Source of the DNA: Dehalococcoidia bacterium
Lineage (GTDB): Bacteria; Chloroflexota; Dehalococcoidia; Plut-88900
Direction: 5' to 3'
DNA: 64,000 nt
NCBI GenBank assembly: GCA_965249275.1
Contig: CBDFLQ010000006.1
Location: forward strand, 704,001 to 768,000
The notes under the pieces were generated by a model that was given only the letters and a program-made list of their open reading frames with translations, did no database searches and had not been told where the DNA came from. Numbering within the stretch: position 1 is the first letter of the stretch; every line of letters starts with the position of its first letter. The translations under genes were made by a program, and so were the position numbers. Positions 1 to 64,000 of the stretch are shown piece by piece.

Positions 1-370
1 CACCACGGGCAACATGGGGCCAATTGCCAGCTTTAAGCAGTTCGGGGAGGAGATAGCCGCCGAGCTAACCTCGGCGGGCGTCCAGGGAGTGATTCTAACC
101 GCAACCTGAGGCACCGGAACGCGTAGCGGCGCTACGCTTCAGAAAGAGCTTGAGAGGGCTGGCCTCCCGACCGCTCTCGTAACCACCCTGTTCAATCTCG
201 CAGAGGGAGTCGGGGCCAGCCGTATCGTCAAAGGCAAGGCTATCCCACACCCTCTCGGAGACCCGAGCCAGACCTACGAGGGCGAAAAGCAACTGCGTAA
301 GGAGATGCTGAAGAAGGCCCTGGAGGCCCTGGAGACCGAGGTCGCATCCCCCACGGTTTTCACTACCTAG
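1..370 (+). CDS. grdB: Glycine/sarcosine/betaine reductase selenoprotein B family, 3' part (5'-truncated by window); Sec at TGA 107-109
   Basis: Frame starting at nt 2 reads TTGNMG...GVILTAT-U-GTGTRSGATLQKELERAGLP...RIVKGKAIPHPLGDP...KALEALETEV-stop (368-370), matching the GrdB C-terminus; hairpin GCGTAGC/GCTACGC at 121-137; directly upstream of grdC. Confidence 0.9.
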
Positions 371-383
371 CAACTACATCTGT

Positions 384-1868
384 ATGACTACCCAATCCCC
401 CGCATTCACAAGCAACGGCCAGGACTCACCACCGGTAATCAAGGGAGTGGCCTATTGCTTGGCCCACGTGCCAGACCTGGTGCGCCTCGGGTCTAAACCT
501 TCCCGGGACATACCAATCGAACCCAACGTTCTGGACATGATTCATCAGCACCTGCGGGACTTCGACGACGCTGTGGCCTACCCTCCACACCAGGTATTCA
601 TCGGCAACATGCGCCCCGACGACCTGAAGGATGTCCCCAAGCCGTGGTTCGATAATCTGGCCGGTGATGCCAAAAGGACCGGCCCATTCGGCGAGGTTAT
701 GCCCCAGGCCGAGTTTTACGGCTTGATGAAGATGTGTGACCAGTTCGACCTGATGCTCCTGGAAGAGGGTTTCCTTGAAGAAGCCCGCACCGCGATGTCG
801 GCTCACCCTCTCATCACCAAAGAAGACCTGGACAACCTTGGTAAGGCCACGCCCATCTCCGAGATCGAAAAGGCCATAAGCGAAGAGGATGCCCTTCCCC
901 TATACATGGACAAGACCCGACTGGTCGGGTGCCTGCAAAGGGGCCACGAGGAGGATAAGTCCCTCGTCCCCGACTTCCTCATCGAAAACCTCGCAGCCAA
1001 GGCCTCTGCCGTCCTCGCTCTCAGACACCTCTGCAACACTGCTACCGATACGCCGCCCCAGAACATAGACTACCTGCTCGGCTGCGGCGAAGAGGCCATC
1101 GGTGATAGATACAACCGGGGCGGTGGAAACCTCGCCAAGGCCGTCGGAGAGATGTGCGGCTGCTTGAACGCCACCGGGTCGGACGTCAAGGCATTTTGCT
1201 GCGCCCCGAACCACGCTATAATCGTAGGCGGTGCCCTCATCAAGTCGGGCGTGTTCGAAAACGTGGCGGTGGTGGCTGGCGGCTCATTCGCCAAGCTTGG
1301 CATGAAGTACCGGGGCCACGTGACTCATGAAATGCCCGTGCTCGAAGACGTCCTGGCGTCCATTGCAATACTCCTGGGCCCCGACGACGGTGAGAACCCC
1401 CACGTACGTCTCGATATGATAGGCAAGCACAATATTTCGTCCGGTACGTCAAACCAGGCCATCACACAGGCCGTGGTCATAGACCCCCTGAAAAAGCACG
1501 GCCTCAAGATCACCGATATCGACCGATTCGCCACCGAGCTGCACAACCCGGAGATCACCGAGCCCCAGGGCAGCGGCAACACCCCCAGGACCAACTACCG
1601 GATGCTGGGCGGCATGGCGGTCAAGGAGTCGGAGATTGAGGCCTCGGAACTGGACCAGTTCGTCGACAAACACGGGATGCTCGGCTTCTCCCCGACCCAG
1701 GGGCACATAGCCTCGGCGGTTCCTTTCCTGGGCCACGCCCGGGAGATGATCATGTCTGGAGACATAAACCGGGCCATGTTCTACGCCAAAGGGAGCCTGT
1801 TCCTGGGCCGCATGACCCAGCTCTCCGATGGTATATCCTTCATGATGGAGCGCAACGGCGGCCAGTAA
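384..1868 (+). CDS. grdC: Glycine/sarcosine/betaine reductase complex component C subunit beta (FabH-like)
   Basis: EEAIGDRYNRGGGNLAKA, GSDVKAFCCAP, KLGM, PTQGHI, KGSLFLGRMT motifs; lies between grdB and grdA. Confidence 0.9.
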   Translation: MTTQSPAFTSNGQDSPPVIKGVAYCLAHVPDLVRLGSKPSRDIPIEPNVLDMIHQHLRDFDDAVAYPPHQVFIGNMRPDDLKDVPKPWFDNLAGDAKRTGPFGEVMPQAEFYGLMKMCDQFDLMLLEEGFLEEARTAMSAHPLITKEDLDNLGKATPISEIEKAISEEDALPLYMDKTRLVGCLQRGHEEDKSLVPDFLIENLAAKASAVLALRHLCNTATDTPPQNIDYLLGCGEEAIGDRYNRGGGNLAKAVGEMCGCLNATGSDVKAFCCAPNHAIIVGGALIKSGVFENVAVVAGGSFAKLGMKYRGHVTHEMPVLEDVLASIAILLGPDDGENPHVRLDMIGKHNISSGTSNQAITQAVVIDPLKKHGLKITDIDRFATELHNPEITEPQGSGNTPRTNYRMLGGMAVKESEIEASELDQFVDKHGMLGFSPTQGHIASAVPFLGHAREMIMSGDINRAMFYAKGSLFLGRMTQLSDGISFMMERNGGQ

Positions 1869-1951
1869 CCTGTATCCAGGGGTAGAATTAAGCCGTTTCG
1901 ACGCTATTTTAAGATTGGTTAGAACGTTTACTGAAACTCAGGAGGTGCGCT

Positions 1952-2410
1952 TTGGATTTTAAAGGTATGAAGGTGATCGCCATAGGAGAGCGGGACGGCG
2001 TCCAGGGCCCGGCTATCGCCGAGGTGGTACGCAGCGCAGGGGCAGAGGTTATCCTGGAACAGACCCAGTGCTTCGTCTGAACTGCCGCAGGCGCCATGGA
2101 CCTGGATGGTCAGGCAGAGATTAAGAAGGCAATAGAATCCAACGGCAAGGACAACGTTATAGTGGTCCTCGGTTCGCCCGACGCTAACAGCGCCGAGCTC
2201 TACGCCGAGACCGTAACCCACGGTGACCCGAGCTGGGCCGGCCCCTTGGCAGGCGTTCCTCTGGGCCTGCCGGTATACCACGTCGTTGAGCCCATGGTTA
2301 AAGACGCTGTGGACCCCGGGACCTACGATGAGCAGGTCGGGGTCATGGACGTGGCACTGGAGAAAGACCTCATCACCGCCGCCCTGGACAAGGTGCGCAA
2401 CAGGGGCTAA
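1952..2410 (+). CDS. grdA: Glycine reductase selenoprotein A; Sec at TGA 2078-2080
   Basis: GGAGG then TTG 1952 reads MDFKGMKVIAIGERDGVQGPAI...TQCFV-U-TAAGAMDL, in frame with ORF 2096..2410 (AETVTHGDPSWAGPLAGVPLGL); CFVU is the GrdA signature. Confidence 0.93.
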
Positions 2411-2587
2411 TCCCCGGACAGTGGTCTGGCCCTTTGTATGGGGAGTCCAGAGGGGTAACACCCCTTTGGTGGGGGTTTGGGGGTATCCCCCCAAAATTAC
2501 TTGTATTTTCCCTTCCCCTTGCGAAAGAGAGAATAGGCGCAGCGAAAAAGAAGTCATTCCCGCCATTTCACCGAAGGAGACGCTACT

Positions 2588-3337
2588 ATGGAGAACAGGA
2601 AGAGAGTCGGAATGATGATGCCCTCGGCAGACGGTACCGCCGAGCCTGACTTTCAGATGGTACTCGGGCCCAAAGGAGTGGCTGTGCACGGGCACCGGCT
2701 CTGGCAGGACAACAACCGCCACGACCCCGAAGAGCACTTCGGTAAGATGAACTCGGAGATCGAGTCCGCTGCCCGGTACTTGTCCTCCGTTCGCCTGGAC
2801 GCCATAGCCTACACCTGCACCACTGGCAGCTTCTTCAAGGGGCCCGGGTGGGACCAGGAAATGCTTCAGAAGATTAAGAGCGCGTCGGGGGTGGAGGCTT
2901 TCGCAACTACTCCTTCGGTCGTGAAGGCCCTGCAGTTCAAGGGGGCTCGCAAGATCTCGGCCATCACACCCTACCCGGAATGGAACAACATAAAGCTCAG
3001 GGAATACATGGAAGCAATGGGCTTCGAAGTCCTTAACGTCGACGCCCACCCCAAGCCGTCCCTGGGCGAGATCATGGCCTACGAGCAGGACCCCGACGAG
3101 ATAGTCGAATACGGCATCGAAAAGTGCGACCCCGACGCTGATGTCCTCTTCTGCTCCTGCACTGACTGGCGGTCCATGGAGGCCGCAGAACGCCTGGAGA
3201 AGGAGACCGGCAAACCGGTCGTCACATCGAACCAGGCCACCATCTGGCTCATCCTCCAGCACCTCGGCATAGATGAGCCGGTAAAGGGCTTCGGCAGTCT
3301 GCTGGAGACTCCCGCCCCAGCCGCCGTCGCTGGATAA
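2588..3337 (+). CDS. Maleate cis-trans isomerase / Asp-Glu racemase family protein
   Basis: RVGMMMPS, YTCTTGS, ITPYP, SCTDW, PVVTSNQA; both catalytic-type Cys present. Confidence 0.85.
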   Translation: MENRKRVGMMMPSADGTAEPDFQMVLGPKGVAVHGHRLWQDNNRHDPEEHFGKMNSEIESAARYLSSVRLDAIAYTCTTGSFFKGPGWDQEMLQKIKSASGVEAFATTPSVVKALQFKGARKISAITPYPEWNNIKLREYMEAMGFEVLNVDAHPKPSLGEIMAYEQDPDEIVEYGIEKCDPDADVLFCSCTDWRSMEAAERLEKETGKPVVTSNQATIWLILQHLGIDEPVKGFGSLLETPAPAAVAG

Positions 3338-3368
3338 CTATCTGGTTTTACCCTTATACCTGTAGACC

Positions 3369-3411
3369 AAGCAATTGGGAGTGAGTACATCACACTCACT
3401 CCCAATTGCTT
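3369..3411. terminator. Perfect 18-bp inverted repeat, probable intrinsic terminator
   Basis: AAGCAATTGGGAGTGAGT-acatcac-ACTCACTCCCAATTGCTT downstream of 3337. Confidence 0.6.
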
Positions 3412-3496
3412 TCTGGTTTATACTGGGGATTGCCCTCCCAAATTCTGGTATTATCGGCAAAGCGGGTTTCCAGTGAGCGGGTAAGGAGGTCCTGAT

Positions 3497-4240
3497 ATGA
3501 ACCTACGAAGAAGAATTGGATTGATCATGCCGGCCCAGGACTCGACCAGCGAGCCCGATTTCTCAATGGCCCTGGGCTTGAAGGACTACTCCATCCACGG
3601 CCAGCGTATTTGGGACGGCTTCGACATCTCCGGCACCGCACGCATGGACAGGATGAACACCGAGATCGATACCGCCGCCAAGTACCTGACACAGGCGGAA
3701 GTCGATGCCGTAGCCTACTGCTGCACCACCGGCAGTTTTTATCGGGGCCCGGGCTGGGACGTAGAGATCGTCGAAAAGCTGGAGGCCGCATCGGGAGTTC
3801 CCGCCGTTGCCACCACGCCCTCCGTTGCCGCCGCCCTTTCCCACATCGGGGCCAGGAAGATATCCGTAGTCACGCCATACCCACAATGGAACAACGACAG
3901 ACTGCGGGAATACTTCACGGCCAAGGGCTTCGAGGTCCTGAACGTCGATACCCCTGCTGACGCATCGGTGTTCGGGTTCAACATGTGCAACCACGACCCG
4001 GAGACCGTCCTCGAATACGGAGTCGAGCACTGCCTCCCGGAGGCCGACACCCTCCTGGTCTCCTGCACCGGCTGGCGTTCCTTGGAGGTCGTCGAAGAGC
4101 TGGAAGCCCGCACGGGGAAGATGGTGGTGACGGCAAACCAGGCCTCAATCTGGTGCCTCCTTAACAAGATGGGCTGGGATGCTTCAATAAGCGGCTGCGG
4201 CCAGCTCTTATCAAACAGGGCTCCGGCAGCAGTGGGGTAG
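3497..4240 (+). CDS. Maleate isomerase / Asp-Glu racemase family protein (paralog of 2588..3337)
   Basis: YCCTTGSF, VTPYP, SCTGW, VVTANQA. Confidence 0.85.
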   Translation: MNLRRRIGLIMPAQDSTSEPDFSMALGLKDYSIHGQRIWDGFDISGTARMDRMNTEIDTAAKYLTQAEVDAVAYCCTTGSFYRGPGWDVEIVEKLEAASGVPAVATTPSVAAALSHIGARKISVVTPYPQWNNDRLREYFTAKGFEVLNVDTPADASVFGFNMCNHDPETVLEYGVEHCLPEADTLLVSCTGWRSLEVVEELEARTGKMVVTANQASIWCLLNKMGWDASISGCGQLLSNRAPAAVG

Positions 4241-4275
4241 AAGCGGAGCTAATTTCCTAACCGGAATCGAGGTGC

Positions 4276-5394
4276 GTGTTGGCGGAATACAAGGTCATCT
4301 CAGCAGACTCCCATCTGAACGAGCCCCAGGAGGTCTACGACCGCCTCCCCGCCGAGTACCGCGCCCGTGCCCCGCGCATCGAGGTGCGGGACGACCAGCG
4401 TTACATCATCGTCGAGGGCCAGGGCCCGGCTCGCATCGAGGCCCCCAACCCCCTCAAAGAAGATGATATGAATCGCTACTGGCGGGACGACGAAGAGGTG
4501 GGCCGCGTCATGCACCGGGCCGGAGGCACCGACATCCCTCTCCGCCTCACCGATCAGGAAACCGATGGGGTCAGCGCCGAGGTCATCTATCCCCACGGCA
4601 CGTTCCACACCTTCTCCTCCAAGGACCCGGGGTTCCAGCTCGCTCTGTCCAGGGTCTACAACGACTACTATAACGAGGTCTTTGGCCCGCACCCGGACCG
4701 TTTCGTAGTCTCCGCGGTCGTCCCGACTCTGGATATAGACAACGCCGTGGAAGAGGCCACCCGGGTGGCTAACATGGGCTTTCGTTCAGCGTCCATACCC
4801 ATAAGCATGCCCATGCAGCCCTACAACGATCCCAGCTATGAGCCTTTCTGGTCGGCGATGGGCGATCTTGGCGTACCCCTGGCCCTCCATGTCTTCACCG
4901 ATGGCCCGACCGGCGAAGACGCCCCCACCGAGGTCAAGCGCTCCCGTCCGGGAGAGGACCTAGCCGGAGAAGTCGTAGAGATGGCTGCCGCCATGAAGCC
5001 CCTCTGCCTGCTGGTGGCTTCCGGCGTGCTGGAACGACACCCGGGCCTGAAGTTCGTGCTGGTCGAGTGCGGAATCGGCTGGTTGGCCTGGGTCCTCCAG
5101 ACCCTCGATGAGATGCACGAGAAGCGCCACATGTGGATCGAACCCCGCCTCCCGGACAGGCCCAGCGACTACTTCCGCAGGCAAGGCGGCGCCACTTTCG
5201 GCGACGACCTGGTCGGGCTCCGGATGAGGGACGTGACGGGTGTCGAGAGCCTGCTCTGGGGCAGTGACTACCCCCACGACGAGGGCACCTTCCCCCATTC
5301 CAGAGAGGTCATTGAGCGCACTTTCAAGGACGTTCCTGAAAATGAAAAGCGGATGATTGTCGGTGGGAACGCTGAGAGGATATACGGCTTCTAG
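4276..5394 (+). CDS. Amidohydrolase_2 family metal-dependent hydrolase/decarboxylase
   Basis: ISADSHLNEP, LALH, VECGIGW, WGSDYPH, GGNAERIY. Confidence 0.88.
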   Translation: MLAEYKVISADSHLNEPQEVYDRLPAEYRARAPRIEVRDDQRYIIVEGQGPARIEAPNPLKEDDMNRYWRDDEEVGRVMHRAGGTDIPLRLTDQETDGVSAEVIYPHGTFHTFSSKDPGFQLALSRVYNDYYNEVFGPHPDRFVVSAVVPTLDIDNAVEEATRVANMGFRSASIPISMPMQPYNDPSYEPFWSAMGDLGVPLALHVFTDGPTGEDAPTEVKRSRPGEDLAGEVVEMAAAMKPLCLLVASGVLERHPGLKFVLVECGIGWLAWVLQTLDEMHEKRHMWIEPRLPDRPSDYFRRQGGATFGDDLVGLRMRDVTGVESLLWGSDYPHDEGTFPHSREVIERTFKDVPENEKRMIVGGNAERIYGF

Positions 5395-6301
5395 TCTAAT
5401 ACGGAGACCGCTCCCCTTCCTGGTCTTGGCGGTTGCTCTGCTGTTGCTCGTTGCCTGCCGCCAGCCCTTTGACCCTGGCTTCAGATTTGTCCTAGTCTCC
5501 CAGGAAGTCGCGGTTGAGCAGGCCCGGTTCACCTTCGTTCTCCTGGACCAGTCTGAACACGCCATCGAAGATGCCCAAATCAGCGTCGACTTCCTGCCCC
5601 CCGGTGACTACCCTGCGCCCCCAACGGCGAATGCTGTTTACAGAAAGATCGTACTGGACGACGTCCGGGTGTCAGCCTCAGAGTGGTATGACGCCGACGT
5701 GGAGGTCCGTGGCATCTACGCCATAGACCGTCCCCCCTTTGACAGACCCGGTGAATGGGAGCTAAAACTCTCTATATTTCATGGCGATAGTGAATCGCCC
5801 GTGGAGATACGGGCGTCGGTGCAGGTGCTGGCAGAGAGCTCGACGCCGAAACTAGGCGAAACAGTTTCGCCCATCGAACACAGGACTGCCGCCGACGTTG
5901 CAGACCTCACCGAGATCTCCACCAGCCCCGATCCTCTCCCCGAGATGTATCAAACCTCCGTGGGAGAAGCGTTGGCCCAGGGTCAGCCCTTCCTCGTAGT
6001 CTTCGCTACCCCGGCATTCTGCCAGAGCCGTATCTGCGGCCCGGTCGTCGAGACGGTAGCCTCGCTCATCCCGGACTACGGAGAAGACCTCGCATTCATC
6101 CACATCGAGCCCTACGACCTGGACCTCATCCGTGGAGGCGGCAATTTTGAGCCTTCCCTGGAGGCCAAGGCCTGGGGTCTCCCCAGCGAGCCCTGGGTCT
6201 TTCTTGTAGACGACTCGGGCCGATTGACGGCCAAGTTCGAAGGTATAGTCACCCCTGAGGAGCTTGACGAGGCTATCCGGGCTACTCTCGCACGGGGCTA
6301 G
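5357..6301 (+). CDS. Lipoprotein with C-terminal thioredoxin-like fold (start uncertain)
   Basis: Lipobox LLVAC; VFATPAFCQSRICGP and WGLPSEPWVFLVD resemble a Trx-like domain. Confidence 0.65.
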   Translation: MSVGTLRGYTASSLIRRPLPFLVLAVALLLLVACRQPFDPGFRFVLVSQEVAVEQARFTFVLLDQSEHAIEDAQISVDFLPPGDYPAPPTANAVYRKIVLDDVRVSASEWYDADVEVRGIYAIDRPPFDRPGEWELKLSIFHGDSESPVEIRASVQVLAESSTPKLGETVSPIEHRTAADVADLTEISTSPDPLPEMYQTSVGEALAQGQPFLVVFATPAFCQSRICGPVVETVASLIPDYGEDLAFIHIEPYDLDLIRGGGNFEPSLEAKAWGLPSEPWVFLVDDSGRLTAKFEGIVTPEELDEAIRATLARG

Positions 6302-6304
6302 GGC

Positions 6305-6499
6305 CTAGTGGAACGGGCAGACCCAGATAGCGGTGTTCTGGTACCAGTCCGTGTCATACCCAGCCGATTCTGAGTAGTCGTACCCCGCAACCGGCTTGCC
6401 GCTAAGCGCGTTCTCAGCGACTACATAAGACCCCCCAAACAGGATCGCCAGCACGATCAACAGGTGTATGGTCGGAAGTATGAGTAATTTCTTATTCAA
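6305..6499 (-). CDS. Small membrane-anchored hypothetical protein ending WVCPFH
   Basis: 64 aa, basic N-terminus plus one hydrophobic helix; co-oriented downstream of the desaturase. Confidence 0.5.
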   Translation of the reverse strand: MNKKLLILPTIHLLIVLAILFGGSYVVAENALSGKPVAGYDYSESAGYDTDWYQNTAIWVCPFH

Positions 6500-6590
6500 G
6501 GTCCTGCACCAAGCCGCGAGGAACCGACCTTGAGAGAATCATAACACTTGGGAGTGAGAGGATAGGCAGGCGCAATGCGCCCGACTATGT

Positions 6591-7574
6591 TCAGGTTCCT
6601 TGAGGCGGTGGGGCGGAGTCCAGGGGCGCAGAGCGGGAGGCGGAGATAACCACTTTTACTTTTCCGGCCCGAGTCCTCAACGCCTCTTTCAGGTCCAGGG
6701 GGTGTAGCACGTACACGTCGTAGGCAAGGCGCAGCTTACGCATCAGGTTTATGAGTAGCCAGCTTGCATCGAAGTGCCACCACCGGAGCCCATGCTGCGC
6801 CGACCGCGGTGAGGCGTGATGGGTGTTGTGTCCCCCCTCCCCGAATCCCAGCAATCCTACTAGCCAATGGTTAGTGCTCCGGTCATTGGTGTTGAAGGGT
6901 CGGCCCCCAAACACGTGGCAAACCGAGTTCACCGACCACGTCACGTGATGTGTCAGGAACACCCGGACCAGCCCTGCCCACAGCAGTGCGCTCCATCCGC
7001 CGATTAGGTAGGGTATCACGAGGCTCAGGGCACACCAGATCAAGCTGGTGCGATGGATGAATACCATGGTCCGGTCGTTGACCAGGTCCCGGGCCCACTT
7101 GTTGTTGTCGGGCCTCTTCGTCCCGAACATCCAGCCAACCTGCGCATGGACGAACCCCTTCAGCAGATTGCTGCTCAGCTGGGGGCTGTGGATGTCCCCT
7201 TCCTGATCGGAATAGGCGTGGTGCTTCCGGTGAATGGCAACCCATGATATCGGACCGCCCTGCCAGGACATTGTTCCGAGGATGACCAGAAGCAGTTTTA
7301 GTGGCGTGTGGGTCTTGAAGCTTCCATGGGCCAGGTAACGGTGAAACCCGATGGTCACCCCTAGCCCCACCAGGACGTACATTACGAAGAGCAGGGTCAA
7401 GTCCAGCCAGTCCACCAGGCTGCCCCACGCCGCATATATCGCATATACCGTCGCTGCCAGTGGCACGAACACTAGAATGCTGATGGCCACCTTCTGGTAC
7501 AGGCTTTCAAGTCGGGGCGTTTGCCCAGTGGTTTCCTGGCGGAACGGGTCTGCCGTAAGTTTCCTAGATATCAT
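6591..7574 (-). CDS. Membrane fatty acid (delta-9 acyl-CoA type) desaturase
   Basis: Three His boxes HRYLAH, HRKHH, HNTHH; TWSVNSVCH. Confidence 0.92.
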   Translation of the reverse strand: MISRKLTADPFRQETTGQTPRLESLYQKVAISILVFVPLAATVYAIYAAWGSLVDWLDLTLLFVMYVLVGLGVTIGFHRYLAHGSFKTHTPLKLLLVILGTMSWQGGPISWVAIHRKHHAYSDQEGDIHSPQLSSNLLKGFVHAQVGWMFGTKRPDNNKWARDLVNDRTMVFIHRTSLIWCALSLVIPYLIGGWSALLWAGLVRVFLTHHVTWSVNSVCHVFGGRPFNTNDRSTNHWLVGLLGFGEGGHNTHHASPRSAQHGLRWWHFDASWLLINLMRKLRLAYDVYVLHPLDLKEALRTRAGKVKVVISASRSAPLDSAPPPQGT

Positions 7575-7624
7575 CTTCCATTTTCCGCGCGCTGCTTCGG
7601 GGGTCTGCTGACTGGAGTTCGATA

Positions 7625-7676
7625 GGCCTACGGGCTTTAGCCCGAGAGTTCCGGCACACGGATAAATTCGGTGTCT
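7625..7676. repeat. Pair of REP/IS605-end-like hairpins
   Basis: CGGGCTTTAGCCCG followed by GGCACACGGATAAATTCGGTGTC. Confidence 0.4.
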
Positions 7677-7707
7677 GAGACTCAGGCCAAGCCCTTACGC
7701 TCGACTC

Positions 7708-7998
7708 TTATCTGTCCAGCGCCTCGAAGATTTGTAGGTCGTAGCTCAACAGGTGGGGTCGCATCTCTGCGTCGTCTACATAGATAGACGCGGGGATCTC
7801 GTTGGGGCCTGACGGCTTGATAACTGGCTGAGTCCACTCGACGTAGGCTACGTCGGCGTCGCTGCCCATTCCACCTACGTAGATGGTCGCCTTGGCTCGG
7901 CCGTTCTTCTCGTATGCTGCGCAAATCTTATCCAGAGAGGCCGCCACATCCCGGGCTTTTCCAGGCTTCGTACGACATACTCTTCTCAATAGGTACAT
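7708..7998 (-). CDS. Small hypothetical protein, possibly dimeric alpha+beta barrel (NIPSNAP-like)
   Basis: 96 aa with GGAG SD; RRVCRTKPGKA N-terminal pattern. Confidence 0.6.
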   Translation of the reverse strand: MYLLRRVCRTKPGKARDVAASLDKICAAYEKNGRAKATIYVGGMGSDADVAYVEWTQPVIKPSGPNEIPASIYVDDAEMRPHLLSYDLQIFEALDR

Positions 7999-8075
7999 AA
8001 CCGCTCCTCCAAATGCTTGTTTAACAGTATCCGCCGACCATTTATGTTATCACAGGAACCCGACCCACGGAGTCC

Positions 8076-9698
8076 CTACAATCCCAGAATGTTTCCCTTT
8101 TCATCAACGTCCAGGGCGCGGGGCAAGGCCGGGAGACCGGGCATAGTCACCATGGTACCAGCGAGGGGGTAAATGAATCCTGCCCCCGCCGAGGCCCGCA
8201 CGTCCGAAATCTCAAACATATACCCCGATGGCCGACCCTTGAGTCTTGCGTTGTGGGAGATGGACAGGTTGGTCTTCGCCATGCAGACAGGCCACTTACC
8301 CCAGCCCATGTCCTGGTAGGTCTTGAGCCTCCTGCGGGCAGCCGGGGCCCATGCCACGTCATCGGCATTGTAGACCTTTTGGGCTAGGGCTAGGACCTTA
8401 TCCTCGGTGGAGGCTTCTTCGGGGTACAGGTACGATATCTCGGGCTTGTCGCCCGAGCTCGCATCCATGACGGCTCGGGCCAGCTCCAAGCATCCGTCTC
8501 CACCTTCGGTAAAGCCCCGGCTCTCGGCAGACCGAACGCCATCAAGGCCTGCCACTGCGTTGCGTACGGTGGCTATCTCTTCATCGGTGTCGGCAGGAAA
8601 GCGGTTGACGGCAACCACCACCGGCAGGTTGAAGCTGCGTATCATCCCGATAAGGTGAAGCAGATTGGGCATACCGTCGACAACGGCCTTCGGATTGCCC
8701 TTGTCTAGCTGGGCCAGAGGGACCCCGGCATGCGACTTAAGCGCCTTGACCGACGCTACGATCACCGTGGCATGGGGCTCGACGTCGTTAAACCGGGCCT
8801 TGATATGCATGAACTTCTCGAAGCCCAGGTCGGCCCCAAAACCCGCTTCCGTGACTACGTAGTCCGCCAGCGCAAGGGCCATCTTGTCCGCGATGACCGA
8901 ACTGCACCCGTGGGCGATGTTGCCGAAAGGCCCGGCGTGGACCATCACGGGCTGACCCTCGGCTGTCTGCACGAGGTTGGGCAGAATGGCGTAGCGAAGC
9001 AGCGACATCATGGACCCTACCGCGCCCACGTCATCCGCGGTAACCGGCTTACCGGCTCGCGTGAAACCGACCACTATGCGAGAGATGCGGGCCCTCAGGT
9101 CCTCCAGCCCCGAGGCCAGGGCCAGTATGGCCATCACCTCCGAGGCGGTTACGATATCGAACCCCGTCTCTCGCACGGGAGCGTTGCCCTCTCCGCCGAT
9201 GCCCGTCATTATCGAGCGCAAGGCCCGGTCTTCGACATCCGTGACCCTTCGCCACGTGATGTCCTCAGGCCCGAATCCTTCGATCTGACCCCGCTGCACG
9301 ACGTTGTCCGTGAGAGCGGCCAGCAGGTTGTGCGCCGAGCCCACCGCATGGGCATCTCCGGTGAAGTGGATGTTGATCTCGTCATCGGGCACGACGGTGG
9401 TCTTGCCGCCGCCCGTGCCTCCACCCTTGATCCCGAATATCGGGCCAAGGGACGGCTCCCTCAGGTTGGCGATCACCTTTTCACCCAGCTTGCCCAGGCC
9501 TTGGGTCAATCCCACCGTGACCGTGGTCTTTCCCTCACCTGCTCGGGTGGGCGTTAGCCCGGTGACCACTATCATCTTGCCCCTGGACCCCGACGTATCG
9601 ACGGATTCCAGGGGGATCTTCGCCTTGTAGTGGCCGTAGGGAACTATCAATTTTTCGTCGAGGCCAATAGTGGCCGCGATCTCTTGAATGGGCCGCAT
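8076..9698 (-). CDS. fhs: Formate--tetrahydrofolate ligase
   Basis: YGHYKAK, TPTRAGEGKTT, REPSLGP, HAGPFGNIAHG, TEAGFGADLGFEKF, CMAKT, MPGLP. Confidence 0.96.
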   Translation of the reverse strand: MRPIQEIAATIGLDEKLIVPYGHYKAKIPLESVDTSGSRGKMIVVTGLTPTRAGEGKTTVTVGLTQGLGKLGEKVIANLREPSLGPIFGIKGGGTGGGKTTVVPDDEINIHFTGDAHAVGSAHNLLAALTDNVVQRGQIEGFGPEDITWRRVTDVEDRALRSIMTGIGGEGNAPVRETGFDIVTASEVMAILALASGLEDLRARISRIVVGFTRAGKPVTADDVGAVGSMMSLLRYAILPNLVQTAEGQPVMVHAGPFGNIAHGCSSVIADKMALALADYVVTEAGFGADLGFEKFMHIKARFNDVEPHATVIVASVKALKSHAGVPLAQLDKGNPKAVVDGMPNLLHLIGMIRSFNLPVVVAVNRFPADTDEEIATVRNAVAGLDGVRSAESRGFTEGGDGCLELARAVMDASSGDKPEISYLYPEEASTEDKVLALAQKVYNADDVAWAPAARRRLKTYQDMGWGKWPVCMAKTNLSISHNARLKGRPSGYMFEISDVRASAGAGFIYPLAGTMVTMPGLPALPRALDVDEKGNILGL

Positions 9699-9714
9699 CC
9701 CTGTTTACCTCTGT

Positions 9715-10893
9715 CTACTCCCCGCGTCTGGAGACGATGGGGAGCTTGACGTAGGGCTGGTTTTTGGAGCCGTCGATTGGGCGCCGCTCCAGGAACGCGG
9801 TCCTGCGCTCCATGCACTCTTCGGAGGCCATGTAGTCGGGTATGTGCCTCTGCACGGGCCCGACTTCCGGCAGGATGTGATCGTTGTATTCCAGGAAGGA
9901 GATCTTCTGCATCTGCAGGATTACCGGGCTGACGTTCTTGATTAGCTTGATCCACCGGTCAACCTCGGCCCACAGTCCATCGGGCTCGACCACCTTGTTG
10001 ACCAGGCCCATGTCAAAAGCTTCCTGAGCCGTGTACTGCTGGCAGACCATCCAGATCTCCCGGCCCCTCTTCTGCCCGACCCGCGCGGCCAACTCGGCAA
10101 CGGAGTGGCCCGCAGCCGGACTCCCGACCCGGGGTCCGGTTTGCCCGAACCGAGACCGCGTCGTGGCAATTGTGAAGTCCGACTGGTAGGCCAGGATGTT
10201 CCCCGACCCTATCGCGTAGCCGTCCACCGCCGCTATGACTGGCATCGGCATCTGCGGCACGACGCTGTGCAGGTCGACTTTGGCCGTACCGGAGTACATT
10301 GCGCTCTCCACGTCGGGGTCGTAGGACTGGTCGTTCCCGGTGCAGAATCCATTGGGCCCTGCGCCGGAAATGACCGTTACTCGGATCGAGCTGTCGTCGG
10401 CAGCGTCAAGCAGAGCTGTGGCAATCTCGTCCATCGTAATGCCCCGTTTGGCGTTGTAGGTATCGGGGCGGTTTATCAGCAGCCAGGCAACGCCGTCATC
10501 CTTGTGGTAGACGATGTCGTTGTAGGCGTCGGAGTTGATGATAGGGTCCCTGTAGTTGGTGAACTTCTGGTCGATCATGTCGACGGCCCCGGAGGCTACC
10601 TGTAGCAGTTCACCGGCAGAGTAGTCGCCCTGGGTAGGCCCCGTGATGGCATCGGCGCCCATCTCTGCGTTGACGCCGCCGCGGCCGTTCAACCACCGAG
10701 TGTAGCCTCGCATGAAGTCGTGGACTGCGGGACAGGCCTTGTGACTGAAATCGATCCTGTTACCCGACGCAAGATCGTCCACGGTCACGGCAAATGCTGC
10801 GTTGCCGTTGCCGCCGGACTTGAGGCTCAGGTTGAACCTTACACCAGCCGGCTTGTAGTCGTTGCTGGCCTCGAAATTGATATTAGCGGACAT
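9715..10893 (-). CDS. Crotonase-fold enzyme of the MenB/BadI type with ~125-aa N-terminal extension
   Basis: INRPDTYNA, FCTGNDQ, YAIGSG, FGQTGPRVGS, VGQKRGREIW, MGLVNKVV. Confidence 0.8.
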   Translation of the reverse strand: MSANINFEASNDYKPAGVRFNLSLKSGGNGNAAFAVTVDDLASGNRIDFSHKACPAVHDFMRGYTRWLNGRGGVNAEMGADAITGPTQGDYSAGELLQVASGAVDMIDQKFTNYRDPIINSDAYNDIVYHKDDGVAWLLINRPDTYNAKRGITMDEIATALLDAADDSSIRVTVISGAGPNGFCTGNDQSYDPDVESAMYSGTAKVDLHSVVPQMPMPVIAAVDGYAIGSGNILAYQSDFTIATTRSRFGQTGPRVGSPAAGHSVAELAARVGQKRGREIWMVCQQYTAQEAFDMGLVNKVVEPDGLWAEVDRWIKLIKNVSPVILQMQKISFLEYNDHILPEVGPVQRHIPDYMASEECMERRTAFLERRPIDGSKNQPYVKLPIVSRRGE

Positions 10894-11075
10894 ATGGGGC
10901 CACCTCCATAAGTTTGTCTAGGACTCGGGCGAAATCTTCGTGATTGCCCTGCCCGCGATAATACCACACGCACCCTTTAACTTACTCGTCAAGTGGCCCG
11001 GACAAGCCACTCCCACGATGCGACTCTTGCATGCTCCGGCCGGAGAGGAAGGAGTCCTATTCCCTTTCCCTAGAT

Positions 11076-11207
11076 GAGGCCTTTGCATAACCTGTGTTGG
11101 CGGGGGCGTGAGGCCGCTCGTGCTGAGGCTCTCGAAGTATGAGCGGGGGGTCTTAGGGCATCTGGATGCAACAACAGAAACGCGATATACAGCTACGCAA
11201 AGGCCTC
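11076..11207. mobile_element. 132-bp MITE inserted in a REP-like hairpin
   Basis: Terminal inverted repeats GAGGCCTTTGCATAAC / GCTACGCAAAGGCCTC; flanking duplication TAGAT (11071-11075, 11208-11212); removal restores CCCTTTCCCTAGATGGGATAGGG. Confidence 0.75.
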
Positions 11208-11324
11208 TAGATGGGATAGGGCTAGGGTGTTCTCCAATAATCGACCAACAAAACCATTGCTCAACAGGTCATCTCATGATGGCCCCACCAGAAAATGAAA
11301 ATCTCATCCGTGGCTGAGAACTGC

Positions 11325-12461
11325 CTACCCCACCTCTACCCCCATCAACCTCGCAGCCGTCCCACCAAGGATATCCGCGCGCTGCTCATCGGTCAGGAAG
11401 TCGCAGTGGCGGCGAAACTGGTCCAGGCACTGGTTGTAGGTGCAGAACCGGCCCACCATCGGCATGTCCGAGCCCCAGATCAGCCGGTCCGCCCCGACAC
11501 GCTCCACGCACTCATGTATCGCCGATTCAGTTTCCTTCCAAGGGTACTCCCACCGCCTCCCCACCTGTATAACGATCACTATCTGCATGTAGCAATTGGG
11601 CGACTGGAACGGCTCCCAGATCTCCTCGGGGAAGACGATCTTGTCACCTTCCATAAAGGGCATCCAGGGCAGACCGTGAGTAATCATCGTCGTCAGGTGT
11701 GGGTAACGCTCCATCCAGCGGATGAGCGCACGTTGCTCTTCCATATAGGCGTCGGTCCAGGAAGCTTGGTAAGCGCCGCCCGCCGTGCCCCCGATTAACG
11801 TGAAATAGACCGGCACGTTGCGCTCGGCCAGGGCATCCCAGAAGGGCCGCATGGGGCCGTCGTCCCAAGGCTCATCATGGCCAACCTCTACTCCCCCGGC
11901 AGGGGCGTAGTAGTAGCCGGGGATGAACTGATATCCGACCACCCCACCCGCCGCCAGCTCCCTGTCCAGGGCCTTGATCGCAGCGTCCGGATCGTTGGGT
12001 ATCGAGGCTTCTCTGAGGTAAACGGTGCGACGGAACCGGTCCGGGAACCGGGTGGTGGCATCCCGCAGGTAGGCGTTGAGGTGGGTAGGGTGACCCATGG
12101 TGGGATAGGTGTGCAGGACGCCCAGGTCTATGCCCGCGTAGTCCATCTCGGCCAGCATCACCTCCGGGGTGCATTCAAGGTTGTGTAGCATTGGCGGGGT
12201 GTGCTGCTTGGCGTAGACCTCGCCCTCGTATTCCCAGGCGATGTTGCCGTTGTGCCGGGTCCAACGGATGTCTCTAAGCTCTCCCGTCTCCGGGTCGACG
12301 AGAACCGAGTTGTCAAAAACCTTCCGGTCTCTGACCCGCCACACGGGCTGGTAGTGTCCCCCGTATTCTGACTGCAGCATCCGCATCTTCTCGTCCAGGG
12401 TGTCATAGCCCTGAGGAAGGTCCATTTGGGGAAAGCAATAGTTGTGGCCGTCTATGATCAT
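11325..12461 (-). CDS. Amidohydrolase_2 family protein
   Basis: MIIDGHNY, EMDYAGID, LIWGSDMP, ILGGTAARL. Confidence 0.85.
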   Translation of the reverse strand: MIIDGHNYCFPQMDLPQGYDTLDEKMRMLQSEYGGHYQPVWRVRDRKVFDNSVLVDPETGELRDIRWTRHNGNIAWEYEGEVYAKQHTPPMLHNLECTPEVMLAEMDYAGIDLGVLHTYPTMGHPTHLNAYLRDATTRFPDRFRRTVYLREASIPNDPDAAIKALDRELAAGGVVGYQFIPGYYYAPAGGVEVGHDEPWDDGPMRPFWDALAERNVPVYFTLIGGTAGGAYQASWTDAYMEEQRALIRWMERYPHLTTMITHGLPWMPFMEGDKIVFPEEIWEPFQSPNCYMQIVIVIQVGRRWEYPWKETESAIHECVERVGADRLIWGSDMPMVGRFCTYNQCLDQFRRHCDFLTDEQRADILGGTAARLMGVEVG

Positions 12462-12534
12462 GGTCGCCTCCGGTGTTGGAGCTTCTATAATCGAGTGTTA
12501 GTGCACTAACCAAGAAGGAGCTTCAGAATAAGTG

Positions 12535-13602
12535 TCAAGCGGGCACTCCCGGCAGCGTGTCCCGAATCCCCAGCCGGTCTATGGTCGCACGCACGCGGGC
12601 CCAGGTGGCGTCCTCCACCTCCACGCCGTTAGCCTGCCGTTCTCTTCGGGTCCGTGCCTCGATCTCCCCAGGGTAAAGGATTTCATCGAATCCTGACATC
12701 AGGGGCGTGTCCTTCACGTAGTCGATGGTCCAGTCAACGTTTTCGGCCAACCCCGTCGGCGATCTCAGTTTGCTTATGTCAATCACAATTATCGTCGAGT
12801 CCCCGACCGACTGCCCCGAGCCCTCAAAAGAAATGGGCGAGTCCTGGCCGAGCATCCTCCCCAGCAGAAACACGAACATGCTCAGGGCGAACCCCTTGTG
12901 TCCCATGCTCAGCCCGCCCAAAGGCAGAACGGTGCCTCCGTCGAAGTAGTCTTGAGGGTTGCTGCTGGGTTGACCCTCTGAGTCCAGTAGCCATTCCCCC
13001 GGCAGTGATTTTGAGCGAGCCTGGTACACCCGCACCTTGCCTACCGCCGTAGCCGAGGTGGCGAAGTCCAACAAAATGATGCGGCCTTCGGTGTGCGGGA
13101 ACGCCATCGACATTGGGTTGGTCCCCAATCGACCCTTGATACCGCCGAAGGGCGCCACTCCGAAGTCATTGTCCAGCTGGTTCCCGCCGAACATGATTGC
13201 GGCCATACCCTCTTTCGCCGCCATCTCCGGGTACGTGCCAAAGCGCCCCGAGTGCGCGATATTGCACATAGTAACCATCCCGATTCCGTATTCCCTCGCC
13301 AGCCGTATCGCCGTCTCAGTGGCGAACTTCGCCCCAACCTGCCCGAATACCCCATGACCATCTACCTTTGCTACAGCCTTCTCTTCATAGGCAATAGTTG
13401 GTCTAGCCTTGGGGTCTACGCGACCTTCCTCTATTCGCTGCACGTAGTCGGGAATGCGGAGCAGGCCGTGAGAGTCATGTCCTGTGAGATTGGCGTCGGC
13501 CAGGTGAACGGCTACAGTATCGGCGTTCTCCTCCGCGGCCCCCGCCGCGAGAAGTATCTCGTAGACTACGTCCCTTAGTTGCTGACCTGTGAGTATTGGC
13601 AT
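12535..13602 (-). CDS. Ldh_2 family (malate/L-lactate/sulfolactate-type) oxidoreductase
   Basis: GHDSHGLLR, HSGRFG, GTNP, LDFATS, HKGFAL, ILYPGE; ATG 13602 preferred as start. Confidence 0.88.
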   Translation of the reverse strand: MPILTGQQLRDVVYEILLAAGAAEENADTVAVHLADANLTGHDSHGLLRIPDYVQRIEEGRVDPKARPTIAYEEKAVAKVDGHGVFGQVGAKFATETAIRLAREYGIGMVTMCNIAHSGRFGTYPEMAAKEGMAAIMFGGNQLDNDFGVAPFGGIKGRLGTNPMSMAFPHTEGRIILLDFATSATAVGKVRVYQARSKSLPGEWLLDSEGQPSSNPQDYFDGGTVLPLGGLSMGHKGFALSMFVFLLGRMLGQDSPISFEGSGQSVGDSTIIVIDISKLRSPTGLAENVDWTIDYVKDTPLMSGFDEILYPGEIEARTRRERQANGVEVEDATWARVRATIDRLGIRDTLPGVPA

Positions 13603-13758
13603 CGGTTGTGCTCCCGTTTTCTCGGGTCTTGATGGCCGGTATTGTACACGGCATCCGCCCCTTGCCGGCAAAAATTAAGTAGAATGCCGTTGGCATTTAA
13701 CCGTCGCCCGGATTTCTTACAATCGAAGTCGTCAAGACACTACGTCAGGAGGCAACAA

Positions 13759-14367
13759 GTGACTACCGAGGAAAAGTTGACCATGTCTTTGGGAGAGGCG
13801 ATGTTCTCCCAGAGGGCAATAAGGCGCTTCAAACCCGACCCCATCCCCGATGAAGACCTGCACGCCGCCCTTGAAGCCGCCACCAAGGCCCCGAGCGGGT
13901 CCAACCTGCAGCCCTGGCGCTTCATAGTGATTCGGTACCCCGAGTTGAAGGAGAAATTCGGAAAGCTCTATCACGAGGCCTGGTGGGCCAAGCGCCGGGA
14001 CCAGGGCATCTTCCCCAAAGACATTCCGGCGGGCAAGGGCACCATTCAGTCAGCCAGGCAATTGGCCGACGAAATAGGCCAGGCCCCCGTCATCGTGCTC
14101 GTTTGCGCCACTTCCCAAGGTGCCGGTTCAATGGCCTCCGTAATCCCTGCAGCACAGAACCTGCTCCTCGCCGCCCGTGGCCAGGGCATCGGGGGCGTCC
14201 TCACAACCCTCCACCCGGATGTCGACGAGCGCGTACAGCAGTTGCTCAACATGCCCGCTGAGGCCCAGGTCGTATACTGCATCCCCCTCGGATACCCGAG
14301 AGGCCACTTCGGCCCCACCCAACGTAAACCCCTCTCCGAAGTCGTCGCCTACGATGGCTGGAACTAA
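13759..14367 (+). CDS. Nitroreductase family protein
   Basis: RAIRRF, APSGSNLQPWRF, AQNLLLAAR, IPLGYP; GTG 13759 follows AGGAGG. Confidence 0.88.
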   Translation: MTTEEKLTMSLGEAMFSQRAIRRFKPDPIPDEDLHAALEAATKAPSGSNLQPWRFIVIRYPELKEKFGKLYHEAWWAKRRDQGIFPKDIPAGKGTIQSARQLADEIGQAPVIVLVCATSQGAGSMASVIPAAQNLLLAARGQGIGGVLTTLHPDVDERVQQLLNMPAEAQVVYCIPLGYPRGHFGPTQRKPLSEVVAYDGWN

Positions 14368-14412
14368 GAGCCGGAATTGGGAGAGGAGTCTTATCCCCTC
14401 TCCCTTGATGGG

Positions 14413-14650
14413 TGTATAGACCGGGGACATAGGTTACACATGTTCGGAGACATGGGTTACACCATAAGGCATGGTAAATCTGATTCAGGAGGGTTTTCCG
14501 TTCGCACTGAGCAGAGTCGAAGGGTTAACCGAACGGAATGGGAGGGGTTTCCCAGCCCAACGCCAGGAGTTATGCAAAGGCATCTCAATTGGCCGCAGGC
14601 TCGTTGATGAGAGGCGATGATGCGGAAAGTGCGCCTTTAGCGTGCGCCGA
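14413..14650. mobile_element. 238-bp composite insertion (IS481-like left end) in a REP-like hairpin
   Basis: Starts TGTATAGACCGG with repeated GACAT(A/G)GGTTACA; flanked by duplicated GATGGG (14407-14412, 14651-14656). Confidence 0.55.
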
Positions 14651-14662
14651 GATGGGAGAGGG

Positions 14663-15586
14663 CTAGGGTGAGGGTGATCCCGCCCCCGCTGCCACCATCC
14701 CCTCATCCGCCGCAACAGCGCCCTTGAGCGCAGCAATCGCCACCTCTATCTGGCTGTCGTCGGGGCGCCGAGTGGTGAGCATCTGCAGCAGCAACCCCGG
14801 ACCCAGCAGCACCTTCAGAAACCGGTTCGCCGAATATCGACCGTGAATCCTCAATACCTCGTAGGAGATACCCGCAATTACCGGCAAAAGCGCTATCCGG
14901 GACAAGATCCTTATCCACAACGGCGGATGCCCCAGGGCCAGGAACACGAGAATTGCGATCAGCACTACCAGCAATAAGAACGCCGTGCCGCATCTCGGGT
15001 GCAGGGTGGTGTACTTCCGAACGTTGTCGACGCTCAGCTCCTCGTCATGTTCCATGGCGTGGATCGACATGTGCTCGGCGCCGTGGTAGGCGAATACCCG
15101 CTGGATATCCTTCATCCTGCCAATCAGGAGGATGTATCCGAGAAACAAGCCCAGCCGCACCCCGCCTTCTATCACATTTAGCAGAGCCGCCGAGCTTATT
15201 CGGTCGTCAAGCCACTCGTTGAGAAAGACCGGCCCGACAAAGAACACCGCGATCCCAAAAGCGAGGCCTACTGCCAGGGTGACCCACAGCATCACGTCAG
15301 TCCCCGTGCCTCTCTCCTCCCCCTCCCCACCTTCGAGCTCATCTATAGCGACCTGGGCCGAGTACATCAGGGCCCGGGTCCCGATGACCATCACCTCTAA
15401 GAGTGTGATGAATCCCCGAACTAATGGGACCTTCTTGAGCGTGCCCGTAAAGAGGCTTTGTATCGGGTCGGTCTTGAGCTGAATCTCGTTGTCCGGGCGG
15501 CGCACCGCAATGGCAATGTTGCTCTTGCCCCGGATCATCACCCCTTCTATGACGGCCTGCCCGCCGTAGGGGACCCGTTTTGCCAA
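14663..15586 (-). CDS. DUF1385 family membrane protein
   Basis: YGGQAVIEGVMIRG, RVFAYHGAEH, HPRCGT, LTTRRP. Confidence 0.92.
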   Translation of the reverse strand: MAKRVPYGGQAVIEGVMIRGKSNIAIAVRRPDNEIQLKTDPIQSLFTGTLKKVPLVRGFITLLEVMVIGTRALMYSAQVAIDELEGGEGEERGTGTDVMLWVTLAVGLAFGIAVFFVGPVFLNEWLDDRISSAALLNVIEGGVRLGLFLGYILLIGRMKDIQRVFAYHGAEHMSIHAMEHDEELSVDNVRKYTTLHPRCGTAFLLLVVLIAILVFLALGHPPLWIRILSRIALLPVIAGISYEVLRIHGRYSANRFLKVLLGPGLLLQMLTTRRPDDSQIEVAIAALKGAVAADEGMVAAGAGSPSP

Positions 15587-15602
15587 CTCTTCTCCTTAAA
15601 TC

Positions 15603-15629
15603 AAAAGAGGGAGCACATAAGCTCCCTCT
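15603..15629 (-). terminator. Intrinsic terminator after rpmE
   Basis: Minus strand AGAGGGAGC-ttatgt-GCTCCCTCT followed by TTT. Confidence 0.6.
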
Positions 15630-15650
15630 AGTGGTCGGACAGGACTAAAG

Positions 15651-15854
15651 TTACTTGATCCCGTACCTTCTATTGAACTGCTCGACCCTGCCGCCGCTGT
15701 CTATAATCCGCTGCTGGCCGGTGAAGAAGGGGTGGCACTTGCTGCAAAGCTCCAGCCTGATCTCCGACTTGGTGGACCCGGTTTCGAAGATAGTGCCGCA
15801 GCTTCCGCAGGTCACGGTGCAGAGTTGGTACGTCGGGTGTAACTCAGTTTTCAT
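15651..15854 (-). CDS. rpmE: 50S ribosomal protein L31 (Zn-binding type)
   Basis: MKTELHP, CGSCG, CSKCHPFFTG, GRVEQF. Confidence 0.96.
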   Translation of the reverse strand: MKTELHPTYQLCTVTCGSCGTIFETGSTKSEIRLELCSKCHPFFTGQQRIIDSGGRVEQFNRRYGIK

Positions 15855-15856
15855 TC

Positions 15857-16120
15857 TTAAGCGTCCTGGACCGGGTTGATGCTGACTTTCTTACGGTACT
15901 TGGAATGGCGCTGAAACTCGACCTTACCGTCCTTAAGGGCGAACAGGGTGTGGTCCCTCCCGACACCCACGTTGGTCCCGGGATGGATCTTCGTTCCCCG
16001 CTGCCTCACGATGATGGAGCCCGCAGTCACGAGCTCACCACCGTACCGCTTCACCCCGAGCCTCTGGCCCTGGCTGTCCCGGCCGTTTCTGCTGCTGCCG
16101 CCGCCCTTCTTATGAGCCAT
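15857..16120 (-). CDS. rpmA: 50S ribosomal protein L27
   Basis: [29 protein letters not shown]. Confidence 0.98.
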
Positions 16121-16503
16121 TACGCTTCACTTTCGACCTTCGCAGGCTGCTTGGCAGCCCTGGATCTCGGGGCTCGGCCTGCGTTTATTCTTTCTATAGC
16201 GACTTTGGTGTGGTCCTGGCGGTGTCCCGTCTTGCGGCGGTACCTCACCTTCGACTTGTACTTGAAGACGATGACCTTTTTGTCGCGCCCTTGCCCCAGC
16301 ACCCGTGCCTTGACCTTGGCCCCGGACACCGTCGGCGCCCCGACTTTAACAGCGCCGCCCTTCGAGACGAGCAGCACTCGGTCGAACTCGACAGCGCTGC
16401 CCGGTTCAAGTGCTAGTTTGTCGAGCACGACAGTGTCGCCCACTGAGGCTCTGTACTGTCGGCTCCCCGACTGGAATATTGCGTAGTCTTTTATTTCATT
16501 CAC
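16120..16503 (-). CDS. rplU: 50S ribosomal protein L21
   Basis: [23 protein letters not shown]. Confidence 0.95.
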
Positions 16504-16613
16504 AACCCTCGAATTTTACTTCAATGACTAATCGCCTGTCAAAGCGGGTGCTTTGCTATACTTTCCCCCGTCAAACATAAGGTACGTCCATGCCGCGGAA
16601 AGACTAGACTCTA

Positions 16614-17675
16614 TTGCCCAACCTCAGCATTCCCTCCAAGTCCGCCCTTCTTAAGATAATCTTAGTCCTTCTGTTCCTGGCCATTGGGGGAACTGCCGGA
16701 ACATTCAGTTATCTGGGATTCGTAGAACTGCACCAGCTCAATGAGTCCATCACTCAGGACCGTGAACGTCTTGCGCTGCTGGAAAGCGCCCCCACCCCTC
16801 AGCACACACCTACCCTTCAACCCGCACCCACCCCCCAACCCGTCCCCACGCCTCAGCCTACTCCTACAACCCAGCCAACTTCTACTCCCCAACCCGTCCC
16901 CACCCCCCAGCCCATTCCGACGCCTCAGCCCATCCCCACCCCTCAACCCACCTCTACTCCAATAACCTTGCCACCCACCGTCACCCCGATAAGCCTGCCC
17001 CCGTCCCTAACTCCCGTACCCACGTGGAATGATCTGTACACACAAATCAGGCGCTCCGTGGTGAAAGTGGAAACTACTGGGGGCAGCGGGACCGGTTGGG
17101 TGTATGAAGAGGGATGGCTGGTCACGGCAGCCCATGTCGTCAAGGGTTACAGGACCGTGACCGTTCACTATCAAGACTCGGAAGGTCAAGAGAAGTCCGC
17201 TATGGTAAACGTGCTGGTCAGAGACCGGCTCCATGATGTCGCAGCCATCGAGCTAAAGGACATAGACCTCCCGCCCATCCCTGGCCGGCGAGATGTGGAA
17301 GCCAAGGATGGCGGCGAGGCTGTTATGACTGTGGGCTACTCATCCGACCCGCCAATTGGATGGCCGAGCACAAGGGTTGGCATCCTGACTACCGTCTCCG
17401 AATTACCTTGGCTCGAAAACCTTAAGGCCATCGAGACCGACGCCTCATTTGACCCAGGTGATTCGGGAGGTCCAATTCTGGATCTCAACGGCAACGTCAT
17501 AGGCATAGCCCAGGCCACCGTCATAAGGTCAGGCTCACAACGGATACAGGGCAGACAATTCGCCGTGGGAATACGAGAGGTCGAAGCCGTATGGGAGCAA
17601 CTCAAGCGTAATGAGCGCCTGAACCAGGGCTCAGACTACTGGATATATCGCCGCTCTGAAGGCCCCGACGAGTAG
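16614..17675 (+). CDS. Membrane-anchored trypsin-like (S1C) serine protease with Pro/Thr/Gln-rich linker
   Basis: N-terminal TM, PTPQP repeats, catalytic triad motifs TAAHVV, HDVA, PGDSGGP. Confidence 0.85.
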   Translation: MPNLSIPSKSALLKIILVLLFLAIGGTAGTFSYLGFVELHQLNESITQDRERLALLESAPTPQHTPTLQPAPTPQPVPTPQPTPTTQPTSTPQPVPTPQPIPTPQPIPTPQPTSTPITLPPTVTPISLPPSLTPVPTWNDLYTQIRRSVVKVETTGGSGTGWVYEEGWLVTAAHVVKGYRTVTVHYQDSEGQEKSAMVNVLVRDRLHDVAAIELKDIDLPPIPGRRDVEAKDGGEAVMTVGYSSDPPIGWPSTRVGILTTVSELPWLENLKAIETDASFDPGDSGGPILDLNGNVIGIAQATVIRSGSQRIQGRQFAVGIREVEAVWEQLKRNERLNQGSDYWIYRRSEGPDE

Positions 17676-17772
17676 ATTGGCCTCCCTCCCGCAAAGTTCT
17701 ACGATCTAGCGCTGCCTCTCGTGCATATAGCTTGTAATCAAACTTACTTGTTCACTAAAGGAGTATGCAAAC

Positions 17773-18537
17773 ATGCCTAACACCCTGGCTGGAAAAGTTG
17801 TCATAGTTACCGGAGGTGGCTCGGGCATCGGGAAGTCGGCCGTCATGCTGCTGGTCCGAGAAGGCGCCAAGGTCATGATCGCCGACATCGACGAGCAAGC
17901 TGGGCAAGAGACGGCTGCGCTCATCCGAGCCCGTGGTGGAGAGTCCGGCTTCGTTCGAACGGACGTCTCTCGGGAGTCGGATGTCGAGGCGATGGTCGCC
18001 CGCACCATCGAGACTTTCGGCAGGCTGGACTGCGCCTTCAACAATGCCGGCATCCTCGAAGAGGGCAGCCCCGACGTCACCGGCTACTCGCTGGACCTCT
18101 GGAACCGGGTCATAAGTATCAACCTGACCGGCGTTTGGCTTTGCATGAAACACGAAATCCCGGAGATGCTCAAGCAAGGCGGCGGCGCGATTGTCAACAA
18201 TGCGTCGGTCGCCGGCTTCGTCGGACTCCCCGGTGCGACGGCCCTCGTAGCCAGCAAACATGGCGTCGTCGGCCTCACGAAGAATGCGGCCCTCGAATAC
18301 GCCGAGCGCGGAATCCGGGTGAACGCTGTGTGCCCGAGCTTCATCAAGACCCCGATACTCGAGCCCTATTTCGCCGCCTACCCAGAGGAAGAGATGGAGA
18401 TGGTTCGCAAAGAGCCGATCGGCAGAATGGGCGCCCCCGAGGAGGTCGCCGAGGCCGCAGTCTGGCTCCTATCAGACGCCGCATCATTCGTCACCGGCCA
18501 CTCCATGGTCGTAGACGGCGGCTACACCGCTATGTAG
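17773..18537 (+). CDS. Short-chain dehydrogenase/reductase
   Basis: TGGGSGIG, NNAG, NASVAG, LVASK (catalytic YxxxK Tyr appears replaced by Leu), VDGG. Confidence 0.9.
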   Translation: MPNTLAGKVVIVTGGGSGIGKSAVMLLVREGAKVMIADIDEQAGQETAALIRARGGESGFVRTDVSRESDVEAMVARTIETFGRLDCAFNNAGILEEGSPDVTGYSLDLWNRVISINLTGVWLCMKHEIPEMLKQGGGAIVNNASVAGFVGLPGATALVASKHGVVGLTKNAALEYAERGIRVNAVCPSFIKTPILEPYFAAYPEEEMEMVRKEPIGRMGAPEEVAEAAVWLLSDAASFVTGHSMVVDGGYTAM

Positions 18538-18599
18538 ACTGCACGGTGGATGTGATCCTTGCCCAGCCCAAATCCGTGGACTAGGGAATGGGCCAGTTC

Positions 18600-18732
18600 C
18601 CTCTCCCTCGTCGAGAGTTGTGCATTACCGTCATTCCTGCGGAGGCAGGAATCCAGGGGTAATGTGGGATAGGGTTCGATCCTCAGGGGCCGGGCCGCTC
18701 ATCCTGAGGTGACTCGAAGGGTCGAGCGGGGG
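18600..18732. repeat. Cluster of REP-like palindromes
   Basis: GTCATTCCTGCGGAGGCAGGAATCCA and CCGCTCATCCTGAG..TCGAAGGGTCGAGCGG; the latter has related copies near 11114, 25305 and 51850. Confidence 0.55.
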
Positions 18733-18792
18733 GAGGCCACGCCCTGCAAATCCGTCGCGAACAGTTAATAAAAAATCTACGGAGGCGACCCT

Positions 18793-19788
18793 ATGCTGCG
18801 TTCCAAATGGACTTCTAAAGGCATGGTCATGGAAGACATCGACCCCGGCCCCCTTGCCCCGGGCCACGTCCGAATCTCGGTGAGCGCCTGCGGCATCTGC
18901 GGCTCCGACCTCCACATCTATGGAGGCCGCAGCCCCAGGAAACATGACGTAGTCATGGGCCACGAGATCGTCGGCACGATTGTCGACGGTAGCGCCGGCC
19001 TCCACGACACCCTCTATGCCATCGAGCCCCTGAACGCCTGCATGAGCTGTAACTACTGTGCTGCAGGCGCCACTAACATCTGCCCCAACATGAAATTCAT
19101 CGGCATCGCCATACCGGGAGGTCTCGCCGAGTCCATAGACGTCCCCACCCACACCCTCCACCCCGTCCCCGACTCCCTGTCCCCGCTTCTTGCCTCTATG
19201 GTCGAGCCTATGGCTTGCTCCTACCGAGGCATTGCGCTGGGTCGGCTGAGGATCGAAAGTCGGGTGCTTGTCCTGGGCGCCGGGACCATCGGCCTCTTTG
19301 CAGGCCTCCTGGCCCGGGACCGTGCCGCCGAGGTCGCCATTACCGCCCGACACCCCCAGCAAGCCGACGCCGCCCGAAGGCTGGGGCTCACTCCCCTAGG
19401 CGAGAACGAATGGGAGGATTGGGCCAATGACCGCGGCCCCGATGTTGTCATCGAGACGGTCGGCGGAGAGGCCGACACCATCAACGATGCAATAAAAGCC
19501 GCCCAACCCGAGGCCCGCATCGTCATCGTCGGCATATTCACAGCCCCGTCTCAGGTCGACGGACTGGCCCTTGTCGTGAAAGAGGTGGACATCGTCGGAT
19601 CGAGCATGTACGGCGTCGGAGCACACGGCCGTGAATTCGCCTCCACCCTAGATTCCCTCGCCCGCTACTCCTCCGAGGTCGGCTTCATGCAGACCCACCA
19701 GTTCCCCCTAAGCTCCGTAACCGAGGCCTTCGACACCGCCCTGGACAAGTCCACGGGTGCCATAAAGGTCACCGTCTTGCCGGGGTGA
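18793..19788 (+). CDS. Zn-dependent alcohol dehydrogenase (MDR family)
   Basis: CGSDLH, GHE, CxxCxxC(7)C, GAGTIG. Confidence 0.92.
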   Translation: MLRSKWTSKGMVMEDIDPGPLAPGHVRISVSACGICGSDLHIYGGRSPRKHDVVMGHEIVGTIVDGSAGLHDTLYAIEPLNACMSCNYCAAGATNICPNMKFIGIAIPGGLAESIDVPTHTLHPVPDSLSPLLASMVEPMACSYRGIALGRLRIESRVLVLGAGTIGLFAGLLARDRAAEVAITARHPQQADAARRLGLTPLGENEWEDWANDRGPDVVIETVGGEADTINDAIKAAQPEARIVIVGIFTAPSQVDGLALVVKEVDIVGSSMYGVGAHGREFASTLDSLARYSSEVGFMQTHQFPLSSVTEAFDTALDKSTGAIKVTVLPG

Positions 19789-19959
19789 TGGGGGTTACTT
19801 GTTCGTCATTCCACCCCGCGAGCCGGAATCCATCTCACGAGATCGTAGCTATCTGGTAGGCCATCCCGCGGCGGCGAACACTCTCTACATCGCCCCGAAG
19901 ATATGTACCGTATGCTTCAGCTGTGCCTGGAGTAGTTTGATCAATGTCTCTGAAGTCAG

Positions 19960-21099
19960 CTAATTCAGGTGGTAAAGCTTTATGACATTCTCCCCCATCA
20001 CCTTGCGTTGGTCCGCCTCGGGTAGGTCTTGCAAGGTCTGTCTCAAGTTCTTCACCGGCTCTAGTGGAGAGTCGGAGTGGGGATAGTCGTAGGCCCACAC
20101 CAGCTTGTCTGCTCCGAGAAGCTTGATAACTATAGGGCCGAATTCGTCGTCTGGGTCCATGGAGAGCCAGCACTGATTTTGGAAGTATTCACTGGGACTC
20201 TTCTTCATCTCGGTAGTGAAGCCTATGATTTCGAACTTTTCGTCCATCCTCTCCAGCAAATAAGGCATCCAGAGGGTGCCTGATTCTAGGACTACCAGCT
20301 TCAATTTGGGGAACCTATCGAAGACACTTCCCTGGAAGAAGCTCATGAAGCTGAGTTGAGTATCGGTAGTATTGACAAAGCCCCACCAGTTAGGAGTGGT
20401 TAGATCCGGGTATAGGATGCCGCCGATGCCATTCGCCCCCGGTGAGGCAGCCACGTGAAGGCCCACTGGAATGTCCTGCTCCTGGAATTCAGCCCATAGG
20501 GGGTCCCAGTGGGCATCACCATATGGGATGTTGTGGGAAGCAGCCGAGGGTGTCATCACCGCTCTGGGGGCAACAGTGACGGTGCGCTTTAGCTCCTTTA
20601 GGCTCTCCGATATGTCTAACCACGGAAGGATAAGGGCTGGATAAAGCCGCTGTGGATGGTGGTTGCAAAAATCCACGATCCAGTCGTTATATACGCGGCA
20701 ATAGGCTGCTGCGATTTCGGGGTCCTCGGCGGAACCCGGCCAGTCTAGGCCCAGGGTGGGATAGAGAATGCTCTTGTCAATCCCTTCCTGGTCCATCAGC
20801 TTGACCCGCTCGTGCGGGCAGCATCCGCCGGGGTTCATGGCCCGACCGTCCTCCCACGTGAGGGTGGGGTTCTCGAAGACGTTTTTGCGTCGCCACTCCT
20901 TGCTCTTGCCAATGGTGGTCGTATTGGTCGAGGTGCCTTTGGCTAAGAAATGGTTTGGTTGTCCGTCAACCACCCAATACTCCAGGCCGTTTTCATCCTT
21001 CTCGAAGTGCATGGCCCGATCCCGATATTTGGGCTCCAGGTTATTCTCCCAGAGGCCCGAGGGCTCCAGAATATGTCCATCCACATCTACGAACTTCAT
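19960..21099 (-). CDS. Amidohydrolase_2 family protein
   Basis: MKFVDVDGHILEP, LYPTLG, VGLH, LESG, WAYDYPH; ATG 21099 follows GGAGG. Confidence 0.88.
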   Translation of the reverse strand: MKFVDVDGHILEPSGLWENNLEPKYRDRAMHFEKDENGLEYWVVDGQPNHFLAKGTSTNTTTIGKSKEWRRKNVFENPTLTWEDGRAMNPGGCCPHERVKLMDQEGIDKSILYPTLGLDWPGSAEDPEIAAAYCRVYNDWIVDFCNHHPQRLYPALILPWLDISESLKELKRTVTVAPRAVMTPSAASHNIPYGDAHWDPLWAEFQEQDIPVGLHVAASPGANGIGGILYPDLTTPNWWGFVNTTDTQLSFMSFFQGSVFDRFPKLKLVVLESGTLWMPYLLERMDEKFEIIGFTTEMKKSPSEYFQNQCWLSMDPDDEFGPIVIKLLGADKLVWAYDYPHSDSPLEPVKNLRQTLQDLPEADQRKVMGENVIKLYHLN

Positions 21100-21302
21100 G
21101 GTAACAACCACCTCCCTACGGCATGCAGATAACAGGTTCACGTTAGCCAGACACAGGTAGCCAGTGCTATCGTCGCTGAGCAAGGCGTTTCAAGACCGCA
21201 TATATAGCATCGGTCTGGGGGCTACCCTCCAGACCGATGCCTCGGCAAAATTTCGCTTTTTCAGGGTAACCGTACAGAGCTATTGCACACGACAACACCT
21301 TA

Positions 21303-22613
21303 TTACTGGTACACAGCGTTCCATTCCGCCTGCAATCTGTCGGAGTTTTCACCTGCCCACCTCTCGTTTAGAAAGATGGCGTAGTCAAGGGTATCGGCTG
21401 TGAGAGGTAGCGAGTCTCTGACAGCGTCGTAGGCAGAGTCCTCTGCAATTACCTGCGCCCCCTTTAGGTTTACGGGACCATAGGTAATGCCCAGGCTCAC
21501 TGCAGCGTTTATCTCAGGGAAGGACGACCATGCGGCCCATAAGTTAGCCAGTAGATACGCATTGGGATTCGATTCCTTAAGCCCTGCAGGCATGCCGAAC
21601 ATATCGGTGCTAACTATGTATCCGGCCTCCCAATCCAACGCAAGGGGAGCGTCGTCCTGCCTTACCGCGTCGTAGATCCGGCCATTCCCACAAACCCCCA
21701 TAACTATGTCACGGGAAATGAGAAGCTCAGGACACTGGACACCGAATTCGGTAAAAATTACACCGCCCTTGGGGTCTTCGCTTAGCTCCCTCCATTTATC
21801 GAAGGAACGGTCGATCTCCTCTTGGGTGAAAGGTCCCCCCAAGAAGGTTCGCCCTTCTTCGGTTTCCAGGAGGCTGGGATCATCCGCCAATAGGCCGATG
21901 GTAGGATTATGAGGCCACCAGGAATTAGTGGCACGTCGTCCAGGGAATTTCTCGGTGTCAAAGAAGTCGGCCCAGGAGTCGGGTTGCTCGGTGCCCTCAG
22001 GATATTCATCGGTGTTGTAGCCGAGGACGTATGTCCAGGAGCTACCCCCTCCGGCGCCGTGTGGGAAGTTTTCCTGAACTGAAGGGAGCAAGTCAGGGAA
22101 GGTCCCACCTACTATGGCCATGTCAAAAGGCTCCAGGTCCCCGGTTATGATAAAAGACCTGATGTCCTGGCTGCCCAGATCGACTATGTGCCATTCAGGG
22201 TCCTCTATGTTAGCCATGGCACGGAACTTGCTATACACTACCGGGCTGTCCTCAATTATTACAATGCCGAACTTCTCTTCGAAAGGTGTAAGGAGAGCTG
22301 CCCGCTGGGCATTCTCGTAGGCGCCGCCCCACGAAACCCAAGTGAAGCTCTCGCCTCTGTGCTTCTCCAACTCCGCCTCTAGCTCTTCAAGGGTCGCCGG
22401 CTCCTCCGGCGTCCACTCCTCTATAGGTCTAATTTGTGGCTCCGGGGTGGGAGTAACCTGGGCTGCCAGAGTTGCCGTTGCCGGTGCGGGAGTATCATCG
22501 CCTCCGCAGGCGGCTGCCACCATTGCAATAGATATCAGGAGCCCCAAGATTCCTAGCACAACTATGTGCCGCTTAGATAGCCCTTTTCCGCGTATTCCAC
22601 GTAGCCTACTCAT
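21303..22613 (-). CDS. Orphan ABC substrate-binding lipoprotein (PotD/PotF-like)
   Basis: Lipobox VAAAC, SWGGAY, YNTD..P.SWADFFDTEKFPGRR, NGR, YGPVN. Confidence 0.85.
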   Translation of the reverse strand: MSRLRGIRGKGLSKRHIVVLGILGLLISIAMVAAACGGDDTPAPATATLAAQVTPTPEPQIRPIEEWTPEEPATLEELEAELEKHRGESFTWVSWGGAYENAQRAALLTPFEEKFGIVIIEDSPVVYSKFRAMANIEDPEWHIVDLGSQDIRSFIITGDLEPFDMAIVGGTFPDLLPSVQENFPHGAGGGSSWTYVLGYNTDEYPEGTEQPDSWADFFDTEKFPGRRATNSWWPHNPTIGLLADDPSLLETEEGRTFLGGPFTQEEIDRSFDKWRELSEDPKGGVIFTEFGVQCPELLISRDIVMGVCGNGRIYDAVRQDDAPLALDWEAGYIVSTDMFGMPAGLKESNPNAYLLANLWAAWSSFPEINAAVSLGITYGPVNLKGAQVIAEDSAYDAVRDSLPLTADTLDYAIFLNERWAGENSDRLQAEWNAVYQ

Positions 22614-23389
22614 CTGCCTCCTCCCGAAACTTAGCTTCCCTCGTGGGATAGCATCACATACCTATTAGCTCGCTTTGGGACTCCTTCTCACTAGTGTGAT
22701 ATATTTAGCAATATTCAACGTTCGTTCAATCACAAAAACTGGGACAACTCTTGTCAACTGTTTCCCACTTCCACCCGAATCGGCCTCCTGGAGGATTCAA
22801 CACGCTTAGTAGAAATTCGTGCCGGGGATAAAATAGCGTCAGGAATGGGTTGTTACCGGGATGCCGACGGGGGGGTTAGAAAGCCCACACCCTCCAATAT
22901 ACAGTAGAGTAATTCTCACTGATCCACTCTCAGGGGCAGCGTAGGAAGAAAGGAATAGACACCGGGTCTGCCTAAGAAGTTCATAGACTCCTTTATAGCG
23001 ACGTTTCCGCTACCCGCTTTAAATACATCGTACATGCGAATGGGAGTTACGTCAAGAAGTGAGGATTGTTTCACTATGTATTAAAGCCATGAGAATCTAC
23101 TTGCCAGAAGAGATTTTGATCATCCTTTCCGTGGTTGAATCATGCAGCCTTACAGGTCCAGAAGGCCTTTAGAACGGCTGCCAACACTTCTCGCAACAAT
23201 ACCCCACCCCCCGCTTGGTAACGATATATCAATAAAACAGGGCGGGTGGGCGGGACTCCACTTAATCCCGGGAGTAGGGACGCCACCCCTCCCCCGTAGG
23301 GGTGGTTCGCGAACCGCTCTGACCTCTGAGTAACCCCACCTCCGTCTCCGCCGCATCGAGCCATGTGCAACAAAAGTGACACGAACCCC

Positions 23390-23419
23390 TTGACCCAATG
23401 CGTACGCCTGTACTATATT
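23390..23419 (+). promoter_or_regulatory. Sigma70-like promoter with overlapping LexA-like box
   Basis: TTGACC-N18-TATATT; CGTAC-GCCT-GTACT at 23401-23414. Confidence 0.5.
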
Positions 23420-23425
23420 CACCCC

Positions 23426-24040
23426 CGACTAGCTCGTCACACACCTAAACCCTAAGGAGGAACCACAACCCAGGGGGAAGCCCAGCCCCGGCCCCGAGGA
23501 CTCAACGTCTAAGCCCATCCCAAAGGGCGGCCCACACGCCGCCCCTCGGCTCAAGCGAACGCCGCCATCTCCTCATACCAAAGGCCCCGGCTATCCCTTC
23601 CCCCACCCAGGCGATGGAAGGCCCACAGACTATCCTCGGCAGGCCCCGTCCAACGACGCCCCTGCCGATTCAACGCCCCTCATCATCGGGTGCGTTTACC
23701 CCGGCCCATTGCGCGCCGGTTTCCCGGGTAGGTCAACCGACCCCCGGTTTAGCAAGGCCCTCGTGTCCTTGTTTGTCCCGCCGTCCCTGCCATCCGTCTA
23801 CCCGGCGGATGCACCGGGACGCCGGTTCCGAAAGACCGCCTCAGGCGGCATCTTCCACGTCAGCGGTCCGGTCATGTGCCGCTCACGAATTGGGATCTGC
23901 CCCACACAACCCTGACCACAGCCGGCAACATGTGGGGATAATCCAGCCCGGCGCCGACGGCTCGGCAGCAACCCCCGGCCTGGTTTCTAGTCACGGACCT
24001 TCCATCGCCTGCCCCTCCACCAAAGCAAACCGAAACCCCC
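23426..24040 (+). ncRNA. Putative large structured ncRNA, copy A (unknown family; ends approximate)
   Basis: 5' ~190 nt homologous to the reverse complement of ~29100-29290; helix CAGGCGATGGAAGG (23608-23621) / CCTTCCATCGCCTG (23998-24011); serial internal hairpins; 3' motif GCAAACCGAAACCCC (24025-24039). Confidence 0.7.
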
Positions 24041-24102
24041 GGACGACAACCAAATATCGCCCCTCACCCCATGTATAATCCCCTGGCAGGAGGACACCCG
24101 AC

Positions 24103-25212
24103 ATGCGAGAACACCCCCTAGTTGACGTCGACAGCCACGTCCTTGAGCCCATGTCCGTCTGGCAGGACTACCTGGAACCCGACCTCAGGCCCCGTGCCAT
24201 CCGCTGGTCCACCGACGACAACGGGCGCGAGCTAATGCTGATCGACGGCAAGCCCGCGCGCCAGTTCATGCTCCGCAACGGCTGGATGGGCAGCCCCAAG
24301 GTCCCCGGAGGCCGCGCCTTCGAAGACCGGGTGACCACATCCCTCGGCGCAGCCAACGGCGCAGACCGCGTCCAACTGCTCGACAACGAAGGCATCGACA
24401 TCACCCTCCTCTACCCCACCCTCGGCATCCAGTGGGAGCCCGAGTTCGATGACTACAATCTCGCCGCCGCCCACGCCCGAGCCTACAACTCCTGGATCAC
24501 CGACCTCTGTAAACCCCATTCAGACCGCCTGGTTCCCGTAGCCCACGTAGTCGCCTCGGACGTCCAGGAGGGAGCGGCGGAGCTGGAGCGGGCCGCGGGG
24601 CTTGGGGCCCGGGGCGGCATGGTCAGCGGCAGACCCATTAACGGCATCCCCTACGGAGACCCATACTATGACCCCCTCTGGGCGCAGGCCCAGGAGTCCC
24701 GCATACCCCTCGCCCTGCACGTCATGGGCTACCCCAAGCACCTCGGCTACGACATGTACCCCGACACCAGCCCTAAGATCGCCTGGTGGGGCTTCGTCAC
24801 CCTCGGCCTGGAGGTCATCATCGGCCTGACCACCCTCTTCCAGGGCGCCGTCTTCGAACGGTTCCCGGACCTGCGCATCGTCGTCCTGGAGGCGGGGTCG
24901 GGGTGGCTGCCCTACTGGCTCGACAGGATGGACGAATACACGGAGCTCTTCACCTACGCCACGTCGCTATCGATGAAGCCGACCGAATACTTCAAACGAC
25001 AGTGCTGGATCTCCTTCGAACCCAGCGAGGAGATGATGCCCGAGACCATGGATTTCATAGGCGTCGACAAATTCATGTGGGCCGCCGACTACCCCCACAC
25101 CGACTCCGTCGCCGACCCAGTCCGTCTCCTAACAAAAATGCTCGCGCCCCTCTCCCAGGAAGACCGCTGGAAAGTCCTCGGCGACACCGCCGTCGAACTC
25201 TATGGCCTTTAA
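24103..25212 (+). CDS. Amidohydrolase_2 family protein
   Basis: VDVDSHVLEP, LYPTLG, LEAGSGW, WAADYPH. Confidence 0.88.
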   Translation: MREHPLVDVDSHVLEPMSVWQDYLEPDLRPRAIRWSTDDNGRELMLIDGKPARQFMLRNGWMGSPKVPGGRAFEDRVTTSLGAANGADRVQLLDNEGIDITLLYPTLGIQWEPEFDDYNLAAAHARAYNSWITDLCKPHSDRLVPVAHVVASDVQEGAAELERAAGLGARGGMVSGRPINGIPYGDPYYDPLWAQAQESRIPLALHVMGYPKHLGYDMYPDTSPKIAWWGFVTLGLEVIIGLTTLFQGAVFERFPDLRIVVLEAGSGWLPYWLDRMDEYTELFTYATSLSMKPTEYFKRQCWISFEPSEEMMPETMDFIGVDKFMWAADYPHTDSVADPVRLLTKMLAPLSQEDRWKVLGDTAVELYGL

Positions 25213-25231
25213 TAATCCTCTCTCCCTCGAC

Positions 25232-25384
25232 GAGACCTTTCTATGAATCGGGATTCATTGCGCCGGGGAACTATATTGCCCTTGCATTGGGGGCGGGGGG
25301 AATCCGCTCATCCTGAGCAGGGTCGAAGGGTCGAGCGGATTCCGGGAGGAGTCCCAGATAGTAGGCAGGTTGTGCAAAGATCCC
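25232..25384. mobile_element. Degenerate 153-bp MITE related to 11076-11207
   Basis: Ends GAGACCTTT.. / ..GTTGTGCAAAGATCCC; near-duplication TCGAC/TCGAT; sits in a CTCTCCC..GGAGA hairpin and carries the same internal CCGCTC..GAGCGG palindrome. Confidence 0.5.
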
Positions 25385-25544
25385 TCGATAGGAGAAGCCT
25401 AGGGCCTGCCCCGAGTCCCCCAAGGAAGGGAGGGTGCTCCCCATAACCTTATTGCGAACCATTGCAATAGCAACAGTTCGCATGTATAATCCTCCCAAGG
25501 CTTAAGCGCCTACATAGAAATCGGCGCAGAGAAAGGAAAACCCA

Positions 25545-25955
25545 ATGGTAAAGATCTACAACGTCCACAAAGCTATTGAAAACCTGACCCCCATAGTCAA
25601 CCGGGGCGAGAGTACCCCCGAAGAAGTGGTAGTCGCAGGCTTCGAGATTCTCGGCAGGGGCGATTTCCACGATGCGGCCATCAACCTCGGCACCTTCAAC
25701 GGCGACGCCGGCTGGGAGCGGCACGTCCAGGGTGACGAGATCGTACACATTGTGGCCGGCGAGACGGCAATCCAGATGCTCGTGGACGGCGAGCGCCAAA
25801 CCATTCAGGTAAGCGCGGGCGACCTACTGGTCGTGCCCCAGGGCACATGGCATCGCTTGCAGTCCGAAAAGGGAGTGACCGTCCTGACCGCAACCCCCGA
25901 GGGCCACGAAGACCACGCCTTCGTCGACGACCCCAGAGAACTGTACCCCTGCTAA
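25545..25955 (+). CDS. Cupin domain protein
   Basis: WERH..GDE..HIVAG and GDLLVVPQGTWH. Confidence 0.85.
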   Translation: MVKIYNVHKAIENLTPIVNRGESTPEEVVVAGFEILGRGDFHDAAINLGTFNGDAGWERHVQGDEIVHIVAGETAIQMLVDGERQTIQVSAGDLLVVPQGTWHRLQSEKGVTVLTATPEGHEDHAFVDDPRELYPC

Positions 25956-26115
25956 GCGTGTTGCTAAGCTTATGAATCCGGAGGGTTCATCTCCCTCCTT
26001 TGACTCTAGTTTGGGGTGGAGACGTTATTGTCTCCACCCTTGCACTATCCGACATGCGAGCCCCCAAGCCAGAATCTAACCCCGCCCCATCCCCCCGTGC
26101 TACACTCCCTCCGAC

Positions 26116-26859
26116 ATGCGAGCCCTCGCCCTAGCCTCTATGCTTTTATTCATAACAATACTTTCAGCCTGCGATAATGACACTCCTATCGAATGGGGCT
26201 ACACCGGCCCCGGCGCCCCCGAGAACTGGGCCGCCCTATCCCCCGACTTCGCCGCCTGCGCAAGCGGCAAACAGCAGTCCCCCATCGACATCACAGACTA
26301 CCAAGTTGGCGGACCCGACCCGATCTCCTTCTCATACGCCACCGCCGAGACAACCCTCCGCAACGACGGCAGACAGGTCCACGCCGACTCCGCCCCCGGC
26401 AACACCGCCATGCTAGGAGGTCGGGAATTCACGCTGAAGTCGGCGCACTTTCACTCGCCCTCGGAGCACCTGGTGGACGGCAATAGCTTTGCCGCCGAGC
26501 TTCACATGGTCCACGCCGACTCAGACGGCCGTCTGGCAGTCGTCGGGCTCCTGTTCACCCTCGGTGAGCCCAGCCCCGTAGCACAGTCGATTCTCGACGC
26601 CTCCCCACCCCCCGACGGCACTGGCAACGCCCATATCCCTCTCGCCGGCTCCCTCCCCACCGAGCTCTCCTACTACCGCTACGACGGCTCGAAAACCACT
26701 CCCCCCTGCGATGAGCCCGTCGACTGGCACGTCCTACGACAGCCAATGACCATATCCCAGGAGCAGGTGGAAGGCTTGCTTTCGCTGAGCGGAGGCCCCA
26801 ATAACCGCGCCGTCCAGCCGACTGGCGACCGCGTCATTACAATCGGCGGCGCGCCTTAG
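26116..26859 (+). CDS. Alpha-class carbonic anhydrase, lipoprotein
   Basis: Lipobox LSAC, WGY, QSPIDI, HFHSPSEH, ELHMVH, TTPPC, NNR. Confidence 0.93.
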   Translation: MRALALASMLLFITILSACDNDTPIEWGYTGPGAPENWAALSPDFAACASGKQQSPIDITDYQVGGPDPISFSYATAETTLRNDGRQVHADSAPGNTAMLGGREFTLKSAHFHSPSEHLVDGNSFAAELHMVHADSDGRLAVVGLLFTLGEPSPVAQSILDASPPPDGTGNAHIPLAGSLPTELSYYRYDGSKTTPPCDEPVDWHVLRQPMTISQEQVEGLLSLSGGPNNRAVQPTGDRVITIGGAP

Positions 26860-26893
26860 TAAGGGGCTAAGAGAGTGGGGGTTGTACGGCCCC

Positions 26894-28063
26894 TTACGGA
26901 ATCACGCTGCCGGCGATCAGGGTGCTGGCTGCGGCAAACATGCCACCCGGCCCGTGAGCAATCCCGACCTTGGCATCCTTCACCTGCCGCTCTCCCGCCT
27001 CGCCTCGAAGCTGACGCGTCAACTCGATCAGCGTGAAGATGCCGTACATCCCCGAGTGGGTGTAGGAGAGGCCGCCGCCGTTGGTGTTCATCGGGAACTC
27101 GCCGCCCGGCGCAGTCCTCTGCCCCTCGACGAACGGCCCGCTCTCCCCAGGCCCAACGAACCCCAGGTCCTCCAGTGCCAGCATTGGCGTGAAGGAGAAC
27201 GCGTCGTACAGCTCCGCCACGTCAATGTCCGAGTGCTTGACCCCGGCCATATCGAATGCAGCCTTACCGGACTTCCGTGCGCAGTCGGAGGTTGTCATGT
27301 CCCTCATCATGCTCACTCGCTCGTGGGAGACCGCCTCCCCCGTCCCGAGAACGTATACCGGCTTGTGCTTCAGGTCCTTGGCCCGGTCCGCGGTGGTGAG
27401 CACTATCGCTCCTCCGGCGTCGGTAACCAGGCAGCACATAAGGAGGGTGAAGGGCCAGCAAATCATCCGGGCATCCATAACGTCTTGGATTGTGATGGGG
27501 TCTTTCATCCGGGCCATCGGGTGCATCATTGCCCACTTCCGCGTCGCCACCGACACCTCCGCCAGCTGCTCCCGAGTCGTGCCGTACTTGTGCATGTGCC
27601 GGGTGACGGGTATCGAGAAAGTAGTAGTCGGGCCGAACGTCCCGAACGGGTCTTCGAACTGGCCATTGTGGGTTGCGCTTTCATCTGCGAAACCGGGCAG
27701 GCCCATGCGTGAGCGGCCGCTTTCGCCGTGACTGATGACCGCCGTGTTGATCACGCCCGCGCTCAGTGCCAGCATCGCGTGCTCCACGTGCATGATGAAG
27801 GAGCACCCCCCGACAATCGTGCTGTCCGCGTACCGGGGCATGACGCCAAGGTACTCGCACAGGTCGTTCACCGTGGTCTCGGGGGACCCGCCTGCCATGA
27901 ACAGCCCGTCTACGTCTCCCAGGCCCAGGCCCGCATCATCGAGGGCGTTTCGTATCGACTCGGCGTGCAGCGTGAGCACCGACTTATCGGGCAGCTTGCC
28001 CATCTCGTCAGACTCAGACGCTCCGACTATGGCGACCTTACCGCGCAAATCTTTCGGGGCCAT
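26894..28063 (-). CDS. SCP-x type thiolase / lipid-transfer protein family
   Basis: GGCSF, CCLVTDAGGA, ELYDAFS, NTNGGGLS, QLRGEAGERQV. Confidence 0.88.
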   Translation of the reverse strand: MAPKDLRGKVAIVGASESDEMGKLPDKSVLTLHAESIRNALDDAGLGLGDVDGLFMAGGSPETTVNDLCEYLGVMPRYADSTIVGGCSFIMHVEHAMLALSAGVINTAVISHGESGRSRMGLPGFADESATHNGQFEDPFGTFGPTTTFSIPVTRHMHKYGTTREQLAEVSVATRKWAMMHPMARMKDPITIQDVMDARMICWPFTLLMCCLVTDAGGAIVLTTADRAKDLKHKPVYVLGTGEAVSHERVSMMRDMTTSDCARKSGKAAFDMAGVKHSDIDVAELYDAFSFTPMLALEDLGFVGPGESGPFVEGQRTAPGGEFPMNTNGGGLSYTHSGMYGIFTLIELTRQLRGEAGERQVKDAKVGIAHGPGGMFAAASTLIAGSVIP

Positions 28064-28090
28064 GTCAGTCTCCTTATCACGTCAAAAGGC

Positions 28091-28498
28091 TCATGCGGGC
28101 CGGAACTGTGGCAGCGTCACTTCGTCGGTCACGTCAAGGTAGGCGATCTCGACGGCCATGTCGCAGTGGACCTTCTCCGGGTCGGGCTCGATGCCGATGA
28201 GGTTGCTCATCATCCGAGGCCCCTCTTCCAGCTCGACAACGGCGATGACGTATGGGTCAGACCCGAAGCCGGGGGCCGGCCTGTGGTTTATCACGAACGA
28301 GTACAGCGTCCCCTTCCCGCTGGCCTCGAACCACTCCACGTTTGACGAAAAGCAGTGGGGACAGAAGGGACGAGGATAGAAATACGCCTTACTGCAGTCC
28401 TTGCAGCGCTGTATGAGCAGCTTATGCTCCTTCAGCGCGTCCCAGTAGGGCCTGGTCTCGGGGGTTGGTGAGGGCAGGGGACGATTAGTATCCGCCAA
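28091..28498 (-). CDS. DUF35 Zn-ribbon/OB-fold partner of the thiolase
   Basis: QRCKDC..YPRPFCPHC, GTLYSF, VELEEGPRM; TTG 28498 follows GGAGG. Confidence 0.9.
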   Translation of the reverse strand: MADTNRPLPSPTPETRPYWDALKEHKLLIQRCKDCSKAYFYPRPFCPHCFSSNVEWFEASGKGTLYSFVINHRPAPGFGSDPYVIAVVELEEGPRMMSNLIGIEPDPEKVHCDMAVEIAYLDVTDEVTLPQFRPA

Positions 28499-28669
28499 TG
28501 GGGCCACCTCCCTGGGCATCCGTTGGGAATTCCGACGCCGCCTATCCTATCGCCCACCCGTTCCCGGTGTCAATCTGATGTACTCGTCCGGTAGGTCAGT
28601 GACACACTGGCCTTTTATTCAGTCCTCCAGAGGCGGATCCGCCCAAGGCGGATGTTCCATCTTCGATTG

Positions 28670-29295
28670 TGGGGTTTCGGTTTGCGTTCTGTCTGTTGGG
28701 TTTTGGGGTGGCGATGAAAGACGCTTGCTGGATTCGGCTCCCTATCTTTAGATAATGCGGGCTAGGAGGCGTCCCGGGAACGTGGGGACGGGGCTCCGCC
28801 GCCGCCTAGACCTGGAAGTATGGTCGGACGTACGGGTCCGTCATCCGTCATAGGCTCCAATGAAGGTTGGCTGCGCTGTCCGCCGCAGGCGGGTGCAGGA
28901 AGGGGAAAGTCCAGGGTCAGTTCCCCTCGCAGGAGTACGGGGTATCCGGTTCGCCGCCTGTATCCAGGAGCCGGGAGTGGCGGACAGTCCAGTTTTATTT
29001 GAGGAAGCGGACGGAGAGCCGAGCGGTCCTCGGCTACGGGCTGCCCCGTTCCGCTCCATAGGACAAGGTTGCTCCGTGAGGAGACTTTTAAGTACGGTCC
29101 AGGGCGTCTTCCATCGCCTGATGGTCAGGGAAGGGATAGCCGGGGCCCTTGGTAGAGGAGATGGCGGCGTTCGCTTGTGCCGTGGGGCGGCATGTGGGCC
29201 GCCCTTTGGGATGGGCTTGGACGTTGAGTCCTCGGGGGCCGGGTGGGCTTCCCTAGTGTTTGGTTCCTCCTTAAGGTGGGTGTCGGGTCTAGACT
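28670..29295 (-). ncRNA. Putative large structured ncRNA, copy B (same unknown family; ends approximate)
   Basis: Minus-strand 5' domain matches copy A; helix GGCGATGGAAGACGC (29118-29104) / GCGTCTTTCATCGCC (28724-28710); 3' motif GCAAACCGAAACCCC (28685-28671). Confidence 0.7.
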
Positions 29296-29301
29296 GGTCC
29301 A

Positions 29302-29330
29302 ATAATAGAACACATGTCTTATGAAGTCAA
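29302..29330 (-). promoter_or_regulatory. Near-consensus sigma70 promoter with overlapping LexA-like half-site
   Basis: Minus strand TTGACT-N17-TATTAT; AGAAC-ACAT-GTCTT at 29307-29320. Confidence 0.55.
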
Positions 29331-29379
29331 GGGGTGGATGTCACACTTTTGGGGGGGCACCGCCCCGGCCCTTCCGGGG

Positions 29380-29578
29380 AACCCTCACCCCCTTGGTCCC
29401 CCTCTCCCTTAGGGCCTTCAAGGGAGAGGGGGAAAGAAGAATAGAGGCCCGCATACGTGCTAGGCACGTATGCGGGCCTCTAATTCAGTACTGGGGGGAG
29501 GGGGAGGAAAAAACAGAGGCAGAGGCTGGCACTTCTGCGCCCACGTATGCCTCTAATTCAGTACTGAGGGGAGGGGGT
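29380..29578. repeat. REP-like palindrome cluster including a perfect 19-bp inverted repeat
   Basis: CCCTCTCCCTT..AAGGGAGAGGG; TAGAGGCCCGCATACGTGC-tag-GCACGTATGCGGGCCTCTA (29442-29482); duplicated GCCTCTAATTCAGTACTG. Confidence 0.6.
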
Positions 29579-29723
29579 GATGTCACCCCTTTATGTGAAC
29601 GTGATCAGCTACTATCCTCACCATGACACCGTCATATGTGTCACCCATATTTGTGAATGACTTGACAGATATGGACTAGTATTTTATTCTACGCCGCAGG
29701 ATTTTTTCTAACAAGGTTAGCAC

Positions 29724-32297
29724 ATGCCTCACGTCCTGCGAGTGTCCTACACGTTTGGAATCTTCGCCATCATCGGGATTGCCCTGTTCTTTGCAGTCGG
29801 AGTCTTTGCCGACGACCATAATTCCGTGGACCTATCCCCTTCCGTTTTATGGGAGGGAGAGGAGATCACTCAGCCGGTTGTCGGAGAGTTCCTAACCGCT
29901 GCCCTGGTTGCCGATGACCCGACCGGCATGTCCTGGCAGTGGGCCCGCTCCCAAGATGGAGAGAGCGGCTGGGAGGACATTGAGGCTGCAACCTCCACGA
30001 AGTACATCCCCACCGGGGATGACGTAGGGCGCTACCTCCGGGCAGCCGTCTCATATACCGATGGAGACGGCAACACGCAGAGTGCAGAGGCAATCACCAC
30101 CGATCAGGTGGAGCAAGAGAGGAGTGGTGTCCGCTGCCCATGGTGCGAACCTGGGCCGATATGGACGGCGACACCCGTGCCCACCAATACACCCGTGCCC
30201 ACCAATACACCCGTGCCCACCAATACACCCGTGCCCACCAATACACCCGTGCCCACCAATACACCCGTGCCCACCAATACACCTGTGCCCACCAATACAC
30301 CCGTGCCGACCAATACGCCCGTCCCGACCAATACACCCAGACCCGTCATCCCCACACCCACTCCCCTCAGCAAACCCCCACCCCCAACAGGGGTTCACGC
30401 AGAGGCACAGAGCTATACGTCAATTCTCATCTCTTGGAACAGGGACAGCAGGGGCGGAGTACAGAGTTATGACGTAGACTATGATGACTCCAGCGAGCCC
30501 CGGGACCACCACGGTGGTGGCCCCAACACCTTCAACCTGGTCTCCGGCCTCCGGATTTGCACTCTGTACACATTCACCGTTCAGGCCTTTGGTGACGGGA
30601 CTACCTACGCCGCTCGATGGAGCGACCCGTCCCACCCAGTAGAAGAGTGGACTCTCTGTCCTACCCCCACTCCGACCTCTACCCCTACCCCTACCCCCAC
30701 TCCGACCCCTACCCCTACCCCTACCCCTACCCCTACTCCCACCCCTACCCCTACTCCCACCCCTACCCCTACCCCTACTCCTACGGCCAGGCCTTGTCTG
30801 GTGGACTGCGAGCCACTACATATATGCAATACGAAGGCCGTTATCCCTGGATTTTCCAACAAACCTCACCTTGTGGCAGACTGTGTTGTCCTAAAAAGCA
30901 TCATAGACACCCTGAGGGGTGATGCGGGCGATGCATTGAATTGGAATGGCGAAACACTGTTGCGTGAATGGGAAGGACTCGGCTTTAGCCCCAAAACTGA
31001 CGAGCAGACCAACACGACCTATGATCGTGTTACAGCGTTGTACTTGAACGATAAGAACTTTAGCGGGACAATCCCTGCAAGGCTCGGCTATTTGTCTGCA
31101 CTCAATATCCTGTTTCTAAATGACAATGCTTTAACAGGATTTCTCACAGAATTAATAGTCGGAGATGAAATAGTGACCATTAACCTTGCTAACAATTCGT
31201 TGGAAGGACAAATCCCATCCGAATGGGGATATCGGGACAAACTCCAATCTCTTATCCTCAATGACAATATATTGGATGGAGGAATTCCGAGTTCACTGGC
31301 TAACCTCGAAAATCTTGATTTCCTATATCTCCAAAACAATGAATTAGAAGGTCCAATACCAAGTGCAATAGGAGACATGCCTTCTCTTAGCAGATGGTAT
31401 CTTGCGGGCAATAACCTCAGTCCTTGCTTACCTACATCACTGCTCAACATCGAAGAGAATGACTTTACTTTTCTTGGGCTCATTATCTGCCTTCCGACTC
31501 CTAAGAGAGAAGTACTTTGTCCATTAGCTGGAAGGATTGATCCTTCTGATTATGATGACAACAGCACTATTGTTAATATCGGGCCTGGCTCGTATCAAGT
31601 GCATAGATCGTCCACGTATATGTTCTTTCCTTTACCTGACCTCGGAGGTTCAGAACTTGGCCTGTCTGGGCTAGCTGCTTGTGGTAATAGCGCCGTTGCC
31701 ACTGCATCGGTCACGACTGTCAACACTAGTTTGTATGGCGCTGTTTACCATGGATACAATTCCGGTAGAACTGGATCTTTAGGACACTCCACACCGATTT
31801 TGGGACAAATGTGTACGAATAGTCGGACCTGTCTGTGGCAAAGTGGGTTTCTATTCGCAGGACAGGGTTGGGGTAACCAATTTCAAGTGTACGGTACGCA
31901 CCGTATATCTAGCAGCGGTGGGACTATAAACACATACCGGACAACTGGAGGATATAGTGTCGACGACGTAAGATTTGCTCAACCACCTCCCCATCCTCCG
32001 TTGAATGTTGATGCAACCGTCAATAGTCAAAATTTTGTCAATCTAACTTGGACTACGGAGCCTGATGTGGCCAGTTATGTAATTGAAAAAAGTGAAGATG
32101 AAGATTCCGATTTTAGGGAATGGGAGCAATTGATGGAAATAAGACCACCAGGCCAGATAGCGTTCTTGCTGGCCTGCGGTGATTCCTACTACTTAAGGAT
32201 AAGGTCTAAAGGTAGCGGATCACCTTATCCAGCAGCAAATGGCCCCCCTTCGCGTTCAATCAGGGTGTCTTCTTATTCCCCGTGCCCTACGAGGTGA
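29724..32297 (+). CDS. Secreted multidomain surface protein: Ig-like, TPVPTN repeats, FN3, PT linker, plant-type LRRs, C-terminal FN3-like
   Basis: Signal peptide; SWQWARS..YLRAAVSYTDG; ISWN..YTFTVQA; LxLxxNxLxGxIP repeats. Confidence 0.8.
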   Translation: MPHVLRVSYTFGIFAIIGIALFFAVGVFADDHNSVDLSPSVLWEGEEITQPVVGEFLTAALVADDPTGMSWQWARSQDGESGWEDIEAATSTKYIPTGDDVGRYLRAAVSYTDGDGNTQSAEAITTDQVEQERSGVRCPWCEPGPIWTATPVPTNTPVPTNTPVPTNTPVPTNTPVPTNTPVPTNTPVPTNTPVPTNTPVPTNTPRPVIPTPTPLSKPPPPTGVHAEAQSYTSILISWNRDSRGGVQSYDVDYDDSSEPRDHHGGGPNTFNLVSGLRICTLYTFTVQAFGDGTTYAARWSDPSHPVEEWTLCPTPTPTSTPTPTPTPTPTPTPTPTPTPTPTPTPTPTPTPTPTARPCLVDCEPLHICNTKAVIPGFSNKPHLVADCVVLKSIIDTLRGDAGDALNWNGETLLREWEGLGFSPKTDEQTNTTYDRVTALYLNDKNFSGTIPARLGYLSALNILFLNDNALTGFLTELIVGDEIVTINLANNSLEGQIPSEWGYRDKLQSLILNDNILDGGIPSSLANLENLDFLYLQNNELEGPIPSAIGDMPSLSRWYLAGNNLSPCLPTSLLNIEENDFTFLGLIICLPTPKREVLCPLAGRIDPSDYDDNSTIVNIGPGSYQVHRSSTYMFFPLPDLGGSELGLSGLAACGNSAVATASVTTVNTSLYGAVYHGYNSGRTGSLGHSTPILGQMCTNSRTCLWQSGFLFAGQGWGNQFQVYGTHRISSSGGTINTYRTTGGYSVDDVRFAQPPPHPPLNVDATVNSQNFVNLTWTTEPDVASYVIEKSEDEDSDFREWEQLMEIRPPGQIAFLLACGDSYYLRIRSKGSGSPYPAANGPPSRSIRVSSYSPCPTR
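30171..30332 (+). repeat. Nine tandem 18-bp units ACACCCGTGCCCACCAAT (coding TPVPTN)
   Basis: Directly counted; first six identical, last three with synonymous changes. Confidence 0.9.
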
Positions 32298-32306
32298 TGA
32301 TACGCT

Positions 32307-33857
32307 ATGAAATGGGAAATGCTAATAGCAATTTTATTCTCTCTGCTGTTCCTGCTATTCGCCATATCCTGCAAGCCTACGCCTGTTGATGCCGAGTCGG
32401 CATTGAAAGAAGTGTGTTCACGGAGTGAAACACACACACACTACGATATGACAACAACTGGCACTGTGATAAGAGGCGAGCAAAGCTCGGAATTCTCCAT
32501 AGATTACGAAGTGAGCGGGAACAGCTTTCGACAGATAGTAATGGACGATCAGGATATGGTTTTGGGTGAGTTGATTTTCGTGGACGGCGTATTTTATGTG
32601 AGAGAGACCAATATACTAGGACAATGGGGGCAATGGGCAGCGTACCAGGATTATGGAACAGATAGTGCTAATTCGAGTCCAGGTGCCCGAGGGAGCCCAG
32701 GAATATCAGGAATATGTGGCATCGAAGGCCTTGTTAATTTCAGGGATATGGGAACAATGACGAAAGATGGCTTATCCCTGAGGGTATACGCAGCGTTGGC
32801 TCCATCGGGATCCGGTGGAGGAAACAACCGGATTGAATACATGTTTTGGGTGGACAGCAACAGAATCCTACGCAGGTTTTCGCTCAACTCCTTCAGTGAG
32901 GGTGTATCTGGGCTTTTGGATGAGAGCGTATCATACACCACTACTGTTCACGGTATTGATGTAGTGAATGTGATCGTTGCTCCTATCTCTCCTCCGGATT
33001 TTCAGTCCCCAACTCCTTTCCCGGCCAAGGAAGCTACTTTTGTGGATGCAACCGCAGAGCCCAGCGCATTCGCAACTGCCCAAGCTGTATCCACCACAAT
33101 TGCCGAACAAACCCTCAGGCCGTCTTCGGAGATAACGGGTCTAGTGAGCGACATGGAAGAGGGAGAGAGCGACTCATTTGGTGTGAGTGCTACGAACCTG
33201 GTGTCGACGGACAGCTACAGCATACGGGTGACCACGGACAACACCAATACGGGGTTTGACAGCGGGTGCATGGATCAGCAGGAGGACGTGACGATATCTG
33301 CTGGGAGCACGTCCCACACGGAGTCTCTCATGCTGTACGGGTGTACTGCGCCCGGTGGGACGGTGACGGCGACGCTGCTGCAGGGGAGCACTATTGTGGC
33401 CACTGCCACCGCCGACGTGGCGGTAACCGATCCCACCCCCGAACCTTCAGCCACACCGGAACCCACCGCAACACCCGAACCTACACCTACGCCCACATCA
33501 ATTCCTCAGCCCACACCAACTCCCCAACAGACCTCTAGCGTGTCCGTCTCCCTCTCTCCTCGGGATGACCCCTACATCACCCAGACCGACATCACCGTCT
33601 CCTGGTCAGACTCCACTCCCTGCCAAGGAAGCTACTTCGTAGGAGTTTCCGACAGCCAAGGCTATTTGATTAGATTGCTCGGTTCCCACCCCGCACCCGC
33701 TACTACAGCTATTGACGCAGACCTCAGCCTCCCCTGGGACAATGTCCCCAACTATTCTTGGACGGTAAGCGTGCGTTGCGACCCTTCCGAGAACTCCTCC
33801 GATTGGTGGATGCTCGGAGAAGTGCCCCTACAATCGGGCTTGCCCAGTTCGCCCTAG
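32307..33857 (+). CDS. Lipoprotein with PT-rich linker and shared C-terminal domain
   Basis: Lipobox FAISC; C-terminal ~134 aa nearly identical to that of the next gene. Confidence 0.8.
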   Translation: MKWEMLIAILFSLLFLLFAISCKPTPVDAESALKEVCSRSETHTHYDMTTTGTVIRGEQSSEFSIDYEVSGNSFRQIVMDDQDMVLGELIFVDGVFYVRETNILGQWGQWAAYQDYGTDSANSSPGARGSPGISGICGIEGLVNFRDMGTMTKDGLSLRVYAALAPSGSGGGNNRIEYMFWVDSNRILRRFSLNSFSEGVSGLLDESVSYTTTVHGIDVVNVIVAPISPPDFQSPTPFPAKEATFVDATAEPSAFATAQAVSTTIAEQTLRPSSEITGLVSDMEEGESDSFGVSATNLVSTDSYSIRVTTDNTNTGFDSGCMDQQEDVTISAGSTSHTESLMLYGCTAPGGTVTATLLQGSTIVATATADVAVTDPTPEPSATPEPTATPEPTPTPTSIPQPTPTPQQTSSVSVSLSPRDDPYITQTDITVSWSDSTPCQGSYFVGVSDSQGYLIRLLGSHPAPATTAIDADLSLPWDNVPNYSWTVSVRCDPSENSSDWWMLGEVPLQSGLPSSP

Positions 33858-36165
33858 GCCGCCACTCACCTTCTACAACCGCCCCTACCCCTACCCCTCC
33901 ACCCCCCCGGCACAGACCGAAAATACGACTATGGCGTGAGCCCATCCCTTGGGAACCTTTTAGGCAACTAATACGTTATAGTCATATAAGATGTATGGTC
34001 CACAAGCATCTAGCGCTTTTTGGCTGCATGTGGATGTATGTCACCGAGTTCACGGTTATTTAGCTCAAAGGTAGCCTCGGCCTCCGACCATGATGCACGA
34101 ATTCGGGCACACCCTGGGGAATCCGAGCTTTTGGGAGATATCTACTAGAGTGGATTTGGCTCCAATAGTTGATGTAGTCAACACAGGAGCAGTCATGCGA
34201 ATGTTGTATAGAAGCCGATTGCGGATGATGCAGATCGTGGGCCTGGGTGTGGCCCTAGTGGTTGTTGTGCTCCTAGCGATAGGCTGTGGTAGTGCCGACA
34301 CCGAGGTAGAGACCACACAAGGCAGTGGCAAAAGTTCGGCATCGGGTGCGATGTCCAGCGGCGTTCCCTACACAGGCGAGTCCTCGATGGAGGAAACGAT
34401 AGCGTATGCGGAGGCTGTGGCCCGCGTCAGGTTCAGGTCCGCCAGACAGACCATCGAGGAAATCCGATTTGATTTCCGCAACTCCGACCGATATATCACT
34501 TATTATGCCAACTCCATCGAGATTACGTTCGAGGTGCTTGAATATCTCAGGGGTAGCGGAGGCGATGAAATCAAAGCGGTGCTATTCGACCATGACGGAT
34601 TGCGTGAAACCCGTGCGGAGGTGGAGGCCCTCAATGAGAACCTATTGTCCTTGCGCACCACCCAATGGGACGAGAGAGAAGCCATCGTGTTCTTGCATTC
34701 GGGTGACGGTGTGGTCAGCACTTTTGACGACCCCGACCGCTATTGGATGACCTCCTTCCGCAACAACGGAGAGGACGGCTACACGGTAGCGAGCAGATGG
34801 GAAAAGGCGTGGCTCCCCGATGCCGCCGCACAGGGGGCGACGGGCAGGGCATTGGGCGGAGAGCAGCGGTTCTTGATAAATCTGCCGAGTGGATCCCAAG
34901 ACGCGAGTGGACGTAGTAGCACTCAAGGCGAGTCGATGACAATCAGTGAATTGAAGGCCCTGGTCACGAGGATAGGGAATGAACTTGCCGCCGGTGGTAC
35001 GGAAGCCTACGCCGAGTGCGTTCGTGACAAATACCGCTCGGCAAGATATCAACAGTACCTCAAGAACCATCGTGAGACCGTATGGGGCGTCGAGTACAAC
35101 CGCCAACACGTGAAAGCGATAACGTCGGGCGCATCATCCGGCACCGAAGTGTACGTCGGTAGTGCGGCTGACCATATTGATGCAGATGACATCCCCGACT
35201 CGCTCGATATTGATGATGTGATATTGCACACAGGACAGGATGCGGACTTGTTTGACAAGGTGTGGCCAGCCAACGCTGTTACGGCGCGACCCCTTCCTCA
35301 AGGCACCTACCGGTTCTATTGGGCCGACCAGCCCAAGAATTACGCCTTGTGTGATGCCATATCGGAAATCCGTAAGAAACGAAACGAGGTAATCGTCACG
35401 GTCGCCCCGCCCTCCGGTACCCTTCACGAAGCCTTCTTTGATCCGGTGACCATTGGCACGGGGGTGGGGGTTGACGGGTCCAACGGCGTCATAAACCCCG
35501 CCGCCTTCTCTATAGACGGCACATCAACCTCCATCACCGGCCTCAAGTGGGAAAGCGGCTCCGTCGTCCTATCCCTCTCCCCCTTATCCTCCCTCTCGGG
35601 GCAGAAGGTGGAGTTCATAGAGCTGGACGGGTCCGTTTCCCTCTCACTACCCGCGTCCTCCGCCACAGAGGACTCTTCCGCAGGCACCCTCTCCTGGTCC
35701 GTATCAGACCAGCCCTGGCACAACGACGACTTACTCATGCTGCGGATTGTGGCTTCCACAACACCCGAACCCACCGCAACACCCGAACCTACACCTACGC
35801 CCACATCAACTCCTCAGCCCACACCAACTCCACAACAGACCTCAAGCGTGTCCGTCTCCCTCTCCCCTCGGGATGACCCCTACATCACCCAGACCGACAT
35901 CACCGTCTCCTGGTCAGACTCCACTCCCTGCCAAGGAAACTACTTCGTAGGAGTTTCGGACAGCGAAGGTTATTTGATTAGATTACTCGGTTCCCACCCC
36001 GCACCCGCTACTACAGCTATTGATGCAGACCTCAGCCTCCCCTGGGACAATGTCTCCAACTATTCTTGGACGGTAAGCGTGCGTTGCGACCCTTCCGATA
36101 GCTCCTCCGATTGGTGGATGCTCGGAGAAGTGCCCCTACAATCGGGCTTGCCCAGTTCGCCCTAG
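33453..36165 (+). repeat. ~405-bp near-identical direct repeat (33453-33857 and 35761-36165)
   Basis: Both copies encode TPEPTATPEP...SSVSVSLSPRDDPY...LQSGLPSSP-stop with few substitutions. Confidence 0.9.
34195..36165 (+). CDS. Lipoprotein with shared C-terminal domain
   Basis: AGGAG before ATG 34195, lipobox LAIGC; the longer ORF start at 34090 is probably not used. Confidence 0.78.
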   Translation: MRMLYRSRLRMMQIVGLGVALVVVVLLAIGCGSADTEVETTQGSGKSSASGAMSSGVPYTGESSMEETIAYAEAVARVRFRSARQTIEEIRFDFRNSDRYITYYANSIEITFEVLEYLRGSGGDEIKAVLFDHDGLRETRAEVEALNENLLSLRTTQWDEREAIVFLHSGDGVVSTFDDPDRYWMTSFRNNGEDGYTVASRWEKAWLPDAAAQGATGRALGGEQRFLINLPSGSQDASGRSSTQGESMTISELKALVTRIGNELAAGGTEAYAECVRDKYRSARYQQYLKNHRETVWGVEYNRQHVKAITSGASSGTEVYVGSAADHIDADDIPDSLDIDDVILHTGQDADLFDKVWPANAVTARPLPQGTYRFYWADQPKNYALCDAISEIRKKRNEVIVTVAPPSGTLHEAFFDPVTIGTGVGVDGSNGVINPAAFSIDGTSTSITGLKWESGSVVLSLSPLSSLSGQKVEFIELDGSVSLSLPASSATEDSSAGTLSWSVSDQPWHNDDLLMLRIVASTTPEPTATPEPTPTPTSTPQPTPTPQQTSSVSVSLSPRDDPYITQTDITVSWSDSTPCQGNYFVGVSDSEGYLIRLLGSHPAPATTAIDADLSLPWDNVSNYSWTVSVRCDPSDSSSDWWMLGEVPLQSGLPSSP

Positions 36166-36333
36166 GCACACCTCACCTTCTACAACTCCTCAGGCCCTCT
36201 CCGTCTCTCCCGTAACTCCACGCGGGAGCACCCCCACCTAACTTTCCACCCCCTCGTGCGTTTACTCACTTGAACGCACCAATCTTGCTACCTCACCATC
36301 ATATGGCTACCATAGTGCTCGAACGGAGACTCT

Positions 36334-38133
36334 ATGCCCATGCGTAATGCTATAAACAAAAAGACTGGCCGATTGACCCTTCTCACAGTCCTCGCACTTG
36401 CCACCATCGCCCTCCTAGTCGCCGCCGCCTGCGGCTCGAGCGAAGAGGGCCCCACCCTTCAGCCCACCTCCACACCCGTCCCCACCGCGCCGGCCACGCT
36501 TGCCACCGCCACCCCTGTCCCGGACTCGCCGGTAGGTACGGGTGGTGAGTTTACACGACTCTTCTCCGACCCCCCCACCCTGGACCCCGCCCTCACCTCC
36601 GACACCAGCTCCGCATTCGTAGTCATCGAGGTCTTCAGCGGTCTCGTCACCATCGACGCCGACCTCAACATCGTCCCCGACATCGCCACCAGGTGGGACC
36701 TCAGCAACGACGAGCGGACCTTCACCTTCCACCTGAGAAACGACGTCAAGTTCCACGACGGCAAGCCCGTGACAGCCCACGACTTCAAATTCTCCATGGA
36801 GCGGGCCCTGGACCCCCGTACCGAATCCACCGTCGCCGACCTCTACCTGAACGACATCGTAGGCGCCTCCGCCAAGCTCAAAGGCACGGCCAACAGCGTC
36901 AGCGGAATACGCGTCCTGGACGACTATACCCTCGAAATAACCATCGACGCCCCGAAACCCTATTTTCTCGCCAAGCTGACCTACTCCACCGCCTTCGTCG
37001 TCGACCAGGAGAACGTCGAGTCGGGCCCCGACTGGACTTCCCGGCCCAACGGCACTGGCGCCTTCCGCCTCGCTGAGTGGGAAATCGGCGAGCGCATCCG
37101 GCTCGAAAGGAACGACCTCTACTATAAAGAGCCCGCCCACCTGGACGCCGTCAACCTGCTTCTAAGCGGCGGCGTCGGCATGACCATGTATGAGAACAAC
37201 GAGATCGACTTCACGGGCGTCGGCCTGGCCGACATAGACCGTGTCCTCGACCCCACAGAGGAGATCAACCGGGACCTTCAAATCACTCCCCCCGACTACA
37301 GCGTCAGCTACTTCGGGCTCAATACCCAGATGGCCCCCTTCGACGACATCAAGGTACGTAAGGCCCTGGCCCTCGCCATTAATAAGGAGCTTATCGCCGA
37401 GGCCGTGCTGTCCAACCTGGTCGTCCCCGCCTATGGCATCCTGCCCCCGGGCTTCCCGGGCCACAACCAGAACCTGCAGGGCATCCGCTTCGACATCGAA
37501 GAGGCGATGAGGACACTGGCCGAGTCCAGCTATGGCCGCGGAGACCCAGCAATCGCCGAACAGCTCATGCAGGCCGACACCGCCGTCGACGACGAGTCCC
37601 GCATCACCGCCCTCAGCGAGGCTTCCAGGATGGCCGCGGCAAAGCTGCCGACCATAATCCTGTCCGTCCCCGGCGGTGGTGGGGCCGTGGGCCTCGATAC
37701 CGAGGTTGTCCTGGCCATCTGGCAGGAGCTCCTCGGAGTCAACGTCGAGGTCCAGCAGTCCGAGTTCGCCACGTTCCTTAACGATGTGGACCGTCGCCGC
37801 TACCAGATGTTCACCCTCGGCTGGGTCGCCGACTACCCCGACCCCCAGAACTTCCTGGACATCCTCTTCCACTCCGAAAGCGCCAACAACCACACCGGCT
37901 TCACAAACCCGGAAGTCGACAGGCTGCTGGAACAGGCCCGCACCGAGAAGGACGTCGAGACCCGAATATCCCTCTACCAGCAGGCCGAGCAGCTCATCGT
38001 CAACGATGTGCCCTGGATCCCCCGCTGGTACGAAGGCGACCGCTACATCCTCATCAAGCCCCACGTCAAGGGCTACGTCCTCTCCCCCCTCCCCATCCCC
38101 AAGCTCAGGTTCATTTACATAGAGCCTGAATAA
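36334..38133 (+). CDS. oppA: Oligopeptide ABC transporter substrate-binding lipoprotein (OppA family)
   Basis: Lipobox VAAAC, TLDPA, FHLRNDVKFHDG, NGTGAF, VRKALALAI, WVADYPDP. Confidence 0.9.
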   Translation: MPMRNAINKKTGRLTLLTVLALATIALLVAAACGSSEEGPTLQPTSTPVPTAPATLATATPVPDSPVGTGGEFTRLFSDPPTLDPALTSDTSSAFVVIEVFSGLVTIDADLNIVPDIATRWDLSNDERTFTFHLRNDVKFHDGKPVTAHDFKFSMERALDPRTESTVADLYLNDIVGASAKLKGTANSVSGIRVLDDYTLEITIDAPKPYFLAKLTYSTAFVVDQENVESGPDWTSRPNGTGAFRLAEWEIGERIRLERNDLYYKEPAHLDAVNLLLSGGVGMTMYENNEIDFTGVGLADIDRVLDPTEEINRDLQITPPDYSVSYFGLNTQMAPFDDIKVRKALALAINKELIAEAVLSNLVVPAYGILPPGFPGHNQNLQGIRFDIEEAMRTLAESSYGRGDPAIAEQLMQADTAVDDESRITALSEASRMAAAKLPTIILSVPGGGGAVGLDTEVVLAIWQELLGVNVEVQQSEFATFLNDVDRRRYQMFTLGWVADYPDPQNFLDILFHSESANNHTGFTNPEVDRLLEQARTEKDVETRISLYQQAEQLIVNDVPWIPRWYEGDRYILIKPHVKGYVLSPLPIPKLRFIYIEPE

Positions 38134-38156
38134 GCAAGAGTAATTGGACCCCTACC

Positions 38157-38621
38157 GTGTGGTATCCTTTCCACACGGTAGGGTGTTGGTCGGGAGAGTC
38201 AAAGAGGACTGCTTTGCGTTCACGCACAGTTAAGAACTTGGATGAAGGGGCAGGGAAGCTCCCGCGAGACCTGGCAGACGCCCTCGCAGACCTTGCAGAC
38301 GCGAGCGAAGAGGCCCGGGAGGACGGACTACCCATCCCAGACCAGCAATTACTTGATGCCTCTGAGCAAATCCTGAGAAAGCTCTACGATATCTGGCCTC
38401 ACCGCTTCGAAGTCTACCCCGACCAGGATGGAGCGATTGCTATCGATGCACGTAATGACCGTGGGTCTGCGGTCTTGGTCTTGTGCGAACCCGGAGGGGA
38501 GGTGCTTTGCTTGGTGCACACTCACGGCGAGCAGCAGAGCAACAGGTATCCGTCTTCTGAAGACCTTCCGGATGATTTTCTGTCTGGAGCCTTTTCCTCT
38601 CTGGAGTTAGCGTCCGGCTAG
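38157..38621 (+). CDS. Acidic hypothetical protein, possible antitoxin/immunity partner (start uncertain)
   Basis: ORF between oppA and oppB, stop 5 nt before the next ATG. Confidence 0.55.
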   Translation: MWYPFHTVGCWSGESKRTALRSRTVKNLDEGAGKLPRDLADALADLADASEEAREDGLPIPDQQLLDASEQILRKLYDIWPHRFEVYPDQDGAIAIDARNDRGSAVLVLCEPGGEVLCLVHTHGEQQSNRYPSSEDLPDDFLSGAFSSLELASG

Positions 38622-38626
38622 CTCCT

Positions 38627-39045
38627 ATGCCAGTCCCCGAAACCATCGCCGAATGGGAAAATCTAGGTCGGGGAATCTATTCGAGAAGCACCGCCAAACG
38701 TGCCAGCAGAAACCCACACCATACAACGTGTTTCTGCCCCCGTCAGGGGGAATGAGAATTTCGGTCGACAGATTAAGTGTTGCTCCGCTTGAAGAAGCTA
38801 TTACGATAGCCAAGCAACGGGCTGCAAACCGAGAAGGCGAGTTTCGGGGATGGGCGACTGTTACGGCTGATGCGGCCTGTAAAGAGGGTCGCACGGTAAT
38901 TGCCTCTCCTATAGAAGGCGAAAATCCCTATCACTCGGACATTGTTTTGCCTGCCGCTGTTGCCAATGACCGCAAAATGCAGAAGCACCACGCTCTAGCA
39001 CTCGCAAGGCGCTCCAGTTGGCGCGAAGGCCCGAATCCCGTCTAA
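38627..39045 (+). pseudogene. Frameshifted putative ART/RES-like protein
   Basis: ATG 38627 reads MPVPETIAEWENLGRGIYSRSTAKRASR; a -1 shift near 38710 continues as PYNVFL..ISVDR..GWA..NPYHSDIVLP. Confidence 0.5.
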
Positions 39046-39106
39046 GATAGATGCTAAGTTCTTCGCACTATGAAAAGACCACACTAGCCAACCCCCGGAG
39101 GCGTAG

Positions 39107-40036
39107 ATGAAGGCCTACATCCTTCGCAGGATGCTCTGGGTCCCAGTAGTCCTTCTCGTCGTGTCCTTCGTCACCTTTGCCCTCGGCAACTATGGCCCGG
39201 GCGACCCCGTTTCCGTTCTCGCCGGCCAGCACCGGGACCCCGATGTCATTGCCCGCATCAAAGAACAGCGCGGCCTCGACGACCCCTTCTTCGTACAGTA
39301 TGGGCGTTACGTATGGAACGCCGTGCAGGGAGACCTCGGAGAGAGTTTCACCTTCCGCGGCGAACGCGTCTCCAGCCTAATCACCGGCAAGATATGGGTG
39401 TCGGCCCAGCTGGGCATCGCAGCGACGATAATTTCTGTGTTTGGAGGTGTGCCCCTGGGCTTGACCGCCGCCCTGAACCAGGGCCGCTGGACGGACCCGG
39501 TCATCGTCGCCACCACACTCCTCTTTGTCTCGGTCCCCGTCCTGGTGACCGCGCCCCTGCTCGCCCTCATATTTGTCGTATGGCTGGACATATTGCCCAG
39601 CGGCGGATGGGGCGGCTTCTTCGACATACGCATACTCATGCCCGCCTTCGTTATGGGAGTGCCGGGCATCGCCATAATGACCCGGCTGATGAGGGCCAGC
39701 ACCCTGGACGTCCTGGGCCAGGACTACATCCGCACCGCCCGAGCCAAGGGCCTGCGCGAATGGACCGTCCGCCGCCGACACATCGCCCGAAATTCCATCA
39801 TCCCCATCGTCACCGTCATTGGCCTCTCTCTGGGCGACCTTGTGACCGGCGCATTCATTACCGAGCAACTGTACGGCATCCCGGGTATCGGCAAGTTGGC
39901 CATCGACTCCATATTCAACCGGGACTTTCCGGTCATCATGGCCCTCGTGCTGATCATTGCCGTGTCCTTTGTCCTTGCCAACCTGCTGGTCGACGTTCTC
40001 TACGCCTTCCTCGACCCCCGGATCAAGTATGACTAA
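39107..40036 (+). CDS. oppB: Oligopeptide ABC permease OppB/DppB family
   Basis: PGDP, GDLGES, DYIRTARAKGL, PGIG, DPRI. Confidence 0.92.
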   Translation: MKAYILRRMLWVPVVLLVVSFVTFALGNYGPGDPVSVLAGQHRDPDVIARIKEQRGLDDPFFVQYGRYVWNAVQGDLGESFTFRGERVSSLITGKIWVSAQLGIAATIISVFGGVPLGLTAALNQGRWTDPVIVATTLLFVSVPVLVTAPLLALIFVVWLDILPSGGWGGFFDIRILMPAFVMGVPGIAIMTRLMRASTLDVLGQDYIRTARAKGLREWTVRRRHIARNSIIPIVTVIGLSLGDLVTGAFITEQLYGIPGIGKLAIDSIFNRDFPVIMALVLIIAVSFVLANLLVDVLYAFLDPRIKYD

Positions 40037-42080
40037 CCCGCTGCAGCTCCTGAGCGGACTGGGTCGCCGACTCCTCAAAAGGGACTCCTTCAACTCAGCG
40101 CCGGAAGGCCCTGCATCCACCTCCGAGGGGCGCGGCGGTCCCTGGGCACAGGCATGGACCCGGCTGCGCCACAAGAAGGTCGCGCTGGGGGCGCTCATCG
40201 TTGTCGTCATTCTCTATGGGGTGGGCGCCTTAGCCCCTCTAACCGCTCCCCGAGACTACCGGGAGACGCCGTCAACTAACCTGGAAGAACTGCCTGGATT
40301 CCAGGGCTTGGTCATGTCTCCCAACTGGTCGGATGACTCGACTTTGTACAACTACACGCCTGTTGGCGTTTTTCGCTCCGAAAACGCGGGAGGCAGCTGG
40401 ACTCAAGTAGTCTCAGGGCTGGGCGCCGTCAACGTGGATGTGCTGGTGCCGGTCCCGTCCGAAGGGCTTGAAGAGGTGGTCTACGCCGGTACGCCTCAGG
40501 GAGTTTTTGTCTCCCGGGACGGCGCCTCTTCCTGGGCCCCTGCGAACGTCGGCCTCCCGGACAATCTTGGCATCAATCACATCGCCGCCTCACCCGTCTT
40601 CCACGCGGACGGGACCCTGATTGCCGCCTTGTCCGGCGGCCTGTTCAGGAGCGCAGACCGGGGCACGACCTGGACAAACGTCAGCAATGGCTTCCAAGGC
40701 GACTCCCCTGCCGCATCCCACGTCGTCTTCTCCCCCGCCTTCGCCATTGACGCCACGGTCTTCGCCACCGTTACCGAGCGCAAGACAGGCTCCTTCCGCT
40801 CCGTCGAGGAGATCTACCGCTCGACAGACGGCGGGGTGACCTGGACCCAGGCCTACGAGGGCAGAGCGGGCACGTCCCGGGAAACCAGGATGGCCATATC
40901 GCCGGCCTTCGCCCGAGACGGCACCCTGTACGTGTCCACCTCCCAGGGTTTGCTCCGCTCTCGGGACAGGGGGCAAACATGGGATGTGATTGACGAAAGT
41001 TTGGGCAGCCACCAGGTAATCTCCCTCCTTATCTCCCCCGATTTCGGGTCCGACAACACCATATTTGCCAACACCAGCAGCCTGGGTATTTATCGCTCCG
41101 TCGATGGAGGCGAGTCCTGGGACATAGTAACCACCGGCCTCAGCATCACCAAGGCCGAAGGCCTGGCTGTCTCACCCAACTTCGGCAACGACGCCACGCT
41201 ATTTGCCGGCACTGTGGACGGCGGGCTGTTCATCACCACTAACGGCGGCGACCTCTGGACCGAACTCGCCTCCACGGACCTCATCCAAGGGCCGTCCATT
41301 TTCAATTGGCCCCCCAGCTTCGAGCATCCCCTTGGCACCGACAGGATCGGCCGCGACATGCTGAGCCGGGTAATCTACGGCATCCGCACCACGGTGATCA
41401 TCACCTTGGCCTCGGTGCTTACGGGATCGCTGCTGATTGGTGTGTTCATGGGCGCCGCCGCGGGTTATTTTGGCCGCCGCGTAGATACCATAATCATGCG
41501 CACCGGCGATATATTTCTCGCATTCCCCGGCATCCTGCTTATCATCCTTATCGCTGCCACGGTCAAGCCGAGGGTCGTGGAATGGACCAGGGGATTCGAA
41601 GACTGGTCAGGCATCGATGGCATAGTAAGGTCGGGGGCCGTGGACTACTTTGTAGTGTTCGCGTCGCTGACCCTGTTCAGCTGGGTCGGCATGGCTCGGC
41701 TGGTCAGAGGCCAGGTCCTGTCGCTGAAGGAGAGCCAGTACGTGGAGGCGGCTAGGGCCATGGGCGCCTCGAACCTGCGCATCGTCTTCCGGCACCTGCT
41801 CCCGAACGCCATCAGCCCGGTCATCGTATCGGTCTCGATGGGTATGGGTGCTGTGGCGGGATCGGAAGTGGTGCTGAGTTGGTTAGGGATCGGCATCCAG
41901 CCCCCGAACCCTAGCCTCGGGCGCATGATCCTCGAAAACTTTGGAATATCCAACCTCTCCATCCTCCGCGACGATCCCCACCTCCTCCTGGTACCCGCCG
42001 CCACCATCGCCATCCTCATCTACGCCTGGAACCTCCTCGGAGACGGCCTCAACGACGTTCTGAACCCGAGGACACGGTAG
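40029..42080 (+). CDS. oppC: OppC/DppC permease with inserted BNR/Asp-box beta-propeller domain
   Basis: TM1, then repeated SxDGGxTW motifs, then HPLGTDRIGRD, YVEAARAMGAS, LLGDGL..VLNPR. Confidence 0.85.
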   Translation: MTNPLQLLSGLGRRLLKRDSFNSAPEGPASTSEGRGGPWAQAWTRLRHKKVALGALIVVVILYGVGALAPLTAPRDYRETPSTNLEELPGFQGLVMSPNWSDDSTLYNYTPVGVFRSENAGGSWTQVVSGLGAVNVDVLVPVPSEGLEEVVYAGTPQGVFVSRDGASSWAPANVGLPDNLGINHIAASPVFHADGTLIAALSGGLFRSADRGTTWTNVSNGFQGDSPAASHVVFSPAFAIDATVFATVTERKTGSFRSVEEIYRSTDGGVTWTQAYEGRAGTSRETRMAISPAFARDGTLYVSTSQGLLRSRDRGQTWDVIDESLGSHQVISLLISPDFGSDNTIFANTSSLGIYRSVDGGESWDIVTTGLSITKAEGLAVSPNFGNDATLFAGTVDGGLFITTNGGDLWTELASTDLIQGPSIFNWPPSFEHPLGTDRIGRDMLSRVIYGIRTTVIITLASVLTGSLLIGVFMGAAAGYFGRRVDTIIMRTGDIFLAFPGILLIILIAATVKPRVVEWTRGFEDWSGIDGIVRSGAVDYFVVFASLTLFSWVGMARLVRGQVLSLKESQYVEAARAMGASNLRIVFRHLLPNAISPVIVSVSMGMGAVAGSEVVLSWLGIGIQPPNPSLGRMILENFGISNLSILRDDPHLLLVPAATIAILIYAWNLLGDGLNDVLNPRTR

Positions 42081-42081
42081 A

Positions 42082-42363
42082 ATGAATTACATATCCGTCC
42101 CGCCATCCGGCGACGACAAGCCTTCCCTGGCAACCCTTCGCGGCGCCTTCACTTGTCTTCCAGACGCAACCTATCAAGACTTTCTGGATATCAAGGCGAT
42201 ATGGAACCCCAGGGTCCCGGAAGTCGACGATCTCGAGGAGAACTGCAGCGCCGGATAGCTCTATCCAACTCTTGGACGAAACGCACGTCCCTTGTTTGAC
42301 ATACGCCTCGTGACAAAGGACGCTATCTTAACGGCTTCCGCCCAAATGTATACCATCTGGTAG
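42082..42363 (+). pseudogene. Remnant of an antitoxin plus PIN toxin (VapBC-like) pair
   Basis: 58-aa ORF (LATLRGAF..DFLDIKAIW) followed by fragment LVTKDAILTASAQMYTIW-stop, resembling PIN-domain C-termini. Confidence 0.4.
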
Positions 42364-42391
42364 CCGATACGCCCCGCCGAGCAGGTTGGCC

Positions 42392-42907
42392 TTACAAATT
42401 CACAATCGCCAGACTAGACGCAATCAACGGCACATCCTGCTGGGCCTCGTCCGCAAGTCCGACCCGGTACACTGTCAGCCCGTGCTCTCCGGCTGGAGCG
42501 TCGTCCTGCACCCTGAACGTCAGCGTTGCAAGAGTCCCGGCATGTGTCGGGGCTGAAGTCTCGCCCCTCCGGGCCAGGGCGAAGATTAGCTGTCCAATCT
42601 CCTGGTCCGCCGACTCCACTCCCACCAGTGGCGAATCCCCGAGCAACTCTCCCACTAACATACCCTCGTAGGCAAAAACCTGCGGGTCATAGTTGATCGT
42701 CACCTCAGCCGCGCTGATTCCCTGTCCATTGGGATCGACTTCCACGTCCACCGTGAAGCTGCCACCCGACTCTGCGTCTATGCTGGCCGGCGTAAGAGTC
42801 ACGATTACCGCATCGTCATCTCCACCCCCGCACCCCGAGACTACGATCAGTACCACCAGCGCCCCGAGTATTGCTGCCGTCAACGATATTTTGGCCATTC
42901 TCTTCAT
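42392..42907 (-). CDS. Cohesin-domain lipoprotein
   Basis: Lipobox VSGC; FTVDVEVDP..ISAAEVTINYDPQVF..GTLATLTFRV pattern. Confidence 0.75.
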   Translation of the reverse strand: MKRMAKISLTAAILGALVVLIVVSGCGGGDDDAVIVTLTPASIDAESGGSFTVDVEVDPNGQGISAAEVTINYDPQVFAYEGMLVGELLGDSPLVGVESADQEIGQLIFALARRGETSAPTHAGTLATLTFRVQDDAPAGEHGLTVYRVGLADEAQQDVPLIASSLAIVNL

Positions 42908-42917
42908 ATCGTGTTGC

Positions 42918-44318
42918 TCACGGGGAGGGTAGCTGCGCACCGAGGATCGCCAGGTCCAGGTAGTTGACCACGTTGTCATTGTTCAGGTCCGCCGTTGCGT
43001 CGAAACCCGCCTCTCCGGAAATTGTCCCGTAGGCTTGGCGCAACTGCACTAAGGCCAGTTCCCCATTTTCAATCTCGACCTCGCCGGTCGAGTCTGGAGA
43101 AGGCGTCGCCGTAGGAGCGCCGAGGGGAGCCCGAGTAGGTATGGGGGTGGGGGTCGTCGAAGCGGGCCGGTTGCCTATCCTCTCCATCGACACCGGAGGC
43201 ACACCTAGGCTCTCCCTCCACATGTTGTCGAGAGTGATGAGGTCGATTCCATAGACCTTCTCCAGGGTGTCCTCGAAATTGAGCTGGCCCTCCCGAAACT
43301 CCCTGAGTAGTTCGCTCATCTTGGCCGTCCCGAAGGTCCTTATCATAAAGTCCACGACCTGACGGGAGTGGCCGTAAAATACGATAACGGCATCCGGCTC
43401 TCCGGGCCGGTTGGCGAGCTGGACCAGGGGGTATAGGGTGTCCGTCCTGACGGCGCGGAGCACCGCCAGATCATAAGAGAAGCCCGGCTCGATGTTGCCG
43501 TACTCGGCGAGGCCCTCGTTTAGCCAGTCCGGGACCCGTTTCCCCGGCCCTTCGGCGGCTTGTGCAATGAGGAGGTGTGTCACTTCATGGGATACGATTC
43601 CCTTTATCTGGCTGTCGAACCCGTTTATCAGAAGCACCCCCTCTTTCCCGTGGGCCTGCCCCTGGGTCACTAACCCGCTGGAGCTGGTCCGGCTGATGAA
43701 TGGCAGGGCATCCCTCATCTGCACCGGGTTGCTGTACATCACTATGTTGACGTTTCGTGTCAGTGAAGTCTCCAGCAGCCGACCCACGTTGCTCAAGGTC
43801 TTCACTGAAGTGTCCAGCACCGTTTCGGCCCGCGTCTTCACGGGCCCGTTGTAGTAGACGGTCACGTTCTCCCGGGACACGGTGTTCCACTCGAAACGGG
43901 TGTCGGTGTAGACAAACTCGATGACTTCCGTCTCCGCAGAGTTGCCATCCTCGTCCTCCAGTATCCACCTGTACGAGATGACGGCGCCCGGAGGTATGTA
44001 GGTGCTGCTCCCGCCCCGAGTCCTGAGCGTGAACTCTGCAGTCGAAGGGTTGCCATCCTCGAACTCCACAGGTTCCACTCGTCTCGAGTCCTGTCCCACT
44101 ATCAGGAATGTCATGTTGACGCGGGCCACGGGCCTATCGGTGGAGAACTCCAGGGAAAAGGTCATGTCATCCGGGAAGTTGGTCTCGACCGACTGCTCCC
44201 CGAACTCAGTCCAGTGATTGTCCGCCGAAGCTCCTGCGCTTAGTCCGGCCCACAACACTCCCGCAGCTATGGTAACCGCCACTGCTATCCAAATATGGCT
44301 GTATCTTAGTTGTGCCAT
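42918..44318 (-). CDS. Secreted gluzincin (peptidase MA-like) with PT linker and C-terminal dockerin-like module
   Basis: HEVTH..WLNEGLAEY; C-terminal QAYGTISGEAGFDATADLNNDNVVNYLDLAILG. Confidence 0.8.
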   Translation of the reverse strand: MAQLRYSHIWIAVAVTIAAGVLWAGLSAGASADNHWTEFGEQSVETNFPDDMTFSLEFSTDRPVARVNMTFLIVGQDSRRVEPVEFEDGNPSTAEFTLRTRGGSSTYIPPGAVISYRWILEDEDGNSAETEVIEFVYTDTRFEWNTVSRENVTVYYNGPVKTRAETVLDTSVKTLSNVGRLLETSLTRNVNIVMYSNPVQMRDALPFISRTSSSGLVTQGQAHGKEGVLLINGFDSQIKGIVSHEVTHLLIAQAAEGPGKRVPDWLNEGLAEYGNIEPGFSYDLAVLRAVRTDTLYPLVQLANRPGEPDAVIVFYGHSRQVVDFMIRTFGTAKMSELLREFREGQLNFEDTLEKVYGIDLITLDNMWRESLGVPPVSMERIGNRPASTTPTPIPTRAPLGAPTATPSPDSTGEVEIENGELALVQLRQAYGTISGEAGFDATADLNNDNVVNYLDLAILGAQLPSP

Positions 44319-44339
44319 CGGTCCGTTAACGTCCCGCCA

Positions 44340-45704
44340 TTAGGGGCTTGCCATGCTTCGTATCAGGGCTATGGCAAGGTTTACGACATCACCCAACAGG
44401 CCCGAGTCAACGAATTCCAGGGTGTCCTCGGCGGTGTTGACCCGGGAAAGGTCGTCACCGAAGAAGAACACCACGGGTATCTCCACCGACTGGAAGACAA
44501 CGTGGTCGCTGATCAGCCCCTCGGGCTCTCGGCCCGGGGTGATAGTGACTCCAAGCTCCGTACCCAGCCGCAAGACCTCCAGTTGAAACGCCGGCTCTCC
44601 AGCGATAATAGCCCTTTCACCGCTCCCAACATCGTCCAGGTTGATCATAGCAAGCACGCTGCCCGTGTTGTCACCTATGACGTTCGAAACGTATCGCTGG
44701 CTGCCTATGAGGCCGACCTCTTCCCCGCCGAAGGCCACGAATGTCACGTCCACGGCAAGGTCGTCGTCCTTTAGGGCTCGGGCGATGGTGAGCAAGGCTG
44801 CCGTCCCCGACGCATTGTCGTTCGCCCCGACCGACTCGGTGTCCGTATCGTAGTGCGCTCCGACTATAATCGTTGGCGCGCCGGCTATGGAGCCCTTCTT
44901 GGTCGCCACTACGTTGCGGCTCACCCGGTCTTTCGTCTCCACCTTGACCCGTACCCTCACCTCACCCGACTCCATCATCGCCAGAAGGGCCTGACCGTCT
45001 TCCTGGCTTATTGAAAGCGCCGGTATCTGGCCGGCAGTTTGAAGGGTGCCTGCGAAGTTCTCCGGCTCGCTGTTGTATATTATGACCGCCGAAGCGCCCG
45101 CGTCCCGAGCATTGCTGGCTTTAATTTCAAAGTCGGTCTCTCCCCGCCCGATTAGCGCCACGGCCCCGTCCAATCCATCCCCGGGGAAGTCTTCCGGCCT
45201 GCCTAGTCCTGCATCCACCAGCCTCGCTTCCACGTCCCCGAAACCCGTCCGATACATGAACAGCGATTCGATAACTTGCTCATCCTCGCCCATGACCCTC
45301 AGCCAAGGTTCATCACTGCTTATTAGTCTCAGGTCGAAGCCCCTGACCTCTGCCTCGTACCCAAAACTGCTAAGCTCGGCGGCAATGAATTCCGCGGCCG
45401 CAAGCTCTCCGTCCGTCGTAGCATTTCGTTCCGGGTAATCAGAAACTATGGTTTCCACGTATCCATAGGCTATATCACCCAAGTCAGGTGCGAAGGAAAC
45501 AGCGGTGGGCACGTTGACGCCCGGGGCGGAGATGGGGGTCGAGGTAGGAATTGCGATGGTGGGGGTCGGCGTGCCTGTTGTATCAATTGCCTGGGGGGTG
45601 AGTGCCTGCGCCTCAGTAGTTGCAGTGGCATCCCCACCGCCGCCACATGCGGCCGCAACCAGTACTGCCAGCATTGTAGCGGCCAAGATTTTGAATTTGA
45701 TCAT
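44340..45704 (-). CDS. M28 aminopeptidase-like lipoprotein with PA domain
   Basis: Lipobox VAAAC; ALIGRG..KASNARDAGA; GAHYD, GANDNASG, GEEVGL, SDH. Confidence 0.88.
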   Translation of the reverse strand: MIKFKILAATMLAVLVAAACGGGGDATATTEAQALTPQAIDTTGTPTPTIAIPTSTPISAPGVNVPTAVSFAPDLGDIAYGYVETIVSDYPERNATTDGELAAAEFIAAELSSFGYEAEVRGFDLRLISSDEPWLRVMGEDEQVIESLFMYRTGFGDVEARLVDAGLGRPEDFPGDGLDGAVALIGRGETDFEIKASNARDAGASAVIIYNSEPENFAGTLQTAGQIPALSISQEDGQALLAMMESGEVRVRVKVETKDRVSRNVVATKKGSIAGAPTIIVGAHYDTDTESVGANDNASGTAALLTIARALKDDDLAVDVTFVAFGGEEVGLIGSQRYVSNVIGDNTGSVLAMINLDDVGSGERAIIAGEPAFQLEVLRLGTELGVTITPGREPEGLISDHVVFQSVEIPVVFFFGDDLSRVNTAEDTLEFVDSGLLGDVVNLAIALIRSMASP

Positions 45705-45813
45705 CTAAACCTACGTCCTGTGTCCTCTCGGTGGGCACAGTAGAGTTTGGGACTAGCGGGGCTCATAAAACAATAACGTACATACAGTCATTTAGTTGCG
45801 CCCCTCAGCATAC

Positions 45814-45848
45814 AATAATGGGAAACTGCAGTGCAGTTTCCCATTATT
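45814..45848. terminator. Perfect 17-bp inverted repeat downstream of the FTR gene
   Basis: AATAATGGGAAACTGCA-g-TGCAGTTTCCCATTATT. Confidence 0.6.
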
Positions 45849-45869
45849 TACCTTGCTTAAGTTAGGGAA

Positions 45870-46301
45870 CTATTCCCCCCGACTTGCCGGCCCCCGAGCC
45901 GACTTCTTAGGCGCTCCGGTGTATTTATCATCCGGGAACAGCTCCTCACCGGGAGCCCCGCCCTCGCCGGCCACCGTGCTCATCGGCTCCTCGCCCGCTT
46001 CCATCTTGCGAAGAAACTCTTCGCTCACGAAGAACATTCATATACAGAATCCGTCCCGGGCTATGTCCTCGTGGTGCCTCTCGCAGGGGCAGATCTTCAT
46101 GCGATCCAGATCCGGATCGCCATCTACGATCATTCAGGGACAGTAGCGGTAGCCGAATTTCACCTCGTTCTTGGCTAGCCCCTTCTGCACCTCATCGACG
46201 ATCTCCGGGTCGGAGTAGAACTCGTAGGGTCCCTTCTCCACGTACTTCTCGGACATCTTTACGGCGCCCTTCAGGGCCTGCTCGAAGGTCTTCTTCTTCA
46301 A
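45870..46301 (-). CDS. Ferredoxin:thioredoxin reductase catalytic-subunit homolog with two selenocysteines (TGA 46136-46134 and 46040-46038)
   Basis: Read-through gives GLAKNEVKFGYRYCP-U-MIVDGDPDLDRMKICPCERHHEDIARDGFCI-U-MFFVSEE...stop at 45870; TTG 46301 is 7 nt from GGAGG; hairpins follow both UGAs. Confidence 0.88.
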
Positions 46302-46414
46302 CCTCATTCCTCCTTTGCTCTGGGGCCTGTGGTTCAATTATACCCCACCCCCTCCCTCAAAACCCGTATAATCTGCGTACGCACTCTACCCCTAGCCACT
46401 CACGGGAGGCAGCA

Positions 46415-47290
46415 ATGACCGAGTCCAATCTCTCCAACTGGGGCCGCTGGGGTCCCGACGACCAGATCGGCGTCCTAAACCTTCTACAGGGCCGGGGCCA
46501 TGTCCTCAAGGCCTTCAGCATGGTCAAGGAAGGCAAGATATACAGCCTCGCCGTGCCCCTAGAGAAGGACGGGCCCCAGATGCCCACCTTCCACAAGACC
46601 TGGCGCGTCTCCCACGTCGCCGAGCGCAAGGACCCCGACCTCTCGATCATCGATGACGTCATAGTCATGGAGACTCACTCCGGCACACACATCGACGCCT
46701 TAGGCCACGTCTGGGCCGACGGCCAGTTCTATAACGGATTCTCCTCCGACGAATTCGCCAGCAGCCGGGGAGTTGAACGTACGGGCATTGAGAACGTCCG
46801 CCACATCATCGGGCGGGGCGTGATGCTGGACGTAGCCGCCTATAGGGGCGTAGACCACCTCCAGGAGGCCGAGGCCGTCACCCCGGAAGACCTCGACGGC
46901 GCTGCACAGGCCCAGGGAATCGCCCTCGAACCCGGAGACGTGGTAATGATTCGCACCGGCTGGTATACCCTCTTCGAAAAGGACCGCGCCCGATGGGCCT
47001 CCTCCTTCCCCGGCCCCGATGCCTCCGTCCTCCCCTGGCTGAAGGAGCACGACGTTTGCGCCATCGGCACCGATCACCCAACCTGCGAGCGCAGGATCAA
47101 GGTCGGCAGCCCCGAGGGTGGCCTTCCACTCCACCGCTACGCCCTTAGGGATCTTGGCGTCTACATCCTCGAAAACCTCGACCTGGAGGGCCTAGCCCGG
47201 GACAAGGTCTACGAGTTTCTGTTCATCGGCGCACCCCTTCGCCTGACTCACGCCACCGGTTCCCCCTGGAACCCCCTGGCCATCATATAG
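46415..47290 (+). CDS. Cyclase family (kynurenine formamidase-like) metal hydrolase
   Basis: [40 protein letters not shown]. Confidence 0.88.
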   Translation: MTESNLSNWGRWGPDDQIGVLNLLQGRGHVLKAFSMVKEGKIYSLAVPLEKDGPQMPTFHKTWRVSHVAERKDPDLSIIDDVIVMETHSGTHIDALGHVWADGQFYNGFSSDEFASSRGVERTGIENVRHIIGRGVMLDVAAYRGVDHLQEAEAVTPEDLDGAAQAQGIALEPGDVVMIRTGWYTLFEKDRARWASSFPGPDASVLPWLKEHDVCAIGTDHPTCERRIKVGSPEGGLPLHRYALRDLGVYILENLDLEGLARDKVYEFLFIGAPLRLTHATGSPWNPLAII

Positions 47291-47302
47291 AGAGGGCCTG
47301 TT

Positions 47303-48175
47303 ATGACTAACGAAAAGCTTTCAAACTGGGGCCGCTGGGGCCCCGACGACCAGATAGGGGTCCTGAATCTGCTCCAGAACTCTTCCTCAGTACTTGATGC
47401 TATAAAGCTGGTAAAGAAGGGGGACGTATACAGCCTCGCCGTGCCCCTGGAAAAGGACGGTCCCCAGTTCCCCCTCTTCCACAAGACCTGGCGCGTCTCC
47501 CACTGGCAGCACCTCCACGATCCCGATCTCGACATCATCGACGATGTGATCGCCATGGAAACCCACTCCGGCTCTCACATCGACGGTCTGGGACACTCCT
47601 GGCACGACGGACAGTTCTACAACGGCTTCTCCTCAGACAAGTACGCCAGCAGCCGGGGCGTCGAGCGCCTGGGCATCGAGAATGTGCGCCACATCTTCGG
47701 CCGCGGCGTCATGCTCGACGTCGCAGCCTATAAGGGAGTCGACCACCTCGGCCCCGCCGAGCCCGTCACCGCCGATGACCTGGACAACGTCGCCGCCGCC
47801 CAAGGCGTCGACCTAAAGCCCGGCGACGTGGTTTTGGTCCGCACCGGCTGGTACACCCTCTTCGGTAAGGACCGAGCCCGGTGGGCTACATCATTCCCAG
47901 GCCCCGACGCCTCCGTGCTCCCCTGGCTCAAAGAGCACGACGTGGTAGCCATAGGCACCGACCATCCCGCCTGTGAGCTCTTCGAAAACTTGGAAGAGCC
48001 CGGGGATACACCCCTCCACCGGCACGGCCTCCGGGACCTGGGCGTCTATCTCCTCGAAAACATGGACTTGGAAGAACTGGCCCGGGACAAAGTCTACGAG
48101 TTCCTGTTCGTCGGGACGCCACTGCGCATCACCCATGGCACAGGCTCGCCCTGGAACCCTTTGGCAATAGCATGA
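47303..48175 (+). CDS. Cyclase family protein, tandem paralog
   Basis: Same motifs; long identical stretches with the preceding gene. Confidence 0.88.
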
Positions 48176-49020
48176 GTATCTCGTCCGAAAATCGGGTTCC
48201 CCGAGCCATGACCATCGCCGGCTCCGACTCGGGGGGCGGCGCTGGCATCCAGGCCGACCTCAAGACCTTCGCCGCCCTAGGCGTCTACGGAACATCCGTG
48301 ATAACTGCGGTCACCGCCCAGAACACCCTCGCCGTAAACGGCATCGCCGAAATTCCGGCGGACATGGTCTCGGCTCAAATAGACACAGTTATGTCCGACA
48401 TCGGGACCGACGCCTTGAAGACCGGCATGCTCGCCCACAGCGGGATCATTGAGGCCGTCGCCGAGCGAATCCAGGCTCTGGACATGCCCAACGTCGTCGT
48501 AGACCCCGTGATGGTCGCCAAGAGCGGCGACCGCCTCCTCCGGGAAGAGGCGGTGGACGCCTACCGCACCCGTCTCATACCCCGAGCCATGGTCGTCACC
48601 CCCAACATCCCCGAGGCAGAAGCCTTGGTCGGCTTCACCATCGAAACGGATGACGACGTTCACCGTGCCGCCAGGTCTATCGCGAATATGGGAGCCAGAA
48701 ACATAGTCATCAAGGGCGGGCACCGGGAAGGCCCGGTCACGGACGTTCTTTACTCCGAGGGCCGGTTCCACGATTTCACTTCGGCCAGGATAGATTCGAA
48801 GAACACCCACGGCACGGGCTGCACTTTCGCCTCGGCCATCGCTGCGCACTTGGCCCGGGGCTGCTCCGTAGAACAGGCCGTGTTTCACGCCAAGGAATAT
48901 GTCTCGGCGGCGATAGAGACCGCCTTTCCTATAGGCCAGGGACACGGGCCCCTGAATCACTTCCACGCTCTGTGGGGCCCTTTGCAAAACGCTCGTCCCG
49001 TAGAACGAAGTATGAGGTAG
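48172..49020 (+). CDS. thiD: Hydroxymethylpyrimidine/phosphomethylpyrimidine kinase
   Basis: [45 protein letters not shown]. Confidence 0.95.
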
Positions 49021-49150
49021 GCCCTCTCTCTCTGGTTGGGATAGGTCTAGGGCCGTAGGCTCGCCGGGGAGAGTCGAAGACTCGCCGAGGAGAGTGCGGG
49101 GGAAACATATTCCTTCATTGTTTGACTAACCCGCATTGAGGTGGTGGAAG

Positions 49151-50221
49151 ATGATTATCGACAACCATATCCACATATTCCCCGATCAGGCCGGCCCAGA
49201 CGTCGGCCCCGACCCCGCCCGACACGTCGCTCAACTTCAAAAGACCGTAGCCGATTTCTGGGGCAGGATGGTCTCAAGTCACACCGACCCCAAGTTCATT
49301 CCCGAGCCCGAGGAAGACGTCGGTTTCACCGTCGGCAAACATGGTCGATACTACTGGCGTAAACGCGGCGAGGGTTGCTGGCTCCAGCGAGGCCCCGCAT
49401 TCATGGCCAGAATGGAGTCTACACCCGAGCAGATCATTGCCCACATGGACGCCGTCGGCGTGGACATGGCTGTTATACAGGCCGACTACGACTACGTGGA
49501 CTTCGATACCGGCCGCGAGAGCTATTTCCTCGATGCCGTGAGATCACGCCCCGACCGCTTCTTCGCCACTGCCGCCGTCGACTACCGGCTGTCCCACTCC
49601 GACGACTTCCTCCAGGGACAGATCGCCAACCTCACCCACGCAGTGGAGGACTACAGGTTCCGAGCCCTGTTCCTCGGCGGAGAGGCCATCCCCGACCCTC
49701 TCGACGACCCTCGCTGCGACCCCTTATGGCGGGAAACGGTCCGCCTCGGCGTGCCGGCCTACGTCAATACTGGCTTTTGTTCCAGGGTAAAATATCTGGA
49801 GCAGCTCAGGGGCCTCAAATCTGTCCTGGACCGCTTCCCCGACCTCAATGTCATCGACTCCCACGTCGGCGGTAACCTTCTCCACCCCTCCCACCCCGAT
49901 TACGTCGAAACCCCCACCGAGATCTTCTCGCTACTGGAGACCGGTCAGTTCTACCTGGAGGTCGGCTACGTACTCGCCTACGAGGACTACCAAATCTGGG
50001 GCCCCGACTCCCTATATCCCTACCCCCAGCACTCGAAAATCATCCAGGAAGTCTACAAGCGCTTCGGGCCCATGATGGTCTGGGGGTCGGACCTGCCCTG
50101 GTGCTACCGCACCTGCACCTACCAGCAGAACGTTGACTTGGTCCGTCTCCACACCCCCTACATGACCGACAAGGACCGCGAGCTGGTCCTCGGCGGCAAC
50201 CTCTCCCGTCTTCTGGCCTGA
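49151..50221 (+). CDS. Amidohydrolase_2 family protein (related to 11325..12461)
   Basis: MIIDNHIH, HMDAVGVD, WGSDLP, VLGGN. Confidence 0.85.
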   Translation: MIIDNHIHIFPDQAGPDVGPDPARHVAQLQKTVADFWGRMVSSHTDPKFIPEPEEDVGFTVGKHGRYYWRKRGEGCWLQRGPAFMARMESTPEQIIAHMDAVGVDMAVIQADYDYVDFDTGRESYFLDAVRSRPDRFFATAAVDYRLSHSDDFLQGQIANLTHAVEDYRFRALFLGGEAIPDPLDDPRCDPLWRETVRLGVPAYVNTGFCSRVKYLEQLRGLKSVLDRFPDLNVIDSHVGGNLLHPSHPDYVETPTEIFSLLETGQFYLEVGYVLAYEDYQIWGPDSLYPYPQHSKIIQEVYKRFGPMMVWGSDLPWCYRTCTYQQNVDLVRLHTPYMTDKDRELVLGGNLSRLLA

Positions 50222-50260
50222 TCACCAATCCATCCTCCGTCTCCCTCTCCTTTATTGCCC

Positions 50261-50914
50261 GCAGGGACGGTTCGCGAACCGTCCCCCGGCCACTCACCCC
50301 AATCCCCGCCAACCGACCATTTACCGTCATTCCGAGGCCCCACAAGGAATCTAGGGCTAGCCCCAGCACCTCTCCTTCCTGGTTCGCTAGGCCCTTCTTT
50401 ATTGTGATAGCATGACGGTACTATGACCACCACTGCCGACGTAACCCAAGTCTTTGCCGACGCCCGAGCAATGTACTCCGCCGCCCTCTCCCGACTAGCC
50501 GAAGGAGACATCAGAGACGCATCTGAAAAGGCGTGGTGTGCCGTCAAACGGGCCACAGACGCCCTAGTGCTTGCCCACACTGGCGAATTACCGGAACGTT
50601 CGACGGATACAGGTAGCAGTCTGCGAAGAATCGCTAAAACAGAACCGCCAGCGCGTTCGCTCAAAGCCCGCTACTACGAACGCCAGGGCACTTTGCACGG
50701 AGAGTGCTTCTATATCGGCCTCTGTGAACCCACCGAAGATACCGAGCGGCTGATCAGCGAGACCATAGATTACATCCAGGACGCCGAAGCCTTGGCACAA
50801 GTGTGACTTAACCGTCCCAGTCTCCCACCATTTGCTTCCCGGTAGGGGCGGTTCGCAAACCGCCCCCAACCCGCTCACCCTAATCCCAGCCAATCGACCC
50901 TTCACTGTCATTCC
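50261..50914 (+). repeat. Imperfect ~73-bp direct repeats (50261-50333, 50842-50914) starting with a GTAG-type REP
   Basis: G(C/T)AGGG(A/G)CGGTTCGC(G/A)AACCG.CCCC...CTCACCC.AATCCC.GCCAA.CGACC.TT.AC.GTCATTCC; a related REP occurs at ~23296. Confidence 0.7.
50423..50806 (+). CDS. PaREP1/HEPN-like helical protein
   Basis: GDIRDASEKAW and LHGECFY motifs. Confidence 0.65.
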   Translation: MTTTADVTQVFADARAMYSAALSRLAEGDIRDASEKAWCAVKRATDALVLAHTGELPERSTDTGSSLRRIAKTEPPARSLKARYYERQGTLHGECFYIGLCEPTEDTERLISETIDYIQDAEALAQV

Positions 50915-51106
50915 ACCCCCACCCCGTCTCCCGAAATCCAGCCTATCCATCCCCTCCTCCCTCTATAAGGAAATAATGATGGCAGGTGGGGTCCCGATTT
51001 ATTCTTGGGGTGGGGGGATGATAGTTTTTCACCCTCACGTTAGACACTCCCACACCCCTCGGCTATAATTGACCCTCAAGAAATCCTGTTATCCGGGGAG
51101 GCGGGC

Positions 51107-51358
51107 CTGAGAGTCAACACCCGATTCTTTGCCATTTACCGGGAACGGGCCGGGCTCAAGGAGGAGGACCTCCACCTCGATGAAGGCGCAACCTCCGCCC
51201 GACTCGTGGAGCGGCTCTCGGAGTTGCACCCGGGCCTGTTCGAAGGTGGGGGAAGGCTCGTGGTGGCCGTCAACGGGGAGTACGTCCCCATGGACCATGT
51301 CCTAGCCGACGGCGACGAGGTTGCCCTGATACCGCCCGTGAGCGGAGGCCGAAGTTGA
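51107..51358 (+). CDS. moaD: Molybdopterin synthase sulfur carrier MoaD (CTG start; ends GG-RS)
   Basis: GGAGG-N5-CTG reads LRVNTRFFAIYRERAG..VAVNGEYV..GDEVALIPPVSGGRS-stop; absent from the ORF track. Confidence 0.85.
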   Translation: MRVNTRFFAIYRERAGLKEEDLHLDEGATSARLVERLSELHPGLFEGGGRLVVAVNGEYVPMDHVLADGDEVALIPPVSGGRS

Positions 51359-51795
51359 TCAAGATAACCGAACAACCCATCGATGCCGCCGAGTTCATCG
51401 CCGCAGTCAACCGGAAGGAGAACGGCGGCCTCGCCGTCTTCCTGGGCACGGTGCGCGACTTCACTGGCCCGACCCGCCTCGCCTACATGGAATACGACGC
51501 CTACAAGGAAATGGCCGAGAAGAAGATGGCGCAGATCGTACATGAGGCCCGGGCCCGCTGGGACACCCCGGACATCGCCGTGGCTCACCGATTCGGGCGG
51601 CTGGAGCTGACCGAGCCCAGCGTCATCATCGCCGTCGGCACACCCCACCGCTCCGAGGCCTTCGAGGCCTGCAGATACGTCATCGACCGCATAAAAGAGG
51701 AAGTCCCCATCTGGAAGAAAGAGGTGGACGAGCACGGGCAGGGTGAGTGGGTCGAGGGTTGTGTGCCGTCCGTCAGAGAACCCGTTTCCCATTAG
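51355..51795 (+). CDS. moaE: Molybdopterin synthase catalytic subunit
   Basis: FLGTVR, EYDAY, HRFGRL, PHR, IDRIKEEVPIWKKE. Confidence 0.94.
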   Translation: MIKITEQPIDAAEFIAAVNRKENGGLAVFLGTVRDFTGPTRLAYMEYDAYKEMAEKKMAQIVHEARARWDTPDIAVAHRFGRLELTEPSVIIAVGTPHRSEAFEACRYVIDRIKEEVPIWKKEVDEHGQGEWVEGCVPSVREPVSH

Positions 51796-51948
51796 GAGGA
51801 CTTTGCTTCAGTCCGCAGTGGGGACGGGGCCGCACGTGCTGTCAAAGATCCGCCTGCGGAGGAAGCCCGTCGAAGTATGAGCGGGGGGCTGGGGTTATTC
51901 AAATAGTCAAAGTGTTGTAACCTGTGACCTCGCAAAGGTCCCATTAGC

Positions 51949-52040
51949 GGAGGGATCGCATAGTGGTCTAGTGCGGGCGCCTGCTAAGCGCTTATCTGGG
52001 GAAACCTGGATCGTGGGTTCGAATCCCACTCCCTCCGCCA
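51949..52040 (+). tRNA. tRNA-Ser(GCT)
   Basis: GGAGGGA/TCCCTCC acceptor stem, anticodon loop CT-GCT-AA, long variable arm, GTTCGAATCC, 3' GCCA. Confidence 0.95.
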
Positions 52041-52088
52041 TCCACGCTCAGAGAGTCAGGTTTATAGCATCGATTAGGAAATTATGCC

Positions 52089-53222
52089 TTGAGTACCACA
52101 GTACTGATAATCGGACTTGGCGACGTGGGCGCATGGGCGCTGGAGTTCCTGGCTCGGGAGCCGGGAATCGGCGCCATAGCCGTTGCCGACCTGCGCGCCG
52201 ACTGGGGACGATACCGCACCAATCTCGCTGCCATCGGCGCGTCCATGAACGGCCATGACAAGTCCTTCGTATTCCACCCTGTCGATCTAAGCGACGTGTC
52301 CCAGACTGCGGCGGTCCTCGCCGACGTCAAGCCGGACGTGGTGATCAACGTATCATCTCTGCTTTCTCCCAGGTCCGTTACCGAACAGCTATCTCGAGTT
52401 CCGGGCGAGGCCGGAGAGCAGGCCCGGGCGGCCTTAACCATCGGGGCACAGCTGCCCTGGCACCTTGCTCCCGCCTACAACGTGATGAAGGCTCGGGATA
52501 GCGCCACACCCGAAACACCCGTAGTCAACGTATCCTTTGCCGACGTGGTAAACCCGATGCTCTGGAGCGCGGGGCTCGGGGCGGTGTGCGGGGCGGGAAA
52601 CTGCGAGCATCTGGCCTACGAGATACGCCGAACTGTCGCCGCCGACCACGAGTGTGCCTCCGACGCCGTTCAGGTCTTCCTTGTGAGCGGCGGCAGCGCC
52701 ATGCTCCACGCCGGGCCCAGCAAGATGCCCTATTTTCTCAAGCTCACCGTTGACGGCAAGGACGTCACATCCAACTACGACCCGAAATCGCTCATCGAGG
52801 CGGCTATCCGAAGCCGTTTCTTCCCCGTCGAAGGATACCCACCCCTGTTCCCTACTCCTGCCGCCTCGGCGGTAAAGAATGCCCTTGCGATTGCTCAGGA
52901 CAGCCGGGAGCTTATGACTGTGAATTCACCACTTGGGCTGCCGGGCGACTATCCGGCCAGGCTTGGGACATACGGCGCAGAGCTGGTTCTTCCTGAAGAG
53001 TTATCTCGGGGGGAAGCGGAAAGGATCGGTCGAGCGGCTCTTCCCGTCTTCGGAATCTCCGAAGTGCAGGGAGACGGCTCTGCCTTATATTCCGAGGAGA
53101 CCCGAGGCCGCCTAAAAGACCTCTTAGACTACGATTGTCCCAGCATCCACCCCTCGGAGGCGTGGCCTCGAGCGCGGGAGCTGATGCAGGCGTATCGGCG
53201 CTTTCTTGAGCGCGTGACCTAG
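52089..53222 (+). CDS. NAD(P)-binding oxidoreductase (saccharopine-DH/LDH-MDH-like), substrate unknown
   Basis: N-terminal IIGLGDVG Rossmann motif; NVSFADVVNP; PLGLPGDYP. Confidence 0.65.
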   Translation: MSTTVLIIGLGDVGAWALEFLAREPGIGAIAVADLRADWGRYRTNLAAIGASMNGHDKSFVFHPVDLSDVSQTAAVLADVKPDVVINVSSLLSPRSVTEQLSRVPGEAGEQARAALTIGAQLPWHLAPAYNVMKARDSATPETPVVNVSFADVVNPMLWSAGLGAVCGAGNCEHLAYEIRRTVAADHECASDAVQVFLVSGGSAMLHAGPSKMPYFLKLTVDGKDVTSNYDPKSLIEAAIRSRFFPVEGYPPLFPTPAASAVKNALAIAQDSRELMTVNSPLGLPGDYPARLGTYGAELVLPEELSRGEAERIGRAALPVFGISEVQGDGSALYSEETRGRLKDLLDYDCPSIHPSEAWPRARELMQAYRRFLERVT

Positions 53223-53252
53223 ATCTTCCGGCTCCAACAACACTCGAAGAAC

Positions 53253-54512
53253 ATGCTGAATTGGGCCCGTAGGATAGACCGTAGTTGGCTAGTGCTAGCC
53301 ACTGCCTTCGTGGTTATCTTCTTCAACAGCGGGTCTCGGATGGCTTTCGGTGTAGTGCTCAAGCCTCTTGAAGCGGACTTGGGCTGGAGTCGGGGCCCTC
53401 TTTCCCTGGTGCAGACCACTTATATGGTGGTCTCGGCACTTACTATGCCGCTGGCGGGGCGTTTCGCAGACAGGTACGGCTTTCGGCTGATCATTGCGGC
53501 TTTTGTTCTGGTCATGGCCGCGGGCGCCGGATTCACCGGATTCGTGAAAGCCCCGTGGCAGCTTTTCCTGCTCTACGGGGTGGTATTTGCGGTCGGGAGC
53601 GGGGGCTCGAACCTGGGCGTCATGATCGTCCTGGTGAGCCGCTGGTTCCCGAACAATCCGGGCAAGGCCAATAGCACTGCAATTACCGGCGGCGCCATAG
53701 GACAGCTGGTAATAATCTCGCTATTGTCGTCCGTTCTGCTCGACTGGGGCTGGCGGACCTCATACATGATCATTGGGTTGATGATACCCACCCTCAGTGT
53801 GCCGATGACCTTGGCCTTCATCCGCTCCCGTCCCAAAGTGCAAGAGGCCACCGGGCCGGCAGAGAAAGCAAACCAGAGTGCGGAAAGTCGACCTCCCGAA
53901 ACCGGCATCGCCTACAAACAGGTTGTAACCTCCCGGAAGTTCCTCACACTGATATTCATGTTATCCATCTGCGGCTTCCAGGACTTCCTTGTCAGCACGC
54001 ATATCGTCGCCTTTGCAACCGACCAGGGACTCACCCCATTTCTGGCCGGCAATTTGCTGGCGATTATGGGAGTAATGGGAATGTTCGGGGTGCTGGTCTC
54101 GGGGTACCTTTCCGATGCCTTTGGGCCTGGCAAGCCCTCCGGGGTGTGCTTCCTAATAAGAATCGTGATCTTCGCCCTGGTTGTGACTTCCACCTCCCCC
54201 GCGGCTGTTATCGTCTTCGGCCTTCTTTACGGGTTCACCTTCCTTATGACCGCCCCCCTCGCCCCGATATACTTGGCTCGTGGATTCGGAGTCAGAAATC
54301 TGGGAGCGCTCACTGGGACAGCCAACATGGTGCACCAGATGTCGGGGGGGTTGGGCGCTTTCATAGGCGGGCTGATGTTCGACAATAGCGGCGACTATCA
54401 AGATGTTTGGCTCCTGGCATTGATACTCTCGGTAGTCGGGTATGTCTCTGTATTCGCGATCCGGGATCGGCCCTTTATATCGATACCCTCTCCCAAGCTG
54501 GAGGAGGGGTAG
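53253..54512 (+). CDS. MFS transporter
   Basis: About 12 hydrophobic segments; motif A GRFADRYGFR. Confidence 0.9.
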   Translation: MLNWARRIDRSWLVLATAFVVIFFNSGSRMAFGVVLKPLEADLGWSRGPLSLVQTTYMVVSALTMPLAGRFADRYGFRLIIAAFVLVMAAGAGFTGFVKAPWQLFLLYGVVFAVGSGGSNLGVMIVLVSRWFPNNPGKANSTAITGGAIGQLVIISLLSSVLLDWGWRTSYMIIGLMIPTLSVPMTLAFIRSRPKVQEATGPAEKANQSAESRPPETGIAYKQVVTSRKFLTLIFMLSICGFQDFLVSTHIVAFATDQGLTPFLAGNLLAIMGVMGMFGVLVSGYLSDAFGPGKPSGVCFLIRIVIFALVVTSTSPAAVIVFGLLYGFTFLMTAPLAPIYLARGFGVRNLGALTGTANMVHQMSGGLGAFIGGLMFDNSGDYQDVWLLALILSVVGYVSVFAIRDRPFISIPSPKLEEG

Positions 54513-54597
54513 CAGAAACCATACGCCTTATTCCGACTTAATGGACAGGTCATAGCCTGTCAGATATCATAATCGCCGCTCATCAAAGGAGCCTAAA

Positions 54598-55761
54598 ATG
54601 AAAATTCACGAATATCAGGCCAAGAGCCTGCTAGCCCAGTACAAAATCCCTGTACCCGAGGGTCGCGCTGCCGAGACCCCGGAGGAAGCTGCCGAGATCG
54701 CCCGAGAACTCGGGGGGCGTGTCGTAGTTAAAGCCCAGGTCCACGCCGGGGGCCGGGGCAAGGCGGGGGGTATAAAGGTAGCCGATTCGCCGGAGGAGGC
54801 AGCGGCCCACGCTAAGTCGCTGCTAGGGACCCGGCTCGTCACCCATCAGACCACTGCGGAAGGCGTACTCATCGGGAAAGTGCTTGTCGAAAAGGCTGCG
54901 CCGGAGGGTAAGGAGCTGTACGTCGGAATCGTCATCGACGGATCGGCAGGCGTGCCGGTGATCATGGCCAGCGAGGCGGGAGGCATGGAGATAGAGGAGG
55001 TCGCAGCGGCCACTCCTGAGAAGATACTCAAGGAGGGGGTCGACCCAACCATCGGGCTTCAGCCCTTCCAGGGTCGGCGCCTAGCCTACGGTCTCGGGCT
55101 TGGGGATAAGCAGGTCCGGCCAGCCGGGGCCATATTCTCAGGGTTGTACCGGCTAATGCGGGAGAAGGGATGCTCGCTTGTCGAGATTAACCCTTTGCTA
55201 GTGACGGGAGACGGGTCATTGATTGCCCTGGACGCCAAAGTTGACTTTGACGATGATGGCCTTTTCCGCCACCGCGACGTACAAGACCTGCGAGATGATT
55301 CCCAGGAAGACCCCCTCGACGTACAGGCCAACGAATATGACATCAACTACATCAAGCTGGACGGCGACGTGGGCTGTATGGTCAACGGGGCGGGCCTCGC
55401 GATGGCGACCATGGACATTATCCAGCTTCTCGGGGCTGCTCCGGCCAACTTTTTGGACGTGGGCGGCGGCGCCAATGAAGAGAAAATCGCCCAGGCCTTC
55501 AAGCTCCTGGTGTCGGACCCCAAGGTGAAGAAGGTGCTGGTAAACATCTTCGGCGGCATCCTTCGCTGCGACGTGGCTGCCCGAGGCATTGTGGCAGCGG
55601 CCAGGGAGGTCGACGTGGATATGCCGGTGGTAGTGAGGATGAGGGGGACTAACGTCGATGAGGGTCGGCAGATTCTCGAAGAGTCGGGGCTGAACATAGC
55701 CTTCGTACCCGACCTCCAAGGCGCCGCCCAGAGGATAGTTGCCGCCCAGAGCTCCCGCTAA
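54598..55761 (+). CDS. sucC: Succinate--CoA ligase beta subunit
   Basis: MKIHEYQAK, KAQVHAGGRGKAGG, EINPL, NGAGLAM, NFLDVGGG, NIFGGI. Confidence 0.96.
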   Translation: MKIHEYQAKSLLAQYKIPVPEGRAAETPEEAAEIARELGGRVVVKAQVHAGGRGKAGGIKVADSPEEAAAHAKSLLGTRLVTHQTTAEGVLIGKVLVEKAAPEGKELYVGIVIDGSAGVPVIMASEAGGMEIEEVAAATPEKILKEGVDPTIGLQPFQGRRLAYGLGLGDKQVRPAGAIFSGLYRLMREKGCSLVEINPLLVTGDGSLIALDAKVDFDDDGLFRHRDVQDLRDDSQEDPLDVQANEYDINYIKLDGDVGCMVNGAGLAMATMDIIQLLGAAPANFLDVGGGANEEKIAQAFKLLVSDPKVKKVLVNIFGGILRCDVAARGIVAAAREVDVDMPVVVRMRGTNVDEGRQILEESGLNIAFVPDLQGAAQRIVAAQSSR

Positions 55762-55773
55762 GGGATTATACAA

Positions 55774-56652
55774 ATGAGCATTCTAGTAGACTACAATACA
55801 CGGTTGATGGTCCAGGGCATCACCGGCAGAGACGGCAGCTTTCACGCCATGCGCTGCCGAGACTACGGCACGAACCTGGTGGCCGGGGTGACTCCGGGAA
55901 AGGGAGGCACGGACGTGGAGGGTGTGCCGGTGTACAACTCCGTTTCCCAAGCCGTTGCCGAGACAGGTGCGAATGTCGCCCTGATTTTCGTTCCCGCCCC
56001 TTTCGCTGCGGACGCTATCCTGGAGTCTGCCGATGCGGGAGTGCCCCTAATCATCGCCATCACCGAGGGGCTACCCGTGCTGGACATGGTCAATGTGGGC
56101 AAGTATCTGAAGGACAAGGCCGTCCGCCTGATCGGCCCCAACTGCCCAGGAGCGATATCCCCCGGGTCCAAGGCCAAGGTGGGAATCATGCCGGGCAACA
56201 TACACATGGCCGGTCGAGTCGGCATCGTGTCACGGAGCGGCACCCTTACCTACGAGGCCGTCGCTCAGTTGACCGAGCTCGGGATTGGTCAGTCAACGTG
56301 TGTGGGGATTGGGGGAGACCCGATAATCGGGTCTGACTTCGTGGAGATCCTCGGCCTTTTCCAAGGGGACGACGAAACCGAAGCCATAGTGATGATAGGC
56401 GAGATAGGCGGGTCTCGGGAGCAGGAGGCAGCAGCCTTCATCAAGAGCAACGTGACCAAGCCGGTGGTCTCGTTTATCGGAGGGGCTACCGCACCTCTCG
56501 GGCGACGGATGGGTCATGCCGGGGCCATAATCACCGGCGAGAGCGGCACTGCAAAAGCAAAGGCAGAAGCGTTGAGCGATGCTGGGGCCACGATAGCCTA
56601 TAGTCCTGCGGAGATCGGGATCACGATGCAAAGGGTGCTTAACTCCCGCTAA
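55774..56652 (+). CDS. sucD: Succinate--CoA ligase alpha subunit
   Basis: [32 protein letters not shown]. Confidence 0.96.
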
Positions 56653-56749
56653 CACTCTGCATCAGCTAGTCCATTGGGAGTGGCAGAGTTCCCTCTGTTG
56701 ATAGGCACTAGCCAATCTGCTATCTTTTTAGTCCGCGATTCGCTTAAGT

Positions 56750-56827
<78 letters not shown>

Positions 56828-56984
56828 ATCCTTTCTTTCCCTGCCCATCATTGTCCCAGAACATCCTTAATTTATAGCTGGGTGATGCTTATTGGGTGCC
56901 CAGACGCGCCACCTGTTCCCCCCAATTTCCCGCCTCGGCTATGGTAATAAACGTGGGAAAAAGTCGTTACTTAGAGGGACATCT

Positions 56985-57125
56985 ATGACACTATCGGAAA
57001 CAGGGGTTAAGGCCCTATAGGAACCGGGCGATATTCCGATGTCGGAGGATTGCATCTTTACATCAGCAAAGCGGGACGCAAGTCGTGGGTTCTGCGCATT
57101 ACCGTCGACGGGCGCCGAGACATGG
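56985..57125 (+). pseudogene. Fragment of a P4-type tyrosine integrase (arm-DNA-binding domain)
   Basis: MTLSETGVKAL-stop-EPG, frameshift, YSDVGGLHLYISKAGRKSWVLRITVDGRRDM; immediately downstream of the tRNA. Confidence 0.75.
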
Positions 57126-57482
57126 TTTTGTGAGCTCGATGGGATCGTTGACAGCGTTCATGAGTGAGACTACCATGGTCCTCATCGAGGGTAGTACTTC
57201 GTTTAGGCTCAGGCAGTTTGGTATGGGTTAGAGCGGTAAGGGAACGGGCGGATTCAACGTCGCTAGCATAGGGCTGTCGACACACCGATAATCTCCTCAG
57301 ACTGCCTAACCACTCTCCAGAAGAACGCACCGTTCACTGTAGCTCCTAACTCCAGGCCATTGGGAGTATGGAAAGCTGGGAGGTGGGATATGGGTGTCCT
57401 GTAGTTCATAGGTGACCCCCGCTTATCTTTCGTTGCGCGCGCTTGGCACGAGACACGATAACTTTCAGGGAAAGGCAGACTC

Positions 57483-58853
57483 ATGAGATTTTTTGGGCGT
57501 TCAGTCAGAAGAGGACCGACCTGGCAAAGGACTGCGATCTTAGTACTCGGGGTCTTGGCTTTGTCCCTACTTATAGCGGTCGCCTGTGGAGAGACTTCCA
57601 CGCCGACTCCGGCGCCCGAGCCCGCCACTTCCGTGCCATCCACCGCAGTTTCCCAACCCACGGCTACAGCGGTGCCCGCTCAGGTGGTGACAGCCACGCT
57701 TGAGCCTCCCACGGAACCAGAGGTGACAATCAGGGCAAGAGATGAATGGACGGTAGAGAACCCGGCAACGCTGGCGGAGATAGAAGCTGAGCTGGAGAAA
57801 CACCGGGGCGAAAGCATCGTAATTGTCGGCCCGGGAGGCGCCTACCAGGCTGCAATGAGACAGGCCTATTTCATACCTTTAGCGGAGAAATTCGGTATCG
57901 AGGTAGTCGAGGATAGCCCCAACAAGACGCCAGCCCAGTGGGTGACCGCTGCAGAGACGGGCAACATAGTGTGGGATGTGTCAGCCCACGGCGTTGCAGA
58001 TGCTGTAGCTCTCATCAAAACCGACACCCTGGAGGAGTTGGACTTGAGCGTGGTAGATATCAGGGACCTGTTAGACCCCATTCGAAACCTCTCTCCATAC
58101 ATGGGTGGTGGAGAGGTCACATGGTCAATCGTCCTGGCTTACAACACCGAAGTCTACCCCGGGGATAGCGGGCCCAAGACCTGGGCCGACTTTTTCGATG
58201 TGGAGAAATTCCCCGGCCGCCGGGGCCTGCGGAATGCGGTGGCGTGGGGAGGTCAAATCCAGATCGCCAGGCTAGCCCGCGAACCCGAGCTGTTGAATTC
58301 TCCAGAGGGCAAAGAGGCTGCCAACACACCGAGCAGAGAGCAAATAGAGGAAGATTTCGCCTGGTTTGCCGATTGGGTTGACGACGAAGACAGCGACATA
58401 GTGTATTGGAGCAGTGGCTCAGACTGTCCCCAGATGCTTATCGCCGGAGAGGTCGACATGTGCTCTGCCTGGAACGGTCGAATCTTTGATGCGGTGGAAG
58501 GTGAAGGCGCTCCCTTGGGCATCTGCTGGGAATGCGGCCACATCATTAATATAAGCGGGTGGGACATGGTCAACGGCATGAAGGAGTTGCATCCCGAAAG
58601 GTACGAGTTGGGCAACCTGGTCATCGCCTGGGTAACCTTCGCCGAGATCAACGTTGAGATGTCCAAATACATCTCATATGGGCCGGTCAACCGGAAAGCC
58701 ATACCATTGTTGGACGACCCTGCCTTTGACGATGTACGAGACGAGCTGCCCACCTCGGCGGCAAACGCCCCCTACGGAATCATCCTGGATGAGGTCTATT
58801 TGGGAGAAATTCTGGACTGGGCTGAGGAGATGTACATCACCGCAACCCAGTAG
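57483..58853 (+). CDS. Orphan ABC substrate-binding lipoprotein (paralog of 21303..22613)
   Basis: Lipobox IAVAC; PATL.E.EAELEKHRGES, WADFFDVEKFPGRR, NGRI, YGPVN shared with the paralog. Confidence 0.85.
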   Translation: MRFFGRSVRRGPTWQRTAILVLGVLALSLLIAVACGETSTPTPAPEPATSVPSTAVSQPTATAVPAQVVTATLEPPTEPEVTIRARDEWTVENPATLAEIEAELEKHRGESIVIVGPGGAYQAAMRQAYFIPLAEKFGIEVVEDSPNKTPAQWVTAAETGNIVWDVSAHGVADAVALIKTDTLEELDLSVVDIRDLLDPIRNLSPYMGGGEVTWSIVLAYNTEVYPGDSGPKTWADFFDVEKFPGRRGLRNAVAWGGQIQIARLAREPELLNSPEGKEAANTPSREQIEEDFAWFADWVDDEDSDIVYWSSGSDCPQMLIAGEVDMCSAWNGRIFDAVEGEGAPLGICWECGHIINISGWDMVNGMKELHPERYELGNLVIAWVTFAEINVEMSKYISYGPVNRKAIPLLDDPAFDDVRDELPTSAANAPYGIILDEVYLGEILDWAEEMYITATQ

Positions 58854-58915
58854 CAAAGAGCAGGTCCAAACTAGAATAAGTAGAAGCTGTTGACATCGAA
58901 CACAACCGGCTTGGC

Positions 58916-58954
58916 TTCATCGTATCCTGCCTGAGAACGGCAGGATACGATGAA
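58916..58954. terminator. Perfect 16-bp hairpin after the SBP gene
   Basis: TTCATCGTATCCTGCC-tgagaac-GGCAGGATACGATGAA. Confidence 0.55.
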
Positions 58955-59105
58955 TGACCTGCAGGGTCATATCGCCTGATAGCCACATCGACTGGGGATG
59001 ATGCCTCACGATGAGTTCATGTCTAACGCGCCGCCGCATTTGAAGGCTAAAATCCCGAGGGTGGTCGAGAGTGATGAAGGTCCTTTGTGGGTTGAGGGGA
59101 TCTAG
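58954..59105 (+). pseudogene. 5' fragment of an amidohydrolase gene
   Basis: MTCRVISPDSHID, frameshift, then PHDEFMSNAPPHLKAKIPRVVESDEGPLW, then stop. Confidence 0.6.
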
Positions 59106-59337
59106 CTGTTGATGCGGAAGGGGTGGACGGCAAACCAGTGCTCCTTGGCAGGTTATTCACAGAAGAGCATCCAGGGGTAGGGTTTCGTGCACCAACAAGG
59201 GGTGTGCTAAACAGTTGCGTCGAGTAAATAGTAGGGACGACAGTTGCAGCCAATCCCACATCGACACCTTTCCGCGCGTCAATTGATGCAGGAGGGTATC
59301 ACACGGCATTGCCTCTTCCCTCACGTCCAACTCTGAC

Positions 59338-59397
59338 CCACCAACACTATTCCCACTCCTGCCCGTAATTGTCCCAGATCACCTTTATTTCGTAGTT
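59338..59397 (+). repeat. Degenerate copy of the tRNA-Ala 3' end plus flank (att-like; partner 56820-56878)
   Basis: CCACCAACA..CCTGCCC.T.ATTGTCCCAGA.CA shared by both sites. Confidence 0.65.
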
Positions 59398-59478
59398 CCT
59401 AGTGCGTTCCGGAGTCTGTTCAGCCAGACCACGTGTCTCTGATAGCAGATATTTGTTGCGCACGAATGAGGCGATGTT

Positions 59479-60255
59479 CTAGGGATTTTTCGTCGGGCTG
59501 AAGGATTCTCCATCATCTGCTCGGCAGGAGGCCGGCTCGGGTTGCTGGTCTTCTGTTGGACTTCCCCGCTCTGATTCCTCTTCAGTTGTCGCTTCTTCCT
59601 TCAAAGGAGAGGACTCAACATCCACAGTGGGGACACGCTGTTTCCGAATCCGATTTCTTAAGCCTACTATGAGTTTTATGAACCCCATCAGAAGCCGCAA
59701 CACAAATTCCAGGCCAATGAGGAACAAAAGGTAGTACAAGATGTTTTCGGTGTAGTCTCCTGCCCCTTTGAGAGAGTCAAGGGAATCGGAGACGGAGAAG
59801 AATGACGCATCGATGAGGAATACACCGAGGACTGCAAAGGGCAGCATCTTGGCGAGGTCTCGGGATAGGTCTTCCTTGTAATAGGCTGTGACTCGGATTG
59901 CACTGACCGTGGCAAGGGCTATCAACAGCGTATCCGCGAAGGTTTGCTCTTTAGAGAGGAAGGCCAATACAAGGGTGAGGACTGCGAACCAGAAGAATGC
60001 GAATACCGGAAACAGAATGAGGTATTTCGCCACGTACAAGGTAAAGTGGAGCGAAGATCGTATCCATCGGTGACTCGACTCTTCATAACTGGACAGGTCC
60101 AGGTCAAACACGTCCCGAGCAGCCACAAACCGATAGAATCTGAAGACAAAGATTGCATAGGCTGCCATGCCCAGAACGTAAACCGAGACCGGCCACAGCA
60201 AATCTAAGGCCTCATTAAGGTCCAGTCCCTTGGTGAAGATGTCGTTAATGTCCAT
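59479..60255 (-). CDS. Multi-pass membrane protein of unknown function
   Basis: About 5-6 hydrophobic segments, acidic tail. Confidence 0.75.
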   Translation of the reverse strand: MDINDIFTKGLDLNEALDLLWPVSVYVLGMAAYAIFVFRFYRFVAARDVFDLDLSSYEESSHRWIRSSLHFTLYVAKYLILFPVFAFFWFAVLTLVLAFLSKEQTFADTLLIALATVSAIRVTAYYKEDLSRDLAKMLPFAVLGVFLIDASFFSVSDSLDSLKGAGDYTENILYYLLFLIGLEFVLRLLMGFIKLIVGLRNRIRKQRVPTVDVESSPLKEEATTEEESERGSPTEDQQPEPASCRADDGESFSPTKNP

Positions 60256-60762
60256 AAGGCTTCCGTTAGACGGTAGAAATCTCCAGTTTAGGCGTACCTG
60301 TAGGACCGAGATACAAACCCTGACCTCGCCCGATGTGAATCCTGAATAATTTGGAAGGAGTCACGAGCGTTAATGACTTTCCATTTATGCAGCGGGCGTG
60401 AGATTCACACTCTTCCTAAACATACTAATGCAACCTCGCTAGTTGTAACACAAATCGGGAGGGGCCAACAGGCCTGGGCCTTGAGCACGCCGGGAATGGA
60501 TGGTACGTCCATTGACCTATCTGCAGGTCTGTCCTATATCACCGGTTTCGTCCAGCAGTCGATTATCGGTGACCATAGACAGTGGATATGTATGCCGTCA
60601 TAACACGGAATTTGGCTGAACTCTCGCTCCTTTTCCGCGCTTCGGCCTTCCTAAATCGAGCCTTGGTCACTAGACCATACTGGCTGTGATATCCTAGCTA
60701 CTAGAATAATTTTCCCAAGCATTTTCTGGAAGTTCCAGAGGACTCCAGGAGCCGTTTTCTGC

Positions 60763-62697
60763 ATGCGATTCATCATAGATAGATGGCGGCGCATCGGCAC
60801 CCGACTGTATCTAGCTTTGGGATTTGCGGTGGCACTGACGCTAATCTCCGGTGGGGTAGCCGTCTACTATTTCGAACAGAGCGGAGACCATAACTACCGC
60901 GTCCAATCGGAGTCGGTGCCGGCTTTAGAGTCGTCCTGGATAGCCGCTCGTGAGGCGGAACGCTTACGGATTCTGGGGCTCGAGGTGGTGGCCGATGCTG
61001 AATCCGGCTTCCAACGCCAGGATGCCGACGCCCTAGTCAGGTCTCTACAAAGGTTGGAAACCGCCTTGGAAAGCGTGAGCGGTGTGCCGGCCCTGGCAAT
61101 CGACGCCCAGGCTGTCAGCGATGCAGCTTATGACCTGGCCGAAGTCATCGACAATCTTGTACTTACCCGCGAGGCCGTGCTGACGGCAAACGACCTCGCA
61201 TTGGACTACCGGTTACGCTTGGCAACAACCTCCTCGGATATCGGGGAGTCAGAGGCTGCATTATCGGTGCTGCGGCAGGCGTTGCAAGCTCAGGATGATC
61301 CCTCCCTTCAGGGGATGTTGGAGAGGTTTTTAAGCATACATGCGACCGGCATAGACCCAGCGGTGTCATCTTTAGGCGAAGGTGCGGGGGTCTTCTACAT
61401 CCGCGGCCAACAGCTGGTACTGGAAACCAACATCAGGGAGCTGGCAGCATCCTTCGAAGAGTCGAGTGCCGCATTAGAAAGCTCAGTGACGGCGCTGCTA
61501 ACCGCATCCGGCGAGCATTCTTCGGAAGCGCTGGGACTTGCCGTGAGCAGTTTTGACGAAGGCCGAACACTGTTGGCAGGTATCAGCGTAATCAGCGTGA
61601 TTGCGGCGACTTTGGCAGCCTGGATTTGGGTAGGAAACGGCATGGTCAGGCGGCTTTCCCGTATGTCTGATCGCATGAGGAAGATGGCCGACGGAGACCT
61701 GGAGACTCCGGTGCCAGAAGTGGGCCGCGACGAGATTGGAGAATTGGCCAACGCCTTGGAAGTCTTCAGACAGCAAGCCCTGGAAGTCCAGCGTTTGAAT
61801 TTGGTCGAGAAGCTATACGAGGAGCTGCGTGTGACCAACGCAGAACTGAAACGGGTCCAGGCCCGGCTGGTGGCCCAGGAGAAACTGGCGGCTTTGGGTG
61901 AGCTGGTGTCGGGGGTGGCGCATGAGATCAGTAATCCGTTGAACTTCGTCAATAACTTCTCCGAAGGCTCTCTCGAACTGTACAGTGAACTAACGGAGAT
62001 GCTGGACAACTACAGGGATAGGATGTCAAAGGACGATACCGCCTTACTGGATGACATCACCCAGGAGATGACCGCAAGTCTCAATCGCGTCCTTTCCAAC
62101 GGTGGGCGTGCCCTGGCAATTGTCGAACGGATGCGGGGGTTGGGTGTCACGGGCGGAGACCCCGTTGTGGTCGGCTTGAATGAAGTATTGCGGGAGGCGG
62201 TGAATTCGGGGTGCAACACCTTTAATGCCCAGTGGCAGGACTTCTCAGTGGAACCAGTTCTTGACCTGGATAAACCTGTAGGTGAGACGACGTTGGTCGA
62301 AAGAGATTTCTCCGAGGCGCTGCTAAACCTGGTATCGAATGCCTTCTATGCCATGGACCAGAAACGACAGGCCTCGGAAGGCTACGAACCAGTCTTGGCC
62401 GTTTCGAGTCGGCGGGTCGGTGATATGGTGGAGATACGAGTGCGGGACAACGGCACCGGAATATCCGATGATGTGCTTGGACGTATATTCAACCCGTTCT
62501 TCTCGACACGGGATGGAGCAGCAGGGGCAGGGTTAGGTCTTCCTCTAGCGGCCGATGTGGCCCGCAGGTTCGGGGGCGACCTATCGGTGGACACTGTAGA
62601 AGGTGAATACGCGGAGTTCATCATGACGCTGCCAATTACGATAGACAGCCCCACTATGCCTGAGATGGAAGAAAGCCTGTTGCAAAGGACCGTATAG
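60763..62697 (+). CDS. Sensor histidine kinase (2 TM, HAMP, HisKA, HATPase)
   Basis: DEIGELA, GVAHEISNPL, NLVSNA, DNGTGI, FNPFFST, GLGL. Confidence 0.93.
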   Translation: MRFIIDRWRRIGTRLYLALGFAVALTLISGGVAVYYFEQSGDHNYRVQSESVPALESSWIAAREAERLRILGLEVVADAESGFQRQDADALVRSLQRLETALESVSGVPALAIDAQAVSDAAYDLAEVIDNLVLTREAVLTANDLALDYRLRLATTSSDIGESEAALSVLRQALQAQDDPSLQGMLERFLSIHATGIDPAVSSLGEGAGVFYIRGQQLVLETNIRELAASFEESSAALESSVTALLTASGEHSSEALGLAVSSFDEGRTLLAGISVISVIAATLAAWIWVGNGMVRRLSRMSDRMRKMADGDLETPVPEVGRDEIGELANALEVFRQQALEVQRLNLVEKLYEELRVTNAELKRVQARLVAQEKLAALGELVSGVAHEISNPLNFVNNFSEGSLELYSELTEMLDNYRDRMSKDDTALLDDITQEMTASLNRVLSNGGRALAIVERMRGLGVTGGDPVVVGLNEVLREAVNSGCNTFNAQWQDFSVEPVLDLDKPVGETTLVERDFSEALLNLVSNAFYAMDQKRQASEGYEPVLAVSSRRVGDMVEIRVRDNGTGISDDVLGRIFNPFFSTRDGAAGAGLGLPLAADVARRFGGDLSVDTVEGEYAEFIMTLPITIDSPTMPEMEESLLQRTV

Positions 62698-62744
62698 CGG
62701 GGGGGGTTTTCACACATCTCCTGTTCGGCATCTCGCCTTTACCT

Positions 62745-63719
62745 TTAGCGTTTCCGCGCTATCAGGTAGGAGAATACGCCAAGGGCGAAGGCGCTGGTAA
62801 CAGCCTGAATAACTATCAGGGTGGTCCGCCTACGCGGGCTGGAAGCAATACCCCCCAGCGTGTTACGGATGCGCGGTATGGCGTCTCCGATTACGGGTGC
62901 TGCGGGTTGCTCCAACTCTTGTAAATCCGTTTGAGTCGTAGACCCTCCCCCGGGAGCAGACAGTGGTGCGGCAGTAGGCATTGCGGTGGGCGTGGGAGTG
63001 GGGACAGATGTAGGCGTAGGTGCGGGTATGGGAGTCGGGACCGGAGTCGGAGTTGGGATGGGAGTTGGAATCGGAGTTGGGGTGGGTGTTGGCGTCGGGG
63101 TGGGTGTTGGGGTAGGAGTTGGGGTAGGGATGGGTGTTGGGGTAGGGATGGGTGTCGGTGTCGGGGTCGGAGTTGGGGTCGGGGTGGGAGTCGGAGTTGG
63201 GGTAGGGGTGGGTGTCGGCGTCGGGGTTGGCGTGGATGTCGGTATCGGGGTTGGAATGGGGGTTGGCGTAGCCGTAGGCGGTGGCGGAGGAGGTGTTGGT
63301 GTCGGGGTTGGCGTAGCAGTGGGAGGTGGCGGTGGTGGGGGAGGAGGTGGCGGTGGCGGTGGGGGAGGAGGTGGCGGTGGCGGTGGGGGAGGAGGTGGCG
63401 GTGGCGGTGGGGGAGGAGGTGGCGGGGGGTCACCATCAAATAGGCCACACCATGATCTGGGATCACTTCCGCAGGGGAACTGACATTCACTTCCTCCACT
63501 GCTGACGGCACATGTCGTCACAGTGCCAGGGGGATTGGAAGGGGGAACGGGCAGACCACTACTATCGCAACTCGTCGGGGCACTGTTAACGTTACCATCT
63601 TCGTCGTAGTAGTAGTACGTGCACTCCAAAGACTCTTGAGCATTGGCACGCATCGTATAGCCAATCCCAATCGTGAGGATGACGATGGCAATGAGAATGC
63701 CGCCTAAGGCGTATTTCAT
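62745..63719 (-). CDS. Secreted/anchored Pro-rich protein with 36 consecutive prolines
   Basis: Signal peptide, Cys-rich head, Pro codons 63321-63428, PT repeats, C-terminal hydrophobic helix plus RKR. Confidence 0.75.
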
Positions 63720-64000
63720 GCAACTGACTCGAGATTCTTCAATGCGGTCACTGGCCTACCAGTGCCTCGATATAGTCACCCAAGTATCAAATCAGGGTTC
63801 CCCGCGCTCTGTTCCTCTGACTCGACAGACTGATTAATGTCCCGTTTATTGCGGCTTACCTTCAACCTATTCTGTGCTCTCGCACATTAATACCTCTTCC
63901 TTATTCTTGTTTGCACGGCGCCACACCGAGGCGTTTGGAATTGCAGCCACGCCGGTCAGGTCAGGATGCTTCTGGGATAGAAGTGCCTAGTGTTTGAAGA

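Follow-up and report, generated by a model that had tools for sequence, protein, structure and literature searches.

Two structured RNA loci, here called copies A and B, lie in the analyzed window, a stretch of 64,000 nt from a Dehalococcoidia bacterium. They are probably members of a family of non-autonomous DNA transposons that is confined to one genus; these transposons measure about 0.7–1.0 kb and carry a promoter and a structured RNA. The earlier note had described them as two copies of a multicopy family. The family is indeed multicopy, but the number was too low, as searches with BLAST and with a covariance model both yielded 54 copies in the 2.9-Mb genome (G000; completeness 87%). The covariance-model search, which the note had proposed for this genome and its relatives, was also positive for the rest of the genus, with 23–71 element copies per congener genome (nine genomes, the whole genus). 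Within the order, the element was present in 9 of 12 genomes, which are all nine of the genus. In a class-wide sample it occurred in 5 of 141 genomes, every one from the genus, and zero copies were found in the 136 class genomes outside it. The host is a sponge-associated bacterium.

A complete element contains, in this order, a left inverted repeat (TGATCCCGTTCACATAGAGGGGTGACAT), a sigma-70-type promoter, a non-coding RNA gene of about 590–630 nt, zero to three small hairpin modules, and a right inverted repeat (...GTGTCACTAAYCTACCGAACGAGTACA). The terminal inverted repeats are imperfect and 27 bp long (TGATCCCGTTC.../...GAACGAGTACA), and the length from repeat to repeat is 699–1038 bp. Only 16 of the 54 copies have both canonical repeats. 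Nine of these 16 are flanked by exact 5-bp duplications and three more by duplications with one mismatch; for the both-repeat elements of the relatives, the respective numbers are four of nine and three more. The relatives contributed 35 element instances, and for 20 of them both flanking sequences lay on a single G000 contig. In four of these 20, the G000 gap was shorter by 750 nt or more, and two of the four had clean junctions at the base level. In the other 16 the G000 gap was equal or longer, and 13 of these were compared with the copy at the same place. The element thus inserts with a 5-bp target duplication, and its insertions are polymorphic between species. The filled and empty sites, the inverted repeats, and the duplications indicate that the RNA gene is the cargo of a non-autonomous DNA transposon. 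A non-autonomous mobile RNA had been suggested; the non-autonomous mobility was borne out, but the moving form is DNA including the promoter, not RNA.

An rve (IS481/IS3-type) transposase might mobilize the element in trans. There are 22 rve matches in G000, and a resident insertion sequence of 1056 bp, the 320-aa ORF of which matches rve/rve_3, has made a 5-bp duplication. An alignment by eye revealed 17 of 27 identical positions between its inverted repeat and the right repeat of the element, and because of this resemblance of the ends, we infer trans mobilization. The rve insertion sequences here are presumably of the IS481/IS3 type, the typical duplication lengths of which would fit. Like these, the element has TG...CA termini and a 5-bp target duplication, but it lacks a transposase gene, and the likeness of the repeats is all that it has in common with the IS bodies. 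Neither an autonomous element with matching ends nor an insertion sequence with identical ends was found in G000 or in the ten transposase loci examined, and in one congener 71 RNA copies contrast with just three rve matches. The earlier note had named an IS-like identity as a refutation. The RNA gene does reside inside a transposon, yet no known IS or Rfam family explains the RNA.

The element is kin to promoter- and RNA-bearing MITE-like elements. PMC10969869 describes sigma-70-like internal promoters for the Correia elements of Neisseria and QMITE1/2 of Coxiella, some of which yield small RNAs. The element resembles them in being non-autonomous, multicopy, and intergenic, and in having inverted repeats, target duplications, and a sigma-70-like promoter. 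In contrast to these, it is far larger (699–1038 bp), its cargo is a multi-helix RNA of about 600 nt that covaries between subfamilies, and it prefers a particular insertion site. MITEs usually have a few hundred bp at most.

The right end prefers a position that precedes a -35-like TTG hexamer by 5 nt, with the hexamer reading toward the host gene. A TTG was present at offset +5 past 18 of 35 distinct right ends, whereas none of 30 other offsets exceeded 2 of 35, and in 15 of the 18 cases a TAnnnT followed 15–19 nt beyond the TTG. Our literature searches yielded no description of this preference. The abutting host hexamer, together with the co-directional orientation of 40 of 53 downstream genes, would suit a mobile promoter with a long cis-acting leader, i.e., readthrough into the host gene and stabilization or regulation of the mRNA by the folded RNA. 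The same promoter cassette heads three RNA families, groES-groEL, and a tRNA gene; a stand-alone left repeat with promoter precedes groES-groEL, and a related upstream motif with promoter precedes the tRNA gene. According to PMC3575422, highly similar promoter regions precede unrelated genes in prokaryotes, i.e., promoters are reused apart from genes, and MITEs with outward promoters are also known (PMC10969869). Unlike in promoter reuse, however, repeats and a duplication define the vehicle of the element, and what its promoter mainly produces is the element's own RNA. Moreover, the downstream genes are unrelated (40 genes in 34 clusters), a convergent gene faces 13 of 53 copies, the host gene retains its own promoter past the element, as judged from motifs, and the G-poor tail resembles a termination signal. 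A contig joining copy A to the downstream gene was absent among the RNA-library pieces listed, an absence that contigs cannot prove. We consider a cis-acting leader quite improbable.

Copy A is located on the plus strand and is a short form with neither canonical inverted repeat. Its promoter (23376–23419), as read from the sequence, consists of a GTGACAC motif (23376–23382), a -35 box TTGACC (23390–23395), and a -10 box TATATT (23414–23419). The RNA core (23426–24011, subfamily F1) begins at a start predicted from where the -10 box lies and ends with the 3′ strand of the long-range helix. A Shine-Dalgarno-like AAGGAGG (23454–23460), a candidate 5′ stabilizer, is not followed by ATG, GTG, or TTG within reach. 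The 5′ domain (23473–23604; model, pair counts on 101 copies, and MFE fold) is closed by P1, in which GGGGGAAG (23473–23480) pairs with CTTCCCCC (23597–23604). P1 encloses AGCC/GGCT, GGCC/GGCC, GAGGA/TCCTC, a GGGCGGC hairpin, and a GGC/GCC hairpin. The two strands of the long-range helix (23608–23621 and 23998–24011) flank an interior of 376 nt with GC-rich hairpins (23622–23997), which belongs to a subfamily of 13 copies. A CA-rich, G-poor tail with a terminal CAACCAAATA follows (24012–24056).

Copy B is located on the minus strand and measures 1029 bp from the left repeat (TGATCACGTTCACATAAAGGGGTGACAT, 29580–29607) to the right repeat (GTGTGTCACTGACCTACCGGACGAGTACA, 28579–28607); the flanking pentamers differ. 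About 250 nt of other repeats separate the left repeat from the promoter (GTGTGACAT, 29302–29346; -35 box TTGACT, 29330–29325; -10 box TATTAT, 29307–29302). The RNA core (28710–29295, subfamily F2) contains AAGGAGG (29272–29266) and the long-range helix (29120–29105 with 28723–28710), and it is followed by the CA-rich tail (28661–28709). Two small hairpin modules (GGAACATCCGCCTTGGGCGGA and TCCGCCTCTGGAGGA, 28623–28658) are inserted ahead of the right end. The adjoining region (28544–28578) begins with a pentamer, TCAGA, where the target duplication would lie, and continues with a host promoter-like site (TTGACA, 28573–28568; TAGGAT, 28549–28544), downstream of which a ChsH2-like gene is found (28519–28091).

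Direct reading recovered every helix and coordinate named in the earlier note. The compensatory difference in P1 (GGGGGAAG/CTTCCCCC in copy A, TAGGGAAG/CTTCCCTG in copy B) and the GGGCGGC/GCCGCCC hairpin of both copies are present, and the long-range helix has 14 perfect base pairs in copy A and 15 with one G.U in copy B (29118–29104 with 28724–28710). An identical 15-mer (GCAAACCGAAACCCC) is found at the ends of both copies (24025–24039 in A, 28685–28671 in B). In a MAFFT alignment, the promoter, the 5′ domain, and the 3′ end are common to both copies and the interior in between aligns poorly. The structure exceeds chance. For copy A (586 nt), the fold has z = -5.83, which 0 of 100 shuffles equal, and the MFE structure returns P1, AGCC/GGCT, and GGCC/GGCC; for copy B, z is -3.11. 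For one pairing, the GGAC/GTCY mini-hairpin, we found no support in the family; RNAalifold instead paired GAGGA with a downstream UCCUC. In 53 sequences, no pair of this helix has more than one unpaired cell (RNAalifold), in 101 copies 99.8% of its cells are paired, and because both-side changes do not occur in it, covariation is neutral on it.

The proposed covariation was supported for the 5′ domain (101 copies) and for the long helix (53 copies). In the 5′ domain, 85.2% of the cells were paired, compared with 42–54% when the partners were slid, and 13 pairs had changed on both sides, which was matched by 0 of 500 shuffles; these counts come from related sequences in an alignment that had itself been fitted to the model. 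In the P4 hairpin, four of five pairs were altered on both sides, and according to the alignments the halves of P2 covary between subfamilies (AGCC/GGCU versus CAC/GUG; GGCCC/GGGCC versus GACCC/GGGUC). The long-range helix was found in 53 of 53 copies; it comprises 15–17 bp, encloses an interior of 288–520 nt, and covaries at four positions (11–14). As claimed, the wobble pairs favor the promoter-driven strand, with 18 G.U versus 3 A.C in the long-helix core and 103 versus 52 in the 5′ domain. In a second family, which differs in its 5′ domain, 11 of 13 copies have kept the family's own long closing helix.

These results bear on the view that the element is a selfish repeat with a functionless RNA, the helices of which are ancestral remnants or by-products of GC-rich palindromes and the transcription of which is incidental. 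The both-side changes that separate subfamilies, the excess of sense-strand G.U pairs, the helix of the second family, and the near invariance of promoter and AAGGAGG all argue against it. However, the fold is better than that of shuffles on both strands (z = -4.47 for the antisense strand). Mixed helix halves, which lead to mismatches, are present in many copies, and G000 is rich in further repeats and IS copies. In 13 orthologous pairs, the difference was 12.9% at paired and 15.1% at unpaired positions, and of 67 changed pairs, 20 were still paired in both copies (18% expected, p = 0.015). The fold is conserved across subfamilies, and weakly so between orthologous copies. A functionless RNA seems unlikely to us; we prefer the reading that the fold matters chiefly for how well the element spreads or is tolerated. 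Lineages that spread would keep the fold, and single insertions would drift and exchange segments.

As had been expected, no Rfam family matches the RNA, even with E-values of up to 10 over the region. A frame conserved across the copies was not found, in line with the claim that they share no reading frame. A protein-coding family, with an N-terminus that is conserved and a body that varies, could draw on the strong Shine-Dalgarno-like AAGGAGG and on open frames of 100–250 codons in some copies. However, in copy A no start codon follows the motif, the longest open frames, with a mean of 148 codons versus 121 in shuffles, hardly exceed the latter and occupy different frames, and indels of one and two nucleotides are compensated on the opposing helix strand. 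With 38% C and 15% T, stop codons are scarce by composition. We consider a coding function extremely improbable. In its size class of about 600 nt, its ornate multi-helix fold, and its lack of coding capacity, the RNA resembles OLE, ROOL, GOLLD, HEARO, and raiA. It differs from them in the lack of an Rfam match, in having tens of copies per genome that all carry a promoter of their own, and in the lack of a nuclease or conserved protein gene beside the copies. HEARO, which serves as guide RNA for a nuclease carried by a transposon, is a precedent for a large RNA tied to mobile DNA.

The interiors form about ten subfamilies with 13, 11, 10, 6, 4, 3, 2, 2, 1, and 1 members, and copies A and B belong to the two largest. 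The variable interior is thus a set of few diverged subfamilies, which does not fit the cargo or guide that had been proposed, and support for an RNP scaffold or guide function was not found. A domesticated RNA family would nevertheless serve the host in trans, as an RNP scaffold, a sponge for protein or 30S subunits, or an RNA-only assembly, and the transposon ends would be the vehicle that multiplies a useful gene. This would agree with the intact RNA unit in 53–54 of 54 copies compared with a right repeat in just 23 and both repeats in 16, although the 5′ domain is present in all copies by construction, because they were retrieved with it. BLAST with the interiors yielded members of two sister families and not fragments, and 16 of the 20 two-flank insertions had an equal or longer gap in G000. 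Every copy has a strong sigma-70-type consensus promoter (GTGACAY-N6-9-TTGAY cassette in 51 of 54), AAGGAGG is invariant (52 of 52 aligned copies), and RNA-library contigs cover copy A. On the other hand, paired positions of orthologous copies are hardly more conserved, many helices are mismatched hybrids, the family is limited to one genus among the genomes searched, and no partner protein was identified. We consider domestication rather unlikely.

Transcription is suggested by RNA-library contigs of two studies, which match the unique interior of copy A with 0–3 differences and range from 23486 to 24012; they could include carried-over DNA and do not show strand or ends. Under the preferred reading, the transcript would be built to last by a 5′ hairpin, the covarying 5′ domain, and the long closing helix. 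AAGGAGG lies about 28 nt from the predicted RNA start. PMC4113751 describes STAB-SD of the Bacillus cry3A mRNA, a non-initiating SD-like sequence that binds the 30S subunit and blocks RNase J1. The element is similar in that the motif is close to the putative 5′ end and lacks a start codon, and RNase J is encoded in G000; a 30S subunit bound at AAGGAGG could likewise keep RNase J away. The difference is that the host belongs to the Chloroflexota and not to the Firmicutes, and AAGGAGG could instead pair within the RNA. The family tail (A 41%, C 43%, G 8.5%, T 8%) is C-rich and G-poor, and Rho might terminate transcription there, after which the 3′ end might be trimmed back to the long helix. 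Rho is encoded in five of five congeners and was not found in the 87% complete G000. These roles of AAGGAGG and the tail are ones that we infer from the sequence. Finally, five downstream amidohydrolase paralogues form one cluster, and segmental duplication may account for the spread of some copies along with their gene.

Reading of both strands and alignment of copy A (+ strand, core 23426–24011) with copy B (− strand, core 28710–29295) recovered all of the features that an earlier note had listed for these regions. The promoter was read as TTGACC, 18 nt and TATATT in copy A and as TTGACT, 17 nt and TATTAT in copy B, and the motif AAGGAGG occurs in both. P1, a helix of the 5′ domain of the RNA, is formed by GGGGGAAG/CTTCCCCC in copy A and by TAGGGAAG/CTTCCCTG in copy B, and the GGGCGGC/GCCGCCC hairpin was found in the two copies as well. 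The long-range helix, which brackets the interior, pairs 23608–23621 with 23998–24011 in copy A and, with one G·U, 29118–29104 with 28724–28710 in copy B. The 15-mer GCAAACCGAAACCCC is identical at 24025–24039 (A) and 28685–28671 (B). A GGAC/GTCY mini-hairpin that the note had included was dropped. The interior, which it had called variable, indeed differs between A and B, but interiors fall into subfamilies, and the two copies looked variable because A belongs to the first subfamily and B to the second.

The proposed number of two copies turned out to be far too low. With the 186-nt 5′ domain, BLAST detected 54 copies at 69–93% identity on 5 of the 7 contigs (C2 and C4–C7) of the genome to which the window belongs (G000; 2.9 Mb, 59% G+C, 87% complete), and a covariance model of the 5′ domain likewise yielded 54 matches. 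Two of the copies (on C4 and C7) are flanked by identical sequence and may represent a single locus that was assembled twice. The model gave 23–71 matches in each of 8 other genomes of the genus, and the multicopy family that had been suspected was present in all genomes of the genus. Three further genera from the same family and order had no match. In a sample of 141 genomes from the class, 5 were positive, all from the genus, and the 136 further genomes had none. Viral contigs contained no exact match to the pattern of the 5′ domain, and plasmids gave no blastn match. At gathering thresholds, Rfam 15 matched only two tRNA genes in the whole window (51949–52037 and 56750–56822, both on the + strand). 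As the earlier note had expected, no relevant family was retrieved even at E-values up to 10, at which the region 23000–29700 gave only chance microRNA-type matches on a flanking palindrome; the families searched included OLE, ROOL, GOLLD, HEARO, 6S, tmRNA, RNase P, group I and II introns and riboswitches. The absence of a conserved ORF was also borne out, the longest frames being scattered over different frames. A protein-coding reading was rejected, as the longest open frames averaged 148 codons versus 121 in shuffles and lay in differing frames. The sense strand contains 38% C and 15% T, and indels of 1–2 bases are compensated on the opposite strand of a helix.

The RNA has a modular anatomy. 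After the inferred start, a short palindromic hairpin is found in several versions, e.g., GACUGGCCAGUC, GAUUGGCCAAUC, and GGUCUAGACC. The motif AAGGAGG is the same in all aligned copies (52 of 52) and has no start codon downstream. In the 5′ domain of about 130 nt, P1 encloses two short stacked helices with a CC/CC internal loop between them; beyond these lie GAGGA/UCCUC and a junction with the variable hairpin P4 and a GGC/GCC hairpin. The domain also includes an almost unvarying single-stranded segment of about 23 nt, CUCAACGYCYMAGCCCAUCCCAA. The long-range helix was present in 53 of the 53 copies examined, and its first 11 bp are almost constant. The interior comprises 288–520 nt, with subfamilies of 13, 11, 10, 6, 4, 3, 2, 2, 1, and 1 members. 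The tail after the long helix has about 45 nt (A 41%, C 43%, G 8.5%, T 8%) and ends with CACAACUGAAUAA or a variant thereof.

The 586-nt RNA of copy A folded well beyond shuffles (z = −5.83), and the fold recovered the named helices; for copy B, the value was z = −3.11. The antisense strand of copy A also folded well (z = −4.47), and therefore, folding energy alone leaves the strand undecided. Wobble pairs favour the sense strand, with 18 G·U versus 3 A·C in the core of the long helix and 103 versus 52 in the 5′ domain. Short helices read from the alignments exist in two versions with both sides changed, namely AGCC/GGCU versus CAC/GUG and GGCCC/GGGCC versus GACCC/GGGUC. Behind its constant part, the next four positions (11–14) of the long helix covary (A-U 18/G-C 18; U-A 19/C-G 14; C-G 19/G-C 18). 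Plain MAFFT alignments yielded a poor RNAalifold consensus and little covariation in pair counts because indels were misplaced, and therefore, the sequences were realigned with the covariance model. In the resulting alignment of 101 copies, 85.2% of the cells of the 5′ domain were paired versus 42–54% with partners slid, 13 pairs were changed on both sides, a number that 0 of 500 shuffles reached, and the covariation score was 0.100 versus 0.068 for shuffled and at most 0.041 for slid partners; these figures are biased towards structure, since the model guided the alignment and the copies are related to one another.

The RNA gene is the cargo of a DNA transposon, which moves as DNA and generates a 5-bp duplication. 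This was revealed by a comparison of 35 element instances in contigs of relatives with G000. For 20 of the 35, both flanks were on one contig, and in 4 of these 20, the gap was shorter by at least 750 nt in G000. Clean empty sites were obtained in two of the four cases; the other candidates, the relatives' loci L056 and L063, were left out due to complex junctions. The locus L040 corresponds to C7:435662–436086 of G000, where the empty site reads ...CAAAA/TTGAGCC (slashes mark junctions) and the relative has 874 nt in between. The locus L070 corresponds to C2:10499–11049, with ...GGTGAGGC/TTTAAC in G000 and ...GAGGC/TGATCCCG...GAGTACA/GAGGC/TTTAAC in the relative. These two clean filled/empty junctions define the boundaries of the element, which extends from TGATCCCGTTCACATAGAGGGGTGACAT to ...GTGTCACTAAYCTACCGAACGAGTACA. 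Its termini are TG...CA, its inverted repeats are imperfect and about 27 bp long, and the duplication measures 5 bp. The left end is TGATCCCGTTCACATAGAGGGGTGACAT, and the right end, as reverse complement, is TGTACTCGTTCGGTAGATTAGTGACAC, i.e., the terminal inverted repeats typical of MITEs are present. The distance from repeat to repeat is 699–1038 bp, which is larger than the few hundred bp usual for MITEs. An internal transposase gene is lacking, as there is neither a conserved frame nor similarity to IS bodies.

In G000, the right repeat has been kept in 23 of the 54 copies and both repeats in 16. The duplication was exact in 9 of these 16 elements and had one mismatch in 3 more; at the relatives' loci, it was exact in 4 of 9, again with one mismatch in 3 more. 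Copy B has its right repeat at 28607–28579 and a left repeat 1029 bp upstream at 29607–29580 (both on the − strand), with other repeats before the promoter, and the pentamers on its two sides differ. In copy A, both repeats are missing. Its upstream flank is common to another copy, and the downstream gene encodes an amidohydrolase, of which four paralogues likewise follow a copy; therefore, some copies probably spread jointly with their downstream gene.

The insertions are biased toward sites upstream of promoter-like sequences. TTG was found at offset +5 past the right end in 18 of 35 distinct ends, versus at most 2 of 35 at each of 30 other offsets, and in 15 of the 18 ends with TTG at +5, TAnnnT followed 15–19 nt further on. 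At the two empty sites, the hexamers are TTGAGC and TTTAAC, and both belong to the host DNA. The downstream genes were co-directional with the element in 40 of 53 cases. Hence, the element inserts in the orientation of the gene, with its right end 5 nt before a −35-like hexamer. The fixed spacing argues for reading of the target by the enzyme, although selection among surviving insertions is also conceivable; for a DDE enzyme, recognition of a promoter would call for a mechanistic explanation. The 40 co-directional genes are unrelated, form 34 clusters and include tRNA genes, which speaks against a riboswitch or cis-regulatory leader tied to one gene family. About 50 insertions sit right at promoters, those of metabolic genes, of tRNA genes and partly of groESL, and bear on the evolution of sponge-symbiont genomes. 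Some of the sequencing runs in which the stretch occurs are labelled as sponge metagenome. A transposon with a fixed 5-nt distance to −35 hexamers and a constant orientation towards the gene would lend itself naturally to promoter rewiring.

A candidate for the enzyme was sought among the 22 matches to rve, the IS481/IS3-type DDE integrase core, in G000. One class is an IS of 1056 bp with about 11 copies, whose 320-aa ORF matches rve_3, rve, and rve_2. In an alignment by eye, its repeat TGTAAGTGTTAGGTAATTCGTTGACAG agrees with the right repeat of the element at 17 of 27 positions. An rve transposase would act on the element in trans. An IS that has the ends of the element was found neither in G000 nor at ten transposase loci (L157–L166), the IS bodies have nothing else in common with the element (the one match is a real IS copy adjoining the element copy C7_509174), and one congener has 71 RNA copies and only 3 rve matches; for these reasons, mobilisation in trans is only inferred. 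The only further occurrences of the repeats in G000 were a solitary left repeat at groES and two others. The 1056-bp IS (e.g., C6:524505–525560) itself always lies within the palindromic repeat GTCATTCCGAGGCYCCGCGAGGAATC with a 5-bp ATTCC duplication, and a second rve IS (401-aa frame, 8 copies) is always located in ...GGGAGAGGGCTAGGGTG/AGGGTGA, adjoining another hairpin repeat.

The element resembles MITEs in its repeats, its duplication, its copy number, and its lack of a transposase. In contrast to known MITEs, it is larger, carries an RNA of about 600 nt with covarying helices, and lies at a fixed distance from −35-like hexamers. Prokaryotic MITEs with sigma-70-like promoters, among them Correia, have been described, as have MITEs from which small RNAs arise (QMITE; PMC10969869), and promoter reuse apart from genes is likewise on record (PMC3575422). 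We file the element as a variation on the promoter- and RNA-bearing, MITE-like kind. The literature searches made retrieved no account of the family, of its RNA or of a comparable choice of target.

Does the RNA work? Bacteria have only a small number of large structured RNAs, several of which have opened up new biology. The present RNA adds an undescribed case that is both abundant and modular, with three alternative 5′ domains on a common closing helix and interior. The 13 orthologous pairs, i.e., the same insertion in G000 and a relative, differed at 15.1% of the unpaired and 12.9% of the paired positions of the 5′ domain, and this near equality speaks against a working RNA. Among 67 changed pairs, 20 stayed paired in both copies and 47 were unpaired in one, while 18% were expected to be kept (p = 0.015). 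Almost every copy retains the whole RNA unit (promoter in 51/54, AAGGAGG in 53/54, junction strand in 53/54, the two helix halves in 53/54 and 54/54), whereas the transposition ends have mostly been lost. This completeness speaks for a working RNA and would fit one that acts in trans for the host, which is one possible reading. In a search for antisense targets, complements of four conserved segments (single-stranded or helical) occurred elsewhere in G000 only at the level of chance. In view of the drift within orthologous insertions, it is also conceivable that the RNA has no function at all, and even then, the family would be a clean case of helices kept in the spreading lineages of a selfish element. 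We favour the view that the fold is kept for the success of the element itself (spread, expression, tolerance beside a host promoter) rather than for housekeeping of the cell, because the helices of the subfamilies differ by compensated changes, yet single insertions drift.

Omega and bridge RNAs are large transposon-borne RNAs that proved to be guides, and ROOL and GOLLD have been reported to self-assemble into RNA-only particles. We regard it as quite improbable that the RNA studied here is similarly part of the transposition machinery or of target choice, as a scaffold or guide that takes the rve transposase to a position 5 nt upstream of the −35, or that it forms an RNA-only particle. If this were true, a modular RNA of about 600 nt with 40–70 promoter-driven copies would represent a new class of functional RNA tied to a promoter-seeking transposon. 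The defined transposon vehicle makes a part of the RNA in movement or in effects on the neighbouring gene testable. At the site orthologous to that of copy A, relatives carry the element with an interior that does not match copy A, and many copies mix helix halves of different versions. Together, these observations suggest an exchange of segments between copies. A BLAST with the interiors detected no fragments and, apart from the family itself, just the members of two sister families, which again speaks for a working RNA.

In two studies, contigs from a total of four RNA libraries lie within 23486–24012; strand and ends are not readable from contigs. In the unique interior of copy A, pieces matched 23563–23664, 23635–23887, and 23727–23920 with 0–3 differences. 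These contigs document presence in RNA libraries, which can carry DNA, and fall short of a discrete transcript. No contig was found for 23300–23485 or 24013–24136, parts that carry no weight for ends or read-through. Contigs of the two studies stop at 24005 and 24009, which is at most a weak hint at the 3′ end. Judged from the promoter, the transcript would start about 7 nt past the −10 box, and the 5′ hairpin together with AAGGAGG would protect it. STAB-SD is the name of a Shine-Dalgarno-like sequence that binds the 30S subunit and blocks RNase J1 (PMC4113751; PMC5737220). The RNA has an SD-like motif near its 5′ end without a start codon, and RNase J was found in G000; AAGGAGG is thus a candidate STAB-SD-like 5′ stabiliser. 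The C-rich, G-poor tail might serve Rho as a terminator. Rho was present in 5 of 5 congeners; it was not found in the 87% complete G000.

Several further families and modules were observed. A second C-rich non-coding family has 13 copies in G000 and none in the window. They are located on the + strand at C5:157046, C5:477369, C6:57608, C6:128888, C6:141759, C6:222453, C6:946595, C7:453441, and C7:724494 and on the − strand at C5:735477, C5:271995, C5:169070, and C6:841533. The same promoter cassette precedes 11 of the 13, the 5′ domain differs (...CCAGGCCCGAC..GUCGGCCCUAAUAAGGAAAGGACAUAGGAGUCCCAUGAGUCGCA), and 11 of the 13 have a long-range helix of their own, AUGGAAGGUYCCC with GGGACCUUCCAU. 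Between this family and the one studied, the interiors are about 72% identical, and the second family lacks the right inverted repeat. A third type with 2 copies (C5:2109, C7:110680) has part of the interior in common. The left repeat and promoter, with the same spacing, were found alone before groES-groEL, and a related GTGACAC motif with a promoter precedes a tRNA gene (both recorded under C6:928829 (−) and C5:117381 (+) of G000). These promoter modules look like remnants left by the element or parts common to it. The groES-groEL leader also contains the palindrome TTAGCACTC-N9-GAGTGCTAA, which we take to be of the CIRCE type.

Many elements have, close to their 3′ end, one to three insertions of a 22-nt hairpin module, GGAACATCCGCCTNNGGAGGA, whose stem exists in covarying versions; in the window, it is found at 28623–28658, and in 3 copies, it occupies the loop of the GGC/GCC hairpin. 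In copy B, the region that separates the left repeat from the promoter contains a long perfect palindrome, GAGGCCCGCATACGTGC..GCACGTATGCGGGCCTC, at 29434–29493; this palindrome gave the spurious microRNA-type Rfam matches, on both strands, with E of about 4e-4 and far below the gathering score. An 857-aa frame at 29724–32297 matches fibronectin type III and leucine-rich repeats, and its tandem repeats of 18 nt and 12 nt (30135–30374, 30630–30809) encode Pro/Thr-rich linkers. Similar repeats are present in several other frames of the window (16791–16961, 33432–33539, 35753–35847, 62989–63429). Direct repeats of at least 300 nt were found at 46427–46930/47315–47818 (75% identical, 888 nt apart) and at 33445–33744/35753–36052 (95% identical, 2308 nt apart), and both pairs look like tandem paralogous genes.

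Follow-up and report, generated by a model that had tools for sequence, protein, structure and literature searches.

Two probable central-domain cassettes of a modular, transposon-borne gene for a putative RNA in sponge-associated Dehalococcoidia

In a stretch of 64,000 nucleotides of Dehalococcoidia DNA (hereafter the window), an earlier reading of the sequence, to which we refer as the preliminary description, singled out two RNAs with dissimilar interiors; in our reading, what it had noticed is a pair of cassettes from a modular gene that is carried by a transposon and specifies a putative RNA, predicted from sequence. We assign a probability of roughly 0.6 to the reading that these two copies, called A and B here, belong to a genus-restricted element that lacks open reading frames (ORFs) and is present in 50-90 copies, and that their interiors are exchangeable central-domain cassettes in a folded RNA. 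In each copy, a strong promoter would drive a transcript some 0.65 kb long, made up of a 5′ domain, a near-invariant helix of 10-12 bp, the central domain and an A/C-rich tail. The interiors would form about 14 classes in two superfamilies, each class being itself conserved, and homologous recombination or gene conversion via the conserved flanks would carry classes from one copy to another, so that the central domain would be an exchangeable cassette. What would be kept is the enclosure by the invariant helix and by a class-specific complementary extension of that helix, and in superfamily I also a stable internal fold; the length of the central domain would be under no constraint.

The interiors of A and B both lie within the same helix, GGCGATGGAAG/CTTCCATCGCC, and the arms enclose 376 nt in A and, on the minus strand, 385 nt in B, which shrinks to 379 nt with arms of 15 nt (Table 1). 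The preliminary description had given 379 nt for B, apparently by counting with 15-nt arms. Ahead of the left arm, 170 nt are 93% identical between A and B, and the two 5′ domains form an inverted repeat in the window (89 nt at 93% and 32 nt at 91%). The earlier observation that the interiors have no obvious sequence in common holds, as the best blastn match between them has an E-value of 0.21 at word size 7, and all the stems previously listed for A and B are found in the sequence and in the minimum free energy (MFE) folds.

Table 1. Positions in the window of the parts of elements A and B and of neighbouring features.
Feature	Position	Strand	Basis or remark
A: GTGACAC box	23376-23382	+	upstream of promoter
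A: sigma-70-type promoter, TTGACC, 18 nt, TATATT	23390-23419	+	promoter scan, 10/12 matches
A: conserved 5′ domain of the putative transcript	23426-23609	+	blastn family; start estimated from −10 box
A: Shine-Dalgarno (SD)-like TAAGGAGGAAC in 5′ domain	23453-23463	+	
A: left arm of family-wide closing helix, GGCGATGGAAGG	23610-23621	+	exact inverted partner at 23998-24009
A: interior (central domain), class 1, superfamily I	23622-23997	+	enclosed by exact inverted arms
A: right arm of closing helix, CCTTCCATCGCC	23998-24009	+	
A: A/C-rich, G-poor 3′ tail	24010-24057	+	short form without canonical right terminal repeat
Host promoter −10 box, TGTATAAT	24072-24079	+	downstream of A; context, outside the element
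Amidohydro_2 gene	24103-25212	+	downstream of A; Pfam PF04909, E = 1.2e-30; context
B: left terminal repeat TGATCACGTTCACATAAAGGGGTGACA and nested repeats	29331-29607	−	repeat starts at 29607
B: promoter, TTGACT, 17 nt, TATTAT	29302-29330	−	promoter scan, 10/12 matches
B: conserved 5′ domain	29119-29295	−	inverted repeat with 5′ domain of A
B: closing helix arms and interior	28710-29118	−	superfamily II extension ACGC.CTGGA / TCCAG..GCGT
B: interior, class 2, superfamily II	29106-28722	−	closing helix arms at 29118-29107 and 28721-28710
B: A/C-rich tail, small CCGCC..GGCGG/GGAGG hairpin unit and right terminal repeat ..GTGTGTCACTGACCTACCGGACGAGTACA	28579-28709	−	right terminal repeat ends at 28579
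Target-site copy TCAGA	28578-28574	−	directly after right end of B
Host promoter, TTGACA, 18 nt, TAGGAT	28573-28544	−	promoter of ChsH2-like gene (28519-28091)

A blastn search with positions 23440-23625 yielded 53 full copies, with 69-100% identity, in the genome that contains the window (2.9 Mb, 87% complete; G000 below). Each has the same layout of promoter, conserved 170-nt 5′ domain, helix, interior and A/C-rich tail. In the promoter region, a GTGACAC box comes ahead of a −35 box (TTGAC) and a −10 box (TAnnnT), and the GTGACAC box together with the −35 box (CCCCTTGAC, with at most two mismatches) is present in 52 of the 53 copies, the sole miss lying at a contig end. An SD-like AAGGAGG in the 5′ domain has no start codon behind it, and none follows the corresponding motif in the sequence of A. 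The right arm is found 288-520 nt downstream of the left arm in all 53 copies, and the tails, when aligned by eye, have ..AACCGAAACCCC..ACAA(C/T)TGAATA in common. Based on a crude ORF call, 36 of the 53 copies face the next gene. The same genome also contains a second family, at no fewer than nine loci, that combines the same promoter with a different 5′ domain of 300 nt and with the helix ATGGAAGG/CCTTCCAT; its interior is akin to one of the classes described below, class 9.

All nine species of the genus have dozens of copies each. By blastn, the 5′ domain is present in all eight of the other species of the genus and in none of 32 genomes outside it (3 other genera of the family and 29 other families). 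An 11-mer of the arm occurs 51-88 times per genome in all nine genomes of the genus, where controls occur 0-9 times, and at most 22 times per genome among 292 other genomes of the class; this tally includes one unpublished genome (G243), which leaves the result unaffected. Absence outside the genus is thus judged from blastn of the 5′ domain and from counts of the arm word. Searches with Rfam at the gathering threshold found two tRNAs and nothing else in the whole window, no match in the region 23200-24150 at E-values up to 10, and only one 5S rRNA and one tRNA at thirteen loci of other classes, and we accordingly ruled out a known RNA family (OLE, ROOL, GOLLD, HEARO, riboswitches, T-box, group I or group II introns). 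In the literature searched we found no description of this element family.

Many copies have the hallmarks of transposons. A search of G000 for the two ends gave 33 of the left kind (TGATCCCGTTCACATAGAG) and 37 of the right kind (CTACCGAACGAGTACA), and among them are 17 pairs with a spacing of 739-1199 bp (14 span 739-865 bp, and the rest 902, 1029 and 1199 bp). The left end, TGATCCCGTTCACATAGAGGGGTGACA, is similar to the right end, ..GTGTCACTAACCTACCGAACGAGTACA, when the latter is reverse-complemented, and intact copies, of 0.74-0.90 kb, are bounded by the terminal inverted repeats (TIRs) TGATCCCGTTCACATAGAG... / ...CGAACGAGTACA. A 5-bp target duplication is perfect in 10 of the 17 pairs and agrees at 4 of 5 positions in 2 more. 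Directly after the duplication, 10 of the 17 pairs have TTG, which places the element 5 bp upstream of a −35 box, and this is where the copies mostly sit. Empty sites with a single copy of the 5-mer occur in another genome of the genus, G001, both at the locus of B (..GTTCAGATTGACACC..) and at the locus C7:236068. No conserved ORF was found inside the element, and Pfam gave no match. Taken together, the TIRs, the 5-bp duplications, the lack of an ORF and the −35-adjacent target point to non-autonomous cut-and-paste transposons. As for a possible source of transposase, rve-type transposases are encoded in all nine genomes of the genus, and G000 has an IS481-like insertion sequence with a 329-aa rve protein, 5-bp duplications and TGT..ACA ends, whose end matches that of the element at 18 of 28 positions. 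Within 4 kb we found no pair of the element's own ends of the size of an autonomous insertion sequence; two wider pairs span 1199 and 2498 bp. These features do not establish each copy as a transposon, as A has neither the canonical left nor the canonical right end and only about one-third of the G000 copies have both. B carries both canonical ends; its left terminal repeat and its promoter are some 250 nt apart, and the space between them is filled by nested repeats, with an intrinsic terminator (29482-29442) among them.

That the interiors of A and B have nothing in common is explained by their classes, A being of class 1 and B of class 2. The 53 interiors of G000 fall into 10 classes, with 13, 11, 10, 6, 4, 3, 2, 2, 1 and 1 members, and 149 distinct copies from nine species, a set that includes further copies fetched from the other eight genomes and is biased to copies found via the 5′ domain, form 14 clusters. 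Class 1 comprises 13 copies of 351-378 nt in G000 and 27 copies across five species. Class 2 comprises 11 copies in G000 and 23 across five species, the G000 members being 379-389 nt long except for one of 520 nt, which owes its length to an insert, a repeat of roughly 130-150 nt with further copies at other sites in the genome. The suggestion of a swappable cargo therefore fares well, with about 14 unrelated interior classes on the same 5′ domain and helix and, as detailed below, a difference in class at seven of eight loci compared between genomes.

The same cannot be said of the suggestion that the interior is a size-constrained domain. The nearly equal length that had been noted does apply to A and B (376 nt versus 385 or 379 nt), but not to the family, in which it is merely the mode of a wide spread: interiors are 288-520 nt long in the 53 G000 copies and 182-522 nt long among the 149 homologues (quartiles 355/384/413). 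A length distribution in further homologues is what the preliminary description had proposed as a check, naming wide variation as the outcome that would speak against a constraint on size, and wide variation is what we found. This comparison also serves as a warning that matched length and hairpins in two copies are not evidence of selection.

The origin of the interiors was approached by the BLAST comparison with phage, plasmid and host sequences that had likewise been proposed. Searches with the interiors of A and B against phages and with the whole elements A and B against plasmids gave no matches, and an origin in either was rejected. When the 53 interiors were compared with their own genome (blastn, E = 1e-6), they matched solely members of the family, the second family and two small repeats, and at this level of similarity both captured host sequence and antisense targets were rejected. 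Among the 149 interiors there were no minus-strand matches at E = 1e-4, and therefore no inverted forms, so that an invertible DNA segment (inverton) was likewise rejected at the level of copies.

Although unrelated inside, the interiors are enclosed in a consistent manner. The arms barely vary, the right arm being exact in 115 of the 149 copies, and the inner extension of the helix is class-specific. At its base, superfamily I has GTCC..GACT / AGTC..GGAC (in A, the basal extension GTCC..GACTA / TAGTC..GGAC) and superfamily II has ACGCCCTGG / CCAG..GCGT. Pairing between the two ends of an interior (24 nt each) has a mean energy of −16.5 kcal/mol, but reaches only −10.3 kcal/mol if one side is taken from the other superfamily.

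Folding inside this enclosure is uneven between the superfamilies. The preliminary description had called the interiors packed with hairpins, and each MFE fold indeed has nine, but shuffled A gives 8.1 ± 1.8, so that the number is what the composition yields. Against dinucleotide shuffles, also among the proposed checks (100 per interior, arms included), the folding z-scores are −5.44 for A and −3.97 for B, none of the 100 shuffles being as good as A or B, and the antisense strands with arms have z-scores of −4.83 (A) and −2.81 (B). Without arms, representatives of the classes (one per class, 30 shuffles each) have z-scores of −3.5 to −6.1 in superfamily I and of −2.6 to +1.0 in the five classes of superfamily II, and another copy of the class of B has −2.0. 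The fold excess is thus strong in the superfamily of A only. In 22 copies of class 1 from five species, 98% of cells pair, and two-sided changes affect 7 of the 106 pairs, compared with 2.6 in shuffles (none of 500 reaches the observed number) and 1-3 in slid controls; this covariation is modest, and above both controls. Class 2 shows weak covariation, with 5 of 90 pairs changing on both sides in 18 aligned copies. The earlier claim that foldedness is under selection can accordingly be retained for the closing helix, its class-specific extension and the class of A, whereas it is weak for the superfamily of B. An RNAalifold consensus of the 5′ domain, computed on 69 copies, is poor (11 pairs). 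A shared architecture of A and B was discarded as too weak, the tree-edit distance between their fold shapes being only mildly below that of shuffles (z = −1.2, −2.25 and −2.44). We also abandoned the assignment of a strand from G-U pairs (129 G-U versus 17 A-C cells), which a symmetric test of G-U against A-C on pairs predicted on both strands, with counts of 1 versus 10 and 5 versus 6, failed to sustain. Since this test does not tell the strands apart, the structure could matter as DNA, and the strand is given by the promoter alone.

The idea that the sequence of the interior is free proved wrong within classes. Identity within class 1 across five species is 73-100%. At the locus of B, the interiors of G000 and G002 are 94.3% identical, compared with 89.3% overall and 77.6% at third codon positions for the adjacent gene; the corresponding values for G000 and G003 are 93.1%, 95.8% and 90.2%. 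Such high identity between species could reflect recent exchange, and not purifying selection.

Combinations of parts and comparisons of loci both point to exchange of the interiors. If leader, pre-arm region, interior and tail are each sorted into types, the 53 copies present 28 combinations. The loci of A and B and six more were examined in five other genomes, and an element is present at 19 of the 40 places, with the same class as in G000 at 6 and a different class at 13, and at least two classes are represented at seven of the eight shared loci. However, because the target rule fixes the distance to the −35 box at 5 bp, repeated insertion gives identical junctions, so that most of the 13 differences could be independent insertions. 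In this comparison, only the locus of B has extra shared markers. Here the interior was clearly replaced in situ: the element of G005 has an interior of a 488-nt class that is only 33% identical to that of G000, while its flanks are 85-100% identical, and the two genomes have in common the composite upstream insertion (most of this region, in bins at 70-100% identity), the right-end variant CCGGACGAGTACA and the TCAGA duplication.

An alternative that we regard as unlikely takes the interiors for neutral filler DNA of a selfish repeat, old and diverged, into which small palindromes have inserted. The hairpins would then stem from palindromes in the DNA, any RNA that is made would have no role, and classes that differ at shared loci would have arisen by recurrent, separate insertions into promoter hot spots. 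The folding of superfamily II without arms and the hairpin counts equal to those of shuffles would be expected from filler, as would strand counts that do not tell the two strands apart. Within classes, moreover, differences take the form of gain or loss of whole hairpins, such as a 22-nt hairpin that is lost and a 28-nt hairpin that is duplicated; a hairpin unit of 22 nt (GGAACATCCGCC..) has 73 occurrences genome-wide, only 15 of them within these elements, and the repeat in the long class-2 copy likewise recurs at other sites. The exactness of the target rule, as explained above, allows recurrent insertion to mimic exchange. On the other hand, mere filler would not account for an interior that differs less between species than the third codon positions of the gene next door, for arms that are near-invariant over 149 copies around an extension that changes by class yet stays complementary, or for covariation in class 1 above both controls. 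Retention of the promoter, which extends to copies without terminal repeats, argues in the same direction, and the locus of B, where G000 and G005 share the composite insertion and the right-end variant and differ in the interior, argues against re-insertion.

A more ambitious version of the exchangeable-cassette reading would take the invariant helix to be a natural cassette slot in a highly expressed RNA spread by transposition, the genus keeping a library of about 14 domains and reshuffling them among 50-90 expression sites, as an RNA counterpart of gene-cassette and antigenic-variation systems. We consider this improbable. If it were true, the choice of a partner, such as a protein, nucleic acid or invader, would lie with the variable domain and the common function with the constant 5′ domain.

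Assembled contigs from four RNA libraries (metatranscriptome runs) of two studies, which carry no information on strand, ends or levels, cover positions 23323-24045 and 28625-29347, and also, in part and mainly in two runs, 27420-28624. Contig depth is zero at 22600-23322, 24046-26937 and 29348-29800. The gene downstream of A is therefore not covered, and that downstream of B is covered partially. On the element strand, neither A nor B has an intrinsic terminator at its 3′ end. The −10 box of the host promoter downstream of A is common to all six genomes inspected, whether or not they have an element there. Under the exchangeable-cassette reading, the transcript would be a discrete, abundant RNA in which the helix keeps the 5′ domain and the tail in register, whatever the cassette. 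Transcription may end in the G-poor tail, by a Rho-type mechanism, before the host promoter is reached, which would make insertion next to a promoter tolerable; the folded RNA ending in its tail would then insulate the host promoter.

The RNA contigs also bear on the possibility, in our view a very slim one, that the helix is the boundary of a dedicated cassette system, in which either a site-specific recombinase acts on the inverted arms at the DNA level, inverting or exchanging cassettes, or an RNase cuts the helix of the RNA and sets the interior free as a class-specific trans-acting RNA. Such a system would fit the near-invariance of both arms around contents that all vary, and the presence of the helix core in the second family together with another 5′ domain. 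Helix and extension moreover add up to about 20 bp, a length that may provide a link to double-strand-specific RNases. However, the contigs extend over the left arm of A as well as over the two arms of B, and none of the 149 interiors is in reverse orientation. In addition, the tract replaced at the locus of B starts about 100 nt before the arm, within the 5′ domain, which fits homologous exchange better than a site-specific cut at the arms. Finally, we rejected protein-coding interiors, for example a 154-aa ORF that starts at an ATG in the left arm of A, to which we give almost no weight even though ORFs of 153-154 aa overlap both interiors, because the same ATG frame stops after 8 codons in B, class-1 copies differ by gaps of 1 and 2 nt (lengths 372-378 nt), none of the three ORFs overlapping A and B has a Pfam match, and the SD-like motif is not followed by a start codon.

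Elements with some of these properties are known. Transposable elements of the miniature inverted-repeat type (MITEs) usually stay under about 0.6 kb, a size that the present element exceeds, and, given the spans of 739-1199 bp between paired ends, the cassette-carrying type that resembles mobile insertion cassettes fits better. Prokaryotic MITEs and mobile insertion cassettes are non-autonomous elements with TIRs that are moved in trans; the literature on them includes a review (PMC10969869) and the Coxiella MITE paper (PMC5896051). The present element is like both in having TIRs, 5-bp duplications, dozens of copies, empty sites and no transposase gene, and its genome also contains an IS481-like insertion sequence that may be related to it. 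It differs from typical MITEs in its larger size (0.74-0.90 kb), in its insertion 5 bp upstream of −35 boxes, in the many copies, A among them, that have no terminal repeats, and in its predicted passenger, which would be a promoter-driven, structured RNA of 0.65 kb with an exchangeable central domain.

Small repeats that bear promoters include the Correia elements of Neisseria and the ‘mobile promoters’. Like these, the present element is a repeat scattered over intergenic regions, where it places a promoter beside host genes. Unlike them, it has its promoter at the far end, where it would drive a conserved, folded non-coding RNA of about 650 nt, and it leaves host promoters intact. Mosaic intergenic repeats made of interchangeable modules are known as BIMEs in E. 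coli, BOX in pneumococci and NIMEs in Neisseria. The present modules, too, combine in many arrangements, but they are hundreds of nucleotides long and follow a fixed order within a single transcription unit, with an invariant long-range helix as their boundary. With the large RNAs OLE, ROOL, GOLLD, raiA and HEARO/IscB omega RNA, the predicted RNA would have in common a size of 0.5-0.8 kb, many helices and a promoter of its own, and with HEARO also a high number of copies per genome; it is unlike all of them in lacking an Rfam match and an associated nuclease gene and in having a central domain that comes in unrelated classes.

If the RNA is functional, it would represent a large and undescribed family of bacterial non-coding RNAs that travels as the cargo of a transposon and comes with an exchangeable domain built in, and its natural chimeras would offer a test of which part of a large RNA carries function. 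If it is not, the element still shows how mosaic intergenic DNA is assembled in sponge-associated Dehalococcoidia as dispersed repeats recombine with one another. The element also provides a clear case of promoter-adjacent targeting by a transposon, and it makes the turnover of cassettes between species measurable, 13 of the 19 shared places differing in class. With regard to the genes next to the element, 6 of 45 downstream proteins are Amidohydro_2 paralogues, of which four follow copies of class 1, one a copy of class 6 and one a copy of class 7.

Paralogues of Amidohydro_2 are over-represented as the gene following the element, our ORF-less, promoter-bearing main repeat family, in the genome that holds the window (G000), where they lie downstream of 6 of 45 elements; the Amidohydro_2 gene in the window is one of them. 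These paralogues share 25-45% identity, and the elements that precede them belong to interior sequence class 1 in four cases and to classes 6 and 7 in one case each. At loci that lack the element, roughly a dozen TTCAATCA-like repeats, spaced by ~10-11 nt, lie in front of the amidohydrolase promoter and look like a regulator-binding array. Genomes that bear the element lack this array at the amidohydrolase promoter. The positions of these and other features are collected in the table.

Features in the window, in G000 and in other species of the same genus (G001, G002, G004, G005); C5, C6 and C7 denote G000 loci
Feature	Location	Coordinates or loci
Amidohydro_2 gene	window	24103-25212
TTCAATCA-like array	G005, G001, G004	L155, L156, L158 (respectively), ~60-260 nt 5′ of the gene orthologous to the window Amidohydro_2 gene
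rve-type insertion sequences upstream of elements	G000; also G002, G005	C7:460031, C7:248501, C6:525070, C7:521651
Nested repeats	window, minus strand	29331-29607
Intrinsic terminator	window, minus strand	29482-29442
22-nt hairpin unit	window	28640-28670
35-nt palindromic REP-like unit	window	14498-14532, 18695-18729, 25304-25338
Second repeat family	G000, outside window	C5:157274, C5:271377, C5:477697, C5:734870, C6:129286, C6:841023, C6:947041, C7:453769, C7:724970
tRNA-like sequence after an element	G000	L026 and L180-L184, immediately after the element at C5:615315
tRNA 3'-end repeat	window	56750-56877, 59331-59395
Long 12- and 18-nt tandem repeats	window	16791-16970, 30135-30800, 33432-33516, 35758-35824, 62974-63430
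857-aa ORF	window	29724-32297
Tandem gene duplication	window	46427-48274
300-nt direct repeat	window	33445-33744, 35753-36052

Insertion sequences of the rve type (381, 401 and 329 aa) are often found directly upstream of element promoters; the end of one 401-aa insertion sequence lies 29 nt 5′ of an element's -35 box, and several other copies are preceded by remnants of this end. Between the promoter of B, the minus-strand element in the window, and its left terminal repeat are ~250 nt of nested repeats, which contain a strong intrinsic terminator and look like other promoter-seeking repeats inserted a short way 5′ of the -35 box of B itself.

G000 contains 73 occurrences of a 22-nt hairpin unit (GGAACATCCGCCTCTGGAGGA / ..GGCGGA), which is often arranged in tandem and is present in the tail of B. 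The unit interrupts three copies of the element's 5′ domain as an insertion, and in relatives it lies immediately 5′ of ribosome-binding sites. Many elements are followed by units (GTCATTCCGAGGCTCCGCGAGGAATC, GTAGGGGCGACCGGCCGGTCGCC) related to the palindromic REP-like unit (CCGCTCATCCTGAG...GGGTCGAGCGG), and the 329-aa insertion sequence uses one of these related units as its target.

G000 also carries a second repeat family, which has the helix ATGGAAGG/CCTTCCAT and the promoter box in common with the main family, but has a dissimilar 5′ domain of ~300 nt and no A/C-rich tail. Main-family class 9 is a relative of the second-family interiors.

One element is directly followed by a sequence that resembles a tRNA gene in its 5′ half (GGGGCGTGGCGCAGTCCGGTAGCGCGC); if this reading is correct, some element copies precede tRNA promoters. 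Separately, a tRNA gene in the window has its 3′ end and the following 55 nt repeated 2.5 kb downstream (71% identity), an arrangement typical of integrated elements whose attachment sites derive from tRNA genes.

The long tandem repeats in the window would encode Pro/Thr-rich linkers, and one run lies within the 857-aa ORF. The window further contains a tandem gene duplication (888-nt spacing, 75-85% identity) and a direct repeat whose copies, 2.3 kb apart, are 95% identical.

Follow-up and report, generated by a model that had tools for sequence, protein, structure and literature searches.

An FtrB-family protein with two predicted selenocysteines in a Dehalococcoidia bacterium, and a small Cys3-His protein as its candidate partner

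The window analysed here, a stretch of 64,000 nucleotides from a Dehalococcoidia bacterium, contains on its minus strand a gene for a catalytic-subunit homologue of ferredoxin:thioredoxin reductase (FTR), the frame of which includes two TGA codons, each followed by a SECIS-like hairpin. The features of the locus, in the direction of the gene, are:

46309–46314, minus strand: Shine-Dalgarno sequence AGGAGG, with a 7-nt spacer to the TTG start
45870–46301, minus strand: double-Sec FtrB coding sequence of 143 codons, with a TTG start at 46299–46301 and a TAG stop at 45870–45872, defined by translation and by its matches to PF02943 and NF041072
46134–46136, minus strand: first in-frame TGA, predicted Sec56 of CPU, aligned to the second Cys of FTR's first CPC motif
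46101–46120, minus strand: SECIS-like hairpin 1, GCGAUCC / 6-nt loop / GGAUCGC, 13 nt after the TGA, with an invariant G in the loop
46038–46040, minus strand: second in-frame TGA, predicted Sec88 of CIU, aligned to the second Cys of FTR's CHC motif
46008–46024, minus strand: SECIS-like hairpin 2, GCGAAGA / GUU / UCUUCGC, 13 nt after the TGA, with a loop that begins with an invariant G, then U
45820–45842, strand unassigned: 11-bp perfect inverted repeat GGGAAACTGCA / TGCAGTTTCCC, 28 nt 3′ of the stop codon

The frame from 46301 (or from an ATG at 46307) to the TAG codon contains exactly two in-frame TGAs, 96 nt or 32 codons apart, and reading through both gives the product ...YRYCPU-MIVDGDPDLDRMKI-CPC-ERHHEDIARDGF-CIU-MFFVSEEFLRK.... 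A preliminary description of this locus, made from the sequence alone, had given the coordinates 45870–46301, which are exact and match the conserved TTG start, and had read the two TGAs as CPU...CPC...CIU, as translation bears out; it also predicted that annotation would fragment the gene, and translation table 11 does split it into three ORFs of 67, 31 and 55 aa. The TTG at 46299–46301 is most likely the start codon on comparative grounds, because the TTG and Shine-Dalgarno sequence with its 7-nt spacer are kept in 10 of the 16 relatives' loci (those of same-genus relatives), and the ATG at 46307 is peculiar to the window sequence and absent from the relatives. Four residues, Cys54, Cys71, Cys73 and Cys86, are predicted to bind the 4Fe-4S cluster, and Sec56 and Sec88 to form the redox pair; the four ligand positions are invariant in the family, and the C-terminal 40 residues of the window protein form a Cys-free, low-complexity tail. 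The inverted repeat beyond the stop codon is a possible terminator and suggests that the gene is transcribed alone; a promoter and terminator scan of 45650–46480 called nothing, this repeat included. Divergent from the FtrB gene on the plus strand lie tandem paralogous putative cyclase genes (PF04199) at 46415–47290 and 47303–48175. The cyclase paralogues and an M28 peptidase were considered as functional partners and set aside, as they are common to the closest 8–10 loci only.

The family assignment is supported, well outside what chance would give, by two profile searches, both made with U written as C. The Pfam family PF02943 (FeThRed_B, the FTR catalytic beta chain) matches residues 16–111 across both TGAs (E = 9e-21), and the NCBIfam model NF041072 ('FtrB family double-selenoprotein', FtrB_double_U), a curated equivalog model with a cut-off of 160 bits, matches over profile positions 1–121 of 121 with 212.3 bits (E = 1.2e-63). 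A six-frame search of the genome with NF041072 gives 202.1 bits for the same gene, which is also the sole PF02943 member in the genome. We found no difference between the window protein and the FtrB_double_U family, with which it shares the full-length match, the two Sec at the redox-Cys positions and a candidate SECIS element after each UGA. In FTR the active disulfide joins the final Cys of motif 1 to that of motif 3, and the other four Cys bind the cluster. When the protein is aligned to the Synechocystis FTR (1dj7_A), CPU falls on CPC, CPC on CPC and CIU on CHC, which supports the earlier placing of the UGAs on the two redox-active Cys, with all four ligand Cys kept and the catalytic His replaced by Ile; the same replacement is seen in 80/80 of the public loci described below.

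The relationships to solved FTR-type enzymes show several patterns. First, the classical catalytic subunits (Synechocystis 1dj7_A and Arabidopsis 7bzk_A) belong to the same Pfam family and share its three Cx[C/U] motifs with their six conserved positions, but they have the form CPC-x16-CPC-x8-CHC with a catalytic His, whereas the window protein has x14/x12 spacing and CIU, and the similarity to the Synechocystis and plant sequences has an E value of only about 3e-4. Secondly, the classical enzyme is a heterodimer with a variable subunit, whereas the host here is a non-photosynthetic Dehalococcoidia bacterium in whose 87%-complete genome no match to the variable subunit (PF02941) was found, the control match being found in Synechococcus; the classical heterodimer thus does not apply. 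Thirdly, the nearest solved sequences are 7pwe_A and 4tpu_A (E about 1e-12), which have the same CPC-x14-CPC-x12-CxC spacing and likewise a residue other than His in motif 3 (Tyr, against Ile in the window protein), but which carry Cys at both redox positions and extra sequence (173 and 196 residues). The deposited titles of these entries are 'Rubredoxin' for 4tpu_A and 'Ferredoxin-thioredoxin reductase subunit B' for 7pwe_A. Enzymes of the 4tpu type, of which 4tpu itself is presumably the Methanosarcina acetivorans FTR-like ferredoxin:disulfide reductase, have a fused rubredoxin domain, whereas PF02943 is the only domain found in the window protein. By its Ile where FTR has the catalytic His, by the RHHED motif that follows CPC and is invariant in the double-Sec family, and by the x14/x12 spacing, the protein belongs with the FTR-like enzymes of archaea and bacteria and not with plant and cyanobacterial FTR; the first two of these features, and the failure to find a variable subunit, show that it is not a classical heterodimeric FTR.

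A protein of this kind has been predicted before. Zhang and Gladyshev 2008 (PMC2398784) describe an FTR homologue from Global Ocean Sampling data with two Sec at the two redox-active residues, name the same two residues of FTR as redox-active, and present predicted SECIS elements for the Sec-containing homologues. Their protein appears to be of the same kind as ours, with the subfamily (CIU, x14/x12) judged from their description and not from an alignment. Ferredoxin-thioredoxin reductase (COG4802, FtrB) is also entered in a table of prokaryotic selenoproteins in a 2022 review (PMC9312934), and a 2026 database paper (PMC13326102) gives Dehalococcoidia with 46–49 selenoprotein genes. The preliminary description implied that the double-Sec form was novel, which does not hold given the 2008 prediction and the existence of the curated model NF041072: the double-Sec FtrB belongs, as a typical example, to a selenoprotein family that had been described and curated before, and the identification is correct, not new. 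By title and abstract no biochemical study of a Sec-containing FTR was apparent in the literature covered, which lay outside the subscription journals; the titles and abstracts of PMC7690881, PMC13103439 and PMC4741004 are not suggestive of such biochemistry.

Both TGAs are conserved in every member of the family that was examined, as seen in three sets of genomes that overlap and are related to one another. Among 61 relatives searched, this genome included, all 16 with a match over the NF041072 cut-off have the double TGA in the form CP*...CPC...CI*. When 185,579 species genomes were scanned, 163 relatives came to light, and the best 80 of these, all from Dehalococcoidia or Chloroflexota MAGs, have TGA at both sites (80/80), with Ile between and a TGA-to-TGA distance of always 96 nt. 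In a sample of 401 genomes of the class Dehalococcoidia the family is present in 34 genomes from 10 taxonomic families, with two TGAs in 34/34, and in a phylum-wide sample of 401 genomes this genome alone exceeded the cut-off. The double-Sec FtrB is thus widespread in Dehalococcoidia, with a gene that table-11 ORF calling breaks up. The preliminary description had proposed a tblastn search for homologues alternating between UGA and Cys; both UGAs are kept throughout, and no alternation was seen, there being no Cys variant among the 16, the best 80 of 163 or the 34 members examined. Any Cys form would have ranked above the TGA forms in the tblastn scoring. The lack of Cys variants among these members suggests that selenium is needed at both positions.

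The sequence between and beyond the TGAs varies in the manner of a coding region. In a gap-free DNA alignment of the 80 sequences, the entropies at codon positions 1, 2 and 3 are 0.24, 0.20 and 0.97 between the TGAs, and 0.36, 0.41 and 0.96 past the second, and as the variation is concentrated at third codon positions, the frame is under protein-level selection past both TGAs. This pattern and the PF02943 match across the TGAs agree with the earlier remark that family-like sequence continues past each of them. A decaying pseudogene, or three small ORFs made by two nonsense mutations, is the reading that table 11 would favour, with its three ORFs and with an ATG at the start of each fragment that follows a TGA. 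However, the same TGA codons recur in 16/16, 80/80 and 34/34 members of the overlapping sets, which span 10 or more taxonomic families and show no frameshift, and the constant 96-nt spacing and third-position variation are typical of one selected frame. The probability of this reading is negligible, and the conservation data in practice refute it. Unique nonsense mutations with downstream decay, which the preliminary description had named as the contrary finding, are ruled out by the TGA conservation together with the coding signal.

The two SECIS-like hairpins have identical geometry, each with a 13-nt spacer, a 7-bp stem and an invariant G in the loop. Across the 80 sequences, 94.5% of the cells of hairpin 1 and 94.1% of those of hairpin 2 are paired, compared to 23–56% when the 3′ partners are slid by 1–3 columns; in-register double-sided covariation was found at 0 of the 14 base pairs of both hairpins in these sequences, and the folds of the window sequence do not stand out against shuffles (z of -0.6 and -1.3). 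The codons that form the stems are strongly constrained. Those of hairpin 1 (GGC, GAT, GAG, GAT and CGC) are nearly fixed, with CGC in 77/80 and the two GAT codons in 64/80 and 70/80, and those of hairpin 2 include AGC in 76/80, CTT in 76/78 and CGC in 65/80; outside the stems Arg uses all six of its codons and Asp favours GAC. The normalised synonymous entropy is 0.34 for the 8 stem codons versus 0.69 for the 22 conserved codons elsewhere (p = 0.006 in a one-sided Mann-Whitney test, a rough value as the sequences are related). Three loci (L038, L122 and L130) rebuild hairpin 2 one base out of register with other amino acids, and two (L084 and L116) carry paired synonymous changes in it. We regard the hairpins as SECIS-like and of the bacterial type, with support from conservation and synonymous-site constraint and not from classical covariation. 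RNAalifold recovered both of them in part only. It also drew a 10-bp long-range helix of ACGAGGACAU with AUGUUCUUCGU (window 46027–46037 and 46063–46072, minus strand) with the second UGA in its loop; the helix is kept in nearly all 80 sequences through one-sided wobble changes only, and amino-acid conservation could explain it.

The preliminary description had also proposed to confirm the Sec machinery in the genome, and this was achieved for three of the four genes. The assembly (G000; seven contigs, 87% complete) contains selA (541 bits), selB (369 bits) and selD (389 bits), all over cut-off, and the selD gene itself (contig C2, 14217–15140; 1480–2500 of locus L012) carries a TGA in its reading frame, as part of an N-terminal ...CAGU... 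motif, which we take to be the usual catalytic position. The fourth, the tRNA-Sec gene selC, was not found in the assembly with Rfam model RF01852 run on the genome and four loci, with ARAGORN at default or lowered thresholds, or by a motif scan: those RF01852 matches that reached or approached the gathering score (48.1 bits or less) and were checked with ARAGORN proved to be tRNA-Ser, and this program called no tRNA-SeC at default and obvious false positives only at lowered thresholds. Among close relatives the Rfam tRNA-Sec match is present at 66–67 bits in 7/7 checked, and the one relative's locus run in ARAGORN (L046) gives a tRNA-SeC with anticodon TCA. Searches with 3-kb and 20-kb regions around the relatives' selC genes found no syntenic match in this assembly, only dispersed repeats (the 20-kb region being from the closest relative), and tRNA-Asn and tRNA-Ile are missing from it too. 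Because the assembly is 87% complete, other tRNAs are absent from it and the 20-kb neighbourhood of the closest relative's selC has no syntenic match, the absence of selC is likely due to an assembly gap. A dispersed repeat, a few hundred bases long, has dozens of copies per genome; it is seen for example at about 300–1300 and 17600–18700 of locus L053 from a relative (G005), with dozens of matches on contigs C2, C4, C5, C6 and C7 of the present genome.

From the conserved TGAs, the coding-type variation downstream of them, the SECIS-like hairpins, and the presence of selA, selB and a Sec-containing selD, we infer that both UGAs are decoded as Sec by SelB and Sec-tRNA. Decoding by other means, either through a Cys-charged tRNA-Sec-like tRNA acting via SelB or through genome-wide reassignment of UGA, is highly improbable. 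SelB is said to deliver such a Cys-charged tRNA in work of Mukai and co-workers from 2016, and the failure to find selC in the assembly and the presence of three odd tRNA-like genes of 89–91 nt with long variable arms on contig C5 could be taken to point the same way. However, TGA terminates ordinary genes here, as in the cyclase gene at 47303–48175, which ends in TGA where its neighbouring paralogue ends; selA and selD, needed solely for making Sec, are both present, and selD is itself UGA-containing; tRNA-Sec is present in all seven relatives checked, with a TCA anticodon in L046; and the odd tRNAs have no UCA anticodon but GCC and UGC. Nothing that bears on the recoding of UGA as Cys in Dehalococcoidia was found in PMC5424206.

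The three contig C5 genes are an observation in their own right. They lie within 3 kb of one another, at 382659–382747, 383323–383411 and 385421–385511; ARAGORN calls two of them, as Gly(GCC) and Ala(UGC), and both of the drawn ones have encoded CCA ends, while the third has GCC in its anticodon loop and a sub-threshold Rfam tRNA-Sec match of 34.6 bits. They may be allo-tRNA-like genes, a class reportedly described by Mukai and co-workers in 2017.

We hold, with high confidence, that the gene encodes a genuine double-Sec FtrB, a single-domain FTR catalytic-subunit homologue of 143 residues whose UGAs are read as Sec and which would work by an FTR-like redox mechanism. By homology to FTR, Cys54, Cys71, Cys73 and Cys86 would hold the 4Fe-4S cluster, and Sec56 and Sec88 would adjoin it, forming a diselenide active site when oxidised. 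Single electrons would be supplied by a low-potential donor, either ferredoxin or another small metalloprotein, the first of them splitting the Se–Se bond to leave Sec88 cluster-bound and Sec56 as a free selenolate. Sec56 would then attack the disulfide of a thioredoxin-like or other protein substrate, and with the second electron the substrate would leave in its reduced form. A diselenide set against a 4Fe-4S cluster would, if true, be an unusually low-potential redox switch.

A candidate partner emerges from the neighbourhoods of the double-Sec genes, in which ORFs within 4 kb of the gene were clustered in 81 loci. In 40 of the 80 public loci (among L069–L133) an ORF of about 100 residues lies directly upstream on the same strand, some 200–650 nt before the first TGA, and in one further genome (G045) its gene divergently adjoins the double-Sec gene. 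A set of 41 sequences has invariant C44, C46, C88 and H91 in a CxC...CxxH arrangement, from which metal binding may be predicted. Pfam gave no family for this protein, with 4 and then with all 41 members; it has 168 database clusters at E of 0.001 or less, and among the 120 listed, all of the source-named ones are 'hypothetical protein'. The predicted fold is confident (pLDDT 86.8), with no clear match in the PDB (best Foldseek E of 0.036, best VIA-align Z of 4.6) and a best ESM Atlas score of 0.78, which is not informative. A likeness to the delta subunit of sarcosine oxidase, which binds zinc, was considered and is unsupported, there being no SoxD family among the Pfam matches at E of 5 or less. 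The copy in the present genome lies outside the window, on contig C6 at 294388–294681 (4013–4306 of locus L134), and is followed 25 nt on by a gene for a DAO-family FAD oxidoreductase.

The distribution of the protein of about 100 aa is nested within that of the double-Sec FtrB. Among the 401 class genomes it is present in 18, every one of which belongs to the 34 double-Sec genomes, and in 0/367 of those lacking the double-Sec gene; among the 61 relatives it is present in 14, 14/14 with the double-Sec gene, and in 0/45 of those without. These counts come from related genomes, and the co-occurrence reduces to about 5 of 10 taxonomic families. From this comparison of genomes the association is real, not obligatory, and the small protein is a candidate partner of the double-Sec FtrB; it may be the sole item in this analysis that adds something new, and the nested co-occurrence makes it a concrete first candidate for experimenters.

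The partnership could go further, with the double-Sec enzyme working not with thioredoxin and ferredoxin but in a dedicated system in which the small protein would be a metal-centre electron donor or a specific substrate, the donor role being like the one that the fused rubredoxin may play in 4tpu-type enzymes. We consider this reading possible but tentative, and on present evidence rather unlikely. It draws on the nested co-occurrence, the upstream or divergently adjacent position of the gene, the invariant Cys and His residues, the confident fold with neither a clear PDB match nor a Pfam family, and the DAO-family gene, which follows the small gene in 11/11 loci fetched from this genome's taxonomic family. 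However, 16 of the 34 double-Sec genomes do not have the small protein, including one that is 99% complete (G040), in the present genome about 455 kb of one contig separates the two genes, kinship lowers the weight of the co-occurrence, and the motif is all that points to a metal. If the dedicated system were real, it would form a new electron chain in Dehalococcoidia, from flavoprotein to small metalloprotein to an Fe-S/diselenide enzyme.

Other FTR-like proteins of the phylum differ from the double-Sec FtrB in the number of Sec residues and in their added sequence. Single-Sec proteins of Chloroflexota such as L049 (CPU..CPC..CRC) likewise have Sec at the first (nucleophile) position, but contain one Sec only, score 85–91 bits, which is below the NF041072 cut-off, and have a 295-residue open frame with a C-terminal extension. 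L049 itself is from another Chloroflexota lineage (contig C292 of G107; minus strand of the locus, near position 1648), and its extension appears by eye to be glutaredoxin-like. Rubredoxin-fused FTR-like forms with Cys are present in other Dehalococcoidia (L040 and L041). If the by-eye glutaredoxin reading is right, the rubredoxin-fused and glutaredoxin-like-extended relatives fit small metalloprotein donors and thioredoxin-fold substrates. A weak second FTR-like match of 29.7 bits, with no TGA, is located at 22465–22782 (minus strand) on contig C120 of G040, where it divergently adjoins the double-Sec gene at 23035–23382 (L038).
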